Part shown: positions 1 to 64,000 of the stretch, piece after piece
Layout: every line of letters starts with the position of its first letter
Position numbering within the stretch: position 1 is the stretch's first letter
NCBI GenBank assembly: GCA_964016885.1
Contig: OZ024753.1
Span: 37,758,001-37,822,000, forward strand
DNA length: 64,000 bases
From: Eledone cirrhosa
Taxonomy: Eukaryota
Direction: 5' to 3'
The notes under the pieces: model-generated
Databases searched by the model: none
What the model was told of the DNA's origin: nothing
Seen by the model: only the letters and a program-made list of their open reading frames with translations
Program-made: the position numbers and the translations under genes

Positions 1-11
1 CCATCATGTGA

Positions 12-48
<37 letters not shown>

Positions 49-171
49 CACATCAGATTAACGATTCTAGATATGTTCACCTACATATCAATAAAACATG
101 TGTCAGATACATAATAAATGTTAATCCTTCAACTGCGAAATTGGTGGATTCATGTAATTTATTAATATATA

Positions 172-780
172 TATATTAAGTGTATTGAGTTCAAAACTCA
201 AGCATTCCTTTACAATGAAATAGCTCAAAGAAAGAAATATTTCTGAGCCGTATAATATATATGATGAAATACAAATACCAACATATCTGTGTTTATATTG
301 TAAAAGAAATTAAGTTAGCTAGAATGAAATATACTAATTATAATATTACAGTTTGCCTATCTCGATTTAAAATAATAAATCAATAAAAACAAACAGTATT
401 GGCAAATGGCCATGGTGTTTAGACAAATTTAAATTTCAAAATCAAACCTGTTCCGTAGATAAGTTTAACCTTTAAAATCCAAATATGTTTCGAGATGAAT
501 AAGTCTAAGGATATCATGTCCAGCTCACATCAGTAAACACCCTGAACAAATTGATATGCTTCACTTCTAAATATTTTAAAAGACTGTTTAACGCACATGG
601 TTTAACACATGGTTTTCCAGTTTCTAGCCAGCCTCATACTCGTACTGCTAGAAATAACAGCCGTATATATGGGCTACTATCAGCTCAACGTAAGGAGCAA
701 TTATATTAAGTGTATTGAGTTCAAAACTCAAGCATTCCTTTACAATGAAATAGCTCAAAGAAAGAAATATTTCTGAGCCG
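172..780 (+). repeat. 79-bp exact direct repeat (172-250 and 702-780)
   Basis: tatattaagtgtattgagttcaaaactc...ttctgagccg occurs twice, 530 bp apart. Confidence 0.9.
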
Positions 781-849
781 AGTAAAGTGGTCCCAGGTGG
801 CCTTGCTCTAGACTAAAGAGCCTCTCTAGTGCCAGTGTCTGAATAAAAT

Positions 850-1380
850 ACACCCAGTACACTCTGTAAAGTGGTAATGCTAGTGCCCTGATTAAAACGC
901 ACCCAGTACACTCAGTAAAGTACATTCTGTAAAGTAGTGGTGGTGGTGCCATGATAAAGTGCACCCAGTACACTCAGTAAAGTACATTCTGTAAAGTAGT
1001 GGTGGTGGTGCCATGATAAAGTGCACCCAGTACACTCAGTAAAGTAGTGGTGGTGCCATGATAAAGTGCACCCAGTACACTCAGTAAAGTACATTCTGCA
1101 AAGTAGTGGTGGTGGTGCCATGATAAAGTGCACCCAGTACACTCAGTGAAGTACATTCTGTAAAGTAGTGGTGGTGGTGCCATGATAAAGTGCACCCAGT
1201 ACACTCAGTGAAGTACATTCTGTAAAGTAGTGGTGGTGGTGCCATGATAAAGTGCACCCAGTACACTCAGTAAAGTAGTGGTGGTGCCACGATAAAATGC
1301 ACTCAGTGTACACTATGACTGTAAAGTAATAGTGGTATTGCTACAGCCAAGTGCACCCAGTACACTCTGTAAAGTGATAG
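850..1380 (+). repeat. 62-bp minisatellite (with about 45-bp variants) related to the SINE/RTE 3' module
   Basis: Unit gtaaagtagtggtggtggtgccatgataaagtgcacccagtacactcagtaaagtacattct. Related motifs at about 34440-34590, 45730-45865 and 55320-55460. Confidence 0.85.
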
Positions 1381-1460
1381 TGGTCTATGACCCAACCATC
1401 TCATTCCACTTCTCTTCACAACATTCAGCAATGGTTCTATTCTCATCAATCAGTCACTTT

Positions 1461-1667
1461 CCTCCTCCTCCTCCTCTTTCTAACCATCTCTGCTACTTCA
1501 CTATGTATGTTTTAAGCTTAGAAATTGAATTTTATATACATTTACACATATTTGTTTGTTCATTGATTTCCACTTTGTTTATCCAGTATCAAATACTGAG
1601 TGGTTGGTTTTGAAGTGGAGGCTCAAAGGTAAATATTTCCCCCCTCCTAATTTATTATTTTGTCTAA
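1461..1667 (+). pseudogene. Inverted duplicate of TM9SF4 exon 8 with flanking intron
   Basis: About 90% identical to the reverse complement of 8619-8818. The exon copy at 1587-1628 keeps its AG/GT but has CGA>TGA. Confidence 0.9.
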
Positions 1668-1734
1668 ACACAACCTGATTCATCATCATCATCGTTATTA
1701 TTTGTTCTTTCCAGGCCCTTGCTACTGCTGCTGC

Positions 1735-2300
1735 TAGTGGTGGTAAATATGATGATGATGGTGGTAATGATGATAATGGGGGGGGGGGGTAATGGTGCTA
1801 ATGGGGGTGGTGGTTGTGGTAATGATGAAGGTGGTAGTGGTGGTAATGATGATGATGGTGGTAGTGGTGGTAATGATGATGATGGTGGTTGTGGTGGTAA
1901 TGATGATGGAGGTGGTTGTGGTGGTAATGATGATGGTGGTGGTTGTGGTGGTAATGATGATGATGGTGGTAGTGGTGGTAATGATGATGATGGTGGTAGT
2001 GGTGGTAATGATGATGGTGGTGGTTGTGGTGGTAATGATGATGGAGGTGGTTGTGGTGGTAATGATGATGGTGGTGGTTGTGGTGGTAATGATGATGATG
2101 GTGGTAGTGGTGGTAATGATGATGATAATGGTGGCGGTGGTAATGATGATGGTGGTAGCGGTGGTAATGATGATGATGGTGGTAATGATGATGGTGGTTG
2201 TGGTGGTAATGATGATGGTGGTTGTGGTGGTGATGATGATGGAGGTGGTTGTGGTGGTGATGATGATGGAGGTGGTTGTGGTGGTGATGATGATGGAGGT
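1735..2300 (+). repeat. Compound GGT/GAT trinucleotide satellite (about 33-bp higher-order unit)
   Basis: ggtggtaatgatgatgatggtggttgt iterations; produces spurious ORFs in 4 frames. Confidence 0.95.
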
Positions 2301-2516
2301 ATGTATGTGTGTGTGTCACTAATGATGATCAATGATCACAATAGTAAGTGTTGTATCTGACATAGGTACAAAGCCAGACATTTGGAGTGAAGGGTTAAGT
2401 CAATAGAATTAACACCAGTACATGTCTGGTACTTTATTTTACCAACCCTGGAAAGATGAAAGGTAAAATTCACCATGGCAGGATTAGAACTCAGAAAGCA
2501 TTTGGCCAACACCCTA

Positions 2517-3500
2517 ATCATCATCATCATCATCGTTTAACGTCCATCTTCCACGCTTGCATGGGTTTGGACGGGAGTTTTCCCACTTGAGGCAAGAGTG
2601 GTTGTCTTGCTCGCATAGGACTGTCTGGCGGGTTTTCTACGGCTGGATGCCCTTCCTAACACCAACCACGTTTACAGTGTGGACTGGGAGGTTTTTACCG
2701 TGTTACCTACACGGCCACATTACAGCGTGGACTGTGTGTTTCTTTGTCAAGACACCTACACGACCTCATTTGTTTCGGACTGGATGTTGTGGTACCAACA
2801 TAACTTTACATTTAAGGGGGTGGTGTGGATGGGGTGGGGGGGAGTGGGGGGGGGGGGGGGGGGGGGTGTATTTTGTTAGAGGTGCCTACTGGCTGTAGTA
2901 GGTTTCACTTTGTACTTAGGTAAGGCGGGTCTTCTGTAGAACTGTGTAGCGCCAAAGATCTCGGTCCAGTGACATTGTCTTGGAGAGGTGTAAGTGTGTG
3001 AGGTCGGAATTTATCAAGTCGTCCCAGGTTTTTCTGGGTCTGCCTACTCCATGGCTACCGTCTATTTTTATTGCCCTGCACTTTTTTATACAGCTGTCGT
3101 CTTTCATGTGCATCACGTGACCATACCAATGTAGTCTTCTCTCGAGTAAACAACATCTGATCCCTCTTATTTCTAATTTTTCCCTTAGTTCGTTTATGCT
3201 TTGCCGTTCACGTATATTACTATTACACATCCAGCGGAGCATGCAAGCTTCGTTCCTCTCCAGTCTGCGTATATCCTCTGCACACAATGCCCAGGTCTCA
3301 CTGCCGTGTAACATTGCTGTTCGTATGCAGGCATCATACAGCCTGCCTTTCATTTTTAGAGAGAACCCTTTAGCGGCTAATAGTGGTATAAGCTCTCTGA
3401 ACTTTTTCCATCCAGTTCTGACACTAGCTACTGTACTTTCAGAGCACCCTCCACCACTGCTGATTTTGTCACCCAAGTAACGGAAGGTGTCCACTATTTC
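2517..3500 (-). mobile_element. 5'-truncated RTE-clade LINE (RT C-terminus, 3' UTR, (GAT)n tail)
   Basis: ORF 2916..3494 with [24 protein letters not shown] and GRPRKTW. The 3' end reads GGACGTTAAAC(GAT)n. Confidence 0.92.
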
Positions 3501-3767
3501 TAGATAAATCTACAAATCTATTACTTAACCCTTTTGATACTAACCAGCTCAAAACCACTTATTTTTAACAATTCCTATTTAAATTAAAATCTTCCAACAT
3601 AAGAAGTATGACAAATATTATTTTTTAAATGTTAGTAAAACCCTCCAAATTCTTCATTAATTAATCACAATATAGAGTAAGTTATTAAAAATATGGTCAT
3701 GAACAGGTTAAGATTAAAAACATGAATTGTTTTACATGTAATTTTCTAACAAGAAAATTAGCCCTAC

Positions 3768-4052
3768 TTGAAATGCTGCTTTTTTCCACTGGTTCCCTTT
3801 CATAGTTTTATATAGTCGAGCTGAAAAGTAGCCAGCAATTAATCTGAAAAATAGAATATGTAAAGTTGAGAAAGCTTTAATCCTGAGTAAGTAAGTATAT
3901 AATTGTTTCTACTTTTGGCACAAGGCCAGCAATTACCCAGTACATTACTGGTACTTTATTTTATCGAATTCCAATGGTTATCAGGTGACCACAGTTAAGT
4001 AGAAGTCATATATGCAAGCATGAAAAAATAGATGTAAAAATGAGGGCATTTC

Positions 4053-4112
<60 letters not shown>

Positions 4113-7100
4113 GAAATGCCCTCAATGTTACAACATTGCCTTGGATTGCAACAGTGAATTGTTCTAGGCATATGGTATCTATTTACAGTTAAATGGACTG
4201 GGGACATTTGAGAGTTAAATATCTTGGCCATGGACTCTACAATATAGAAGGTTTATAGGGTTTTGGTGAAGAACAATAGCAGAACGACATACTTACCCGA
4301 GAAAGACAAAAAGAAATATGGCAGCTGTCATTAGGGCTCCTCTTGAAGCTGGTGATAACATACCAAGCATTGCAAAAACTACAAAAAGAAGAATACATAA
4401 CAAAATGAGACAACAACAACACAAGTTTTTTAAGGCCCCTTTCCCTACTAAGGCAGAGGTTAGCCATGCAGACTCCATGATAGGCTTCTCCATGTTTCTC
4501 TATCATCTACATTTCTATATCCTAAACACCAGCTTAATAGTTTTGATACCAACCCACCCGAAACAACCCTTACTTTTATGATGAAAATTTATGTTTAAAT
4601 TTAAACCTTCCATTATAATTTTTGTAAGAATCTTTCCTTAAGTTATGCTCCAAATACTAACTTAATAATTAGTTAGTAATATTACTAAATCCCTCCTAAT
4701 TCTCAATTATTTTTAAAATTCATAAAAATCATAGGAAACATATTCCATTAGAAATATGGTAACGAAAGGGTTAATAATGAGAATCTTAGTTATATAACTA
4801 AATCCCTCCAAATTTCTGATTGTTTTCAAAATAATATTAAAATTATAGTTCGTCTCTTTCATTAGAAATATAGTTAAAGATGTCTTATACCAAATAATAA
4901 TACTCACAGATAATGATCAATGACATACAAAAGATTTGGTTCCCAGCACCAATTAGAGAAGCCAACAACTTGGGATGGCGTGGAGGACGAAATATATCAC
5001 CATGAACTAATTTCCAGCCTGTTTCTTCTAATGTCTCTTCCTGAAAACAAAGCATTATTATCAAAATTATAACATTATATATGAAAGGCTACAGTTGAAG
5101 AGAAAGTTTGTATTACTAATCCTAATCCTAAGAACTACAACTTGCAATTGTTATGACATTGATATATCATATTCCCTATTGTTGTTGATACAGCTCACAG
5201 CTGTGTAGGTTTAGTTGGCCTCCAATGAAATTGCATCTCACGAATTCTGCCCAGGTTTTCCTCTACTGCAGCTTCCTTCCACTGAGAACACCTGGTACTT
5301 CTTCACCTAATAATCATCGTCCATATGTATCACATGTCCATACCAGTGCAGTCTTCTTTCCTGTACACTACAATTGATTCCTCCCCTACTCTCAGCTCAT
5401 CTATGCTTTGTCATCCATGTACATTACTACATCATCCATCGAAGCATACATGTTTTATTTATTTCCAGTCTTCACATATCCTCTGCATTTATACACACAC
5501 ACAACAGGCTTCCATACAGTTTCCGCTTACCAAATTCACTCACAAGGCATAGGTCAGGCTGAGGTTATAGTGGATGACACTTGCCTAAGGTGTCACTCAA
5601 TGGGATCAAACATGAAACCATGTGATTGTGAAGTGAGTTCTTTAAGCACACAGATATGCCTGCACCTGCACAGCCAAATCAAATCCCATAGACATTCAAT
5701 TTGTCTTTCACCCTTTCATGATTGATAAGTCCCAGCCCAGAGCTGATAGACTTCTTTCCTTCCAACAGTCACATCTTGGATATTCCAATGGATCAAATGT
5801 AGGAGAGTTGAGAGCCTGTCTGAGTCTGTGTCTGCTTGTAACTGCATGAGCACCTAAACTTCTTAGCAAAAGCAAGCTACGTATTGGCAAGACATACTTG
5901 ATTGTGAGCAATTGCTGAAGCTTATTTCATGTATATTCAGCAGTAGAAAATCTGCCAGATAAAGAGTCGGGAGGACTCTTCAAGTGTGTCAAAGACATGA
6001 CAAACTGTACTAGTGCTAGTGCCATGAAAAGGTACACATGTTAGACTGCAGGAATATATGTAGGCAAGATGCAGGCCTCTGCCCCATTTGAGTACTAACT
6101 GAGCCTGTGGAGACCCATCAAACCCTTACTAGCTGAGTAAATGGACATTATGTGTGTGTGTATCATCACCATTGTTTAACGTCCATTTTCCATGCTGGCA
6201 TGGATATTACGGGAGTTATATGCGTGTATTTATGTATGGCTTTTTTATGAGTGTATGTATGTATGTATGTATGGCTTCTTAGTTAAGAAGACCAACAGTA
6301 ACTGCAATAATAAGGAACAACTTACTATATCTTCATCTTTGTTATATCTTGCAATATCTCTACGCAATGAACGAACCATGATCATTGTGAGAATTCCTAG
6401 GAAATAAATAGAAGGAGAAAATAAATATAAAAAGAAAGAAAGACAGACAAAACAAGGTTTACAGCAGATATAGTGTAAATTTCCTTAAGATACATCTAGA
6501 CTAAAATATAAATAAGACAGACAAAATGAGGTTTATGGCAGATATATTGTACATTTCCAAAAGATACTTCAAGACTAACAACCCACCTTGTTAGATGGTC
6601 GTTTTAGTGCCACAATAAAAAGTACCCAGTCCACACTGTAATGTGGATGGTGTTAGGTAGGTTATCTAGCCATCGAAGCCAAGCCAAAATACACAAATCC
6701 GTATGTTGTCAGGGGTCCCTTAGCTCAAAATGGTTAGAGCCCTTAGTCATTATCTAGAGATAGGGAGTTTGATTGCTCATAGCAGCCACTGACAACATTT
6801 TTTCCATCTCTAGGAGTCTTTACTGTATTTTAATAATCTATTTTATAGCAACTGACTGTAATTGCAGTTTTTTTCTGTGTCTGAGTTTCCTATATCTTCT
6901 TATAAATATATTTCCTCGGAGCTTAGTAAGTTTGAAAATGGTGCAGTCATAATGCTGTTTTATACTTTTCAAGAATGTCTTGCTAATGTGGTGTCATGCA
7001 AGGAGAGGATATTAAGAGTTAATAGATACTAGAAAACAGTTATACAGCCACGTTTTCTCTTCTCTTTTCCTCCTTACATCATAAACCTACTCTTATGAAT

Positions 7101-10100
7101 GTTTTCTCACATGTACTTAATTCTTGTTTTAAGTCCAACATGCTAACAACCACCAGACCACCCATAAACACAATCACAACTTCAATAGCTGTATCTACTT
7201 ACCTGACAAGAAAAAGACGACAACAACTGAATTTATGATAGAAAACCAATGTATCTGTACATCACTCATTGCCAAATATGTATCCCATCGGGAAGCCCAG
7301 CGAATTTTACTGCTCTGCCATTCCACAGAATATGAGAAAATCACTTTTGTTTCTCCTGATAATGAAAAGAAAATAAACAGAAACATTTTTTTAATCTTTG
7401 AGATGATCCAAGAAAGTTTTTTTAAATGACATTAACGCTTTCTTAATTGTATTTCTATTGAAAAATACTATCAATTAATTGATAAAGGATTTTGAAGGAT
7501 TTACTAAGATCATTGATTATTTCATTAATAAGATATTAACTTAACATGTAAAATTTTGCTGGAATACTTTAATATAAAAAAGAACCCTTTAAAATGGGTG
7601 ATTTTGTTTCATAGAACCAGAGCTGGTTGTTGTCACAGATATCAAACTGTCTGAAACTGCTTCTACCATATAAAACTGTTTAACCCTTTAGCATTTAAAC
7701 CAGCCGTATCCAGCCAGAATTCTCTCACCTCTTTCTGTTCAAACCGGCTGTAACCGGTTGCTCATACTTGTGTTAAGGTATGGTTCTCAAAATAAATAAT
7801 ATCAAAATCTTATAGATTCAATATCATGTGAAAATACAATAGTATATATATAGAGTAATGTAAATGCTAAAGGGTTAAATAACAATCTCCCTAGTACTGG
7901 TGCCATGACAAATGTATTCAGCAGAGTATTGGAATGTATGTGGGTGAGATGCAGGTCTTCTGGCCTGTCTAAGTCGTCATTAGCTCCACTTTCAGTACTG
8001 ACTCATATTGTGAAAACACGTCCAACCCTTGCTAGCAGGGAAAACATCTTAAATGATAATGATGAAAAAAATAAATTTAAAGTTCAAAAATATTTACCTT
8101 TTTCATTTATTTTTTGAGGTTTTGGTTCTTTACTTTTGATATTACATTTTTTATTTTCAACCGTAACATCTGGGGAATCAATACTAAAGAATAAAAAAAA
8201 AATAAAGAAAAGTTAATTTTCAAATAAACAATTTATTTTTTTAAACAAATTTACTGGGTCACTCTCCGAAAGACCAAGACAACATAGAAGAGAGAGGGAC
8301 CTCTATACATGTCGAATACCTGAGAACATCTCTAGTGTTTGAGTGAATCAATTGACAAGATCCCAGACCTCAATTATTTACCGAGTGGGACGGGGGAACT
8401 TGTCAAATCAGACAAAAAGGAAAACAGATGTGTGATGATGATGATTATGGTGGTGGTGGTGGTAGTGTGTCAGTGTGTGCATATAGCCATAGAAAAACAT
8501 CTCGTTCAGCTGCTATAAGTGTGGGAAAATGGACATGACGATGATGATGATGAAACAGGATATCATCATCATCATCATCATCATTTCATTTTACGTCTGC
8601 TTTAGCCATATTAATAAATTAGACAAAGTAATAAATAAGAAAAGAAAAAATATTTACCTTTGAGCCTCCACTTCAAAACCAACCACTCGATATTTGATAC
8701 TGGATAAACAAAATATAAATCAATGAACAAACATATATATGTAAATATATATAAAATTCAATTTATAAGCTTAAAACATACATAGGGAAGATATGGTTAG
8801 AGAGAGGGTGAGGAGGAGAAAGCAAGGGGAGAATATGGAGGGGGGTAAGAGGGGGGTGTAGAGGGTAGAAGGAGGGGGGAGGTGGAAGGGGAAGGAAGAG
8901 GATGGAAGGGGAAAGAGGAGGTTGGAAGAGGAAGGAAGAGGGTGGAGGGGGAAGAAGGAGGGTGGAAAGGGGGAGAGGGGGCAATGAGGGTGAGGGGGAG
9001 AAGAGGGGAAGGGGGGGGGGGGTGAAGGGGGGGGGGGGGGGGGGGGGAAGGGGGGGGTGAGGGGGAGAAGAGGGGAAGGGGGGGGGGTTAGTTGAAACTG
9101 AAGTTTAAAGACTAGACTATCATATTTAGTAAAGAACAAACAAAACTTACTTGTCTTCAGTATGATATTTCAAGATGATTTTTAGATGATTGTTGATGAA
9201 AGCCTAGAGAAAAAGTAAAAACAAAAAACATCTCATAAATAATAAGTAAACACATCAATATAAAGGTCCATCGTTGTATGGTCTAGATCAGTGGTTCCCA
9301 AAGTGGCTTCAACAAAGGGGTACCTGGGACTCCGTGAAAAAAGGTAGAAGAGTATGTTTATATTATGAACATATAGCAGTATTAGACTTTGGAGTTCCCC
9401 AAAGCTTATAAGCTCCTATAAGCTTGCATCTCAGGGGTTTCTCAGGTGTTTTAATGATAGGGGCCCTGGTTCTAGCATACACATACACAACTATATATGT
9501 TGTTACAGCTAACATCAATGTTGGCTTAGCCAGCCTCCTATAAATTTGCATCTCAGAGGAGGTTTCTCGGGTGTTTTAATGATAGGGACCCCAGTCCTAT
9601 CATACACATACATATGCATGTTGTTACAGCTCTCACTTATGCAGGTGTAGCCAGCCTCCTATAAATTTTCATCTCAGAAGAGGTTTTTCAAGTGTTTTAA
9701 TGATAGGGACCCCAGTTCTATCATACACACACACATATGTTGTTACAGCTCACACCTATGCAGGCTTAGCTGGCCTCCTATAAGCTTGCATCTCAGAGGA
9801 GGTTTCTTACTAAATCCCTCTAAATTCTTGATTATTTTAAAAATAAATTGAAAATTATCAGTCGTATCTTCTATTAGAAATATGTTGCTAGAAGGGTTAA
9901 ATAAGCCAATTAGAACAGAAAATAGAATAAATATAAACACTTTGCTCTGTACTTACTTCATCATTTTTCACGAAACCTAGCTTGTATCCATGTTCATATT
10001 GTATTTCTCGAGTCTCTAACATCTCAAATTTAGTAGCACATGGCAAATTATCAACCAGCCTAGAAATAAATAAAAGAAATCATCAATTTACAGAAGGTGG

Positions 10101-12214
10101 GCCTACATCTTATGTGGATAACTGGTCCCTCAACACCCCACATTATTAAAAACCACAAATGTTCATGACCTTCATTGTAACATGTGTCAAATTATCGACA
10201 AACCTAAAAATATATGAAAGAAAACATCACTAATTCAGTGGACCTATATCTTATGTGGCAAACTACTTCCTCAACATCATCATCATCATTTTACGTCCGC
10301 TTTTCCCTGCTTGCAAGGGTGGGACGGGAACTGATTCTGGCTTGATTTCTACAGCTGGATGCCCTTCCTAACACCAACCTCATTTACAGTGAGTGCTGGG
10401 TGCTTTTTTGCCGTGGCACCTCCACGACCACTTTGCAGTGGAATGATAAGGACCCCTGTCCCTATCATCTCATTTCTACAGCTGAGTAAACTGGAGCAAT
10501 GTGAAATAAAGTGTCTTGCTCAAGGAAACAACACATCACCCGGTCTGAGAATTGAACTCACAACCTTTCGATTGCAAGGCCAATGCTCTAACCACTAAGC
10601 CATGTGCCTCCACCAAGCCATGTATATTCAAATCTCTTATATAGAAGTACCTACGTATGTCGATGTATCATCATCGTCATCATTTTCATGTGCGCTTTCA
10701 CAGCTAGCAAGGGTTGGACAGGTCTACATAGACCGAGTCAGTACTGAAGTGGGGCTTCTGACCACAAAGATAGACCAGGGATATACATCTCACTTACATA
10801 CAATCTTACGTTCTACCGAGAGCACAGGTGAGGTTATCATGTCTTTGCAGCCCTTAATAACAATATACTCAATGATTTCTAATTTAGGCACAAGACCTAC
10901 AATTTGTACCCCAGAATATGACTGGTACTTTATTTTATTGAAACCGGTAATAATAATGCTCTAATCATAACATGGAAGCACGTAGCCTAGTGGTAAGGGT
11001 GTTGGACTTATGATCATAACATCGTGAGTTCGATTCCTGGGTTGTGTGATGTGTTCTTGAGCAAAACACTTCATTTCATGTTGCTCCAGTATACTCAGCT
11101 GAAAATGATAACCAGCAATAGCTGGGGGTTTAACCCTGCGATGGACAGGCGTCCTGTCCAGGGGGAAGTCTTGTACTCTCAGTCGCTTCACGCCATGAAA
11201 CCGAGACAAGCACTGGCCAAATGAACCTTCTGGCTTAAGACAGACTTTAGACTTTAGAATCATAACAACAGCAACAATAAAAGTACAAGACCAACAATTT
11301 GTACTCCAGTACATGATTGGTACAATCATAACAACATGTCAGTTTATACTTACAAATGAACATAGTATGCATGCCTAATCCTTTCTGCCATGAGTTTACT
11401 ATCTTCTATTGTCATAGTAACAGCTTTATCATTATGACAAAGAATTTCACAGCCTTTATTTTCAGCCATAGTAACCTAAAAAAAGGGGAGAAAAAATAAG
11501 TATATATATAATTAAAGTATGGTTACACATTGTAATCAATTTAAAAAGAAGACAAACTACTTCGTTTAGAGTAAAACAGTAGAATAAAAGAAAAATAAAT
11601 GTTTTGAATTATAATAATACAGACATTGAGTTCAAACAGTGGAACAGATTTTATGAAATGTGGGAGGATATATATATATATATATATATATATATCATCA
11701 TTTTACGCCCACTTTTCCCTGCTTGCAAGGGTGGGACGGGAACTGATTCTGGCTTGATTTCTACAGCTGGATGCCCTTCCTAACACCAACCTCATTTACA
11801 GTGAGTGCTGGGTGCTTTTTTTCCATGGCACCTACACGACCATTTTACAGTGAGTGCTGGGTGCTTTTTTGCCGTGGCACCTCCACGACCACTTTGCAGT
11901 GGAATGATAGGGAACCCAGTCCTATCATCTCATTTCTACAGCTGAGTAAACTGGAGCAATGTGAAATAAAGTGTCTTGCTCAAGGAAACAACACATCTCC
12001 CGGTCTGAGAATTGAACTCACAACCTTTCGATTGCAAGGCCAACGTTCTAACCACTAAGCCAATGATTTATATGTATGTGTGTGTATATATATATGTGTG
12101 TGTATGTGTATATATATATATATATATGTATGTGTGTATAAATATATATGTGTGTATATTTATATGTTTGTATAAATATATGTGTATATTTATGTATGTG
12201 TGTATATTTATATA

Positions 12215-12250
<36 letters not shown>

Positions 12251-15200
12251 CGGTCACGTGATGCGCATGAAAGACGACAGCTGTATAACAAAGTGCAGGG
12301 CAATAAAGATAGACGGTAGCCACGGAGTAGGCAGACCCAAAAAAACATGGGACGAGCTGATAAATTCCGACCTCACACGCTTACACCTCTCCAAGACAAT
12401 GTCACTGGACAGAGACCTTTGGCGGTACTCAGTAATAGAGAAGACCCGCCTTACCTAAATACAAAGTAAAAACCTACTACAGTCAGTAGGCATCTCTATC
12501 AAAACACACCCCCGTCCCACCACCTCCACCCCACCCACACCGCCCCTTTCAATGTAAAGTTATGTTGGTACCACAACATCCAGGCCGAAACAAATGAGAT
12601 CGTGTAGGTGTCACGACAAAAAAACACACAGTCCACGCTGTAAATGTGGCCGTGTAGGCAACACGGTAAAAACCTCCCAGCCCCACACTGTAAATGTGGT
12701 TGGTGTTAGGAAGGGCATCCAGCTGTAGAAAACCCGCCAGACAGTCCACGCTGTAATGTGGCTGTGTAGGCAACACGGTAAAAACCTCCCAGCCCACACT
12801 GTAAATGTGGTTGGTGTTAGGAAGGGCATCCAACTGTAGAAAACCCGCCAGACAGTCCTATGCGAGCAAGACAACCACTCTTGCCTCAAGTGGGAAAACC
12901 CCCGTCCAAACCCATGCAAGCGTGGAACACGGACGCTAAACCTGATGATGATGATGATGATCATCATCATCATCATTTCATTTTACGTCCGCTTTTCCCT
13001 GCTTGCAAGGGTGGGACGGGAACTGATTCTGGCTTGATTTCTACAGCTGGATGCCCTTCCTAACACCAACCTCATTTACAGTGAGTGCTGGGTGCTTTTT
13101 TGCCGTGGCACCTCCACGACCACTTTGCAGTGGAATGATATGGACCCCAGTCCCTATCATCTCATTTCTACAGCTGAGTAAACTGGAGCAATGTGAAATA
13201 AAGTGTCTTGCTCAAGGAAACAACACATCACCCGGTCTGAGAATTGAACTCACAACCTTTCGATTGCAAGGCCAATGCTCTAACCACTAAGCCATGTGCC
13301 TCCATAAATACACACATATATATCTATACACACATATATATAAAAATACACATACACATACATACATATATATACACACATGGTGGCTGCCAACTCGTTT
13401 TCGAGTACGGCCACTACTTTATATCCATGTAGGAGAACCCCTACCGATGCGCTGAACGAGTGTGACTTTTTAGTCCAGCCAGCGACTTGAAAACTCTGGT
13501 ACAAACACTACACTTGTGACAATTATTGACACATAGTGCTGGGCCCATGGTACCATGTGACGGCAAGTGCAGAGAGATCTCCAGATATAAAGCAATGCCT
13601 GTGCCGTGAAGCTTTTATAGTGAGCAAAGGCACTGCACAAAGCCAGTCCCACTCTCTTAACCAAGATGATATTTACCAAAAAGAAGAACAAGTCAACATC
13701 ATTGGATACCATCAGGGTTGCAGGTGTTATATCAGAGTTTTCCTTCTCCTAGAATTCTGCCTTGACAAAGGCTAAGGAGTCATCTCTCCCAGTGATTTTG
13801 GATGGCCATTGACTCTTAAGAGCTCCTTTGCCCTTTGACAGGTTTTGTTTTTAGTCCTGCAGGATGTCCAAAGTCACCCTCCTCACCAAGAAACCTTGGT
13901 GGGGTTGCCAGTTTAGTCGCCAACGACCCGACCATGAGACAGGTTGTACTGGGATACATGTTACCAGTAGCACCAAGTGGTGACCTGACATAATATATAC
14001 ACACATACACATATATATATATATACACACACGTGTATGTGTGTGTATATATATATGTATGTGTGTGTATGAAGGGGATAGTGTGCGTGTGTGTATTTAA
14101 TTTTGTAAAGTCAAGAGAATATTTCCTTTTATTTATATTGATCTACTGGATTATTAAAATCAATTCTGTTTGTTTTCCTTCCTATGTCACTCTTTGTCAT
14201 GTCATTTTACAGTTGAAAGCTTATAGAGCACAGATGGACAGAATCAATCATTGGTTCAATACATTCATGATAATACGAGTCTCTTGAGTATTTTAGCAAC
14301 AGGGGCCTCAGTCTTATCTGTAAATAATTCCCCTTCATCCAATTTTGACGCTCACATGTGCAGAAGAAGAAATAAAAGGGACTTTATGTGAATCGCGGCC
14401 TAATGGACGATTCATTTGCGACAGTTTTCACGAAAATCGGACATTCCTGTAAAAAATTATACCATCTGCAACTTTGCCTTGTTTTTTGCGCAAAGTCGAA
14501 CCCCCGCTTCAGTTTTATTGATTTTTTACATGAACGCGTGACCTCTGAAGTAGATTTGAGTAGCTAAAGACCTGTCCCGGTAAATTTGCTATATGTGAAA
14601 AAAAGTTGATCAAAATTGCGTCTAGGTTTATTGCCCTTTGCAACAGCCTCAAGAACATGTAATTAAAAAGATTTACCATGGACTATCGTGCACGTTGGTA
14701 TTGTGTTGGCCTGCAAAAATCGGTGATCAAATGAGGCAACAATAAGCCATACTGATGACGTTTAAGCGGGTGGCAAGGAATTGATGCGGCATAGATAGCC
14801 ATGGGAGTCTTGAAGGAGCACAGCGGTCAGGCAAAAGAAAGGGCCGAGGATGGGATGGTGGCTGACAGTGCATGGAGGCGGCATCCTGAAGCATGAAGAT
14901 GTAGTGGGGCGACGGCCAGCAGGCAAGTAAGAGGGCAGGGGTGGACGGTGGCAAGGATGCCGCATGGTGATCCATGGCAGTCTTGAAGGAGCACTGCGGG
15001 CAGGAAAAAGAAAGGGCCAAGGAGGGGATGGCGGCTGACAGAGCATTGATGCGGCATGGTGATGCATGACGATGCAGTGGGACGACGGCTTGCAGGGAAG
15101 GGAGATGGCCGGGATTGACGGTGGCAGGGATTCCGCATGGTGAACCATGGCACTTGTGAAGGACCAAGTCGTGCGGGTAAGGGAGAGGGAAGGGGAGGGC

Positions 15201-15271
15201 ATGGTGGCTGACAGAGCATGGATGCGGCATGACGATGCAGTGGGACGACATATATATACACACACACACAC

Positions 15272-15334
<63 letters not shown>

Positions 15335-18300
15335 TACATATATACATAACTATATATGTGTGTGTGTTTATCTATGTATGTATTTTATCAGCAGGTAGGA
15401 GGTTTTGGCTGCGCCAGTGAGGTGGGAGAGAGGGAAAGAGAGTAAGTTAGAGTTGTCCTGATTTTTGCCTCTGGTGATCCAATTATCGATTTTTCGAAAA
15501 TTTAATGTAGCGCATGTTTATCCCCAGATCAAAATACACACTTGCGTCGAGTTTCATCGATTTTTGGCTTCTGGGGTCCCGATTATCGATTTTTCGAAAT
15601 TTTCAAGTAGCCTATTCCACTCTACGCGTTGAGTTTTATATATGTGTGAGGTTTCATGAAAATTGGATGAACGGTGTAGCATGCAAGTTCGGTACACCAA
15701 ACAACGCCCAACTTCACTTTATATATAAGATATATATATATATTATATATATATTATATATACATAGGAAAAGGTTCAGGACCTCGATGGTGGAGCTCAA
15801 GCCGTTTCGACGGCTATTTCTGGACTAAAATCAGATTTTAGTCCAAAAATAGCCGTCGAAATGGCTTGAGCTCTGCCGCTAGGGTCCTGAACCTTTTCCT
15901 ATTACCCACTCTACTACCCAAAGTATCGAGTACTCTCGTGCATTATGGTCCAACTGGTTCCTTACCACACTCCCTCCATTATATATATATATATATATAT
16001 ATACAGTCTGTTCTCTTTTTATGCAAAGATGTGTTCGTGGACACAGCACGTAAAGCAAATTCACGAAATTCAAGTCAAATTTTCCCATAAATTAAAAAAA
16101 TTAAAAACCACATATGTTATTCACGCAAAGTGAATATCTAATAGTATTTTTTAAAACATTTTTGTGTAAAAAGCAAAGACTGTATACATATATATATATA
16201 CACACACATGCATATAAATATGTGTCAGTATGTATACCAATCCCACAAGCATCACATTAACACCATTATAAGTCTGTGGTGACAGTTGTTTATGTCACCC
16301 ATAAACAATACCATTTGACAGAATTGCAGTGTGATAAAAAAACATTAGCATTATACACCTTACTTAGAATAAGGTATCGTGTCAAGGAAAGAGATCTTAA
16401 CCAGAACATAATAATGATGCTGATGATAATGATGATGATAGTGGCAATTGTGATAGCAATGTTGTACAATCAACTGAAGATTAAGAGATTTATAATTCAG
16501 TGTGGGGAGCACTTCATACTTTTTTTTTCATGGCAATACTTCCAAATGGTTAGTTAGTACACTGAAATCAGTAAAAAGAATATAAAAGAATATTTTCTTA
16601 CTTCATAAGGTGTATTTGTAATCCGATCCCCTCGTAATACTTCGCCTGGAAAAATAGAAAAAAAAAAATTTGCAATTATGAGCTTTATTCAAAATCTATA
16701 ACACTTAATTTTAATAGAAAATAAAACCATTTAAAAGCAGAGCGTGAGGTGTTACACATATATTTAAATATTACACATATACACATCATCATCTACACCA
16801 TTTATGATGATGATAATGTGTGTATATATATATATAATAGTAGAACACTGGTAGGTTATATCCGTAGTAGTAGAGCACTCAGTCCATGGGACGAGTTTGG
16901 TAGTAGTAGTTCCACAACAGTTAGTTCATCATACCGAGAACAAATGTTTCACCTTATTCTTAGACCGAGCTGAGGATCCGAATAAGGTAAAACATTTGTT
17001 CTCGGTATGGTGAACTAACTGCTGTGGAACTACTTATATATATATACACACACAGATTTATATATGCTCATACACACTAATATAAATTAGAGCTTAAGCT
17101 TTCAATTTTGTTTTCTTCAACAGTTTACACATTTACCATATATTTCCTGATATTTCAAGGCAAGGACCCGTTTATCAAAGAAAAGAAATGGAGTGTAGTG
17201 GTGTCGACGTGTGAAGTAGAGTTGTTGTCACCATTACACTCCATTTCCTTTAAATAAGAAAAAGAGAAAGTGCACTCACCAAGGTTTTCTGTCTTATAAA
17301 CCACTCCACCTTTAGGTTTACAAAATGGTAAAGAATAATATTCATAAGGTAACTGTGTCTTTACACTGGTCATTTTCACAGCCTGGAAACAGAAAACAAA
17401 CAATAAAAGTAATTATCTTCATTATCATAACACTAGTGGACCAGTGTCATTAATAATGATAGCTATAATATTGATCATATGGAGATGAGATGAGTACAAC
17501 ATGTATGCTGTGTACAAGAGGTGAGATGGAGGAGTACCTTAGCAAGACTACCCACAGGCAAATATAAATATAAGCTTTTCAGAGTAGGGAATGGTGTCGA
17601 TGTGAGTGGAGTAAACATCCTACTAACTGAGAAGTAGATAGATTAGGTAATTGAGGTAGAATTAATGACAGAACTATGAAGCTCAGAATAGTCATAGACA
17701 GTAGAATAACGACAATTATCACCACCTATGCACCATAATCAGGACTAAGTAAAGAACAAAACTACCATTTCTATGAGGAACTCTTATAAACAGTTTCCGT
17801 TATTGGTGACAGAGGCCTTATCCTAGCTGGTGACTTCACTGGACATGTTGGACAGTAGGATGGATTCACTGAAGTTCATGACAGCTATGGTTATGGCTCA
17901 AAAAATAAAGAGGAAGTGAGACTCCTAGAATTCTGTGATGCAAATGAACTCGCTATTTGTAACATTAACTTCAGGAAGTCAGCCAACCAACTGATCAACC
18001 ACAAGTGAAGCAATGCTGTGCTGGAAAAGACCCATCCAACCCATGCAAGCATGGAAAAGCAAGCATAAAATGATGATGATGAAGACGACAACGACAAATA
18101 TTGAAAATGACTTACCTTGACCTCTACAAACTGACCCCTTTGAAACTCAACTGGAGCCACTCCGGGTACGTAGAAAGCCTGGGCTATGTAGAACAATGAA
18201 CAAGCCACAAAACTCCATAGTATATATATATGAATCATCTAGAAATGAAAAGAAGTAAAGAAAAATATTAAATGCTTAGCAAAACTAACTTTACATTATT

Positions 18301-21300
18301 CTATATTTACCATTGTATTTTTACTGTAAAAACTTTCTTACATAATTATCTCATATAATATTGAATCTACGAGATTCTTATGTTATTTAGTTTGAGAACA
18401 ATACCGTAATGTAGGTATGGGTGGACAGTTACAACCAGTTTGAACAGAAAGAGGTGAGAGAGTTCTGGCCAGATACGGCTGGTTTAAATGCTAAAGGGTT
18501 AAACATTTTGGTTTAAATGCTAAAGGGTTAAACATTTTGGTTTAAATGCTGGGTTAAACATTTTGATTAACATATTTATAATGAAGGACATCACCTATGA
18601 TTTTCAAATAATTTCAAAAATAATCAACATAGGACCTTCTGGAAGATGTATCTGCCCAGTGACCCTCTCAGGAATAAATAAGCATAAATGGTCGAAGAAG
18701 ATGTCATGTTTCAGACAATGAGAAAATTAATTATATTACTAAATCCTTTCAATTTCATGATTATTTTCAAAGTTAGTCGTAAGTCATATCTTTTATTAGA
18801 AATATAGTATGATAAGAGTTATATTCTAGTAGAATGTCACAGAGAAATTTACTCAGTGTAACAGATGTCAAGTTATTGATTACAAAAATGAAACCACAAT
18901 GACAGATGCAGTTTCCTGCTTTTGTTAGTTTTGCTTTTAGTTGATCCTAATTTCTTTAACTAAGAAAGGTCATCACTTTCAAAGTGAATTAATTAAATAT
19001 ATCTTTTTGTTCATGTGTATGTGCGTGCATGTCTTTCTGGCAATCTCACTAAGAATTGCCTTAACTTGAACTTAACCCTTTAGCATTTACATTACTCTAT
19101 ATATACTATTGTATTTTCGTGGTAAAGGCTTTATCTCACATAATATTGAATCTGTGAGATTTTGATATTATTTATTTTGAGAACAATAACTTAACATCAG
19201 TATGAGTGGCCAGTTACAGCCGGTTTGAAAAGAAAGAGGTGAGAGAATTCTGGCTGGATATGGCTGGTTTGAATGCAAAAGGGTTAAACAAATACCAAGA
19301 ATGGAATGGATGAAATGCCGTGGCCAGCGGATTCAAAACAACATCCGACAGACTGGTTGATTTACATTTATATTAGTGGCACAAGCACTAGGGTGTTTAG
19401 TGTACATGGTTATGCTGGGGCAGTAGGGTGTTTGAGGCTAGGGTCCAGCATTTCATTGCTGAGTGAGGAGGGGTCATGGTGGTGCCGGGCTTTCCTGAGA
19501 GTTGTTCCATCTCTCTGCTTCTTCGGGTTTAAGGTTGAGAAAGGGATCAGGGGCATGTTGGCAGGAAGTTACCATACCACGACAAGGGAGCCCAAACTTA
19601 CTAACTTTAACCAACTCAAACCCCTGCGTATATATACACAATTACAATGAATCGAGTGAATCGGGCGAGATATTCTCATTTTCTTCATAGTATTTGCCTG
19701 TTACTTTAATTTATCGACTCAGGAAGAATGGAAGGTAAAGCTGAACTCCGTGGGATTGGAACTCAGAAAGTAAAGAGCCGAACAAACACCGCAAGGTATT
19801 TTATCCGACGCTGTTGTGAACCTTTCTGCCAACCTAGCGCCCATGTTTGTGTGTAATGATTTCATTCTTAGCAACTGGAGCACACCCAAACCAGAAGCTT
19901 GACTAATAAAAGCACGATTAATTTCTATTAAACAATCACAGTCAAACAAATAAAAGAATTTGTGGCCGAAAGTTCACACCTACTCGTTTGAAACGACCAC
20001 TGGTAAACTTGGCTAATTTGATTATTTTAAAAAAGAAATCTTCCATAATTTCATGTAAGAAGCGATATCAAGTTATGTTCTAAACACTAGCTTTAATAAT
20101 GATTTCTTTATTAACCACAAAGGGTTTATATGAAGAAAAACGTTATGACAGTACAGGACGAAAATAAACACCAGCTTAATAATGAGAAAGTTAGTTTATA
20201 TTACCAAATCCGTCCAGATTCGTTATTATTTACCAAATAATTTGAAAATAGACAGTGTCTTTCGTTAGAAATATGATAATGAAAGGGTACACACTTATTC
20301 TTTACTATTCATATATGTAAAAATATCACATCATATATATAACGTAAGAAAAAGATAAGAAATATTAAAGTAACTTATCATGTGGCAAATATTATTAGGG
20401 TGTTGTTTTCCTTGTTATTTTTTAAATAATCTCCGCCGATGAAATTGACAATTTTTTGCTGGCGTAATTGTCAATAATTTTTGAAATGTACAAACATTAC
20501 AGCAATATAAATTAAATTTAAGCCATTTTCTTTAATATTAAATCAATATCGATGATTTCTGTTGTCATATTTCATTTTCTTTGATAATGAATACTAATAA
20601 TTTTACAGAGATTACCAGAAGTGTTGTGATCTTAAATCGAAAGATTACCTTAATTGTTTTTCTTTCTATCCTTAATAAAGTAAGATGTACATATTTTTAA
20701 CGACTGTCAAATAATAATGTAGAAACCCCAACATAAAACACCTGAGATCTTAATGAACTCTTTACAGAAAGTAAAATCGGGAGGGAAATAAAAATGTCAT
20801 TTTTTAATTTTGTATAAATTTCCTATTTACTTTTGAAGTTAAAGAGTTTTCGCTGGAGAAAGCGATCATCTAATTTTATGTCCGTGTGATCAGAAGCTAA
20901 ACTAAATCCCGAATATTAAGTTTTCAGTGGACTTTAACCGTGAAAACACAATACTATTGTTCAAGTATGTCCCCACCTCCTAAAATATAAGGAGAAAATA
21001 ATGGATCGGTAAACTGTCAAAATAAGATAAAAATTCTGTGTTGTTAAAAAAAGCTTTACGCATTTATGTGTGTATGTATATATATATAAATCATATATAT
21101 ACTGCAAGATGCATGTTTGTTTGTATGTATGTATATGCATGCGTGTGTGTATGTGGATTTTAGCACTTAAAGGAGAAACATAAACACATTATTTAAAAGC
21201 TAGAAATTCAAAGCCGCCGTAATAAGAATACGAACTAAAATTAGGACATAAATAAAAAAGTTAGAAGCAAACCAGAAACAAACATTTTAGCTCACACAAA

Positions 21301-21484
21301 GCGCTGACATTAAAAAATCAGACGATTTGTGTGAGCTAAAAAACAAGTTTGTCAATAGAAATAAAAAGATAATGGCTATGAGCTATAAACATGATCGAGG
21401 AACTAGAGACAGAGACGAGTAAAACATAAGAGTAAATGTATTTGTGTGATTATTGACTGATACCTTTCCTACCTTGGTTGCCAT
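3768..21484 (-). CDS. TM9SF4: Transmembrane 9 superfamily member 4 (nonaspanin), 3'-partial; first 14 coding exons, 401 codons
   Basis: Exons in transcript order: 21473-21484 (MATK), 18116-18238 (..[16 protein letters not shown]), 17280-17382 ([25 protein letters not shown]), 16602-16645 ([14 protein letters not shown]), 11354-11475, 9957-10059 ([17 protein letters not shown]), 9151-9203 (AFINNHL), 8658-8699 ([11 protein letters not shown]), 8098-8183, 7203-7355 ([24 protein letters not shown]), 6326-6396 ([10 protein letters not shown]), 4908-5040 ([16 protein letters not shown]), 4297-4378 ([14 protein letters not shown]), 3768-3843 ([14 protein letters not shown]). All introns are GT-AG and phases join in frame. 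Motifs match the TM9SF4 subfamily from memory. Confidence 0.95.
7684..7874. mobile_element. piggyBac-type MITE (TTAA TSD, CCCTTTAGCATTTA TIR)
   Basis: TTAA|ccctttagcattta...taaatgctaaaggg|TTAA. Further copies at 19076-19283, 50552-50714 and 53389-53609; partial copies at about 18290-18498, 27150-27290, 31757-31960 and 34955-35160. Confidence 0.85.
8800..9088 (+). repeat. Polypurine G-run tract
   Basis: Almost purely G/A with many G4+ runs. Confidence 0.9.
9400..9806 (+). repeat. About 121-bp tandem repeat (about 3.5 units); also at about 34245-34450
   Basis: ctcctataa..gcatctcagaggaggttt..ttaatgatagggaccccag..ctatcat repeated. Confidence 0.8.
10141..10275 (-). pseudogene. Degenerate tandem copy of the TM9SF4 exon 6 acceptor region
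   Basis: ttttag-G-TTT GTC GAT AAT TTG (FVDNL) versus the true ttctag-G-CTG GTT GAT AAT TTG (LVDNL). Flanking intron 10204-10275 resembles 10060-10135. There is an in-frame stop. Confidence 0.7.
10275..10612 (-). mobile_element. tRNA-derived CORE-type SINE with RTE-like 3' tail
   Basis: Head tggcttagtggttagagc (A box) and gagttcaattc (B box); CORE-like ccttgagcaagacactttatttcac; tail shared with RTE; (GAT)n. Confidence 0.85.
10972..11257 (+). mobile_element. Second tRNA/CORE SINE family with a different 3' half
   Basis: tagcctagtggtaaggg..gagttcgattcc head, CORE-like part, aaccctgcgatggacaggcgtcctgtccaggg, (agacttt)n tail. Relatives at about 39880-40070 (-), 52890-53115 (-) and 54570-54650 (+). 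Confidence 0.75.
11695..12062 (-). mobile_element. Same SINE family
   Basis: Near-identical to 10275-10612, with an internal duplication of about 57 bp. Confidence 0.85.
12251..12961 (+). mobile_element. 5'-truncated copy of the same RTE family
   Basis: [38 protein letters not shown], near-identical to the 2517-3500 copy. The 3' UTR has an internal tandem duplication and a (GAT)n tail. Confidence 0.92.
12962..13304 (-). mobile_element. Same SINE family, tail-to-tail with the RTE copy
   Basis: Near-identical to 10275-10612. Confidence 0.85.
13385..13990 (-). mobile_element. RTE-type 5' UTR / non-autonomous RTE derivative
   Basis: GC-richer island between (TA/CA)n tracts. The motifs agttttccttctcctaga..aaggcta and ggggttgccagtttagtcgcc are recalled from RTE 5' regions. 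Confidence 0.5.
14770..15250 (+). repeat. GC-rich 173-bp degenerate tandem repeat (about 3 units)
   Basis: Marker gctgacag at 14861, 15034 and 15207. Confidence 0.75.
15440..15730 (-). mobile_element. Possible non-autonomous Helitron-like end
   Basis: The minus strand begins A|TCTTATATATAAAG. tttcatgaaaattgg-type internal motifs resemble small Helitron derivatives. No CTAG terminus was identified. Confidence 0.35.
15765..15901. repeat. About 137-bp fold-back inverted repeat
   Basis: taggaaaaggttcaggacc...aaaat cag atttt...ggtcctgaaccttttccta. Confidence 0.9.
16004..16182. mobile_element. Tc1/mariner/pogo-type MITE
   Basis: TA|cagtctgttctctttttatgcaaa...tttgtgtaaaaagcaaagactg|TA. Confidence 0.65.
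16905..17034 (+). ncRNA. Fold-back element containing a near-complete type I hammerhead ribozyme motif (16964-17006)
   Basis: ACCGAG-CTGAGGA-TCC gaataa GGT-[A]AAA-CATTTG-TT-CTCGGT. The opposite arm preserves GAAA. Confidence 0.55.
17470..18095 (+). mobile_element. Degenerate RTE AP-endonuclease fragment joined to an RTE-type 3' tail
   Basis: Broken frames give [25 protein letters not shown] and [31 protein letters not shown], followed by cccatccaacccatgcaagcatggaaaag..(gat)n. Confidence 0.8.
19076..19283. mobile_element. piggyBac-type MITE, opposite orientation to the 7684 copy
   Basis: TTAA TSD and TIRs. Confidence 0.85.
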
Positions 21485-21998
21485 CTTGACTCTAACGTGG
21501 TAGATATGACGTCACAACCGGTATTTAGGGAGAAAATTCGTCTTATTCCTAAAAAAATTCATTTAATTTAATTATCCTCGTGATTTTTTATAATTTACAT
21601 TAAAACTTTCTAGTTTAGATCCTTTTAAAGAAGTTTAATATTTTTTTAATACAACGTCAACCTGACAGATAATGGATTCGTCCATTAGGGTAGACTGCTA
21701 AAGAAAATGGGTTATAAATTATTCGTATTTATTATTAAAGAAATAAATAGAAGAACATTTTTTAATTAATATATTATTTTTTATATATCGAGCAATACAT
21801 GTAGTTTTTAGAGTATTAGAAAGCTTATAAATAAATGTAATAACCTTTCACACCCCATTTTTATATCTGTAATCGTAACTGCGCATCTGTATTTTCCCCT
21901 TTTGCTAACTGAGCTTCGCTCATTAAAGACGTTTTCTGGCTCACCGCTGATTCTAGGAAACCCTTGATTAAGTCGGCCAGCGTGTAATAATTAAAAAA
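21485..21998. promoter_or_regulatory. Bidirectional promoter and 5' UTRs of TM9SF4 and RPS20
   Basis: 514 bp between divergent ATGs. Perfect CRE palindrome TGACGTCA at 21507-21514. YY1-like GCCATCTT overlaps the TM9SF4 ATG. Pyrimidine tract TTTTCCCCTTTT at 21892-21903 fits the TCT/5'-TOP initiator typical of ribosomal protein genes. Confidence 0.7.
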
Positions 21999-24900
21999 AT
22001 GGTACGTAAAAGTGAAATTTATAATAATATTCTCGTTTTTGTTTACAGTTGACGTATTTTATTAAGAATTTATATGTTAAATCTTCAATTAATTTTTCGA
22101 CATGTGGGCGCCATTTTTATATGTACTCCATGCGGTTTAATGAACTCTTACTTTGACGAGTTTTCTTATATTGGGCTATTTAAGACTGTTTCAAATCAGG
22201 ATCTTCTACTTTCTTTAGATATCTTATATTATCTATTTATTTTCTAATTAATAACTCCTGATCTGCTTTAGCAAGTGTCCGAATGTCGATTTCACAATTA
22301 TTTAATTTTAACTTCTGAATATTTAATATGGGACCTACAGCTGTAAAAAGCAGTTTTTCAGACTGAGGATCATCGATTAGATAGGAAAAATCATGATGAG
22401 ACTGCATAACTAGTTCTGAATACAATATTACGATCGTCGAAATTTAATTATTAATTAAGCAATCTTTAGTAAGTTTGAGTTAGATCTAAACAAGGAAATC
22501 GACATATATAAACACACTACATCATGGAATTAGAATATATGTATGTGTTCGACTATCTCCACGTATGCTGAGTTTGTTATTTATATTCCGTCTACCACTT
22601 CCGAAAAATGCTCTTTTAATAAACCAACTAATTACTCGTTATTAATTGTCTATGTTAGAATAATTATTTTCGGTGATGCAGCTCCGATCCAGTGCGCCAA
22701 ATCACACTCAACATGTGATTAAGTGTGGAACTTATTGTAACAAGTATATGTTGTTTTTTGAAAAGTCTACTGATGGTATTTTTTATTATGAAATAATATC
22801 ATTTACTTATAAAGAATAACCTAAAACTATATAGGCATTATTTCAAATGCTGTTTTGTGGGAATTCTACTTTAGATTTAATACATTCGGATAAATCGTTA
22901 GTTTTGTGTGGCTATCTAGCTACATTATCGACATGAAAATATTTAAGCCTTTCCTTGCCATATTTCTAATGAAAGATAATGGTCGAAGGTCGGTGTTCGT
23001 GCCTACCCTTAGCTATTGTTATGAATCTTGATTAATAACCGAATGAATACAAGTGGTTAAAATGAAGTTCCCTGAAGAGTTTTTAGATTAACATTATTCG
23101 ATAAGGTACATAGTTCGGAGATCAGTAAGTCCCTCCAGGTAGAACTGCAACTTTTTCGCATTAAGAGATCACTGCTCCGATACTAGACATGTGGTTAGAA
23201 TGTTTAACTAAAAAAAAAATAGAATTTTACGAGGAAAGCCACTCAACAGGAGGCCCAGGGGTAGACTACGAGAAAGATGTATGGATAATAACCATAAGCT
23301 CAGTTGTTGATCCAGTCGGATTATTTGGAGACTGGTGCTTCTGATAGGACCCTCTGGGAGGCGTATCAGGTGTCCACCTCCACAACCTTTTCAGAGATAA
23401 GTGGGGAAATACGATGAATTTGGAGGGATTTAGTAATATAACTTTCTCGTTATTAGGCTGGCATTGAAAACAAGGGGTCTTAAATAAAATTACGATAGGT
23501 ATGTATTAATTGGAGAAGGCTTGAATATCATTGTTACAGGTGGTAATTCAAGTGTTTGTAGTATCTGTTGGACAGATCATTGTGAAAATTTGCAATGTGG
23601 TGCAGTCAGTGCTGTTTTATACTTGTCACGAATGTTTTGCTAATGTGGTTTCCTGCTGTGCAAGATGTTGAGTTAATTGGTGACACTAGCACCCTTTCTG
23701 TTCATCATTCTTGGATCCCATATCCTGGACTGGCAAAAAAAACCTTTCTGGAGAGTTTTGGCATAGGAAGCATATAACTAACTTAAAATCCTGAAATCTA
23801 ATTTCCTATCTTTAAAAATTCAGACATTAATTGAGCCATTGTCTTGCTGTATTTAATTTGTTGAATTTTTTAAATATTTTCAATGCAGGCTCATTGTGCT
23901 AAGGATACTGGTAAGGCTCCAGTGGAAGATGTTCCAGTTCACAGAATTCGCATCACCTTGACAAGTAGAAATGTAAAGAGCTTGGAAAAGGGTGAGTATT
24001 TGTATATATCCAGTTGGCCATGGTTTATTGGTCGTCTGAGTCATTTAAAATTTGACGTCTGCCTTCCATACTTAGCAGATTATCACAGTCCAAGATGAGA
24101 GTTGTCCATTGAAAAGGTTCCTGTTTAAATTAAAATCCAACATAATTTTATATATGGCAGTAAATTTGAGTAAATCTCTCTAAACTGTATTTTATCAGAA
24201 ATATGGTCGTGGAAGGGTTAAATTAGAGTCTAGCAGTGGTTTGTTTATTGGTTTTGGGGTGGCCTCTTACTAATATTTCTAGATAGTGGTTTCATCAGTA
24301 GTTGGCATTGTTTTTTGTCTTTGACTCATTTTGTGTCACTACAAGACATCCATTACGGTCTGTAAAGTGGTTGGTGTTAGCAAGTGCACCTTAAATTCTA
24401 ATCCAACCTATCAACTACCCTTAAAATTAAAAATTCTTTTAGTCTTTGGGAGCTAAGTTTATTAATACTGAAACTGTAAAAAGGATCTATTATAGAATTT
24501 ATGTACACAAAATTTGCTTGAGTAAATCTGTTGCTTGGTTGTTAATGTTTTTTGTTTGTTTTGTTTTTTTCAATACAGTATGTGCTGATCTGATCAGAGG
24601 GGCCAAAGAGAAGCAGTTGAAGGTTAAAGGTCCTGTACGTATGCCTACCAAGATTCTCCGTATCACCACTAGAAAGACCCCTTGTGGAGAGGGTTCCAAA
24701 ACTTGGGATAGATACCAGATGAGAATTCACAAGAGAATCATTGATTTGCACAGCCCATCAGAGATTGTAAAACAAATTGTATCCTTTTTGTATTTGCCAT
24801 TCATAAACACTGTATGGTGGAGTGAGAGGGCTTAAATAACTCAGACCTCATTTGTTTTGTGTCTTCTGGTTAGTGGATGAAATTGATTTTCATGTAGGAA

Positions 24901-26917
24901 AGCTGTGGATGGGTAGCAAATACTTACTCTTAACATCCTGGAATAATTAGGTATAAAATATTTTAAAGTGGGTTTCATTCAAATGTTTGTGAATTATTAG
25001 AGTAAAGACTTCAGTTTTTAATGCTGTTTTAAGATCTTGCTGAAGGGATTTCATGCAATGTAAGACCTTTCGTTGTAGTAACTGCACTAACTAAGCCGGC
25101 CGGATACTAATAATTAGTAGCTGGTGGTATACGGTGCAAATATAAACTTGGTGTCACTAAACAGTAACTGTTTTTACAGTTTACATTTATTGATAGCAAC
25201 ACATTTTGTTAACATTGGTTGATCCTTGTATGGGGGTTCATTGGTGTTAGATTTACTCATCATATTGACCCCAGATGCAATCTGGTGTTTATTTTATCAA
25301 GTGGATAAGTTAACGTTTTTATGTCCGTTTTTCCATGCATTATATTAAAAGTGGATACGTAAAAGATACATAATTTGACGAACCTTTTGTTAAATTACAT
25401 TGCAAATACGGTATTTATATAATAATTTGAATACAGTATATTTCATTATAAATATGTTAGTGAAAGGGTTAAAAAAAAAATACTCTAGCTATGGATAGCA
25501 GTCTGATAATTTAACTTTGTGTAGTAAACAACACTGCTTCTTTTCCCATGTTCCAGTATTTGTTCTTTTCTCAGAATAATCATAAAAGTATAAATTTCGC
25601 AGATTTCTATTTATTCTAAAAGTTCGGGTGTTATTACCTTTTATACTGAACATGTCAGGGTCCCAAATGCAGAAAATAACTGCTACTGTTTTAAACACTT
25701 TCATAGTTCATGGGGTTGTTTGTATGTAAATATATAGGTTGTTTTGTGTTGACGATTTACAAAGATGTTTTATTTTCTGGTGGAAATATAGTATAAGATG
25801 TGTTGGGTTTCCTTGTTACTTGCCATTTGTATTTTACATACATCTACCCCAGGTATTTAATTCTGGTTACTGCACTAACTAAGCCGGCCGGATACTAATA
25901 ATTAGTAGCTGGTGGTATACGGTGCAAATATAAACTTGGTGTCACTAAACAGTTGCTGTTTTTACAGTTTACATTTATTGATAGCAACACATTTTGTTAA
26001 CATTGGTTGATCCTTGTATGGGGGTTCATTGGTGTTAGATTTACTCATCATATTTTTTAAACACTTTCATAGTTCATGGGGTTGTTTGTATGTAAATATA
26101 TAAGTTGTTTTGTGTTGACGATTTACAAAGATGTTTTATTTTCTGGTGGAAATATAGTATAAGATGTGTTGGGTTTCCTTGTTACTTGCCATTTGTATTT
26201 TACATACATCTACCCCAGGTATTTAATTCTGGTTACTGCACTAACTAAGCCGGCCGGATACTAATAATTAGTAGCTGGTGGTATACGGTGCAAATATAAA
26301 CTTGCTGTTACTAAACATTTGCTGTTTTTACAGTTTACATTTAGTTATCGGCAATACATTGGTACCAGATGAAGATTATTTCTTCTATAGCCATATTTCC
26401 AATGAGGTTACTTACTGTCCATATATTGAAGTTATCTTTTAATAGCCAAGTTTGAAGGATTTTAAAGGTTATTCATTGTAAGAAAGTTGGTTGTCTTATC
26501 ATCTCGATTGCTTTTTAAACTATATGAAAAGTAAGAGCAATGACTTTCATAAGAAATATGGTAATGAAAGATGTAGATAATGATATGCAGGCTGCTGCGG
26601 TGATGGCCATAGCCATTGATTTATTATTACATTTAGTGATAAACTATATTCATTAGGTCCTTTTTACAGTTGGATGCTTTTCCTGGGGCCTGTTAAAACG
26701 TAGATATGTACCTATTGGTAGTTTATATGGAAAAGTTTGTCATGGGGCCCTGCTTTTGGCATAGAAAATGGCTTTGTTTATTGAACCCTTAGTGGTAAAT
26801 ATTTTCTAATAACTGTAATATTTAATTGTTAGCTTTATATTCCTTGACAAAATCTTTCAGACATCTATTAGCATTGAGCCTGGTGTTGAGGTTGAAGTGA
26901 CAATTGCAGATGCATAA
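21999..26917 (+). CDS. RPS20: 40S ribosomal protein S20 (uS10), complete, 120 aa, 4 coding exons
   Basis: Exons 21999-22001 (ATG|gtacgt), 23889-23991 ([28 protein letters not shown]), 24579-24778 ([39 protein letters not shown]), 26861-26917 ([18 protein letters not shown]). The protein is near-identical to metazoan uS10. Confidence 0.97.
23110..23380 (+). mobile_element. Old RTE-clade RT C-terminal fragment in RPS20 intron 1
   Basis: Decayed RSxLRY..HVVRM..GGPGVD motif; similar to 43380-43640. Confidence 0.5.
25083..25188 (+). ncRNA. Candidate H/ACA snoRNA, copy 1 (SNORA70-like 5' pocket)
   Basis: Hairpin TGCACT...GGTGCA, H box ATATAA at 25140-25145, short second hairpin, ACA at 25183-25185 followed by TTT. 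The pocket is complementary to 18S GCC-UG-CGGCUUA. Confidence 0.7.
25871..25976 (+). ncRNA. Candidate H/ACA snoRNA, copy 2
   Basis: 5' hairpin and H box identical to copy 1; two substitutions in the loop of hairpin 2. Confidence 0.65.
26237..26342 (+). ncRNA. Candidate H/ACA snoRNA, copy 3
   Basis: 5' hairpin identical, hairpin 2 more diverged. Similarity to copy 1 falls off just after ACATTT. Confidence 0.65.
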
Positions 26918-26930
26918 ATCATGGTTTTGC

Positions 26931-26936
26931 AATAAA
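26931..26936 (+). terminator. RPS20 polyadenylation signal
   Basis: AATAAA 13 nt after the stop codon, followed by a GT-rich downstream element (tgttgttgtgttt). Confidence 0.8.
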
Positions 26937-29664
26937 TGATAAATTTTATTCCTGTTGTTGTGTTTATTTGTTTACTGTTTGTTTGATCCATTACAAGAAC
27001 CATATATTAACTTACTTTCTTAATGAACCCACAATCTTATGGTTGTGGTTTCATTAGACTGTGCCTTTGTGTCATAAAAGAATAAATAGGAAAATTAAAT
27101 ATTTCAGATACACCGTTTACACTTGCATCATTGTGCTGTTAAATAGAGTTTAACCATTTAGCATTTATGTTGTTCTATATTTACTATTGTATTTTCACGG
27201 TAAAGACTTTACCTCACATATCAAATCTGAGATTTTGAGAGCAATACCATAATATCAGTTTGAACAGAAAGAGGTGAGCAAATTCTGGAAGTACTGATTT
27301 GGGTTTGTAATAACATGACTAACTCATGCCAACATATTTTATCTGGTGATGATGATAGCTATTAAAGATTTACTGGCTCTTCTACCAAATAACCAATTCT
27401 ATAATGACTTACCAGGCTGTCAGTGAGTTTGTGGTTCCTGTGCTGTGCTACATTAATAACTAAAACTAAAACTTTCGGCTCAAAGTTCAAGCCCCACCAA
27501 AGTCAGTCCAGTACTGGGGTCAATTCTTTTTACTTCATCTCTCCTCTGACAGAAATTGTCTTCAGACATGGAAAGGGATGAGTTATGGATCCATGGATAC
27601 AACTGAAATGGCTCATACCAGTGTTAACTCTGAAACTAAAATTTGTTTTCACAACTTGGACTGACTTCAGAATGAATTCTAAAATAAATAAAACAAATTA
27701 CATTAGATCTTCAACTTGTCAATGTGAAGTTTGTGGGGGGGGGGGGGGGGGGGGCTGTATTCACGCAGCATTTAAAACTTGAGTACAGCAGATTTCTTCT
27801 CGAGGAAGGATCGACTCCAATACTGGACTGGTGCTTTTTTTTTATAGATCTCAGCAAGATTTGAACGCAGGGAGCCATAAAGACTCAGCTATTTATAATG
27901 AAAAGACTTCATATATAACATCTGAGGATTAAATGAAAACGATTCTGTGACATTCCCAGCCTTGTCACTTCAGACATTGCCAGATGTTATACTGAGACTT
28001 GATCAACTAATGTCTGATCACCAAGCTGCAAAAATTGAGGAGTGTATCTTATATGAGTGGCTGTAAACATTACTTTTGCTATCTTGTCTGCAGTTGAGAT
28101 ACACCAGGGTGTAATGTCTGTTCATCACCCCTTTTTTTTATTTGCAATAAAGTTGTTTTTCCTTGAAATTCTGAAATGGTAGGCACTTGAGTGTTGGGAA
28201 GTGAACTACTCGTGGCAATAAGATTGTTATAATGTGGAGATTGGAATGCCCAGAGGCAACCTATACATTCAGACATTAGAACTAGTCAATACATAAAGTG
28301 ATGAAGAATTGTACCTGTTCCTGTATAATCCTCCAATTCAGCAATCCTGTTAGATTACCATTCAATCAATGCAGCGAAACCAGCTTTCACTTGCATTCTA
28401 CATTTAGCTTGTTTGGCAACTGAGATCCTGATATGGCTGCTTTAACTTGGCAAATACCATCCTGTTTCTATTGTTACCAAAATTCAGTTGCATTTACCAG
28501 CAGAAGACTTAACAATGGGTCAACTGTAGCATTAATTGATGGAAACATGGCAGTGAATTGGACAAAATTGTGGTATTGAGTTAAGACTGTTCTGGTGTTA
28601 ATAAGATAGAGTACCACTAATGCATTGGATTTGGTTTAATTGACTTTCTCCTGCTATTCAAATTACTGACCTTATAGAAACAATTGCGGTGAAAATTAAA
28701 GAAATATATAACTTTAAATAGAAATACAATTAACTGATAAAAAACGCACTAATGATTTACATATGTAAAAACTTTGTTGGAGAAGTATAAAGATTGACAG
28801 GGTTAAAAGGATAGAGGATACATTTATTTAGTATTTTTACTTTCGGTTATTCCCCACTTTTTCATTACCATTAAATTAACTCAAGATGTTGTTTGGCAGT
28901 GTCGGACGCCATGCTTTCCAGCATAGTTACGTCCCTTTACGATCTGAGTTCAAATCCCGCCGAGGTTGACTTTGCCTTTCATCCTTACGGGGTCGATAAA
29001 ATAAAGTACCAGTAATGCACTGGATAATTGCTGGCCTTGTGCCAAAAGTAGAAAATTAAATTAACTCAAGATTATTATATGGTGAGAATAACATTTAAAA
29101 GAAAATAGTTAGACAGATGTTTGGATTCTGTTGGTTTTGTGTGAATCATATTTCCCATCCCTTCGTTTATTGCGTTGTGTCCTTGAGCAAGATACTTTAT
29201 TTCACTTCACTCGACTGGAAAAAAAAATGAGTTGTATCTAGTTTAAAGGGTCGCCTTTGTCACGTGTATAGAATGCTCAGTCACCTGCACATTAATTTCA
29301 CAAGCAGGCTGTTTTATGTTGATAAAAACTCGTCGTCGGAACCGACGGAGGTCCTATGCACATGTACACTCACCCAAACAAATAAGGGAGGTAACTCCCA
29401 TTTCGGATGCATGATGGGAGAACCTGTGAAGTTTTAAAATGGAGACGAAATGTTTACTTTCGGTTGGCAGGTAACTACAAAGTATTCCATATACTTAATT
29501 ATATTAGTTTTCTTCCAATGGAAGTGTTCCAGAATTATTTTAATTCAGTAATATTAACTTAAGCTTACTTTTGTTACTTTCTACAGATTATTTGACTGCA
29601 ATATAGATTATCATAATGACCCATAAACGATTAAAAATTCGGCAGTTTAGTACACTTAATAGCT

Positions 29665-29679
29665 GTTGCTAAGAGCGAT
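29665..29679. promoter_or_regulatory. Candidate RFX X-box upstream of CPLANE1
   Basis: GTTGCT-AAG-AGCGAT approximates the GTTGCY-N(0-3)-RGYRAC X-box of ciliary gene promoters. The ATG exon has an acceptor at 31234, implying non-coding upstream exon(s). Confidence 0.4.
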
Positions 29680-30149
29680 CACTCGAAAACGTATATATAT
29701 ATAAATATATATAATTTACTGTGTTTATTTCTACATATATTATTATATAATGCTCAGTATTTATACTTTGAGCTTGTTAATTGAAGGGTATCAATATGAG
29801 TTAATAACTGTATTTTATTTGTATATATAAATATATACATGTATATGTATTATATATATTACGATAGATTAATATAATTCATTCATTCTAAGGAACATTA
29901 TAACTATTGAAACAAAATTACTCAAAGTTTTGTTTTCGATTTATTAAATTACAATCTATGGAACGTTTTTCATACTAGAAAAGCTACAGGTTTGTTTTTC
30001 AGCTTAGAAACATTCAAAACTAATAGCTATATATTATGTAAATTTTCACATAATCCGTTGTATTAGGAATGGAGTAAGAAAGAGTCAGTTCCATTATTCC
30101 TTCATCTTTCTTTACCAAACTCTTAAAAAGCGATGTGTGTCAGTTATAT

Positions 30150-30352
30150 ACTAGAGTAGGCTGAAACGTTTATCGGCTGATTATGATGGAGTGATGGATG
30201 CTATGGCTGAAATATTGCAATCGTTAATTTCAACTCTTCTTATTAATAACTGCAGTGTTTCTTTCCATTGACTATGTTTAAAAATAAACCTCATTTGGTC
30301 ATTCCATGAGAGTATCTTGGTCAGCTAATGAACTTATCAGCTGATCCTCGTA
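30150..30352. mobile_element. mariner-type MITE; its internal part is tandemly amplified (131-bp unit) at about 32455-32810
   Basis: Degenerate TIRs ggctgaaacgtttatcggctga / tcagctaatgaacttatcagct..ctcgta. The internal sequence matches the reverse complement of the 32.5-32.8 kb repeats. Confidence 0.6.
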
Positions 30353-30750
30353 TATGTATGTGTGTATGTATATATATATGTGTGTGTGTGTATGTATATA
30401 TATAAATTATAGCAGGAGAATAAACAACCAAATACTTGAAACATTATTTATTTGTTTACAATTATTTCAGAGGACAAAATCGCAATTCGATATATATATA
30501 TATATAAATCATCATATATATAAATGATATTAATAAATGGAAACTATCTTTATAAAACCATATTTATAAACTAAATTTGTTGAATAATCAACAAATTAAA
30601 TAACTCATTGCTTATATATATATTATATATAATTAAATAACACTCATTAAGTTTTATATATATACATAAATAACATTACAAATTGCTCACAATTCTTTTA
30701 GAATGAAAATATAAACATATATATGTGTGTGAGTAGGTATGTATATATAT

Positions 30751-30889
30751 ATATTTGAAAAAAGGAAAAGAATGACTTCACTTGTAGTTCTAAACAAATT
30801 GATTTAATTTTATAATATTATAATATAAAATTAAATCAATTTGTTTAGAACTACAAGTGAAGTCATTCTTTTTCTTTTTTTCAAATATA
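30751..30889. repeat. AT-rich near-perfect palindrome, about 139 bp
   Basis: aaagaatgacttcacttgtagttctaaacaaattgatttaattttata and its reverse complement. Confidence 0.9.
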
Positions 30890-30943
30890 CCTAACTGTAC
30901 CAAGGGTATCACACATTTTCTAATATATATAGATATATACATA

Positions 30944-31043
30944 CAGGGTGTGTCAAAAAATGTATACACACTTTGATTACCTGTCCAGGCAATGTTTATT
31001 AGAATGCTGTTGAAGTGTGTATACATTTTGGGAGGACACCCTG
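30944..31043. mobile_element. 100-bp Tc1/mariner MITE
   Basis: TA|cagggtgt..aaaatgtatacacactt / aagtgtgtatacatttt..acaccctg|TA. Confidence 0.75.
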
Positions 31044-31282
31044 TATATATATATATATATGACAGGCTTCTACTGTTTTATATAGATGCTGGACCCATCT
31101 TTTTTCTCAGTTCATCTTAACCCAGAAATAAGTTTTTAAAAACTTGTCTTATACACCAAAAACTATGGTATGCTCTCAGTATAGTTTGTCTGAAACATGG
31201 AAGGATCACTACTATATTTTCTTTATTTTAACAGGTAGGAAACCTGTAGTAAAATGTGAAAAATATACTCAACAAAGTCAAT

Positions 31283-34200
31283 ATGGCTGAAGATCTAACA
31301 ATTTATCTGAATGTTATTGCTTCTACTAACATTAAAAGAAAGAAACCATGGTCACAGATTATTTGGATTGGAAAGGTAAAAATATTAGATTTATTTTAAC
31401 CCTTTTGTTACCATATTTCTAATAAAAGACACTGCCTATGATTTTTCAAACATTTTGAAAATAATCAAGAATTTGGAGGGACTTGATAATATAATTAATT
31501 ATCTCGTTATTAAGCTGGTTTTGAGAATAACAAAAATTAGGATGGAAGTTTTGCATCTTAGAACCTTCAGCTGTTTCAGGTGGGTATTAAAAGTGTTAAA
31601 GTAATTTTGAAACAAATTCCATTATATATAGAGAGAAAAGTGGATGTAAAATGATGATGATATATATATATATTTATATTTATATATATCATCATCATCA
31701 TTTTACGTCCGCTTTTCCCTATATATATAATGGAATTTGTTTCAAAATTACTTTAACCCTTTATCATTTAAACCGGCTGTATCCGGCCAGAATTTTCTCA
31801 CCTCTTTCTGTTCAAACCAGCTGTAACCGGCCACTCATAGTAATGTTAAGGTATTGTTCTCAAAATAAATGATATCAAAATCTCGTAGATTCGATATTAT
31901 GTGAGATAAAGCCTTTACCATGAAAATACAATAGTAAATATAGAGTAATGTGAATGCTAAATATATATATGAAGCTTTTGTAAAGTTTTGCTCAAAACAC
32001 CAATTAGATGTGTTACTAAATAGATAAATTCTAGTTATTTTACAAGAGCAGTTTATATTGACTAATATTTTAGAATTCAATTCAAACCAATAGGAGTGCA
32101 TTTAATTAAAATATTAATGTTTTCTTTTATTCACTTCTTCAGGAAGGAGAAGAAAGTCTCATTCTTTTGGATCCGAAACGAATAAGTCTGCTGTACCTTC
32201 CAGATGGGAAGACAAAGAAAACCATTCCTAAAGTGTCATCTCTTGTGGCTGAGAGCATTTCTGTCAATTACTCAAACAACGGTACACTTTATTTACTATA
32301 TTTCATCGTCATCATCGTTTTTACGCCCGTTTTTCCACATTCACATGGGTTGAACAGGTCCTTTTTCAGCACAGCATCTCTCCACTCGTCACGATCCTTA
32401 TTAAAGGAAATAGATTTTTGAAAAAAAAACAATAAGCTTAAGAAAGAATAGTCCTTGGAAAGAAACAATACAGTTTTTAATAAGAAGAGTTGAAATTAAT
32501 GCATGCAGGATTTCACAACTCTAGCATTACTTCTTTATAGTTAACCTATGGAATTACCAAATGAGGTTTATTTTTCAACATACTCCCTGGGAAGAAACAA
32601 TGCAGTTATTAATAAGAAGAGTTGAAATTAATGCATGCAGGATTTCACAACTCTAGCATTACTTCTTTATAGTTAACCTATGGAATTACCAAATGAGGTT
32701 TATTTTTCAACATACTCCCTGGGAAGAAACAATGCAGTTATTAATAAGAAGAGTTGAAATTAATGCATGCAAGATTTCACAGCTCTATGAACCTTTCAAC
32801 CCACCTTCGTATTTTACCATTAAAGGAAATTAATTTTTTTGAAAAAAAAAGAAAATGAAAGCTTAAGAATAATTATATTTTTAAATGGTCATTTTTAATA
32901 CATTGATAATAAAATTTAATTTCAGGATTATACTTAGCTGGTTTACTCCATAATGGTTTGGTATTTCTTTGGAAAAAAGATGGCAACAAACTTTGGATGA
33001 TTGAAGGCTTTCCTCAATATGTCTCAAATTGGGAAACAAATCAAAGTATGAAACAAAAGTATTTTTCATCTTGAACTCTTTTGGTATCAAACTTCTCTTT
33101 CTTTCTTCTATGACTTAAAACTAAGTATTTTGAAATATTTATATTTATCTAAAAAAATCTTCCATCATATTGTTTTGTCAGAAGCTTTGTTGCTAACACC
33201 AGCTGGGTAATCATCACATCACCATCGTTTTTAAGTCCACTTTTTCCTGCTTGCATGGGTTGGATGGGTCCTTCTCAGCATGGAAGTTATTTATATTACT
33301 AAATGCCTCCAAATTCTGGATTGTTTTTAAATTATTTAAACTAGCACGTGTAGTGTGTATATTGATATTATACGCAAGTATATATATATATACATGTAGA
33401 TATGATACATCAAATAAAATCGTAATTGACAATATACACAGAAATTGAACGAAGACTGTGTTACATTGTCTTATGTAATCAGTAACGTAATCCATGATAC
33501 ATTAAAAAAAAGATGATATTATATATAAACTGCATTAGCAGAAAATTAGTGACAGAAAATCAATATGTTTATTTAAGCAATCACCACCGGAAGTGTTGAC
33601 ATTTGAACATTTTAAAGCAGTGAATCTTTAAATAAATAATAAAATATATTTAATGAACAGCCACGAAATTTAGTAGATAAATTATGTAATATTCATTCAT
33701 TATTTATTCAAAGTAATCCAACTTATTTTACTAATGGGATAAAAAATGATAAACCGTACACTGTCCCCCGCTTCTTACTTTATTATAGTTTAGATATGAC
33801 AGACAGATTATTTCATTGGAAATATACTAACAAAAGAGTTAACATATTCCTTCTGACTATATTTATAGGGTTTGTTCTGTTGTGCATGATATGTGTAATG
33901 TGAGTTGGGTTATTTTGTTAGCTGAATATATTCTGTATGTTTTGTGTAACCAGTGTTTCCTTATATGTATTTTTTCTCTCTTCAGATTCTTACAGTATTT
34001 ATGTATCTGATGAAGCTACAAAGGTATTGGTTGCTGCCAGTGATGGCAGTGTCTATATTTGGCTTTGGTCATCAGTATCTTCCAGTTCTGTCAAGGAACA
34101 GAGTGCTATTGGTTGCTGGTATCCAGTCGATATTGCTGAAAACATTCAAGGTTATTTTAAAATGACTGACCACCCTGTGGTAACAGCTAAATTCTATAGC

Positions 34201-37200
34201 AATGTGGTATGTAACTCTGTGTTTCTACTTTTTTATGTTTTATACCTCACACCTCTGCAGGTTTAGCTGATCTCCTATAAGGTTTCTTCAGTGTTTTAAT
34301 GATAGGGGGGTCCATGTTCTATCATGTTGTTGTTACAGCTCACGCCTATGCAGGTTTAGTTGACCTCCTACAAGGTTGTATCTCATAGGAGGTTTCTCAA
34401 GTGTTTTAATGATAGGGGACGCCAGTCCTATCATGTTACAACTCACACCTATAGAGTGTACCAAGTACATTTATTGTGACACCAACACAACTACTTTACA
34501 AAGTGTAGAGGGTGCATTTTATCATGGCACCAGCACTACCACATTACAGAGTAGTGGGTGCATTTTATCATGACTCCAGCTCTAGAGAGGTTGTCAGGTA
34601 CTTGACAGTGCCAGGGTAGGAGGTCCTCTCTACTCTATGTTGTATCAACAACTAAATCTTTAATTTCCTTGAGTCACTACATCAAGTATGTTAGATGTTA
34701 ACACTCATTTTAATATTAATAATTTGATATTTTATAGGTTGTTGGCTGCTGTTGTAATTGTTCATTTCTGCTGACTGACAATCAAGGATTGACCATCATT
34801 ACACTCTACCTTAATTTCCTCACTGCTGCTTTGTCTCCTACGTCAAGGTAAGACACTTTACTCTTAACCCTTTCAATACTGACCCACCTGAGACTGTCTC
34901 TCATCTTCAGGAACACAATCACACATTTTTTAAACCTTTCATTACATCATAATTTTGTTAGCATTTACATTACTCTGTATTTACTATTATATTTTCATGG
35001 TAAAGCTTCTCCTCACATAATATCGAATCTATGAGATTTTGATATTATTTATTTTGAGAACAATACCTTAACATCAATATGAGTAGACAGTTACAGCCGG
35101 TTTGAACAGAAAGAGGTGAGAGAATTCTGGCTGGATATGGCCGGTTTAAATGCTAAAGGGTTAAAATGTTAGTTATTTTATTAAATCTCTCAAAATTGTT
35201 GATTATTTTCAAAATTAAATAGGCAGCTTATTTCATTAGAAATATGGTCAGGAAATGGTTAAATTTAACTTGTGGCATTTTTTTTTTCCAGCTTCTACCC
35301 GTTGACATTTGACTGGATGTCTGTTAGCTACAGCCGAGCTGACAGTGTACTGAGCAAAATGAATGACAAGCCATTGGCTGACTTCTCCAGGGATGGTCAA
35401 ATATTAGCTGTTGCTATTAACAACACTGTTGCTAAGCAAAATAAAATGATGTTTCTGTCCCCCTTCACAAATACAACTGTTGTATCAGATATGAAAGGAG
35501 GTGGTGCTAATGAATCATCATCAACTCATTTCAGGTAAGTCTAACATTAGCAACAAAAACATTTTTTTTTAAATTCTAATGATTTAAGTCAAAGAAAGAA
35601 CAGCAGTACCTCTGATGCCAAACAAAGGGTCAGGGCATGATAACTTCTTTGATGTTGGTGCCACGATAAAATACCCTCTGTAGAGTGCAATGGTGGTGGT
35701 GGTGGTGCTGGCAATGGTGGTGGTAGTGGTATTTGTGGCAGCAGTAATGGGGGTGATGCTGACAGTGATCGGTTGAGGTAGTGGTGTTGGCAATGATGTT
35801 TGTTATTATTATTATTATCCTTCTTTGCTTACTTATTCCTGAGAGGGCCGTTGGGTGCCGAGCCCTCAAACACTCCTTCCAGTGGGTCCTCTCAGAAGCA
35901 ACTGTCTCCAACAATAAATATTATTATCTTGTGTTTTTATTATATATTTTTCCAGTTATTATTGGACAGCTTCTCTACAATGGACCCACAACAACCTGTT
36001 TGTCGTCTGTATTCTCAACTCTGGCTCCATTTGTGTTCTTTCTCGTCTTGGGGAACCCATACTTTTGAGGACCAATGGATTGTCACAAGAAATGGGGCCA
36101 GCATTTTTCCTACCAATTCATCCTGTCATTATTGTACGGTAAGGAATTAATATTTGTTGTTGTTGTTCTGAATATTACATTACTCAGGATTGAACCATTA
36201 TACACTTTGTCGATTTTTTTTCCATCTCTTAGAGCAGAGGTTCTCAAAGTGGGCTCTACCGTCCCTCTGGGGAGGAAGGGGGTGTTGAGAAGGTCCAGGG
36301 GGCCGCTGGGGACTAAGTGGGAGTGGTGGCAGTAGAGATGATATAATAGTATATTAAATATCAAATCATATTATATATAAATATAGTAAAATAAAAAAAA
36401 TATGTAATATTTATCTATACATAGTATATATTATATTATTTATATATAAATTAACAATTTTATTTATTATATATTATTTGCAATTTGCATGTAGGTTGGT
36501 CTCTCTGGAAATAGCGGTGGGGGCATGGGGGGGGGGGGGGGGGGGGGGGGTGAGAACCTCTGTCTTAGTGTAATTTATCCAATTTTCTCAATTATTATCT
36601 ATAGTGATTGACTATTATTAGTTATTTTCTGCATTTGGGACTCTCACATCTTCAAATTTCAGACAATTCCAGTGCTTTCTTAATTCATATGGTTTATTTG
36701 GGTAAGAATGTTTGAAACTTGTCTTTTATTCTTTTGTAGAAATGAAAATACATCTGAGGCTGATGCCGTGGCTTCTAGTCAACCAAATGAGAGCCCCATC
36801 TCCCAGAAGTTCTCAATAAGCACTCATCCACATTCACCAGTTATTATTTGTAGCGATGGGTTTTTTGTGACTGTACTGGAGCTGCCTTATAATTTGAACA
36901 GCATGTCCCTCGTCCAAGACCTGGTGTCTTGGTCCACTCAGCAGCTTTCTGTATTAAGTAAAGAGTACAAACTTGATATCACTCCCTTTTCAGAACAGAA
37001 ATTCTCTGCTGATGGAATTTTTGTCAAGAAAAACGTTAGTTGCCTTACTTTATTGCAACCTCCCAGGTCTTATCACTTTGAAAATGCAACAACATTCTCA
37101 GAAGAGAGTGACCAAAGCATTGTTGTTGAAGATGATCATATTGGTAAGAATCTAGATGCGGGAATGATTACATTCGGTGTTCCTTCAGCCGATAGTTCTA

Positions 37201-40200
37201 AATTACTGCCAAAAACTCCAAAAACCCATTCAGAGATTTTGAAAAATGTTTACCTCGGTTTGCTCTTAGCTTGGAAGCTTGAAGTAACATCAGGTTGTAT
37301 TTGGGACCCAACAAAAGCAAAAGTTACCAAAATTACTCTGTTGAACATCTCAAAAGTATTCCAGCTTTTTCTTGAGGTACCGTCATTAAGCAATTTTTTA
37401 AAGAATGAAATGTCAAATAAATCGAGTCTTTTCCATCTGATTCGTATGTTCAGGGAATTTTTACATCTCCTTCACTTTGATTTCCTCTACCAGAGACATC
37501 TGAATGTGATCATTTATTTTGTACATAGGACAGTTAAACTTATACTTAACAATGACAATCTCTCTAAATCTGATCCTGCCATCAAAACACTTCTTGGCTG
37601 TGAAGCTTTAATCAACTTTACTAATCAAATTCTGAGTAAGACTTACACCTGGTCTTCGAAATATCCGCCATCAAAGGCCAGGGGAGGGCAAGAGCCTTTT
37701 ATGGAAATTATTTCAGAGTCGGAAGATAATAGTTGGTATGAACCATCAAGAAATAGAGTAGAGACTTCTAATTCAAAAAAGAAAACTCCTAAAAAGAAAC
37801 CTGGTATTGATGCTGAGCAAAGAATACAAAAGAACTCCTTACAAGAGTAAGTTCCCTTATATTTACTTCTGTTTCTTTAGGGCTGTTGGGTCATTATCAT
37901 CATCGTTATCATAAACTTGAAGGGCAGTGGATTGGCAGTATCTTCATTATTTTTAAAAAGCCATAGGCAGTGGATTTTATTAGAAATCCTATAATTATTA
38001 TATGATGTGTTGTTTCCTTTGAGCAAGACACTTTATTTCACATTGCTCCAGTTTACTCAGCTGTAGAAATGAGATGATAGGGACTGGGGTCCCTATCATT
38101 CCACTGCAAAGTGGTCGTGGAGGTGCCATGGCAAAAAAGCACCCAGCACTCACTGTAAATGAGGTTGGTGTTAGGAAGGGCATCCAGCTGTAGAAATCAA
38201 GCCAGAATCAGTTCCCGTCCCACCCTTGCAAGCAAGGAAAAAGCAGACGTAAAATGAAATGATGATGATGATAATGAAAGGGTTAAAGAAACAAATTCCA
38301 ATAAAGTATTATATGTGTCTAATTTGGGAATGTTTGCAGACTGTTACCAACATGGAAGTTATTAATGAAGCATGCTGAGATGGTCGCAGCTGAAGATTTC
38401 AAACACAGAAAGAGCTCAACATATCAAGAAAACAACTACTCTGAGATACTCCAAGAATTATTCCAGCGCCTCAATACACGTCTCTTTGCCAATTTATCCA
38501 GCACGCAGGACATCAAAGAAAGGCCTCATAATATCAGCAAAGGTAGGTATATTCTTGTTTTTTTTTTACTGATAAACATGAGATTGTGGCCATGCTGGGG
38601 CACTGTGTTCAAGTTATTTTAGTCAATCATATCTGCCCTCGTAATTTTTTTTAAAAGTCAGATACATATTTTATCAGTCTCTTTTTGTCAAATTGTTAAT
38701 TTGTGGGACATAAACAAACATTGAATGTAAACAGACATGAATAACACACACACATATACATACATACACTTGTTCACAAATGCACACACACACATATATA
38801 TATATATATTCACTTGCACACATAACGTCCACTGACGGCTGAGCTCATGCTGTTTCAACGTTATCCATGGGCCATTGTAACAGCATGAGCTCAGCTGTTG
38901 GGCACTAACTTTTCCCTATATATGCTGCAGCAGCAGTACTATTTAACACCGTTCTTCAGCAGAGTTTCCATCTATCAAAGTAGTGGTTATTTTAATCATT
39001 TAATAGGTTTTAATGGTAAAATTATTTTTCTTTTCTTTTTTCACTTGAATCTTAGGTGAAAGGTATAGTTTGGAATCAAGACATACTTTGGCTGAGGATG
39101 CTTGGAAAGAACAACTGGCTAAATTAAAAGGTAATGTGTATAATTTGTGTTATATATGTATTTCTATGTATGTATATATATATGTGCTAGCGTGGAAGAA
39201 TAGACGTAAAACGGTGATGATGGTATATATATATATATATATATATATACAAGGTCTGTTGAAAAAGTATTTGACTTTCCTGTGAGAAGAAATGATGTGC
39301 AGAGGGGAGTTATATATATATGTATATATATAGTAATAATAAATGTGAAGACTAAAATCCAAAGAGGGCTTGATAAAGATAAATATATATCAAATATATA
39401 AGAACCATAGAGCAAATATTTATTAAAATAACAGATTAAAATTTAAGCAAAGAATCGCTGCTTTCACCCTTAACGGGAAGATCCCATTAAGGGTGAAAGC
39501 AGCGATTCTTTACTAAAACCTTAATCTATTATTTTAATAAATATATATATATATATATATATATATGCTACACTGCATACTATATATAGTATGTTTGACA
39601 GCTATACTATCCTTCATCAACTTCACCATTGTTCTTTCAGATGCAACTTCTTCATCAGACACAACTTCTTCCTGTATTCTTCATGCCCTCCTCTACACTT
39701 ATTTACTGCGGGGTCAGCTTGCCAAAGCCATGGAAATGGTTGAGACTTTAGTTCTAAAAGATGACATCAGGGCCATATCTAAAGAACAAATGGGGAATTC
39801 ACAGGATTTGGACCCGCCATCATTTCTTACCATCATGAACACTTCCATGTCATCTCAGGTAATATTGTACATTTTATAAGTCTAAGTCTCAAGTCTGTCT
39901 CAAACCCGGAGACTGCTCAAGCCAGTGCTTATCCTAGTTTCTGTGATATGTAGGGACTGAGAGTACAAGCCTCCTCCCTAGACAGGACACCAGTCCATTG
40001 CAGGGTTAAGCACCCAGCTATTGCTGCTGGTAACCATTTTAGTATAATGGAGCAATGTGAAATGAAGTTTAAACCCTGACACAGTCAACTTTGCCTTTCG
40101 TCCTTCCATGGTTGATAAAATAAAGTACCAATAAAATACTGGGGTCTATATGGCTTTTCATAGTGATGGTTTTTTGTGTGTTTTGTTTATCATTTCATGT

Positions 40201-43200
40201 TTATCATTATCCCCTGCTAGCAAGGGTTTGATCTCTTCTTTTCTTTCGTCCACTTATTTCTGGTAGGGTCATGGGGACAGTGTCCTCAAACACTCCAATT
40301 GATCTTGCTGGATCCCCAATTGAGACCAGTCAAGCTCATGGATGTTATCCAACCATCTTGCTCAGGGTTGGAGCTTCATTTTAAAAATAATAATAATGAA
40401 ATGATTGTGTACAGTGCTCAGGTGCACTACAACTCATCAAAGGTGCATGTATAGTACATAGAATAATGTACAAATGTCAGGAAAATGAACAGTGTACAAG
40501 TCATGAAATACATGTGTGCGTGTTTTTTAAATATTTCTCTCTCCCTTTCTTTTCAGCAAAAGGTACCTTGCATCAAGAATGCAGCAATTCGACAAGTTGT
40601 GCAGTCTCTTGCACGTTACATGGCCATGTATTTTTGCAACATGCAGCTGTTTATTTTCCCTCCAAACTCTCCGTTACCACTTCCCTCTTTACTTCAGGCT
40701 CCTCAACAAACCTTCCGTGAGTAAAAATCATCAATTTATGCTTCCTTATACACACACACACACACATACACACACACACATATATAGAGATAGGGAAGAA
40801 ACCCCCTTCGGTCATGAATGACCATGGGATGGGATTTGCACCTGGAAAATTCCCCCCGAAGGCACAAGTCCAGGCAATATATATATACAGCCTTCCTAAG
40901 GATTGACAGAATTCACAGACAACATTGGACAATGTGCTTTGTGGCATATAGTTACAGCTTTTTATGCTCTGAATTTAAATCCCGCCACGGTTAGCTTTGC
41001 CTTTCATCCTTACAAGATCAATAAAATAAATAACCAGTAATGCACTGGGATCGATATAATTAACTTTACTCACTTCCCTTCAAATTGCTGGCCTTGTGTC
41101 TAAATGTAAAAAATGTAAAAAAAACAATTATAACTTTCCTAAATATTTCTGTGTGAATTTTCAGAAGAACGAATCATCCCCAAGTTCCAACAAGATGTAA
41201 CTTCCGTAGTCAGCTCCAGTGGTCTGGAAGATCTCTGGACTGTCAGTCGATGTTTGGAATATCTCCTGCTCAGTGGTCTTGTCCCAGAAGCTGCTTGGTT
41301 CTCCAACAAAGTTGGTGACTGGAAGGCGGCTCTCTCAATATCAGCTGCTCTCATGAAACACAAGGAGATCTTTCCGGCACTCTACCAAAGGTTGGCTACG
41401 ATTCTTTATTTATGATTTATGCTTTTACACAATATATGTAGACATACAGAATGGTAGAGATGATAGTGGTGAGAACAGTAACAGATGTAGTGGTGATAGT
41501 GGTGGTGGTGGTGGTGGTGGTGGTAGAGATGATAGTGGTGACAACAGCAACAGATGTAGTGGTGATAGTGGTGGTGGTGGTGGTGGTAGAGATGATAGTG
41601 GTGACAACAGTAACAGATGTAGTGGTGATAGTGGTGGTGGTGGTGGTAGAGATGATAGTGGTGACAACAGCAACAGATGTAGTGGTGATAGTGGTGGTGG
41701 TGGTGGTAGAGATGATAGTGGTGACAACAGTAACAGATGTAGTGGTGATAGTGGTGGTGGTGGTAGAGATGATAGTGGTGACAACAGTAACAGATGTAGT
41801 GGTGATAGTGGTGGTGGTGGTGGTAGAGATGATAGTGGTGACAACAGTAACAGATGTAGTGGTGATAGTGGTGGTGGTGGTGGTAGAGATGATAGTGGTG
41901 ACAACAGTAACAGATGTAGTGGTGATAGTGGTGACAACAGTAACAGATGTAGTGGTGATAGTGGTGACAACAGTAACAGATGTAGTGGTGGTGGTGGTAG
42001 AGATGATAGTGGTGACAACAGTAACAGATGTAGTGGTGATAGTGGTGGTGGTAGAGATGCTAGTGGTGACAACAGTAACAGATGTAGTGGTGAAAGCAAT
42101 AGTAGTAGATGTAGTGGTGATGGTGGTGGTAGTGATGATAGTGGTGACAATAACAGTAATTGTAGTTGCGGTGGTGGCTATAGTGGTAATGGCAACAGTA
42201 GCAAATGTGGTGAAGATTAAGATGGCATCAGTGGCTACATTAGAATCTGCAACAATAATAATTATGATTTTTTTAAACATTTTATTTATTTCATCCAGTT
42301 ACAAATAATTAATTAATGTAGTTTACCCTGTAAATAGGTTTTGATTTTTTTTAAGAAAAAAGAACAAACAAAAACATACAAACATAAACAAATTCTGTAA
42401 TTTTGTTATGATTTACTTTTTTTTTTCAGAGATTCTTTGGAGTTGTCTCTTCCAGAAGATCTTCATCCATCAGAAATTTTGAAGGGGAAACTCTCTGTTT
42501 TGTTACCAACATATTTAAGTACAATGTCTTCCACCTGTAATGAATATAATGGTAATCATATACACACATATCTATGTTATAATATGTCTTCTTATCTTGT
42601 TCATGCTATATCTTACATATATATATTTATGTTTTAATAAGTCTTCTTGTCTTGTTGCTGTTATATAACATATATATCATCATCATCATCATCCTTTTAA
42701 CATCAGCTTTCCAAGCTATCAAGGGTTGGATGGGTTTACATAGACCAAGTCAGTACTGAAGCAGGGCCACTGGTCTCCCAGACAGGCCAGGGATCTGCAT
42801 CTTGCAGATATCTATGTCTTGTTCATGCTATATCTATGTCTTGTTCATGCTATATCATATATATATATATATATCTGTTATAATAGGTATTCTTGTCTTG
42901 TCTTGTTCTTATATCACATAGATATCTATGTTATAATGGCTTGTTATGTTGTTGTACTGTTTTATACTGTTTTATACTTTTCAAGAATGTCTTGCTTGTG
43001 AGGTTTCATGCAGTACAGGATGTTAAATACCTTATTGTTCTCTACTTATTTTTCTAAAAGGTGTATTTGAAGTAAAGGATGACCACCACCAAATCCAGCT
43101 CACTGCAGCTCTTGACAGTGTATTGACTGCCGGAATAGTGTGTGGTGTTGATCTGGTCACTTGGCTCTTCCCTCTTCTAGTTGAATCTCTTCAAAATTTG

Positions 43201-45485
43201 GTGAGCAACTTCTCTGCCAGTGTACCAAGTGATTTCCATCTGCCTGCGCCACCATTTTATTTATGGCAGCCTCCTGATTCGGTATGTAATTTATATTTCC
43301 TCAGATATATGTCTTAGCTATTGTTCTTCAGTTTGAAATTGTCGCGGTAATATATTTGTGTCTTATATATATTATATTCTTTTGCGAATACAAGTGGCCA
43401 AAATGGAGTTCCTCCGAAGGGCTTTGAAGTAATGTTATTTGATAGAGTGTGAAGCTCAGAGATGAGGGAGTCGTTTCAGGTAGAGCTGCTACTTCTCCAA
43501 ATTGTGAGATCACAGCTCCGATACATGGGTATGTGGTCAGAATGTCTCGGGGAAAGAAACGATGGATAGATTTCATTGGCAAAACCAACTGGGAGGAGAT
43601 CCTATGGTAGACCCCAAGCAAGATGATTGCACTATTCAATATAGCTCTTCTCCCAGTTCATCGACACCCCACTATTCATGCACACCCATTATAATAATTA
43701 TTATATATATACAGGCAGAAAAGTGTAGATTTTGATGTTGAATTTTAAGTAGAATATTCTGGTAATTGTTCTTTATGTTTTTCTCTATTTTCTAGAAGTA
43801 CAAAGTAACCTCTTCCACTGCTTTAGTGAGAGAGAAGGAACTACGACACATGACTTCAGTTTTGATACGTCTTATATTGATTGTTCTTCAAGGAGCCAAG
43901 TTGTCCCTGCCATTGGCTAGATGGTATGTCCACCAACTGATGACAATCTCGAAGAAAGCTGCAAATAAATTTGAGGTTAGTGTAATAAATTGACTATCAA
44001 GTGATGACTTGGCAGCTTCATTAGAACGTCGGATAGAATGCTTTGCAGTATTTGTTCTGGCTCTCTGCTCTCTGAGGTTAACTCTACCATTTATATTTTT
44101 GGGGATCGCTAAAAAAAAAAAAAAAAAAAGTATCAGTCCAGTACTGGGGTCGATTCTTCCTCTATATATCTTTCTTATTTCCTCTCTATCACTCTCTCTC
44201 TCTCCTTCTCTGGAAGAAATTGGCTGTGTTCAGACCAGGAGAGTGGTAGTGCTAGTGCCTCAAAAGATGTTGCTGTGTCCTTTTAATTATATCATGGCAC
44301 TAGCACTACAACTTTACATAGTGAGCGGCTGGGTTCATATTTTTTTGGTAGTGGGGTGGGTGGAGTATAATGAATTGTATTCTATCCTTTGTAGAAAGAG
44401 TTGGAATTTTTTTAAATATATTCTTACTATTTCTTTCTTTCTTTCTTATGTTTAATTCAGAGAGAATTTGATGGTCCCATGAGAGAATTCCCAGACATTC
44501 TGCTACAACTTGGGAGTGTGAAATCCAGTCTTCAACCATTTACAACTAATGCTATGTTTTTACCAATATTCTCTTCATTTCGGGACTTTTGCGGCCTCAC
44601 CTGGTTTCTACATGTCCGCGACCAGCTGTCATTGCACAACAGATCACGAAGGTTTTACGTTGAAAAGCAGCGTATTGTAAGTACTGTTAACTTCTGCTTA
44701 TGTTTCATTATTGTGGTGGATTGGCAGTATCGGTAGAGGGTCGGACGCCATGCTTTGCCGCATAGAGTTACGGCCCTTTATGGTCCGAGTTCAAATCCCG
44801 TCGATGTTAACTTTGCCTTTCATCCTTACGAGGTCGATAAAATAAAGTACCAGTAATGTACTGGGTAATTGCTGGCCTTGTGCCAAAAGTAGAAACAATT
44901 ATTGTGGTGGATTGGCAGTATCGGTAGAGGGTCGGACGCCATGCTTTGCCGCATAGAGTTACGGCCCTTTATGGTCCGAGTTCAAATCCCGTCGATGTTA
45001 ACTTTGCCTTTCATCCTTACGAGGTCGATAAAATAAAAAAGTACCAGTAATGCACTGGATAATTGCTGGCCTTGTGCCTAAAGTAGAAACAATTATTGTG
45101 ATTATTGCCGTGAATTGGCAGTATCGGCAGAGGGTCGGACGCCATGCTTTCCAGCCTAGTTACGTCCCTTTACGATCTGAGTTCAAATCCTCTTTCATAG
45201 TTGATAAGATAAGGTACCAGTAATGTAGTGAGTAATTGTTGGCCTTGTGCCAAACGTAGAAACAATTATTGTCATAGTTACGTCCCTTTACGATCTGAGT
45301 TCAAATCCCGCCGAGGTTGACTTTGCCTTTCATCCTTACGGGGGTCGATAAAATAAAGTACCAGTGATGCACTGGGTAATTGCTGGCCTTGTGCCTAAAG
45401 TAGAAACAATTATTGCCAATGTTGTCATTATTATCACCATGATTATCATTGTCATCATCACCATTGACATTGTTGTCAACAACAA

Positions 45486-45519
<34 letters not shown>

Positions 45520-48500
45520 GTTATCAGTTTCATTATCATCGCCTTCGTCATCATTAACATTGTTATCATCTTGTTATCGTCATCATTGTTGTCAACATCA
45601 TCATCATATGTTCAAGCTGGTATGGGTTAGACTGATTGTTATGGAGCCAGACTAGATGAGGCTGAGGGCTACGCTATGTTCATACATTTCAGTTTAGTAT
45701 GGGTTCTACAGTTGATACCCTTCCTATTGTCAACTACTTTACACAGTGAACTGGGTACATTTTATCTTAGTACCAACACTATCACTTTACTGCGTGCACT
45801 GGGTGCATTTCATTGTCGTGTCAGCACTACCAATTTACTGAGTGTACTGGGTGCATTTTTATCTCTTTAAGCATGTTGAAATTTATTCTCTGAAAAAATT
45901 CTTTTGTTTGTTTTGTATCAAATAAAAAAAATATCTTAATATTTATTTTTTATTTATATAGAAATCATCCAGACTACAAAATGAAAAATGGTATGCTTTA
46001 TGTGAAGTTTGTCTTACCTGGACAATCCATTTTATACCATTCAGCCATTATTTGGAAGATGAAGCCTGGTCTTATAAAGTTCTTTTGTCAGTCTTAGGAG
46101 AAATAGAGCCCTCTGTAAAGACAGCTCAAATTCTGGCAACCTTCTGTTATGATGCAGAACAGCTTGATTCTGAAGTTCAAGAAAAACTTGACATCTTGCT
46201 GAAACGATGGCAAACATTCTCAGTTGTGAAGGACCAAAATATAAAGCAGATATCTCCCTCAAAAGGTGGCATTATGAAGAAAGATTCTTCATCAGAAAAG
46301 TCTTTATCAGTTTATTTTCAAGAATACTGTTGTACTGTACAAAAGACGATTGATAAGAAAAGGAAATTCTTTGGAAGTTACTCTGAGTTTATATTTGATT
46401 CCAAAACTCCTACGGAACACAACATTAATATTGGTTCATTCCCTTTTGAAATATGTGAATCGTATGGAAAATTTCTGGATATGTTTTATGATATTTCATT
46501 TTCAAAGCTGTTAGAAGATGGCAGGTCACAATCGAAGTCTGTTTTCCCATTAATCAATGTATTCAGTAAAGAAGTTGTTGCTATACAAATGGAATCTATG
46601 CCATTTCGAACAATGACAGGTCGACATCCTAAACAGAGCCTTCTCATTCTATCAAAACCCTGCAAAGAAGTGACCAGTTTTAGAGATTCCAGCAGTATAT
46701 TGGATCCAAGTTTTAGGTCAGTTAATCAACAACACAGTCCAAGGAAAGTAATAGGTCTTTTTAACCGAAGTCATTCAGCAGACCCTTCATACCGTTGTCC
46801 CACAACTCCCACTAGTCCAATGTCTGCGAATGAGAGGAGGCAATTGTGGAGCAAGACCAAACCGAGACCAGGCAGATCTAAAGAAATGGCACAACTGAAT
46901 AACAGGTCAAAATCATTGGACAGCATTCCAGACAAACAAAACATATTGTGGTCATTTGATATCGATTTTGGGTCCCAGTACTTGAAATTAAATCAGTTGG
47001 TTGATTGGTTGATTATGTGGGCTAAAAAGAACCAAGTTCTCATTTCTCAACTAGAAGTGGAACGAAACGATGGAGATTCTGATCCTAAATCAGCCATGCA
47101 TGCTATCGTCCAGCCACAATTGTTGGTTCTTGCTTTGTGGCTCTTGGAACAGAAGTATTACCCTTTAGTTAACACAACAACTATTAGTAAACATTCAGTT
47201 CAGTTTACTTCAAGTCGAAATGAAACCTCCCAGAAATCACGTTCATTTCAGAGACCCAGAAGTAACTTGGAAAAGAAAAAACGAAAGAAGCTTTATTCAC
47301 CTGCTTCTTCGTCGTCTTCTTCTGTTGTGTTGAACAACGAAGAAACTTCGCTTTCTCCATCTCTTTCATTTGATAAGGAAGAGTTTAAAAGATGGTTGAG
47401 AAGCTCAGAGAATGGAATTGAAGTAAGTAATGATACTCAGGAAACTCAGTCTTTGTCTTCAAACAAATCAACCAGCAGAGCTAAGAAGAAAAAGATTAAG
47501 AAAAATCAAAAGAAGGCAAGTCTACGAGGCTCTACACAGTTGATCAAATCTCTGAAGTTTAAAGACATTGAAGAAGTCGAAGAACAAGAAGAGCGCCGAG
47601 GGGTACATAAAGCATATGAATATGTTCTCAATACGTGAGTAAATTAGTTACTTCTAGGGTTGATAAAGTAAAATATACATGAAAAAAATACAAATTTTAG
47701 GGCAAAAAATATGGGTTTACTTTTACATGGGGTACATATAAAAAATCTAAATTTTAGGACAAAAAATATGGGTTGACTTTTACATGAGTATATACAGTAC
47801 TTTGATGTTCCATTTTCTAGTGTTACATATAAAATGATGTTGATATATATATACATATAAAATGATGTTGATATATATACATATAAAATGATGTTATATA
47901 TACATATAAAATAATGTTGATATATATACATATAAAATGATGATATATATATATACATATAAAATAATGTTGATATATATACATATAAAATGATGTTGAT
48001 ATATATACATATAAAATGATGTTGATATACACATACTTGTATTATTTTTGTTATTTTTTTAGAATCAATGAAGGCAGTTATTCCACAGAACCAAGTAATA
48101 TGTCAGTTTCTGAGATCCAGCAGTCTCAAGAGTACGTACAATTTTTGTAGAATTTCTATAATAGACATTGAATGATGATGATGATGAATATAAGTAAAGG
48201 TTTATTATATATCTAATATAATAGGGCGGTGGAGTGTCAGTCAACATGCTTTGAAACATATAGTTATATTCAGTTATGTTCTGGGTTCAAATCTCACCGA
48301 GGTTAACTTTGCCTTTCATCGTTACGGGGTCGATAAAATAAAGTATGAGTAACGCACTGGGGTTAATTTAGTCAACTTTCCCTTTCCTTAAAATTGCTGG
48401 CCTTGTACCTAAATTAGAAACCATTATATATACTGTATTTCCTAAAATAAGTCTAAAAAATCTACCATGCATTCTGGAGGCCGAAGATTGTTTATCATTT

Positions 48501-51500
48501 TTTTTCAAATTTTTGGTTGTCAAAATTAGGGTGTACCTTCGAGGATGAAGCGTCTTTGGCACCTGGGAAATGTGGTATATATATAATATAAGGAAAAGTT
48601 TATTTATTATATATAAATAATATAAATAAACGTTTATTTATTTTCCAGAAGAAGCTATAGTGATCCATTGAGTGTTTCAGTTACATCATCCTTCTCTGCC
48701 GACAGTTTGGAAGATGAAGAATCCTCTGAGAAGCAGAAACCTCTCCAGGGTTCACAATTGACCATGTTTGATACAAAAACTAGTGTTTTATCAGAAACGC
48801 GTTCATCTTTATATAACCAGACCCAGTCTAAAAGGCGGCAGGAACCCAGCAAAGAAAGCCTAATTTCTGAGGTGAAACAAAATGTAAAACAACATCTAAA
48901 GAAGGATGTGGTGGACATCATCCAGGTAGAAATCCAAAAGTTGATTGATGTAAGCAAGTTGTTCTCTTTTATTTTCATTCTCTCATCTCCATCTTTTCTT
49001 TATTCTGCACTTATCATCATCATCATCACCACCACCACCACCAATACTACTACCATCACTAACACCACCACCAGTACTATTACCATCATTACCACCACCA
49101 CCAATACTACTACCATCACCACCTCCACCAATACTACTACCATATTTTTAATGTCTTGTATCATATTTTTAATATCTTTTATCATATCTTTAATGTATTG
49201 TATCATATTTTTAATATCTTATATTTTCTTTTGCTTCCTAGGTTCAGAACGACCAATTCAAGTTTATTATAGATGCATTATCACCTCGTAAAAATATGGA
49301 GAATAAAAGATATAAGAAGAGGCATCATGTTAACAGGACTTCATCAGATTTTAGTTTTAGTACAGATTCAGACTCAGAGAATCAGAGACCCACTGTAGTA
49401 GTATCCTCTAAAAAGACACAAGCTAATATTACTGAAGGGTCATATTCTACGTCACCTGTCGCTCAAAGAAACGTAAAACACACTAAAAGTTCATTTGGAA
49501 ATATTAGAGAAGTCTTAAAGGAATTGGAAAACCTTCAAGAAGTGTCTCATGCTGCCAAAGACAGGTCTTCGACTTTTATTTCAAGACCTTCCAATAACGA
49601 GAAACTAAATTATCAAAGAATGGATCCCCCAGAAAATTACCAGCCCCAGCCTCAACCCCAGTACCAACAACAACAACAACAACATATGGTTAATGATGGC
49701 AGTAAAGTAATTGACGTAACAAATCGCAGGGTCACCGATGAAGGTTTACATCAGAAGTACCGTTTATTTAATCTCAATAGTGTCTCAGAACATAATCGTC
49801 GACCCATATTGTCATTGCCAGAAATACAATCAGCACCTGAGCCTTCAGTTAGTAGTGCCCACGTAGTAGTGTCTCAAACACCAGCCCCCACAGAGAAGAG
49901 CCCTGTTAGAATGCCTTTGCTTTGTCTTACAAAGAAACAACCCAGTATCTTTAAAATTCCCGAATCTTATGTATGTGTTCCTAGAGTTATGCAAGAAGTT
50001 GTAGAAACTAACAAAATTCCATCACAGAAATATGCCCCACCTTGTCACAACTCTTTAAGTGACCACAACACCCACAACACAGCAAATGCTAATAAAAATA
50101 CAGTAAAATTTCCTAAACAAACTTTTAAAATGTTGATTGATTCTTCTGTTTCGGAACAATCAGAGGAACCTCCACAGATGCCACTTTTAAAAATTCCAAA
50201 AGACAAACCAGAGTTGCTTGGCCCTCAGATGTCTTATCAGCTTATACCATCTGAATTAATTGCTGATTTTAAGCAAAAACTTCTGGACAAAAACGATAAG
50301 AAAAAGAAAAACTTTATAAAATTTCAACAGAGTGAACTGCAGAAACTGAAGGAAGAGAATGAAAAAACAACTTCAGATCCACCCCAATTTCATTATCTTG
50401 AGGCGAAACAAGGGACTTCTAAAGAAGATGAACAACCCACACAGTCAAAAGTTGATACAAGTTCTCATGTCAGCAATGTTAAAAGGTAAGTCCTGGTTTG
50501 TTGTTTTAATCAAATAAGAGAGTGTGTAATGACAATGGGTGGTAGGCTTAATCCTTTAGCATTTAAACTGGCCGTATACAGCAAGAATTCTCTAACCTCT
50601 TTCTGTTCCAAATGTTACGGTGTTGTTCTCAAAATGAATAATATCAACATCTCATAGAGTCGATATTATGTGAAAGTACAATAGTATATATAGAGTAATG
50701 TAAATGCTAAAGAGTTAACCCAGTGATCTGGAAACCTCTGGAAACTATGTAATATGTATTGAGGTTATGTTGACTATGTAATATATATTGAGGTTATATG
50801 TAATATGTATTGAGATTATATTGAATATGTATTGAGGTTATGTTAAATATGTATATCTTTTATTTTTTTAACAGAAGCAACCGGAGAAAGAAAAAAGAGG
50901 AAGAAGAAATGAAAATTATGGAGAAAACACTGACAAAAGCTGAGGTAAAATAAGATTTTGTGTGAAGATTACTGGGGCACAGCCATTTTAAAAAAGTGTG
51001 TCGTATGGCGTCAGTGATCCTGGGATTCATAATAGCTAGATAAAGTAACCACATGACTAAGCTCACAGATTGTGGCATATAGTTACGTCCCTTTACATTC
51101 TAAGTTCAAATCCTACTGAGGTTAACTTTGTCTTTCATCCTTACAGGGTCGATAAAATAAAGTACCAGTAATGCACTGGTGTCAATTTAATTGACTTCCC
51201 CCTTCTTCCCCCAAAATTGCTGGCCTTGTGCCTAAATCAGAAACCATTATAATGATTACTATTATTTTTATTATTATTGTAGGTTAAAGTTCCAGTTGAA
51301 TCTTCACCATTGCTAAACAAAGCAGAAGAGAACCAACCAGATACCAATAATGGCCAACCTGACCAGATTCATAAAGACTTTATCATCAACCCAGGTAAGG
51401 ACGGACATTCTGTAAAAATGGCAGCAGAATCTTCATCTTTACATGGTCTTTTCAAAGTTAAAACAAAATAGCCCTGGACATAGCAGTGCCTTTTTGTTTG

Positions 51501-54500
51501 TTGTTGTTTATTTTCATCATTCATCTTTATTATTTCTCTGTTTATGTTATTTATTTTGCTATTAAATTATTCTAAAATTCTTTTTTATTTTCATTAAACA
51601 GGTTCTTTTGATAATTTTCTAAAACTGGGAGCTAAATTAGGGGTTCCTACAAACAACTATGCCAAAATTCAGCATGATGTTGCTACAAGACTCCAAAAAT
51701 TAAGACTTGAATCTAACAAGGTAAATACTCATTTATAGGAAATTTTACATTCATTTCCAACTATTTTTCTATGTTAATCCCTTTAATACCAAACTGCTTG
51801 AAACTGTTCTTGACTCTATTGGCTCTGTGATAGAAACTTAATATTCATCCACAAGCTTCCATCATAATTTTATGTCAGAACCTTTGTTAAGTTATGTTCC
51901 AAACACCAACATAATAATGAGAAAGTTAGTCATATTACTAGATCCCTATAAATCCTTGATAGCTTTCAAAATGATTTGAAAATCATAAGCAATGATATCC
52001 TCCTCATCATCATCATCATCCACATCATCACCACCACTGTTACCATCATCATCATCACATCCACTGTTACCATCATCATCATCACATCCACTTATCCATG
52101 CTAGCATAAGTTGGACAGGATGTTTGGAGACCATGTTTTACAACCAGATGCCCTTCCCGACATCAATCCTTTTAGTCACCCCTTGCAACCCGCAGCATAT
52201 TTCATTAGGAATATAGTAACGAAACAAAAGGTTTAAACCATCACTAAAATAGGTAGATACTAGAAAAAATACTGTGCTTGCCAATGAAAATCCTCGACGT
52301 TGGTGCCCCAGCATGGCCACAGGTGAAGGACTGAAAACTAGTAAAAGAAATAGAAGAGAAAAGATAGCAAGATTTGTCTCTCTGTGATGGTTTCCTGTAA
52401 TACTTTGTTTGGTACTTTTTCAGATTAATACAAGTGAAATCAGGAAACAAACATCTGATGCGAGTGTTGTCACTGATCCTGAAGAAGTGAAACTGACAGT
52501 TGATGTTGCTACTTCCATTACTAAGGACACTGGTTCAGACCCTGTCGTTGAGTTAGACATTGCTTACAATGAAGCTCATATCAAAGGTCTTCATGAAGGT
52601 CATCAAGGTCACAGAGTTCATGGAGGTCATCAAGGTCACCGAGGTCATCCTGAAATTCAGCAAGGAAATATTCTAACACCTGATATATACTTTAATCTAC
52701 ATGGCACTGACTTCTTGTTAAAGGACCAACAGGAAAGAGAAGCTAAGCCACCAACTCTAAGAAAGGTATGATCCCTTCCATCATCAACATCATTTTTACG
52801 TCTGTTTTTCCACATTTGTATGGGTTGGAAGGGTCTTTTTCAGCACAGCATCTCTCCACTTGCTGTTTCTTCGTCATCATCTCTGTGAGTTTCCATCCCA
52901 TCATGGACCAGGCACCAATTAATTGCTAGGGTTAACTCCCAGCCAGTGCTGGTATTCATTATTTTCAGTTGGGTTGACAGGAGCAATGTGAAATGAAGCA
53001 TCTTGCTCAAGAGCATAATGTAATGTACTACATGGTCATGGTCCAGTAATTGAACCTACGATCTTATGATGATGTAGAGTCCAGCATCCTAACTAACCAC
53101 TCAGCCATGCTACTCTAACAATAGTTTATAGGTCTCACTGTTATCATTTGTTACTTTATAATTTCAGCAAGAAGAATCTGGTCATACATTCCTGAATGTC
53201 ATTGATGTGTCTTCATCTTCTGTAATGGCCGGTATTTCTGAAGAAAGACCTGTGATTTCTCAGCCTTTAATCAATACAAACTTAACTCCGTCAGATATTT
53301 ATAAATCATATAATATTGATACTGAAGCACTCCTTTCTGGTAAGGGAACAGATAATTGTTTTCAAATTAGTATTTTTAAATTTCTTAACCCTTAAGCATT
53401 TACATTACTCTATCTTTACTATTGTATTTTTGTGGTAAAGGCTTTATTTTACATAATTATCTCACATAATATTGAATCTGCAAGATTTTGATGCTATTTA
53501 TTTTGAGAACAATACTTTAATGTCAGTATGAGCAGCCAGTTACAGCCAGTTTGAACAGAAAGAGGTGAGAAATTTCTGGCCGGATGTGGCCTGTTTAAAT
53601 GCTAAAGGGTTAAGCTATAATACTGTTGGCACCATATTTAGTAGGTCCTTTTAGTCAGCCCGAAATACATGTGTATTCAGCACCTTTTGACTTTGTAATA
53701 ATAAATATTTATGCTAGAACACAGCAGATATCTCATACTAATGCCTTACATTGTGTGGACTAACTTCCTAGATCGACCAGGGTCCATATTTCACTCACAT
53801 TCATCTTCGTTTAGGCATGGGTTCTACTGTTGGATGTCCTTCCTAATACCAACCACTTTACATGTATTCTTATGTTTATTTTTATCTTTTTCTTCATTTT
53901 CAAGATTTTGATTATAAAAGTGAGTTTTTACGTGTACCATACCAAGCAGACAACACAGAATTGGTTGAAAGAATTGGTAAAACACTGATTCCAAGCAGCA
54001 GTAATCAACCTAAAATATCTGAGCCAAGAGTTCTGTCACCAATTGATGAACACCCAGTACGGTTGTCTGAAACACTATACCAGGTACCATCGCAGCTTGT
54101 TAATATAAACTCCACAGACACTGTAGAAAACAAACATGTGACACCACCAGCACTGCCAACACCAGCAGCAGCACAACCACCAACAGCAGCAGCACCACCA
54201 CCACGACCAGCAGCACCAACACCAACACCACCATCACCACCACCACTTCCATCAGTACAATCGCCACCACCAGTGTTACCATCAGTACAACCACCACCAG
54301 AATGTAATGTTATTGTTTCTTCTATAGAAGAGTTAGCTTCCCAGGTAATTTCTATACAAAATTTCCCAGACATACCACTGGAACCACATGACCACCACTA
54401 CAGACAGGACTCTCTTCATGAAGATATCAGTCACCAGAGGTAAATAAATATGAGATTTTTTTAAAACCCTTTCCATACCAAATTGTCTAAAACCTTTCCA

Positions 54501-57500
54501 GGTTCTATGATACAAGCTTGTTTATCATCATCATTGTCATTTTACGTCCCTTTTCTATGTTTTTTTATAGTGGAGGCACACAGCCTAGTAGTAAGGGTGT
54601 TGGACTTGCGATCATAATGTCTTAAGTTCGATTCCTGAACAGGGTTGTGTGCTCTATTCATAACTTATATCACAAACTAAAACAATGTTTGTTATTCTAC
54701 AAATGATTCCATTTTATTTTAACAGACCTAAAAACTCAGTTGATCTTTCAAAAAATCCAAGAAATATGTCACAAGAATTCTTGAAGACAAACCTCACAAA
54801 AATGAATCACCAAATCGCTCTGCTAGATAAACTTGCAGTAAAAATGGAAGAGGAAAGTAAACAAACCAAGCTGGTGAGAAAATATACATTATATATATAT
54901 ATAAACTCTAGCCTATTTCCATGCCAGTACATGTGGAGTGAGTGTCACTGATAAAAGATTAACGAATCTCGAAACTGCACTGTCTGACATTCTGAAAAAC
55001 ATACTGGCAACTCTGTGATATATTCGGAGAGGAAAACTGAGACAAATATAAATATTTTGTTATGAAAATTTTTTTTTTTTTGATAGCTAGGCTACCCATG
55101 TTTATTATAAATATACATATTATATATGTTTTCATATACACCTCTATCTTAAATGCAGTCTTAGTGTTACTGCCAATTATATATATATGTATGTAATGAA
55201 GTGTTCATGATTAAAAGATCAGGAAGACCACAGATTAGGGTAATACTCAATGCATGTTTCGGCACAGCAAGCAAACTGTTCCATATTTGGCATGGTTTCT
55301 ATGGCTGGGTGCTCTACTTAATGCCAACCACCTTACAGGGTGTACTGGGTGCATTTTTTGTAACACCAGCACTACTACTTTACAGAGTGCTGGGTGAGTT
55401 TGTCACGGCACCAATACTAACACTTTACAGGGTGTACTGGGTGCTTGTTATCATAACAGCAGCCCTAGAGAAGTTGTTACATGCTCATTCAGACTGATGT
55501 GGTGTATAAATATTTTTTATTTTCTATTTTCAGTTCAATGATGAAATTAATTCCTTGATTTCTCAGAGACACCAACATATAGACAATCTATTGTTGGAGG
55601 ATGATATCAAGCAGATACCACAACAGTCTTCATCAACAAACATTTCAGTTGAAAACCGTTTAAGGAGTCTTTTATCTCAAAATACTGCCCCTGTGTCTGT
55701 CCTTGCAGACCATACTGGTCATCACAATAAACATTTGCCCACCACCAAAGACTATATAGACTCCACTGGTCACCAGTCCAAACTTCAGGCAGCAGCTATC
55801 AAAGACCATTATGACCCCACCAGTCAATACACAAAACTTCGGGCAGCTACAAAAGACCATATAGTTGACCATACCAGCCATCACAGCAAATGTTTGCCAA
55901 CTACTAAAGTCTATGAACAATATATAACTTCTCTGAGACAACTATCACAACCACAGCAACAACAACAACAACACAATCACATTGATGACAGATACGGAGA
56001 ATCAGTTGAAGAACCAGTATGTGATTGTTTTTTTTCTAAGTTATATTTATTCTCACTTTACTTCATCTCACAGCACAAGAACCTACATTTTGAGACAACA
56101 AAGGAGTCTCTATGTAGTCACTCGACTTGCTCTCTGTGTTCTGAGTTCAAATCCCAGAGTAGAGGTGATAAATAAAATATTAGTCTATGGCGAGGGAGAG
56201 ACAGATTTGTTAAAGCGAGCCTCGGACATACCTTGTGGTACTTCTTTCAGTCGTTTACATTCTGAGGTCACCTGTAACAACACTCTTGCCAGGTTTTATT
56301 GGCCTCTGCCTTTCCCTTGGACAACATTGGTGTCAAAGGAGAAGAAACTTGTATACTCAAGTGGCTATTGTCTTCCACAAAAAGCCACATGTAAGCCTTC
56401 ATCTTGGAAAAGAACTTTCCTAGTGAAGATTCCTGGCTTCACAAGACATTCAGAGAGCTTTGTATTAGGTTATTGAATTACTAACCCAGTGACTGTACCA
56501 CATCAATCCCCATCATCATCATCACCGTTTTATGTTCGTTCTTCCATGCTAGCATGGGTTAGACAGCATATGTATGTGTGCATATTATTTATTCTTTATC
56601 ATTAACATTAATATAAAAAATAATCATGTACAATTATTTAACAATTTTTCACCCAAATTGTTTTAGAGAAGGGCCCCAAATTTCATATAGCTTAGGGTCT
56701 CAACATGTGAAAGTCCAGCCTTGTCAATAAACCTGTTTTTTGTTTTTTTTCTAGGTAGAGCAACTTCAGCAGCTCCCTTCTTCAAGCCGTGACTCTCCTG
56801 TTCAGGACATTATTTCAAATGTTGATGATAGTCAGATGAAGCCTAAATCAAATATGGATCAAGAACAATGGTTTGTTTTTATTTCTCTATCTATCTATCC
56901 ATCTACCTGTCTATCTATCTATGTCGAACAGCTACTGTCATGTGTGGGACACATCCAGTTGTCAGCCGAGTCCATCATGAAGATAACCCTGCCGCCTTCA
57001 TTTAAGAATGAAGGAGAGTCAGTTTTCCTCTGTCTGGTGGCTATGGGGGACAAGGTTAAAAGGACTGAGGGCAAACACCTTTCTCTCCGGACAACAACTC
57101 ATCCCCTTTAAGTACCACTTCAGAAGGAAGGTGAGAGTGGAGTGAGAGGTGCTGCACCCCAGTAAATTTGCTGAAAGGTGGGTGAATGTGGAGAAAATGG
57201 CATGAGTGAATGGACCTTCTCTGTATATAAACCTGTAGGTTGAGGAAGACAAACAGAGGGAAGACAGGAACACCTACAAAACGTGTTCCTGGTGTTGAGG
57301 GTTGTTCTATCTACAGAGTGTAAAACAACCCTGCAGTAACGTTCCCCCCTACTGGGGATTTCGATTGTTTTATTTTATATATAGTTTATTGTTAAAGATT
57401 TTATGTAAAACCCCTGCTGTCACGTCTTGTAATGTTCAATTTTTGTACGCCCCTGTGGCAAATAAAGAAATCTATCTATCTATCTATCTATCTATCTACT

Positions 57501-60500
57501 GAAAAGCACTGCACATGATTTTAAAATCATTTTTAAAATAATCAAGAATTTGGAGGGATTTAGTAATATAACTAACTTTCTTAGAATGTCGGACGCCCTG
57601 CTTTGCGGCATAGTTACAACATTTTATCTTCTGATTTCAAACGCTGTTGAGGTTAGCTCTGCCTTTCATCCTTATGGGGTTAGATAAAATAAAGTACCAG
57701 GAACACACTTTCCCCTCCCTCAAAATCGTTGGCCTTGTGCTTAAATCAGAAACCATTATTAAGCTGATGAATATAACTTAACAAAGGTTCTTACATTAAA
57801 TTACAATGGAAGAGTTTTAATAAACAGACTTTGTGTTGTAGAAATAGAGGCAGTTTGGTATCAAATGGCTTAAGTGTAGATTCAACCAAGCTGAAGTTCA
57901 TATGATTAACTAAACCCCTTCAGGATGGTGCCCCAGCATGGCCACTGTAAAATAACTGAAACCAATAAAAGAATGGCGTCAACAAGTTCTACTTAATAAG
58001 CTATCTTAAGCTTAACCTAGAAAACAACTTTTAACTATTTATTTAATTGATTCTATAATCTTTGTTATTATAAAAGGTTGTTTGTCTCACAATATTGATT
58101 TGTGCACCCGTCTGTTTTATCTGTATAGAAAAACAAAGCTATTTTCTTAACATAGTTCAAACTCAAGATTGTTTTGATTTAACTCACATGTCTTATACAA
58201 ACTAAGATGCTTTATTGAACTCAACTTTTCAAAGATTGTGAAGGTGCGTGGCGGAGTGGTTAGAGAATTGGATTCACAATTGTGAGATTGTGAGTTCGAT
58301 TCCTGGACCAAGTGATGTGTTATGTCCTTGTGCAAGATACTTTATTTCACACACATACACACACACATATATATATATAGGAAAAAGTATGACCCCACTC
58401 TACTACCCTAAGTATTGAGTACTCTGGTGCGTTATGGTCCATTTGGTTCCTTACCACAATTCCTTTGGTATATATATATATATATGACCTCTCCATTAAG
58501 TGCAAAAATGGAGGCATTGAGACCTTGGAGAGGAAATTTCTCAATGCAAACCCATAGTCAGCTATGACCAAAGGGGACATCCCCACCATTATTTGTAAAA
58601 ACTTTCTTCAAAAGCTTAATTCTGTATTTGCAACATTGTAAATGTTTACACAAGCAAAAGTTCTATTTAAAAATTGTTGTTTATTATGACAGGATAAAAG
58701 ACATGTCTATACTGAGTAGTGTCAGTGACATCATAATAGATCTGTTTCAACAAGGACATATCAACTTGAGTGATGTTGGAGATGGAGACGGTTTCGATAT
58801 TCAAAACGACCAAGAAGAATTTAGGTAAATAGTTTTAAAACTACTTTTTTTTTTTTAAATATAGTATTTCTTCCCCATCTTCATCATCATCATTTAACAT
58901 CCATTAGCCCTGCTAGCAAGGGTTGGACAGGTCATCATAGACTAAGTCAGTATATATTACAGTGAAATTGCATATATTATAGTATTAAAATATATTTATA
59001 TTAAGAGAGTATTGAAGTTTGCTTGAAGCATAATAATAAGGTAAATTTCTTTAAGTCGTTTGGAAGCCTCGACAATGCAAATGGGTAAATCTCCGGGTAA
59101 CAAGATCCGGTGGTGGAGAGAGAGATGTAAGTGGGTGTACGTTGAGATGCATGGCGTGTATAAGACGTGTAGAGGAAAGAAGGAAAGAGCATAAAGGATA
59201 AAAATAACAACACGAGAGTCCCCCAAAGAAATTAAGGCCGGGTCATAAGAAGGACAGAGAATGATAAAGGATTTGGGTCAGAAAGGCAGAAAGTTGGTGC
59301 CAACTTTGGCAAGATATTACAAAAACATCTAAACGATGATGATGACACAAACACATATATATATACAAACACACATATATATATATACATACAGACACAC
59401 ATATATATACACACACCCACACATATATATATAAGAGAAAATAATCACACACGCAATACTAATTAACACCATATCACTATAGAGACCTGTTGTAAATAAA
59501 CAAACTGTATCGTAATTTTCAGTGTAAAAAAAAAAAAAACCACATTCACTTGTCATAAAAATTAGTTTCACTTTCCCAATGCCTTATGAAGGTATACATT
59601 TTATTTATAATGTCGTTGATAAACACACGTATAACAATTAACTATTGCTAGGAACCTCACAAATACAACACACCAAAATATATGACCAGAGCGAGAGAAA
59701 GAAAAATAAAGTGGGGAGCAAAAACAACCATCTGGAGTGTGGTGTGGTGTGATATTATGTTAGTCATGGCCTGGGCTGAACCTACCAACGTTGTAACTCA
59801 ACATAGGCATGCGGTCGTTAAGATGAAATACCAGTAGATCTCAGTGTTTGACTGGTACATTATTTTAGCGGCCTCGGGGCGGTGGATTGGCAGTATCGGT
59901 AGAGGGTCGGACGCCATGCTTTGCAGCATAGTTACGCCCCTTGCCGTTCTGAGTTCAAATCCCGCCGAGGTTAACTTTACCTTTCATCCTTACGGGGTCG
60001 ATAAAATAAAGTACCAGTAATGCACTAGGTAATTGCTGGCCTTGTGCCTAAAGTAGAAACAATTATTTTAGCGGCCTCGGAAGGATGAAAGTCTCAAAGT
60101 TGACCTCAAATCCCGCTGCTGTCAACTTTGCCTTTCATCTTTCCGGGGGTCAATAAAATAAGGTACCAGATATGATTGACTTTGCACTTCGTTAAAATTG
60201 CTGGCCTTGTGTTTAAATTAGAAATCATTTGTAGCAAATTCAAGAAACATTGTCTGAATATCGTGAATATTACAGAAATTGCACGAAGGTTCTGACTTTA
60301 GTGTGTGTAACTTAGTTCTTAGAAAACGTATTAAACACGCAGTTTTGACTTAAATAAAGACTTTAAAGATTCATCTCAAAACGAAATTGTCGCGCGTTTT
60401 TAAAGCTGTCATTTAAAAACAACAAAACGTGAAAAAAACCGACATAGATAAATACTGGAAATTTAAAAGAAATAAACAATAACATTTTAACGTGGATCAT

Positions 60501-63500
60501 CTCCTGTTGAAATAATATATACATATAATTTGTTTGATATTGAATGTTTTGTTGGTTTTAACGCAAGATGTAGCATTGGATGACTTTTTTATTTTAAAAT
60601 CAACCGTCGATGAAAAATACCGCTATGTAAATGTAAAGACATCGTTGTCTCTGATCGCTATGTAAAGGTATTGGTGTTGTCAAATACATTCTTGTTTATT
60701 ACCAGAAAATGATCCTAAATTAGTGAGTATTGTAAACTACCATCAATGTTAGCTTTCGAAACATAAATAAATAAATGAACTTAAGTTAGTTTCTTCGAGA
60801 AAAAATACACATCTTTTTATTTATTTAGCAACGTATATAATTTACATAAATGATGAATTGAGTCGTTGGAACGTCAGATAGAATGCTTTGCAGTATTCGT
60901 TTCAAATTCTGTCAAGGTCAACTTTGCCTTTCATCCATTCATAATCGCTAAAAAAAAAAAATACCAGTCTAGTACTGGGGTCGGTTTTTTTTTCTATCTA
61001 TCTCTTTCTCACTTCCATTCTCTCACTCTCTATATTCTTCTCTGGAAGAAATCTGCTGTATTCAGATCTGGAGAGGAGAGTGACTCCGCCATCTTTTAAA
61101 ATGCCCTATGTCAATACGGTGTTACAAAGACTTCACCAAGAATTACTGGACCATGCATACATTCATAATTTACGCACAAGGACGACTTTGTTGTTATTTA
61201 ATCCCTGATCGAACAGACGTTACAACCGTGACCATCACGTCTTATTTGTGGATATCTCAGATTTCATTATCAAATGTGTCATTTTCAGAGGTGTTGAAGT
61301 CCTGCATCTAACATACGTTCCTGCACTCTACCAAATGCTCTGACGGCCCTGTGGCCTGCAACTCCCTGACAGATTCAACAAGAGAACCTCCTAGCTTCTT
61401 TACAGCTTCCCTTGCTTGTTTTTTCTTTATCTTTTTGGTTTCTCAACTGTAAGAAGTACTAGATACTTCCCCTAGTCTGTCATGGCTTACTAGCTCTATA
61501 CGGACGTTTAAATTGATTAAATGAGTAAATATGTTCCCATGCTCTACTGAGTGTGTTTTATCGTGACACGAGCCCTAGCAAAGTTGTCATGTCATTGACA
61601 TAGCTGACGTGTCATCCCAACCCTTTGTATGATAAGTTTTCTATGGCTAGATGTCCTTCCTATCACCAACCACTTTACAGAGTCTACTGGGTGTGTTCAT
61701 CTTCTATATCAACAGCACTAGGAAGATAGTCGTGTATTTGACACAACTGAAAACTCGTCTGATTTTTTGGCAGTTTTTTTTTTATGGCTGGCTGCCCTTC
61801 CTATGACAATAGTTCCTAATAAATGTAGATGGTTAACATATTTGAGGAAATGTGTAGGGTACGTCAGTATATGTGTAGGGTATATGTGTAGGGTATGTCA
61901 GGATATTTGTAGGGTATGATAGGATATGTGTAGGGTATGTTAGTATATGTGTAGGGTATGTTAGTATATGTGTGGGGTATGATAGGATATGTCAGGATAT
62001 GTGTAGGGTATGTCAGGATATGTGTAGGGTATGTCAGGATATGTGTAGGGTATGTCAGTATATGTGTAGTGTATGTCAGGATATGTGTAGGGTATGATAG
62101 GATATGTGTAGGGTATGTCAGGATATGTGTAGGGTATGTCAGGATATGTGTAGGGTATGTCAGGATATGTGTAGGGTATGTCAGGATATGTGTAGGGTAT
62201 GTTAGTATATGTGTAGGGTATGTCAGGATATGTGTAGGGTATGTTAGTATATGTGTAGGGTATGTCAGGATATGTGTAGGGTATGTTAGTATATGTGTAG
62301 GGTATGTCAGGATATGTGTAGGGTATGTTAGTATATGTGTAGTGTATGTCAGGATACGTGTAGGGTATGTCAGGATATGTGTAGGGTATGTTAGTATATG
62401 TGTAGTGTATGTCAGGATATGTGTAGGGTATGTCAGGATATGTGTAGGGTATGTTAGTATATGTGTAGTGTATGTCAGGATATGTGTAGTGTATGTCAGG
62501 ATATGTGTAGGGTATGTCAGGATATGTGTAGTGTATGTCAGGATATGTGTAGGGTATGTCAGGATATGTTTAGGGTATGTTAGTATATGTGTAGTGTATG
62601 TCAGGATATGTGTAGGGTATGTCAGGATATGTTAGGATATTTGTAGGGTATGATAGGATATGTGTAGGGTATGTCAGTATATGTGTAGGGTATGTCAGGA
62701 TATGTGTGGGGTATGTCAGGATATGTGTAGTGTATGTCAGGATATGTCAGTATATGTGTAGGGTATGTCAGGATATGTGTAGGGTATGTCAGGATATGTG
62801 TAGGGTATGTCAGGATATGTGTAGGGTATGTTAGTATATGTGTGGGGTATGTCAGTATATGTGTGGGGTATGTCAGGATATGTGTAGGGTATGTCAGGAT
62901 ATGTGTAGGGTATGTCAGGATATGTTAGGATATGTGTAGGGTATGTCAGTATATGTGTAGGGTATGTCAGGATATGTTAGGATATGTGTAGGGTATGTCA
63001 GGATATGTGTAGGGTATGTCAGGATATGTGTAGGGTATGTCAGGATATGTGTAGGGTATGTTAGTATATGTGTGGGGTATGTCAGTATATGTGTGGGGTA
63101 TGTCAGGATATGTGTAGGGTATGTCAGGATATGTGTAGGGTATGATAGGATATGTGTAGGGTATGTCAGTATATGTGTAGTGTATGTCAGGATATGTGTA
63201 GGGTATGTTAGTATATGTCAGGATATGTGTAGGGTATGTTAGTATATGTGTGGGGTATGTCAGTATATGTGTAGGGTATGTCAGGATATGTGTGGGGTAT
63301 GTCAGTATATGTGTAGTGTATGTCAGGATATGTGTAGGGTATGTTAGTATATGTGTGGGGTATGTCAGTATATGTGTAGGGTATGTTAGTATATGTGTGG
63401 GGTATGTCAGTATATGTGTAGTGTATGTCAGGATATGTGTAGGGTATGTTAGTATATGTGTAGTGTATGTCAGGATATGTGTAGGGTATGTTAGTATATG

Positions 63501-64000
63501 TCAGGATATGTGTAGGGTATGTTAGTATATGTGTAGTGTATGTCAGGATATGTGTAGGGTATGTTAGTATATGTGTGGGGTATGTCAGTATATGTGTAGG
63601 GTATGTCAGGATATATGTAGGGTATGTTAGTATATGTGTGGGGTATGTCAGTATATGTGTAGTGTATGTCAGTATATGTGTGGGGTATGTCAGGATATGT
63701 GTAGGGTATGTTAGTATATGTGTGGGGTATGATAGGATATGTGTAGGGTATGTCAGGAAATGTGTAGGGTATGTCAGTATATGTGTGGGGTATGATAGGA
63801 TATGTCAGGATATGTGTAGGGTATGTTAGTATATGTGTGGGGTATGTCAGTATATGTGTAGGGTATGTCAGGATATGTGTAGGGTATGTTAGTATATGTG
63901 TGGGGTATGATAGGATATGTGAAGGGTATGTTGATTTTTTTTTTTTTTTGTATTTTCCAGTGTAAGAAACAGGATGCAAATGAGTTTGGATAAACTTGCT
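31283..64000 (+). CDS. CPLANE1: Ciliogenesis and planar polarity effector 1 (C5orf42/JBTS17 orthologue), 3'-partial; 32 coding exons, about 3131 codons in window
   Basis: N-terminus MAEDLTIYLNVIASTNIKRKKPWSQIIWIGK|EGEESLILLD resembles vertebrate CPLANE1. Further recalled blocks: MGPAFFLPIHPVI, FSISTHPHSPVIICSDG, VVQSLARYMAMYF, GLVPEAAWFSNKVGDWK, FRDFCGLTWFLHVRDQLS, LSSVSDIIIDL. Exons: 31283-31375, 32143-32281, 32926-33045, 33986-34206, 34738-34847, 35292-35534, 35956-36138, 36740-37846, 38340-38542, 39056-39130, 39641-39858, 40557-40716, 41165-41390, 42430-42551, 43061-43281, 43796-43975, 44461-44676, 45962-47634, 48063-48131, 48649-48949, 49242-50485, 50875-50944, 51283-51394, 51602-51720, 52424-52765, 53168-53339, 53905-54439, 54726-54873, 55534-56016, 56755-56870, 58693-58824, 63961-64000 (partial). 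All are GT-AG with consistent phases. The low-complexity C-terminal exons are less certain. Confidence 0.88.
36740..37846 (+). CDS. CPLANE1: CPLANE1 large coding exon 8
   Basis: 1107 nt open exon within ORF 36708..37850; acceptor ttttgtag, donor GA|gtaagt. Confidence 0.9.
38002..38272 (+). mobile_element. Same SINE family, 5'-truncated
   Basis: CORE part, RTE-like tail and (GAT)n. Confidence 0.8.
39416..39544. repeat. About 130-bp fold-back inverted repeat
   Basis: aaagaatcgctgctttcacccttaa.ggg aagat ccc.ttaagggtgaaagcagcgattcttt. Confidence 0.9.
41450..42130 (+). repeat. About 60-bp GTG-rich minisatellite in a CPLANE1 intron
   Basis: gtagagatgatagtggtgacaacagtaacagatgtagtggtgata(gtg)n units. 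Confidence 0.95.
43380..43640 (+). mobile_element. Old RTE-clade RT C-terminal fragment
   Basis: VELLLLQIVRSQLRY then frameshifted VVRMSR; similar to 23110-23380. Confidence 0.55.
44709..45415 (+). mobile_element. Head-to-tail array of an about 190-bp tRNA-like SINE
   Basis: About 4 units containing gagttcaaatccc..ctttgcctttcatccttacg(a/g)ggtcgataaaataaagtaccagt..agaaacaattatt. Dispersed copies at about 28890, 40940, 48270, 51070 and 57585. Confidence 0.8.
45962..47634 (+). CDS. CPLANE1: CPLANE1 large coding exon 18
   Basis: 1673 nt open exon containing ORF 46052..47638; acceptor tatatag, donor AC|gtgagt. Confidence 0.88.
47822..48032 (+). repeat. About 27-bp AT-rich tandem repeat
   Basis: acatataaaatgatgttgatatatat units. 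Confidence 0.9.
49242..50485 (+). CDS. CPLANE1: CPLANE1 large low-complexity coding exon 21
   Basis: 1244 nt open exon containing ORF 49296..50489; acceptor ttcctag, donor AG|gtaagt. Confidence 0.82.
53389..53609. mobile_element. piggyBac-type MITE
   Basis: TTAA TSD and TIRs. Confidence 0.8.
56921..57498 (+). mobile_element. 3' fragment of a Tx1/L1-like LINE in a (TCTA)n tract
   Basis: Decayed ORF2 end (VFLCLVAM..YHFRRKVRVE..KFAERWVNV), T-rich 3' UTR, AATAAA, then (TCTA)n. A (TCTA)n tract also lies at the 5' side. Confidence 0.6.
59878..60061 (+). mobile_element. Full-length about 190-bp SINE with target-site duplication
   Basis: Flanked by attattttagcggcctcgg at 59859-59877 and 60062-60080. 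Confidence 0.85.
61850..63930 (+). repeat. 21-bp minisatellite, about 2.1 kb
   Basis: gtagggtatgtcaggatatgt with a few recurrent variants and about 10-bp half units. Confidence 0.97.

Follow-up and report, generated by a model that had tools for sequence, protein, structure and literature searches.

The editing-complementary sequences (ECS) known so far lie mostly in an adjacent intron, are conserved, and are shaped around the target adenosine. An A-C mismatch at that adenosine is common, but not obligatory, in site-selective ECS. In pairs of human Alus, editing falls off over a length of about 800 nt, and it is less strong across gene segments (PMC4066801, in part), a distance rule that was derived from human Alus and not from cephalopods. 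Parts of other papers report that long imperfect duplexes are tolerated in pre-mRNA (PMC7006430), that repeat-linked editing in squid is mostly low and ubiquitous (PMC9068888), and that the intronic partners of coleoid editing sites are largely unstudied (PMC8891338). Short inverted copies of nearby sequence are also known at the level of DNA, as the templated insertions of MMBIR and SD-MMEJ (PMC8421209, PMC2943611 and PMC4056370, each in part).

I will compare with these systems a locus in Eledone cirrhosa. The window considered here is the whole stretch of DNA that was analyzed, 64,000 nt of contig OZ024753.1 (positions 37,758,001 to 37,822,000 of the forward strand). A preliminary description had noticed in it an inverted copy of TM9SF4 exon 8 within the same gene and had taken the copy for a candidate ECS. 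That interpretation is partly supported: its geometry was right, its polarity partly so, and its functional inferences fail or lack support.

The copy and its place in TM9SF4

The features referred to below are these, with coordinates in the window:

1..21484, minus strand: gene TM9SF4 (Pfam EMP70) with its exons 1-14, the remaining exons 15-21 being found in the 4 kb to the left of the window (L006)
1387..1470, minus strand: host DNA at the left end of the copy, consisting of a decayed unit (90 bp) from a dispersed repeat with 75 matches in the genome
1459..1667, plus strand: inverted copy of exon 8 together with the last part of intron 7 and the first part of intron 8, antisense in the pre-mRNA, within host intron 14; 180/209 alignment
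1587..1628, plus strand: pseudo-exon within the copy, AG and GT retained on the non-transcribed side, 2/42 differences, Arg codon changed to TGA
1639..1649, plus strand: 11 nt containing six T>C changes and a single T>A, half of the T>C skew; cluster p = 4e-5
1670..1698, plus strand: additional piece of the same copy, matching 8563-8535 at 25/29, with the right junction within a (CAT)n run
3767..8183, minus strand: exons 9-14, enclosed by the two arms
8564..8618, no strand: 55-nt piece in the original, absent from the copy
8619..8821, minus strand: original arm, comprising exon 8 with the last part of intron 7 and the first part of intron 8
8658..8699, minus strand: TM9SF4 exon 8, 42 nt, frame-preserving, encoding a peptide given as 13 letters; unchanged in one spliced contig

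The gene was identified by Pfam EMP70, which matched five of the six minus-strand segments tested, and by the exon-10 peptide, which shares 92% identity with a protein of Octopus bimaculoides from a cluster in which the members carry the name TM9SF4. By tblastn and six-frame reading there are 14 coding exons in the window and seven more within 4 kb to its left. Numbered from the first exon, with its ATG at 21484, the 42-nt exon comes eighth, and the intron that contains the copy is intron 14. The preliminary description had assumed that the gene extends past the left edge of the window and that the copy lies about 7 kb downstream of exon 8 in the same pre-mRNA; both assumptions are borne out, the first by the seven further exons in L006 and the second by the positions of intron 14 and exon 8. 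A copy outside the TM9SF4 transcript is rejected, since exons on both sides place it in intron 14. The arms are separated by 6,950 nt and six exons (exons 9-14), and each of the introns flanking exon 8 is under 500 nt.

The match between the two arms is not in doubt. A BLAST alignment of 1459-1667 (plus) with 8821-8619 (minus) has 180 identities in 209 positions (86%), one 6-nt gap and an E value of 7e-66, confirming, with slightly wider limits, the earlier statement that 1461-1667 is the reverse complement of 8619-8818. The ungapped core of the pair (1496-1667 and 8619-8790, 172 nt) is 90% identical. A further alignment of copy and original counts 23 substitutions and one 6-nt gap over the whole arm. 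The further piece at 1670-1698 matches 8563-8535 with a homology score better than that of any of 922 control segments, and the total length copied from around exon 8 is about 240 bases, with the donor about 7 kb away. No older homology was detected left of 1459 (z -0.07), and an Rfam search of positions 1-10000 of the window found no match. The 55-nt piece that separates the corresponding segments of the original is likely a later insertion, since the match of a related organism (see below) also ends at 8619; if so, it interrupts the possible duplex.

The copy contains parts of both introns that flank exon 8, so that it was made either from genomic DNA or from RNA before splicing. The sequence has no poly(A) tail. 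Within the exon frame of the copy, an Arg codon (CGA) has become a stop (TGA). A search of the 3.0-Gb genome gave, among the matches listed, two full-length places, which are the two arms, the other three of five matches being scraps of about 50 nt; four candidates were scored, so the count is a lower bound. A common repeat was rejected as the identity of the copy on the strength of those two full-length places. An assembly artefact was also rejected, the arms being inverted and 11-12% diverged; runs X1 and X2 have no contig cover over 8659-8820.

Both junctions fall in simple sequence. At the left, the end of the host repeat and the donor share an imperfect CT-rich microhomology of about 12 nt and low complexity, and the first 12 nt of the alignment, one T>C change among them, may be assigned either to the copy or to the host repeat. 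At the right, within the (CAT)n run, the microhomology is again imperfect and of low complexity. The dispersed 90-bp repeat gave its 75 matches in a genome search, from which 16 copies were inspected. Its units form a dispersed tandem family (1387-1470 in the window; L016-L031 elsewhere), with up to nine in a row. I take the translated unit (1387-1470, minus strand) to resemble the C-terminal end of LINE reverse transcriptases, as does 2919-3509, and the family, LINE-like on its reverse strand, is presumably a retroelement fragment turned minisatellite.

The surrounding sequence is rich in rearrangements. The 3' part of TM9SF4 has been copied three times downstream, in tandem segmental duplications of about 27.6 kb. 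They lie at G000:C13:37,678,000-37,756,000 (L006-L013), are 98-99% identical, and contain the TM9SF4 3' exons as three partial copies, one of them with an inverted 950-nt piece (96% identity). The duplication is recent or, in part, one of assembly. A 261-nt fragment with TM9SF4 exon 16 (91.6% identity) occurs at L008:4248-4508 and in L011 and L013, copied from L006:8575-8835 and 91-92% identical in each duplicated unit; it is older than the adjoining 99% pieces. Within 764 kb around the window there are 22 two-copy pairs of 100-600 nt, and the members of eight pairs, the exon-8 pair included, lie within 11 kb of each other. When three pairs were checked genome-wide, two proved to be true local two-copy duplicates (268 nt inverted and 361 nt direct) and one a common repeat. 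The inverted duplicate (G000:C13:37607933-37608200 and 37609393-37609655) is 95% identical, with its copies 1.2 kb apart. Intron 14 itself holds an exact 79-nt direct duplicate (172-250 and 702-780, 530 nt apart), likely another local templated copy. A piece of 230 nt drawn at random from the gene would include an entire exon in 11% of cases.

Elsewhere, the window contains long degenerate tandem arrays (61839-63932, 41452-42212 and 843-1384). It also contains, at 48626-58825 on the plus strand, long open frames of 221, 415, 198 and 221 amino acids, probably exons of a second gene, for which Pfam returned only a sub-threshold DUF4378 match, in one of the five frames tested.

Divergence between the arms

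The direction of the changes was assessed with run X5, from another organism, one 760-nt contig of which fits 8619-8790 with seven differences and 13 gap letters. This contig was taken as an ortholog of the original arm because it also has a piece matching 8346-8374. Sites were apparently listed only if at least 31 letters from the end of a piece, and 8715-8757 was masked, leaving three diagnostic sites readable in the relative (8713, 8690 and 8689), all three in agreement with the original. From the total of seven differences, of which 8759 is not a site of the copy, it follows that the relative has the original state at 12 or more of 18 sites. Among the 11 T/C sites in 8619-8790, only two of which can be read directly, it has T at five or more. 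The polarity given in the preliminary description, from original to copy, thus stands at the three readable sites and at no fewer than 12 of 18. Intronic differences number 16/130 between original and copy and 7/130 between original and relative, as against 22/155 between original and relative in a neighboring, probably orthologous piece of intron. These values indicate that the donor flank is conserved and that the copy has diverged about as fast as unconstrained intron.

The preliminary description had counted 11 changes from T in the original to C in the copy among the 17 substitutions in 1501-1667, a count that I reproduced. Over the whole arm the figure is 12 of 23 (the original being read in its sense orientation), equivalent to A>G on the transcribed strand. 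On the plus strand of the copy, T>C occurred at 12 of 97 sites and A>G at none of 51 (p = 0.008), and the 12 coding-strand A>G changes compare with 3.3 expected from the spectrum of local repeats (p = 2e-4). The exon-8 pair ranks fourth in asymmetry of pyrimidine and purine transitions among 1,529 paralogous pairs with tandem repeats masked, pairs that are not independent of one another.

But six of the 12 T>C changes fall in one 8-nt tract (cluster p = 4e-5), and if that tract is counted once, seven A>G changes remain against the 3.3 expected (p about 0.05); if the junction site is left out as well, p rises to 0.12. Adjacent substitutions make up 11 of the 23, against 4.7 expected (p = 0.016), while clustering in a 3-nt window is not significant (p = 0.24). 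The C-rich cluster might be a patch copied from a purine tract of the donor, with which it shares an 11-mer match at 8870, but such a match has a chance probability of 0.15. Transcription-associated A>G asymmetry is known in mammals (PMC2927911, in part). As an explanation here it was rejected, since the intronic repeats of TM9SF4 have A>G at 14/793 and T>C at 9/737 (p = 0.41); the T/A skew of the introns is 0.002. The clustered A>G excess is incompletely explained, and a small residue remains.

Origin of the copy and rival explanations

The copy is probably a templated insertion made at the level of DNA, which decays neutrally, without a selected function and perhaps with trace editing. This reading draws on the unspliced state of the copy, the position of both junctions in simple repeats, the stop in the exon, the fact that about half of the differences break pairs, and the presence of other local copies. 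Microhomology-mediated template switching followed by neutral decay would account for these features. During DNA repair or replication, a polymerase would have left its template at the CT-rich microhomology, copied the donor at a distance of 7 kb and come back at the (CAT)n run, leaving an inverted copy of about 240 bases in intron 14. The T>C clusters may have come from clustered polymerase errors or the expansion of runs, multi-base errors that would have occurred either with the copying or later. The arms could pair only after a further 7 kb had been transcribed, when the introns flanking exon 8 would mostly have been spliced; with pairing so late relative to the splicing of short introns, editing or skipping, if it occurs, would be no more than a by-product at low level. 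Trace editing or skipping at that level is plausible.

It is improbable that a chance copy of an exon became a long-range editing or splicing guide de novo, acting over six exons of a housekeeping gene, or that the A>G cluster represents ADAR editing written into germline DNA. The first of these possibilities, considered by itself, is that the copy works as a long-range ECS or splice mask for exon 8 and is kept by selection, which I think unlikely. The geometry is suitable. The two arms lie in one pre-mRNA and are predicted to form a duplex of -270 kcal/mol (-70 kcal/mol for the exon alone), as the preliminary description had anticipated, with 180 Watson-Crick pairs, 12 G-U pairs, 11 mismatches and one 6-nt bulge. 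Of the 11 inverted pairs inside the gene it is third by score and by duplex energy. The arms are identical over a run of 41 nt that spans most of exon 8 and its donor site, and the 12 adenosines of the exon would give, if edited, eight non-synonymous outcomes (of the kinds K>E/R, Y>C, E>G, Q>R or S>G), while skipping would drop 14 codons in frame. Such elements could be missed, since coleoid editing studies, according to part of PMC8891338, largely ignore introns.

What was found of expression lends no support to such a guide. Of the eight public runs listed, none is recorded as RNA; four, all in the form of contigs, were compared over 8065-8870, and run X4 was counted as RNA only because its contig is spliced. 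That contig, of 1,968 nt, joins exon 8 to exon 9 with no differences over 42 and 87 nt, respectively, which excludes majority editing or majority skipping in this one sample, minor forms being invisible in contigs. The recoding or masking of exon 8 that had been proposed finds no support in the single RNA contig, which includes the exon unchanged (0/42), within the same limit on minor editing. Arg in place of Gln at the end of the exon in other proteins was considered as a sign of recoding and rejected, since it also occurs in a chiton. TM9SF4 gave no match in the supplement files searched for PMC8382921, PMC6881472 and PMC9068888, although large tables of sites may lie outside these and published editing is possible. 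Among the papers listed in a search of the literature, none reports, by its title or the start of its abstract, such an exon copy or TM9SF4 editing.

Nor do the substitutions indicate that pairing has been selected. None of the 51 adenosines in the original arm, 12 of them in exon 8, faces an A-C mismatch, and pairs are broken by 11 of the 23 substitutions and by the 6-nt gap. It had been suggested that the T>C skew reflects selection on pairing, since T>C replaces a U-A pair with a wobble. Such selection would predict G>A as well, which also keeps a wobble, yet from original to copy G>A is found at 0/24 sites and the pair-breaking C>T at 4/31; together with the 11 mismatches and the bulge, this leaves the suggestion unsupported. 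The duplex is further burdened by the likely 55-nt insertion inside the original arm and by the distance between the arms. The low divergence of the exon core favors function on its face: a 65-nt core around the exon has two differences, against 21/138 outside it (p = 0.009), and copy and original differ at 2/42 positions in the exon and 21/161 in the flanks. But the same contrast is seen in the exon-16 fragment, which is on the same strand, lies outside the gene and cannot pair (2/96 in the exon, 20/165 in the flank, p = 0.005). A selected role as an editing guide is not supported.

It is also unlikely that the polarity is an artefact, as it would be if the copy predated the split from the relative and some of the T/C differences were C>T changes that the introns of the original underwent before that split. 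The rate of C>T in local repeats is 2.9 times that of T>C, and a relative that shares the later history of the original cannot polarize older changes, besides being readable at only 2 of the 11 T/C sites. Against this, the change of CGA to TGA must have arisen in the copy, since every octopod protein seen retains Arg. The contig of the relative continues without a break or a change in depth over the 41-nt run in which the two arms of E. cirrhosa agree, a weak hint that the relative is without the copy; X1 and X2 have no cover there and hence give no positive control.

I consider it highly unlikely that the copy is a fossil of ADAR activity in DNA. Hyper-edited intron RNA would in that case have served as template for repair or reverse transcription, or ADAR would have deaminated DNA directly, in a hybrid formed by nascent exon-8 RNA with the non-template strand of the copy. 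All 12 changes are indeed A>G on the transcribed strand of the downstream arm and fall in A-rich clusters, with the other classes on the scale of background (coding-strand G>A 4, 3.1 expected). However, ADAR favors adenosines preceded by U or A rather than by C or G (PMC3113232, in part), and the coding-strand adenosines that changed include those of GAA (3/5), GAU (1/4) and AAG (1/5), as against UAG (0/3) and UAA (0/9). Adenosines with a 5' G changed at 4/17. The changed adenosines are therefore without ADAR context, and the changes lengthen existing G runs, which suggests slippage. An edited RNA template, as the preliminary description had envisaged, would if sense predict A>G on the plus strand of the copy, where none was seen (0/51). 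The same count, the retained introns and the lack of an A tail are all contrary to a retrocopy of an edited transcript.

A longer duplex within the gene provides a comparison. The pair 2517-3125 and 12249-12961 is inverted and repeat-derived (89-94% identity, about 600-700 nt) and crosses the exon-8 pair. Its predicted duplex is stronger (-877 and -434 kcal/mol), and there is no A>G excess in it (1/106 in the downstream arm), which again speaks against ADAR.

Finally, that the arms act as reverse-complementary matches looping out exons 9-14, giving a circular RNA or a multi-exon skip, is scarcely credible, since although they flank those exons and one arm is 435 nt from the exon 9 acceptor, the other is 2.1 kb from the exon 14 donor, and the longer pair at 2517-3125 and 12249-12961, nearer that donor, would compete.

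Comparison with known systems

As debris, the copy is of minor importance, short local copies being present here at several per megabase. It does carry a caution, that an antisense copy of an exon with changes friendly to G-U pairing cannot, taken alone, count as evidence for an editing guide, and reads from the copy could mimic variants on exon 8. If copy-dependent editing were true, the locus would be a datable natural test of the origin of cephalopod recoding sites, valuable because the intronic partners of coleoid sites are so little studied (PMC8891338, in part). If either a guide or a write-back into DNA were true, coleoid recoding sites could be born from local duplications.

Intragenic inverted repeats that are edited promiscuously, such as Alu pairs (PMC4066801, in part) and those of squid (PMC9068888, in part), have in common with TM9SF4 a long imperfect duplex within a transcript. 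The TM9SF4 pair works as other inverted repeats within a gene do. In contrast to Alu pairs, the TM9SF4 arms consist of unique sequence with an exon in it and are no copies of a transposon, and the 7 kb between them is about nine of the decay lengths described for Alus (PMC4066801, in part).

The intronic ECS of the GRIA2 Q/R and R/G sites and of insect ion channels share with TM9SF4 an intronic complement that covers, within a single pre-mRNA, a coding exon and both of its splice sites; the host lineage of the TM9SF4 copy recodes heavily. The copy in TM9SF4 differs from them in lying six exons away and in having no A-C mismatch at any adenosine of the exon.

With the templated insertions of MMBIR and SD-MMEJ, as described in parts of PMC8421209, PMC2943611 and PMC4056370, it shares a short, inverted, nearby copy with introns kept and a locus rich in rearrangements, and perhaps also, in imperfect form and in sequence of low complexity, microhomology at the junctions. 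The copy here is about 240 nt long, its donor is 7 kb away, and it has diverged by 11-12%, so the pathway cannot be named. The TM9SF4 copy fits best with templated insertions: it has the geometry of an ECS and lacks the signs of selection.

Follow-up and report, generated by a model that had tools for sequence, protein, structure and literature searches.

The window, by which we mean the whole 64-kb stretch of Eledone cirrhosa DNA analyzed here, contains an RPS20 gene whose four exons, when joined, encode an intact uS10 of 120 aa. Its parts are as follows.

21999..22001, + strand: RPS20 start codon, at the end of exon 1 (5' UTR upstream), placed by gene reconstruction
23889..23991, + strand: RPS20 exon 2, 103 nt, with U2-type introns on both sides
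24579..24778, + strand: RPS20 exon 3, 200 nt, ending at codon 102 (KQI)
24779..26860, + strand: RPS20 intron 3, 2082 nt, GT-AG, U12-type (minor), phase 0, after KQI
26861..26917, + strand: coding part of RPS20 exon 4, the 18 final codons and the stop, joined to exon 3 in run X4

Exon 3 matches PF00338 at 72.7 bits (Pfam), and a genome search found one RPS20 locus. Introns 1 and 2, with donors GTACGT and GTGAGT and T-rich acceptors, are U2-type. Seven long open reading frames elsewhere in the 64-kb window are without a Pfam match; repeats at 22940, 24181, 25432, and 26536 are, by depth, high-copy element fragments and not snoRNAs.

Excision of intron 3 at its exact ends is seen in run X4, where a spliced contig with a depth of 1443.6 carries the joint 24778>26861 (GT..AG), and where the loose end of a contig ahead of exon 2 matches the final bases of exon 1. 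This is the sole joint among those listed in X4 at 98% likeness, and it is absent in runs X1, X2, and X3. We judge run X4 RNA-like from its spliced contig alone, and the observation is one of contigs from a single run. As the genome search gave a single RPS20 locus, no retrocopy in the assembly accounts for the joint.

Both ends of this joint carry the signals of a minor intron.

24779..24789, + strand: U12-type 5' splice site GTATCCTTTTT, after exon-final ATT (motif; pairing with the animal's own U11 and U6atac)
26840..26848, + strand: U12-type branch site TTCCTTGAC, with the predicted branch A at 26847 (motif; complementarity to the animal's own U12)

At the donor used in the X4 joint, GTATCCTTT starts at 24779 and matches the consensus RTATCCTTT. 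At the other end, TTCCTTGAC at 26840-26848 is followed by 12 nt up to the AG ending at 26860, which puts the predicted branch A 13 nt from the intron end and the TTCCTTRAC match at about the 10-20 nt from the 3' end expected of a U12-type branch site; there is no long pyrimidine tract. In 100 shuffles of the 64-kb window RTATCCTTT occurred on average 2.08 times (at least once in 84 of 100), and the branch motif plus YAG 0.54 times (present in 42 of 100); either motif alone is expected somewhere in 64 kb by chance. The real window holds one donor motif and one branch motif, and they lie at the two ends of the X4 joint.

The genome encodes the minor snRNAs, with matches over the cut-off for U11 (2), U12 (1), U4atac (1), and U6atac (15). 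The intron 3 donor pairs with the animal's own U11 at -6.9 kcal/mol and with its own U6atac at -8.2, whereas the intron 1 and intron 2 donors reach only -0.8 to -3.1, and these energies set intron 3 apart. Read by eye, TTCCTTGAC is complementary to the branch-recognition stretch of the animal's own U12; duplex energies with U12 for the three RPS20 acceptors (-7.9, -7.7, -6.2) gave no separation. The initial annotation had called intron 3 U12-type and the other introns U2-type, and had proposed mapping the junction 24778/26861. The U12-type call holds, given the full donor and branch motifs at the ends of an exact joint at 24778/26861 in a transcript-like run, and introns 1 and 2 of RPS20 are U2-type by their donors and acceptors. 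That uS10 mRNA would depend on the minor spliceosome, as it also put forward, follows from the single RPS20 locus.

Within intron 3 lie three candidate H/ACA snoRNAs.

25082..25206, + strand: SNORA70-like H/ACA candidate, copy 1 (H box 25140-25145, ACA 25201-25203; Rfam 22.3 bits, fold z -2.9)
25870..25994, + strand: SNORA70-like H/ACA candidate, copy 2 (H box 25928-25933, ACA 25989-25991; Rfam 24.9 bits, fold z -2.0)
26236..26361, + strand: SNORA70-like H/ACA candidate, copy 3 (H box 26294-26299, ACA 26356-26358; Rfam 24.1 bits, fold z -2.8)

All three show the order hairpin, ANANNA hinge, hairpin, ACA tail. Rfam gave no match in the 64-kb window at gathering level; at E-value level it gave three SNORA70 matches in intron 3 of 22.3-24.9 bits (E 0.09-0.36), below the cut-off of 40, and the copies are therefore SNORA70-like but outside RF00156. 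A genome-wide search with RF00156 returned no matches and is insensitive, since it also missed the three intron 3 candidates; no further near-identical copy was found elsewhere in the genome. The claim that this intron hosts snoRNAs, made initially without coordinates, thus stands on the anatomy of three H/ACA candidates and does not extend to a gathering-level family match.

The copies belong to recent tandem duplications with flanks 96-98% identical. In alignment, the likeness of copies 1 and 3 ends at the RNA boundaries. Copy 2 has an upstream flank in common with copy 3 and a downstream flank in common with copy 1 (repeats D1 and D2), which makes it likely, on this sequence comparison, to be the youngest. 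Copy 3 has the same 5' hairpin as the others and a 3' hairpin that has diverged yet still folds; in its basal 3' stem three substitutions keep or improve pairing, a comparison of two independent sequences only. An assembly artefact is an unlikely source of the three copies, as the depth of a 70-nt contig that they share is roughly threefold that of unique sequence (25.9 vs 9.3-9.6 in X1; 12 vs 4.0-4.2 in X2) and an X4 contig runs across copies 2-3. X4 contigs show no extra cover over the copies, and we give the lack over copy 1 no evidential weight.

The target search looked for two-part pairing of the pocket on either side of a U, at 14-16 nt from the box. The best target of the 5' pocket is 18S U1923 (own numbering; -22.4 kcal/mol, next best -18.0), ranked first of 72 candidates among 1779 U in a structure-aware energy model, with 7+3 bp around the U at 14 nt from the H box, so that the right arm pairs over 3 bases only. 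Two other sites, 28S 568 and 18S 2030/2031, ranked first in an unconstrained scan but used stem bases, and 18S 2030 drops to rank 6 in the structure-aware model. U1923 is the equivalent of the human Psi1232 site and is a predicted pseudouridine target; entries in PMC4914119 give the 5' stem of human SNORA70 as predicted guide for 18S-1232. The left arm of the 5' pocket is nearly the same as in SNORA70 (RF00156), and the 18S motif and architecture are the same. Unlike SNORA70, the intron 3 copies score below the cut-off, and their 3' pocket has neither the human guide sequence nor a clear target: the consensus guide for 18S-1692/1694 is missing from the 3' hairpin, that site is not among the best matches shown, and no convincing target was found among the best sites scanned. 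In the same entries the human 3' stem is predicted for 18S-1694 and the family is listed as vertebrate-conserved (PMC4914119). The human host of SNORA70 is RPL10, rather than RPS20.

To follow the intron in other organisms we scanned other loci with a pattern that included the U12-type donor and left out the branch site. Among 73 pattern loci, 35 are RPS20 with a U12-type donor after KQI, from coral-like, insect-like, and other animals; the other 38 were dropped as not RPS20. Of the 23 complete introns, 20 match TTCCTTRAC at 7/9 or more within their final 30 nt, a level that only 5.9% of shuffled tails reach. L012, L014, and L028, which are near-identical to one another, have a weak match of 6/9. 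Exon 3 of L074 is identical over 66/66 to that of Stylophora, and exon 3 of L048 over 66/66 to that of Timema. Human RPS20 is interrupted by an intron after c.177 but not after KQI; a section of bioRxiv 10.1101/2019.12.16.877084 gives exon 3 as r.104-177 and exon 4 as the last exon. The comparison across animals that the initial annotation had suggested yields U12 donors at this position in 35 loci and no intron in human. The presence of the donor in coral-like and insect-like loci and its absence in human suggest that intron 3 probably arose before cnidarians and bilaterians diverged and probably disappeared in the lineage leading to humans. Predicted proteins that read through the junction were rejected as evidence for intron type and show position only, because the U2 donor GTAAGT also reads VS: 69 of 114 new matches continue V/I-S-F/L past the junction, from a query built to enrich them, and in 10 predicted read-through proteins the residues imply a donor of non-U12 type at this position.

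One coral-like RPS20 locus carries SNORD33 in the same intron, and not a SNORA70-like RNA, so that the cargo is not conserved. A C/D scan with strict pairing missed its positive control, SNORD33 in L021; with G-U allowed it found SNORD33 in L021 only, across ~34 kb of intron sequence of other loci, and nothing in the three RPS20 introns of the window. For H/ACA RNAs, Rfam covered 16 of the 35 loci, where a 24-bit match would be borderline, and one motif was sought in addition. No snoRNA was found in the remaining complete introns scanned. On these sequences the snoRNA cargo of intron 3 is best described as a passenger that differs by lineage, which is the usual situation in introns of ribosomal protein genes.

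The arrangement resembles that of RPL4 and Xenopus L1 in being a U12-type ribosomal protein intron that also hosts snoRNAs for rRNA modification, here as SNORA70-like candidates. It differs in lying in the gene for 40S uS10, in being the last intron whereas that of RPL4/L1 is an early one, in being absent from human, in having H/ACA candidates in three copies within one intron where RPL4/L1 has C/D cargo, and, from L1, in showing no sign of inefficient splicing in the X4 contigs. We take the minor intron of RPL4/L1 to be the same intron that hosts U16; the two source tables are on different genome builds. RPL4 introns of human and mouse are classed as minor in a listing of PMC11347168, the L1 U12 intron is described as inefficiently spliced (PMC2846911), U16 lies in intron 3 of Xenopus L1 (in a part of PMC2553595), and entries in PMC4914119 name RPL4 as host of human SNORD16 and RPS20 as host of intronic SNORD54. 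Human RPS20 is thus likewise a snoRNA host, but with a different snoRNA and without an intron after KQI. U12 GT-AG introns are also described in S13 (Rhizopus, Phycomyces), L31 (Phytophthora), and L4 (Physarum); like that of S13, RPS20 intron 3 lies towards the 3' end (PMC2846911). That paper and its two supplements do not name S20, its text does not mention snoRNA, and our literature search found no paper on RPS20 intron 3. Octopus sinensis is among the species of the Larue-Roy database, so that the intron may already have an entry there. With intron 3, an arrangement known from ribosomal protein L4 gains a sound new example, and to call a minor intron in such a gene unexpected, as had been done initially, overstates the case, the human and mouse RPL4 minor intron being known.

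Probably, intron 3, the last one in the only RPS20 gene found, with its U12 signals, is excised at its exact ends by the minor spliceosome and releases SNORA70-like guides for 18S rRNA. From complementarity and the established mechanism, the donor would be bound first by U11 and later by U6atac, while U12 would base-pair at the branch site and leave the A at 26847 bulged out. Debranching and trimming of the lariat would then yield the H/ACA RNAs; since one intron carries three copies, either cuts fall between them or fewer than three RNAs mature. The predicted outcome is a pseudouridine in 18S rRNA. Output of uS10 would depend on minor splicing as a housekeeping matter, with splicing that looks efficient in one run. 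That the major spliceosome acts here, on a hybrid or relic site with a U12 look, is very hard to credit: GT-AG ends suit either spliceosome and some other organisms have U2-like donors at the same RPS20 position, but intron 3 has both U12 elements complete, all four minor snRNAs are encoded, and TCC at donor +4 to +6 with exon-final ATT is a poor match to the U1 site consensus. It is unlikely, though less remote, that the intron is U12-type and the three repeats are non-working snoRNAs, whether copies that have decayed or a local repeat of other origin resembling SNORA70. The scores (22-25 bits against 40, E 0.09-0.36), the recent duplications with flanks 96-98% identical, the weak right arm, the missing 3' target, and the failure to find the pocket motif in an H/ACA setting among the other 35 loci would fit such repeats; against them stand the canonical spacing of both boxes, the restriction of homology between copies 1 and 3 to the RNA itself, the pairing kept or improved in the copy 3 stem (two independent sequences only), a top-ranked target that is the site predicted for human SNORA70, and the lack of further near-identical copies in the genome.

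A slow minor intron might be kept as a rheostat through which minor-spliceosome activity, or feedback from uS10, sets both uS10 output and the release of snoRNAs, like the regulatory intron of Xenopus L1, a reading we regard as doubtful and one that supplements the housekeeping explanation and does not replace it. Consistent with it are U12 signals kept in coral-like, insect-like, and mollusc-like animals, the single copy of RPS20, the presence of snoRNAs in this intron in two distantly related lineages, the inefficient splicing of L1/RPL4 (PMC2846911), and the finding that U4atac and U6atac morpholinos affect the human RPL4 minor intron (in a part of PMC11347168). Against it, X4 contig depth, a poor measure from one sample, is 3.8-5.6 in intron 3, near the 2.6-4.2 of introns 1-2, with 1443.6 for the spliced contig, so that conspicuous retention was not seen, weakly, in contigs of one run. 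Further, no conserved block was found between introns of different groups, the cargo varies and other complete introns scanned are without snoRNA, the intron is missing in human, the 10 read-through proteins noted above point to donors of non-U12 type, and parts of PMC10639083 argue that much minor-intron evolution is neutral. Translation confirms the 18-residue retention tail initially predicted; tails of different species diverge after three residues, for which reason a conserved retention isoform was rejected. Slightly less probable again is a second, independent RPL4-like control point of at least cnidarian-bilaterian age, at a position that might go back to animals plus fungi, gating the sole uS10 gene, repeatedly loaded with 18S guides, SNORA70-like ones here and SNORD33 in one coral-like locus, and lost in humans; if true, it would couple small-subunit biogenesis to minor-spliceosome activity in invertebrates. 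New biology would be established only if retention of intron 3 were regulated.

RPS20 intron 3 adds an apparently old animal minor intron in an essential, single-copy, very highly expressed gene, one that human-centered lists miss because humans lack it. It offers a handy test of minor introns as rate-limiting, as a strongly spliced minor intron in a top-expressed gene would argue against obligatory rate limitation, and for the 18S site that corresponds to human Psi1232 it supplies a candidate guide from an invertebrate. At the RPS20 KQI junction, errors occur in some public protein models (Stylophora, Acropora cervicornis, Timema).

The Eledone cirrhosa RPS20 (uS10) gene has four coding exons, which join to an intact 120-aa protein with a match to Pfam PF00338. 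Its first two introns are of the ordinary U2 type, as the initial annotation had supposed for the other introns it reconstructed. Intron 3, which follows the codons for KQI, carries both the U12-type donor and the U12-type branch motif that had been attributed to it. Chance expectation in 64 kb is 2.08 donor motifs and 0.54 branch motifs, and either alone could be random; the window holds one of each, placed at both ends of one real junction, found in sequencing run X4.

Features of RPS20 (window positions)
21999-22001, exon 1, coding part
23889-23991, exon 2
24579-24778, exon 3
24779-26860, intron 3, donor begins GTATCCTTTTT
26840-26848, branch-site motif TTCCTTGAC of intron 3, 12 nt short of the intron end
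26861-26917, exon 4, coding part

The predicted joint of 24778 to 26861 was recovered exactly in an X4 contig (GT..AG, depth 1443.6, shorter side 88 letters), where it is the only joint listed at 98% likeness, and is absent from the DNA-like runs X1-X3. From this spliced contig and a loose end matching RPS20 exon 1 we infer that X4 is RNA. A protein search found a single RPS20 locus in the genome, which rules out a retrocopy in the assembly as the source of the joint. Contig depths in X4 (3.8-5.6 for intron 3, 2.6-4.2 for introns 1 and 2, next to the value for the spliced contig) are a poor measure, perhaps reflecting DNA carry-over; nothing in them suggests that intron 3 is a splicing bottleneck, and regulation is not supported so far. 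The 18-residue C-terminus predicted on retention has the sequence first stated but differs between species, so that retention would most likely give a non-productive message.

The genome also encodes minor spliceosomal RNAs, with matches over cut-off for U12 (one, 128 bits), U11 (two), U4atac (one) and U6atac (15). The U6atac matches lie on several contigs of the assembly, and many are likely pseudogenes. The donor of intron 3 pairs with the encoded U11 at -6.9 and U6atac at -8.2 kcal/mol, those of introns 1 and 2 at -0.8 to -3.1 kcal/mol at best. By eye, the branch site is complementary to the encoded U12; duplex energy with U12 failed to separate the three RPS20 acceptors.

A U12-type intron after KQI also occurs in RPS20 loci of metagenome contigs. 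They were scanned for RTATCCTT directly behind the five final codons of exon 3, a pattern that requires the U12 donor and to which losses are invisible. The scan gave 73 loci, 35 of them RPS20; the other 38 were unrelated and rejected. Independent cases are far fewer than 35, because the 34 loci with a full exon collapse to 21 clusters at 97% and five at 90% identity (window excluded). The intron is complete in 23 loci (196-2182 nt), and 20 of these match TTCCTTRAC in no fewer than 7 of 9 positions close to the acceptor, vs 5.9% of shuffled tails; the branch site lies outside the scan pattern, and these matches are therefore independent support. Of the RPS20 loci, six resemble those of corals (the exon of L074 is 66/66 to Stylophora) and five those of insects (that of L048 is 66/66 to Timema), while an unassigned bilaterian-like group takes in 22; L027 and L057 were placed in none. 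Among 22 named proteins compared, the window's exon is closest to molluscs (64/66 to Physella). A human study (bioRxiv 10.1101/2019.12.16.877084) places RPS20 exon 3 at r.104-177 and makes exon 4 the last, and human RPS20 is therefore without an intron after KQI. The cnidarian-bilaterian ancestor would thus already have had the U12-type intron, which some lines would afterwards have lost or converted.

Predicted uS10 proteins that enter the intron reveal where it lies, among them P0141 of the fungus Entrophospora. Ten of these proteins (P0034, P0148, P0179, P0188, P0194, P0200, P0204, P0207, P0231 and P0232) continue with V and a residue other than S, which cannot derive from GTATCC and so suggests U2-type donors; read-through proteins were rejected as evidence of intron type and mark position only. 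Public models of Stylophora, Acropora cervicornis, Timema and Entrophospora (P0009, P0143, P0140, P0141) depart from the uS10 sequence directly after KQI, where the gene finder likely mishandled the intron. The related read-throughs P0148, P0179, P0188, P0194, P0200, P0204, P0207, P0231, P0232, P0128 and P0132 show mixed VG, VN, VI, VR and VS, possibly a snapshot of U12-to-U2 conversion inside one lineage.

The initial annotation had also made intron 3 a snoRNA host. Three predicted H/ACA candidates speak for this, but an Rfam search gave no match at gathering level, and the three SNORA70 matches inside the intron (22-25 bits) lie below it.

SNORA70-like candidates in intron 3
25082-25206, + strand, copy 1
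25870-25994, + strand, copy 2
26236-26361, + strand, copy 3

Each has two hairpins, an ANANNA hinge and an ACA tail (fold z -2.0 to -2.9), and they are the sole near-identical copies in the genome. Copies 1 and 3 are alike only across the RNA: their 5' hairpins are identical and their 3' hairpins have diverged yet still pair; copy 2 combines the flanks of both and likely arose by unequal crossover. Scanned over the encoded 18S, 5.8S and 28S rRNAs, the 5' pocket has 18S U1923 as best target (rank 1 of 72 candidates at -22.4 kcal/mol, vs -18.0 for the runner-up; distance to the H box 14 nt), its right arm pairing over only 3 bp; no target was found for the 3' pocket. The left arm of all three copies can also pair, probably by chance, beside the 18S CCG motif at 2030-2040 (rank 6 of 72), the site of an acetylated cytidine. 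The encoded 18S and 28S rRNAs are very long (18S about 2.87 kb, G000:C12:25167906-25170781; 28S about 5.1 kb, G000:C12, L009:1391-6504). The human SNORA70 5' stem is predicted (PMC4914119) to guide 18S-1232. U1923 appears equivalent to that position, as the guide arms, when aligned, pair with a common motif.

The minor spliceosome would excise intron 3 with branching at 26847, and the lariat would release H/ACA RNAs, three copies needing internal cuts; these RNAs may then pseudouridylate 18S. In Drosophila, several snoRNAs are clustered within one intron. A different cargo occurs in the orthologous intron of the coral-like locus L021, where SNORD33 scores above its cut-off of 44 bits about 90 nt from the acceptor.

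SNORD33 matches in L021
3684-3765, - strand, SNORD33 in the RPS20 minor intron, 49.7 bits
427-511, - strand, second SNORD33-like copy, 31.6 bits, about 3 kb downstream and outside RPS20

Tests of limited sensitivity detected no snoRNAs in the other orthologous introns, and no conserved block common to the introns of different groups was found. A long near-perfect inverted repeat at L021:3040-3247 (MIR2646, 94 bits, far under the cut-off of 245) is likely a small transposon hairpin.

U12 introns are described in S13, L31, L4 and Xenopus L1 in PMC2846911, which raises the same regulatory idea with citation of Patel et al. 2002. The accessible part of PMC11347168 catalogues human and mouse RPL4 minor introns, with RPS20 not among its entries, and U16 is located in L1 intron 3 (PMC2553595). 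Minor introns are enriched in molluscs (PMC10639083), the main text of which, as far as available, mentions neither ribosomal proteins nor snoRNAs; the available portions of PMC2396436 and PMC12406993 hold nothing specific to RPS20 intron 3. Our search of the open literature found no paper on this RPS20 intron. The intron is well supported as real and old and apparently undiscussed in that literature, and automatic intron catalogues may well contain it.

A pyrimidine run at 21892-21903, about 100 nt 5' of the RPS20 start codon, is a candidate 5' TOP start. Three long open frames (36684-37850, 45962-47638 and 48626-50489; 221-558 codons) have no Pfam match and are possibly repeat-derived. Fragments of very high-copy repeats lie within and behind RPS20 (22822-23008, 23383-23569, 24131-24504, 25440-25626, 26375-26748 and 27123-27300); in X1-X3 their summed depth ranges from thousands up to hundreds of thousands.
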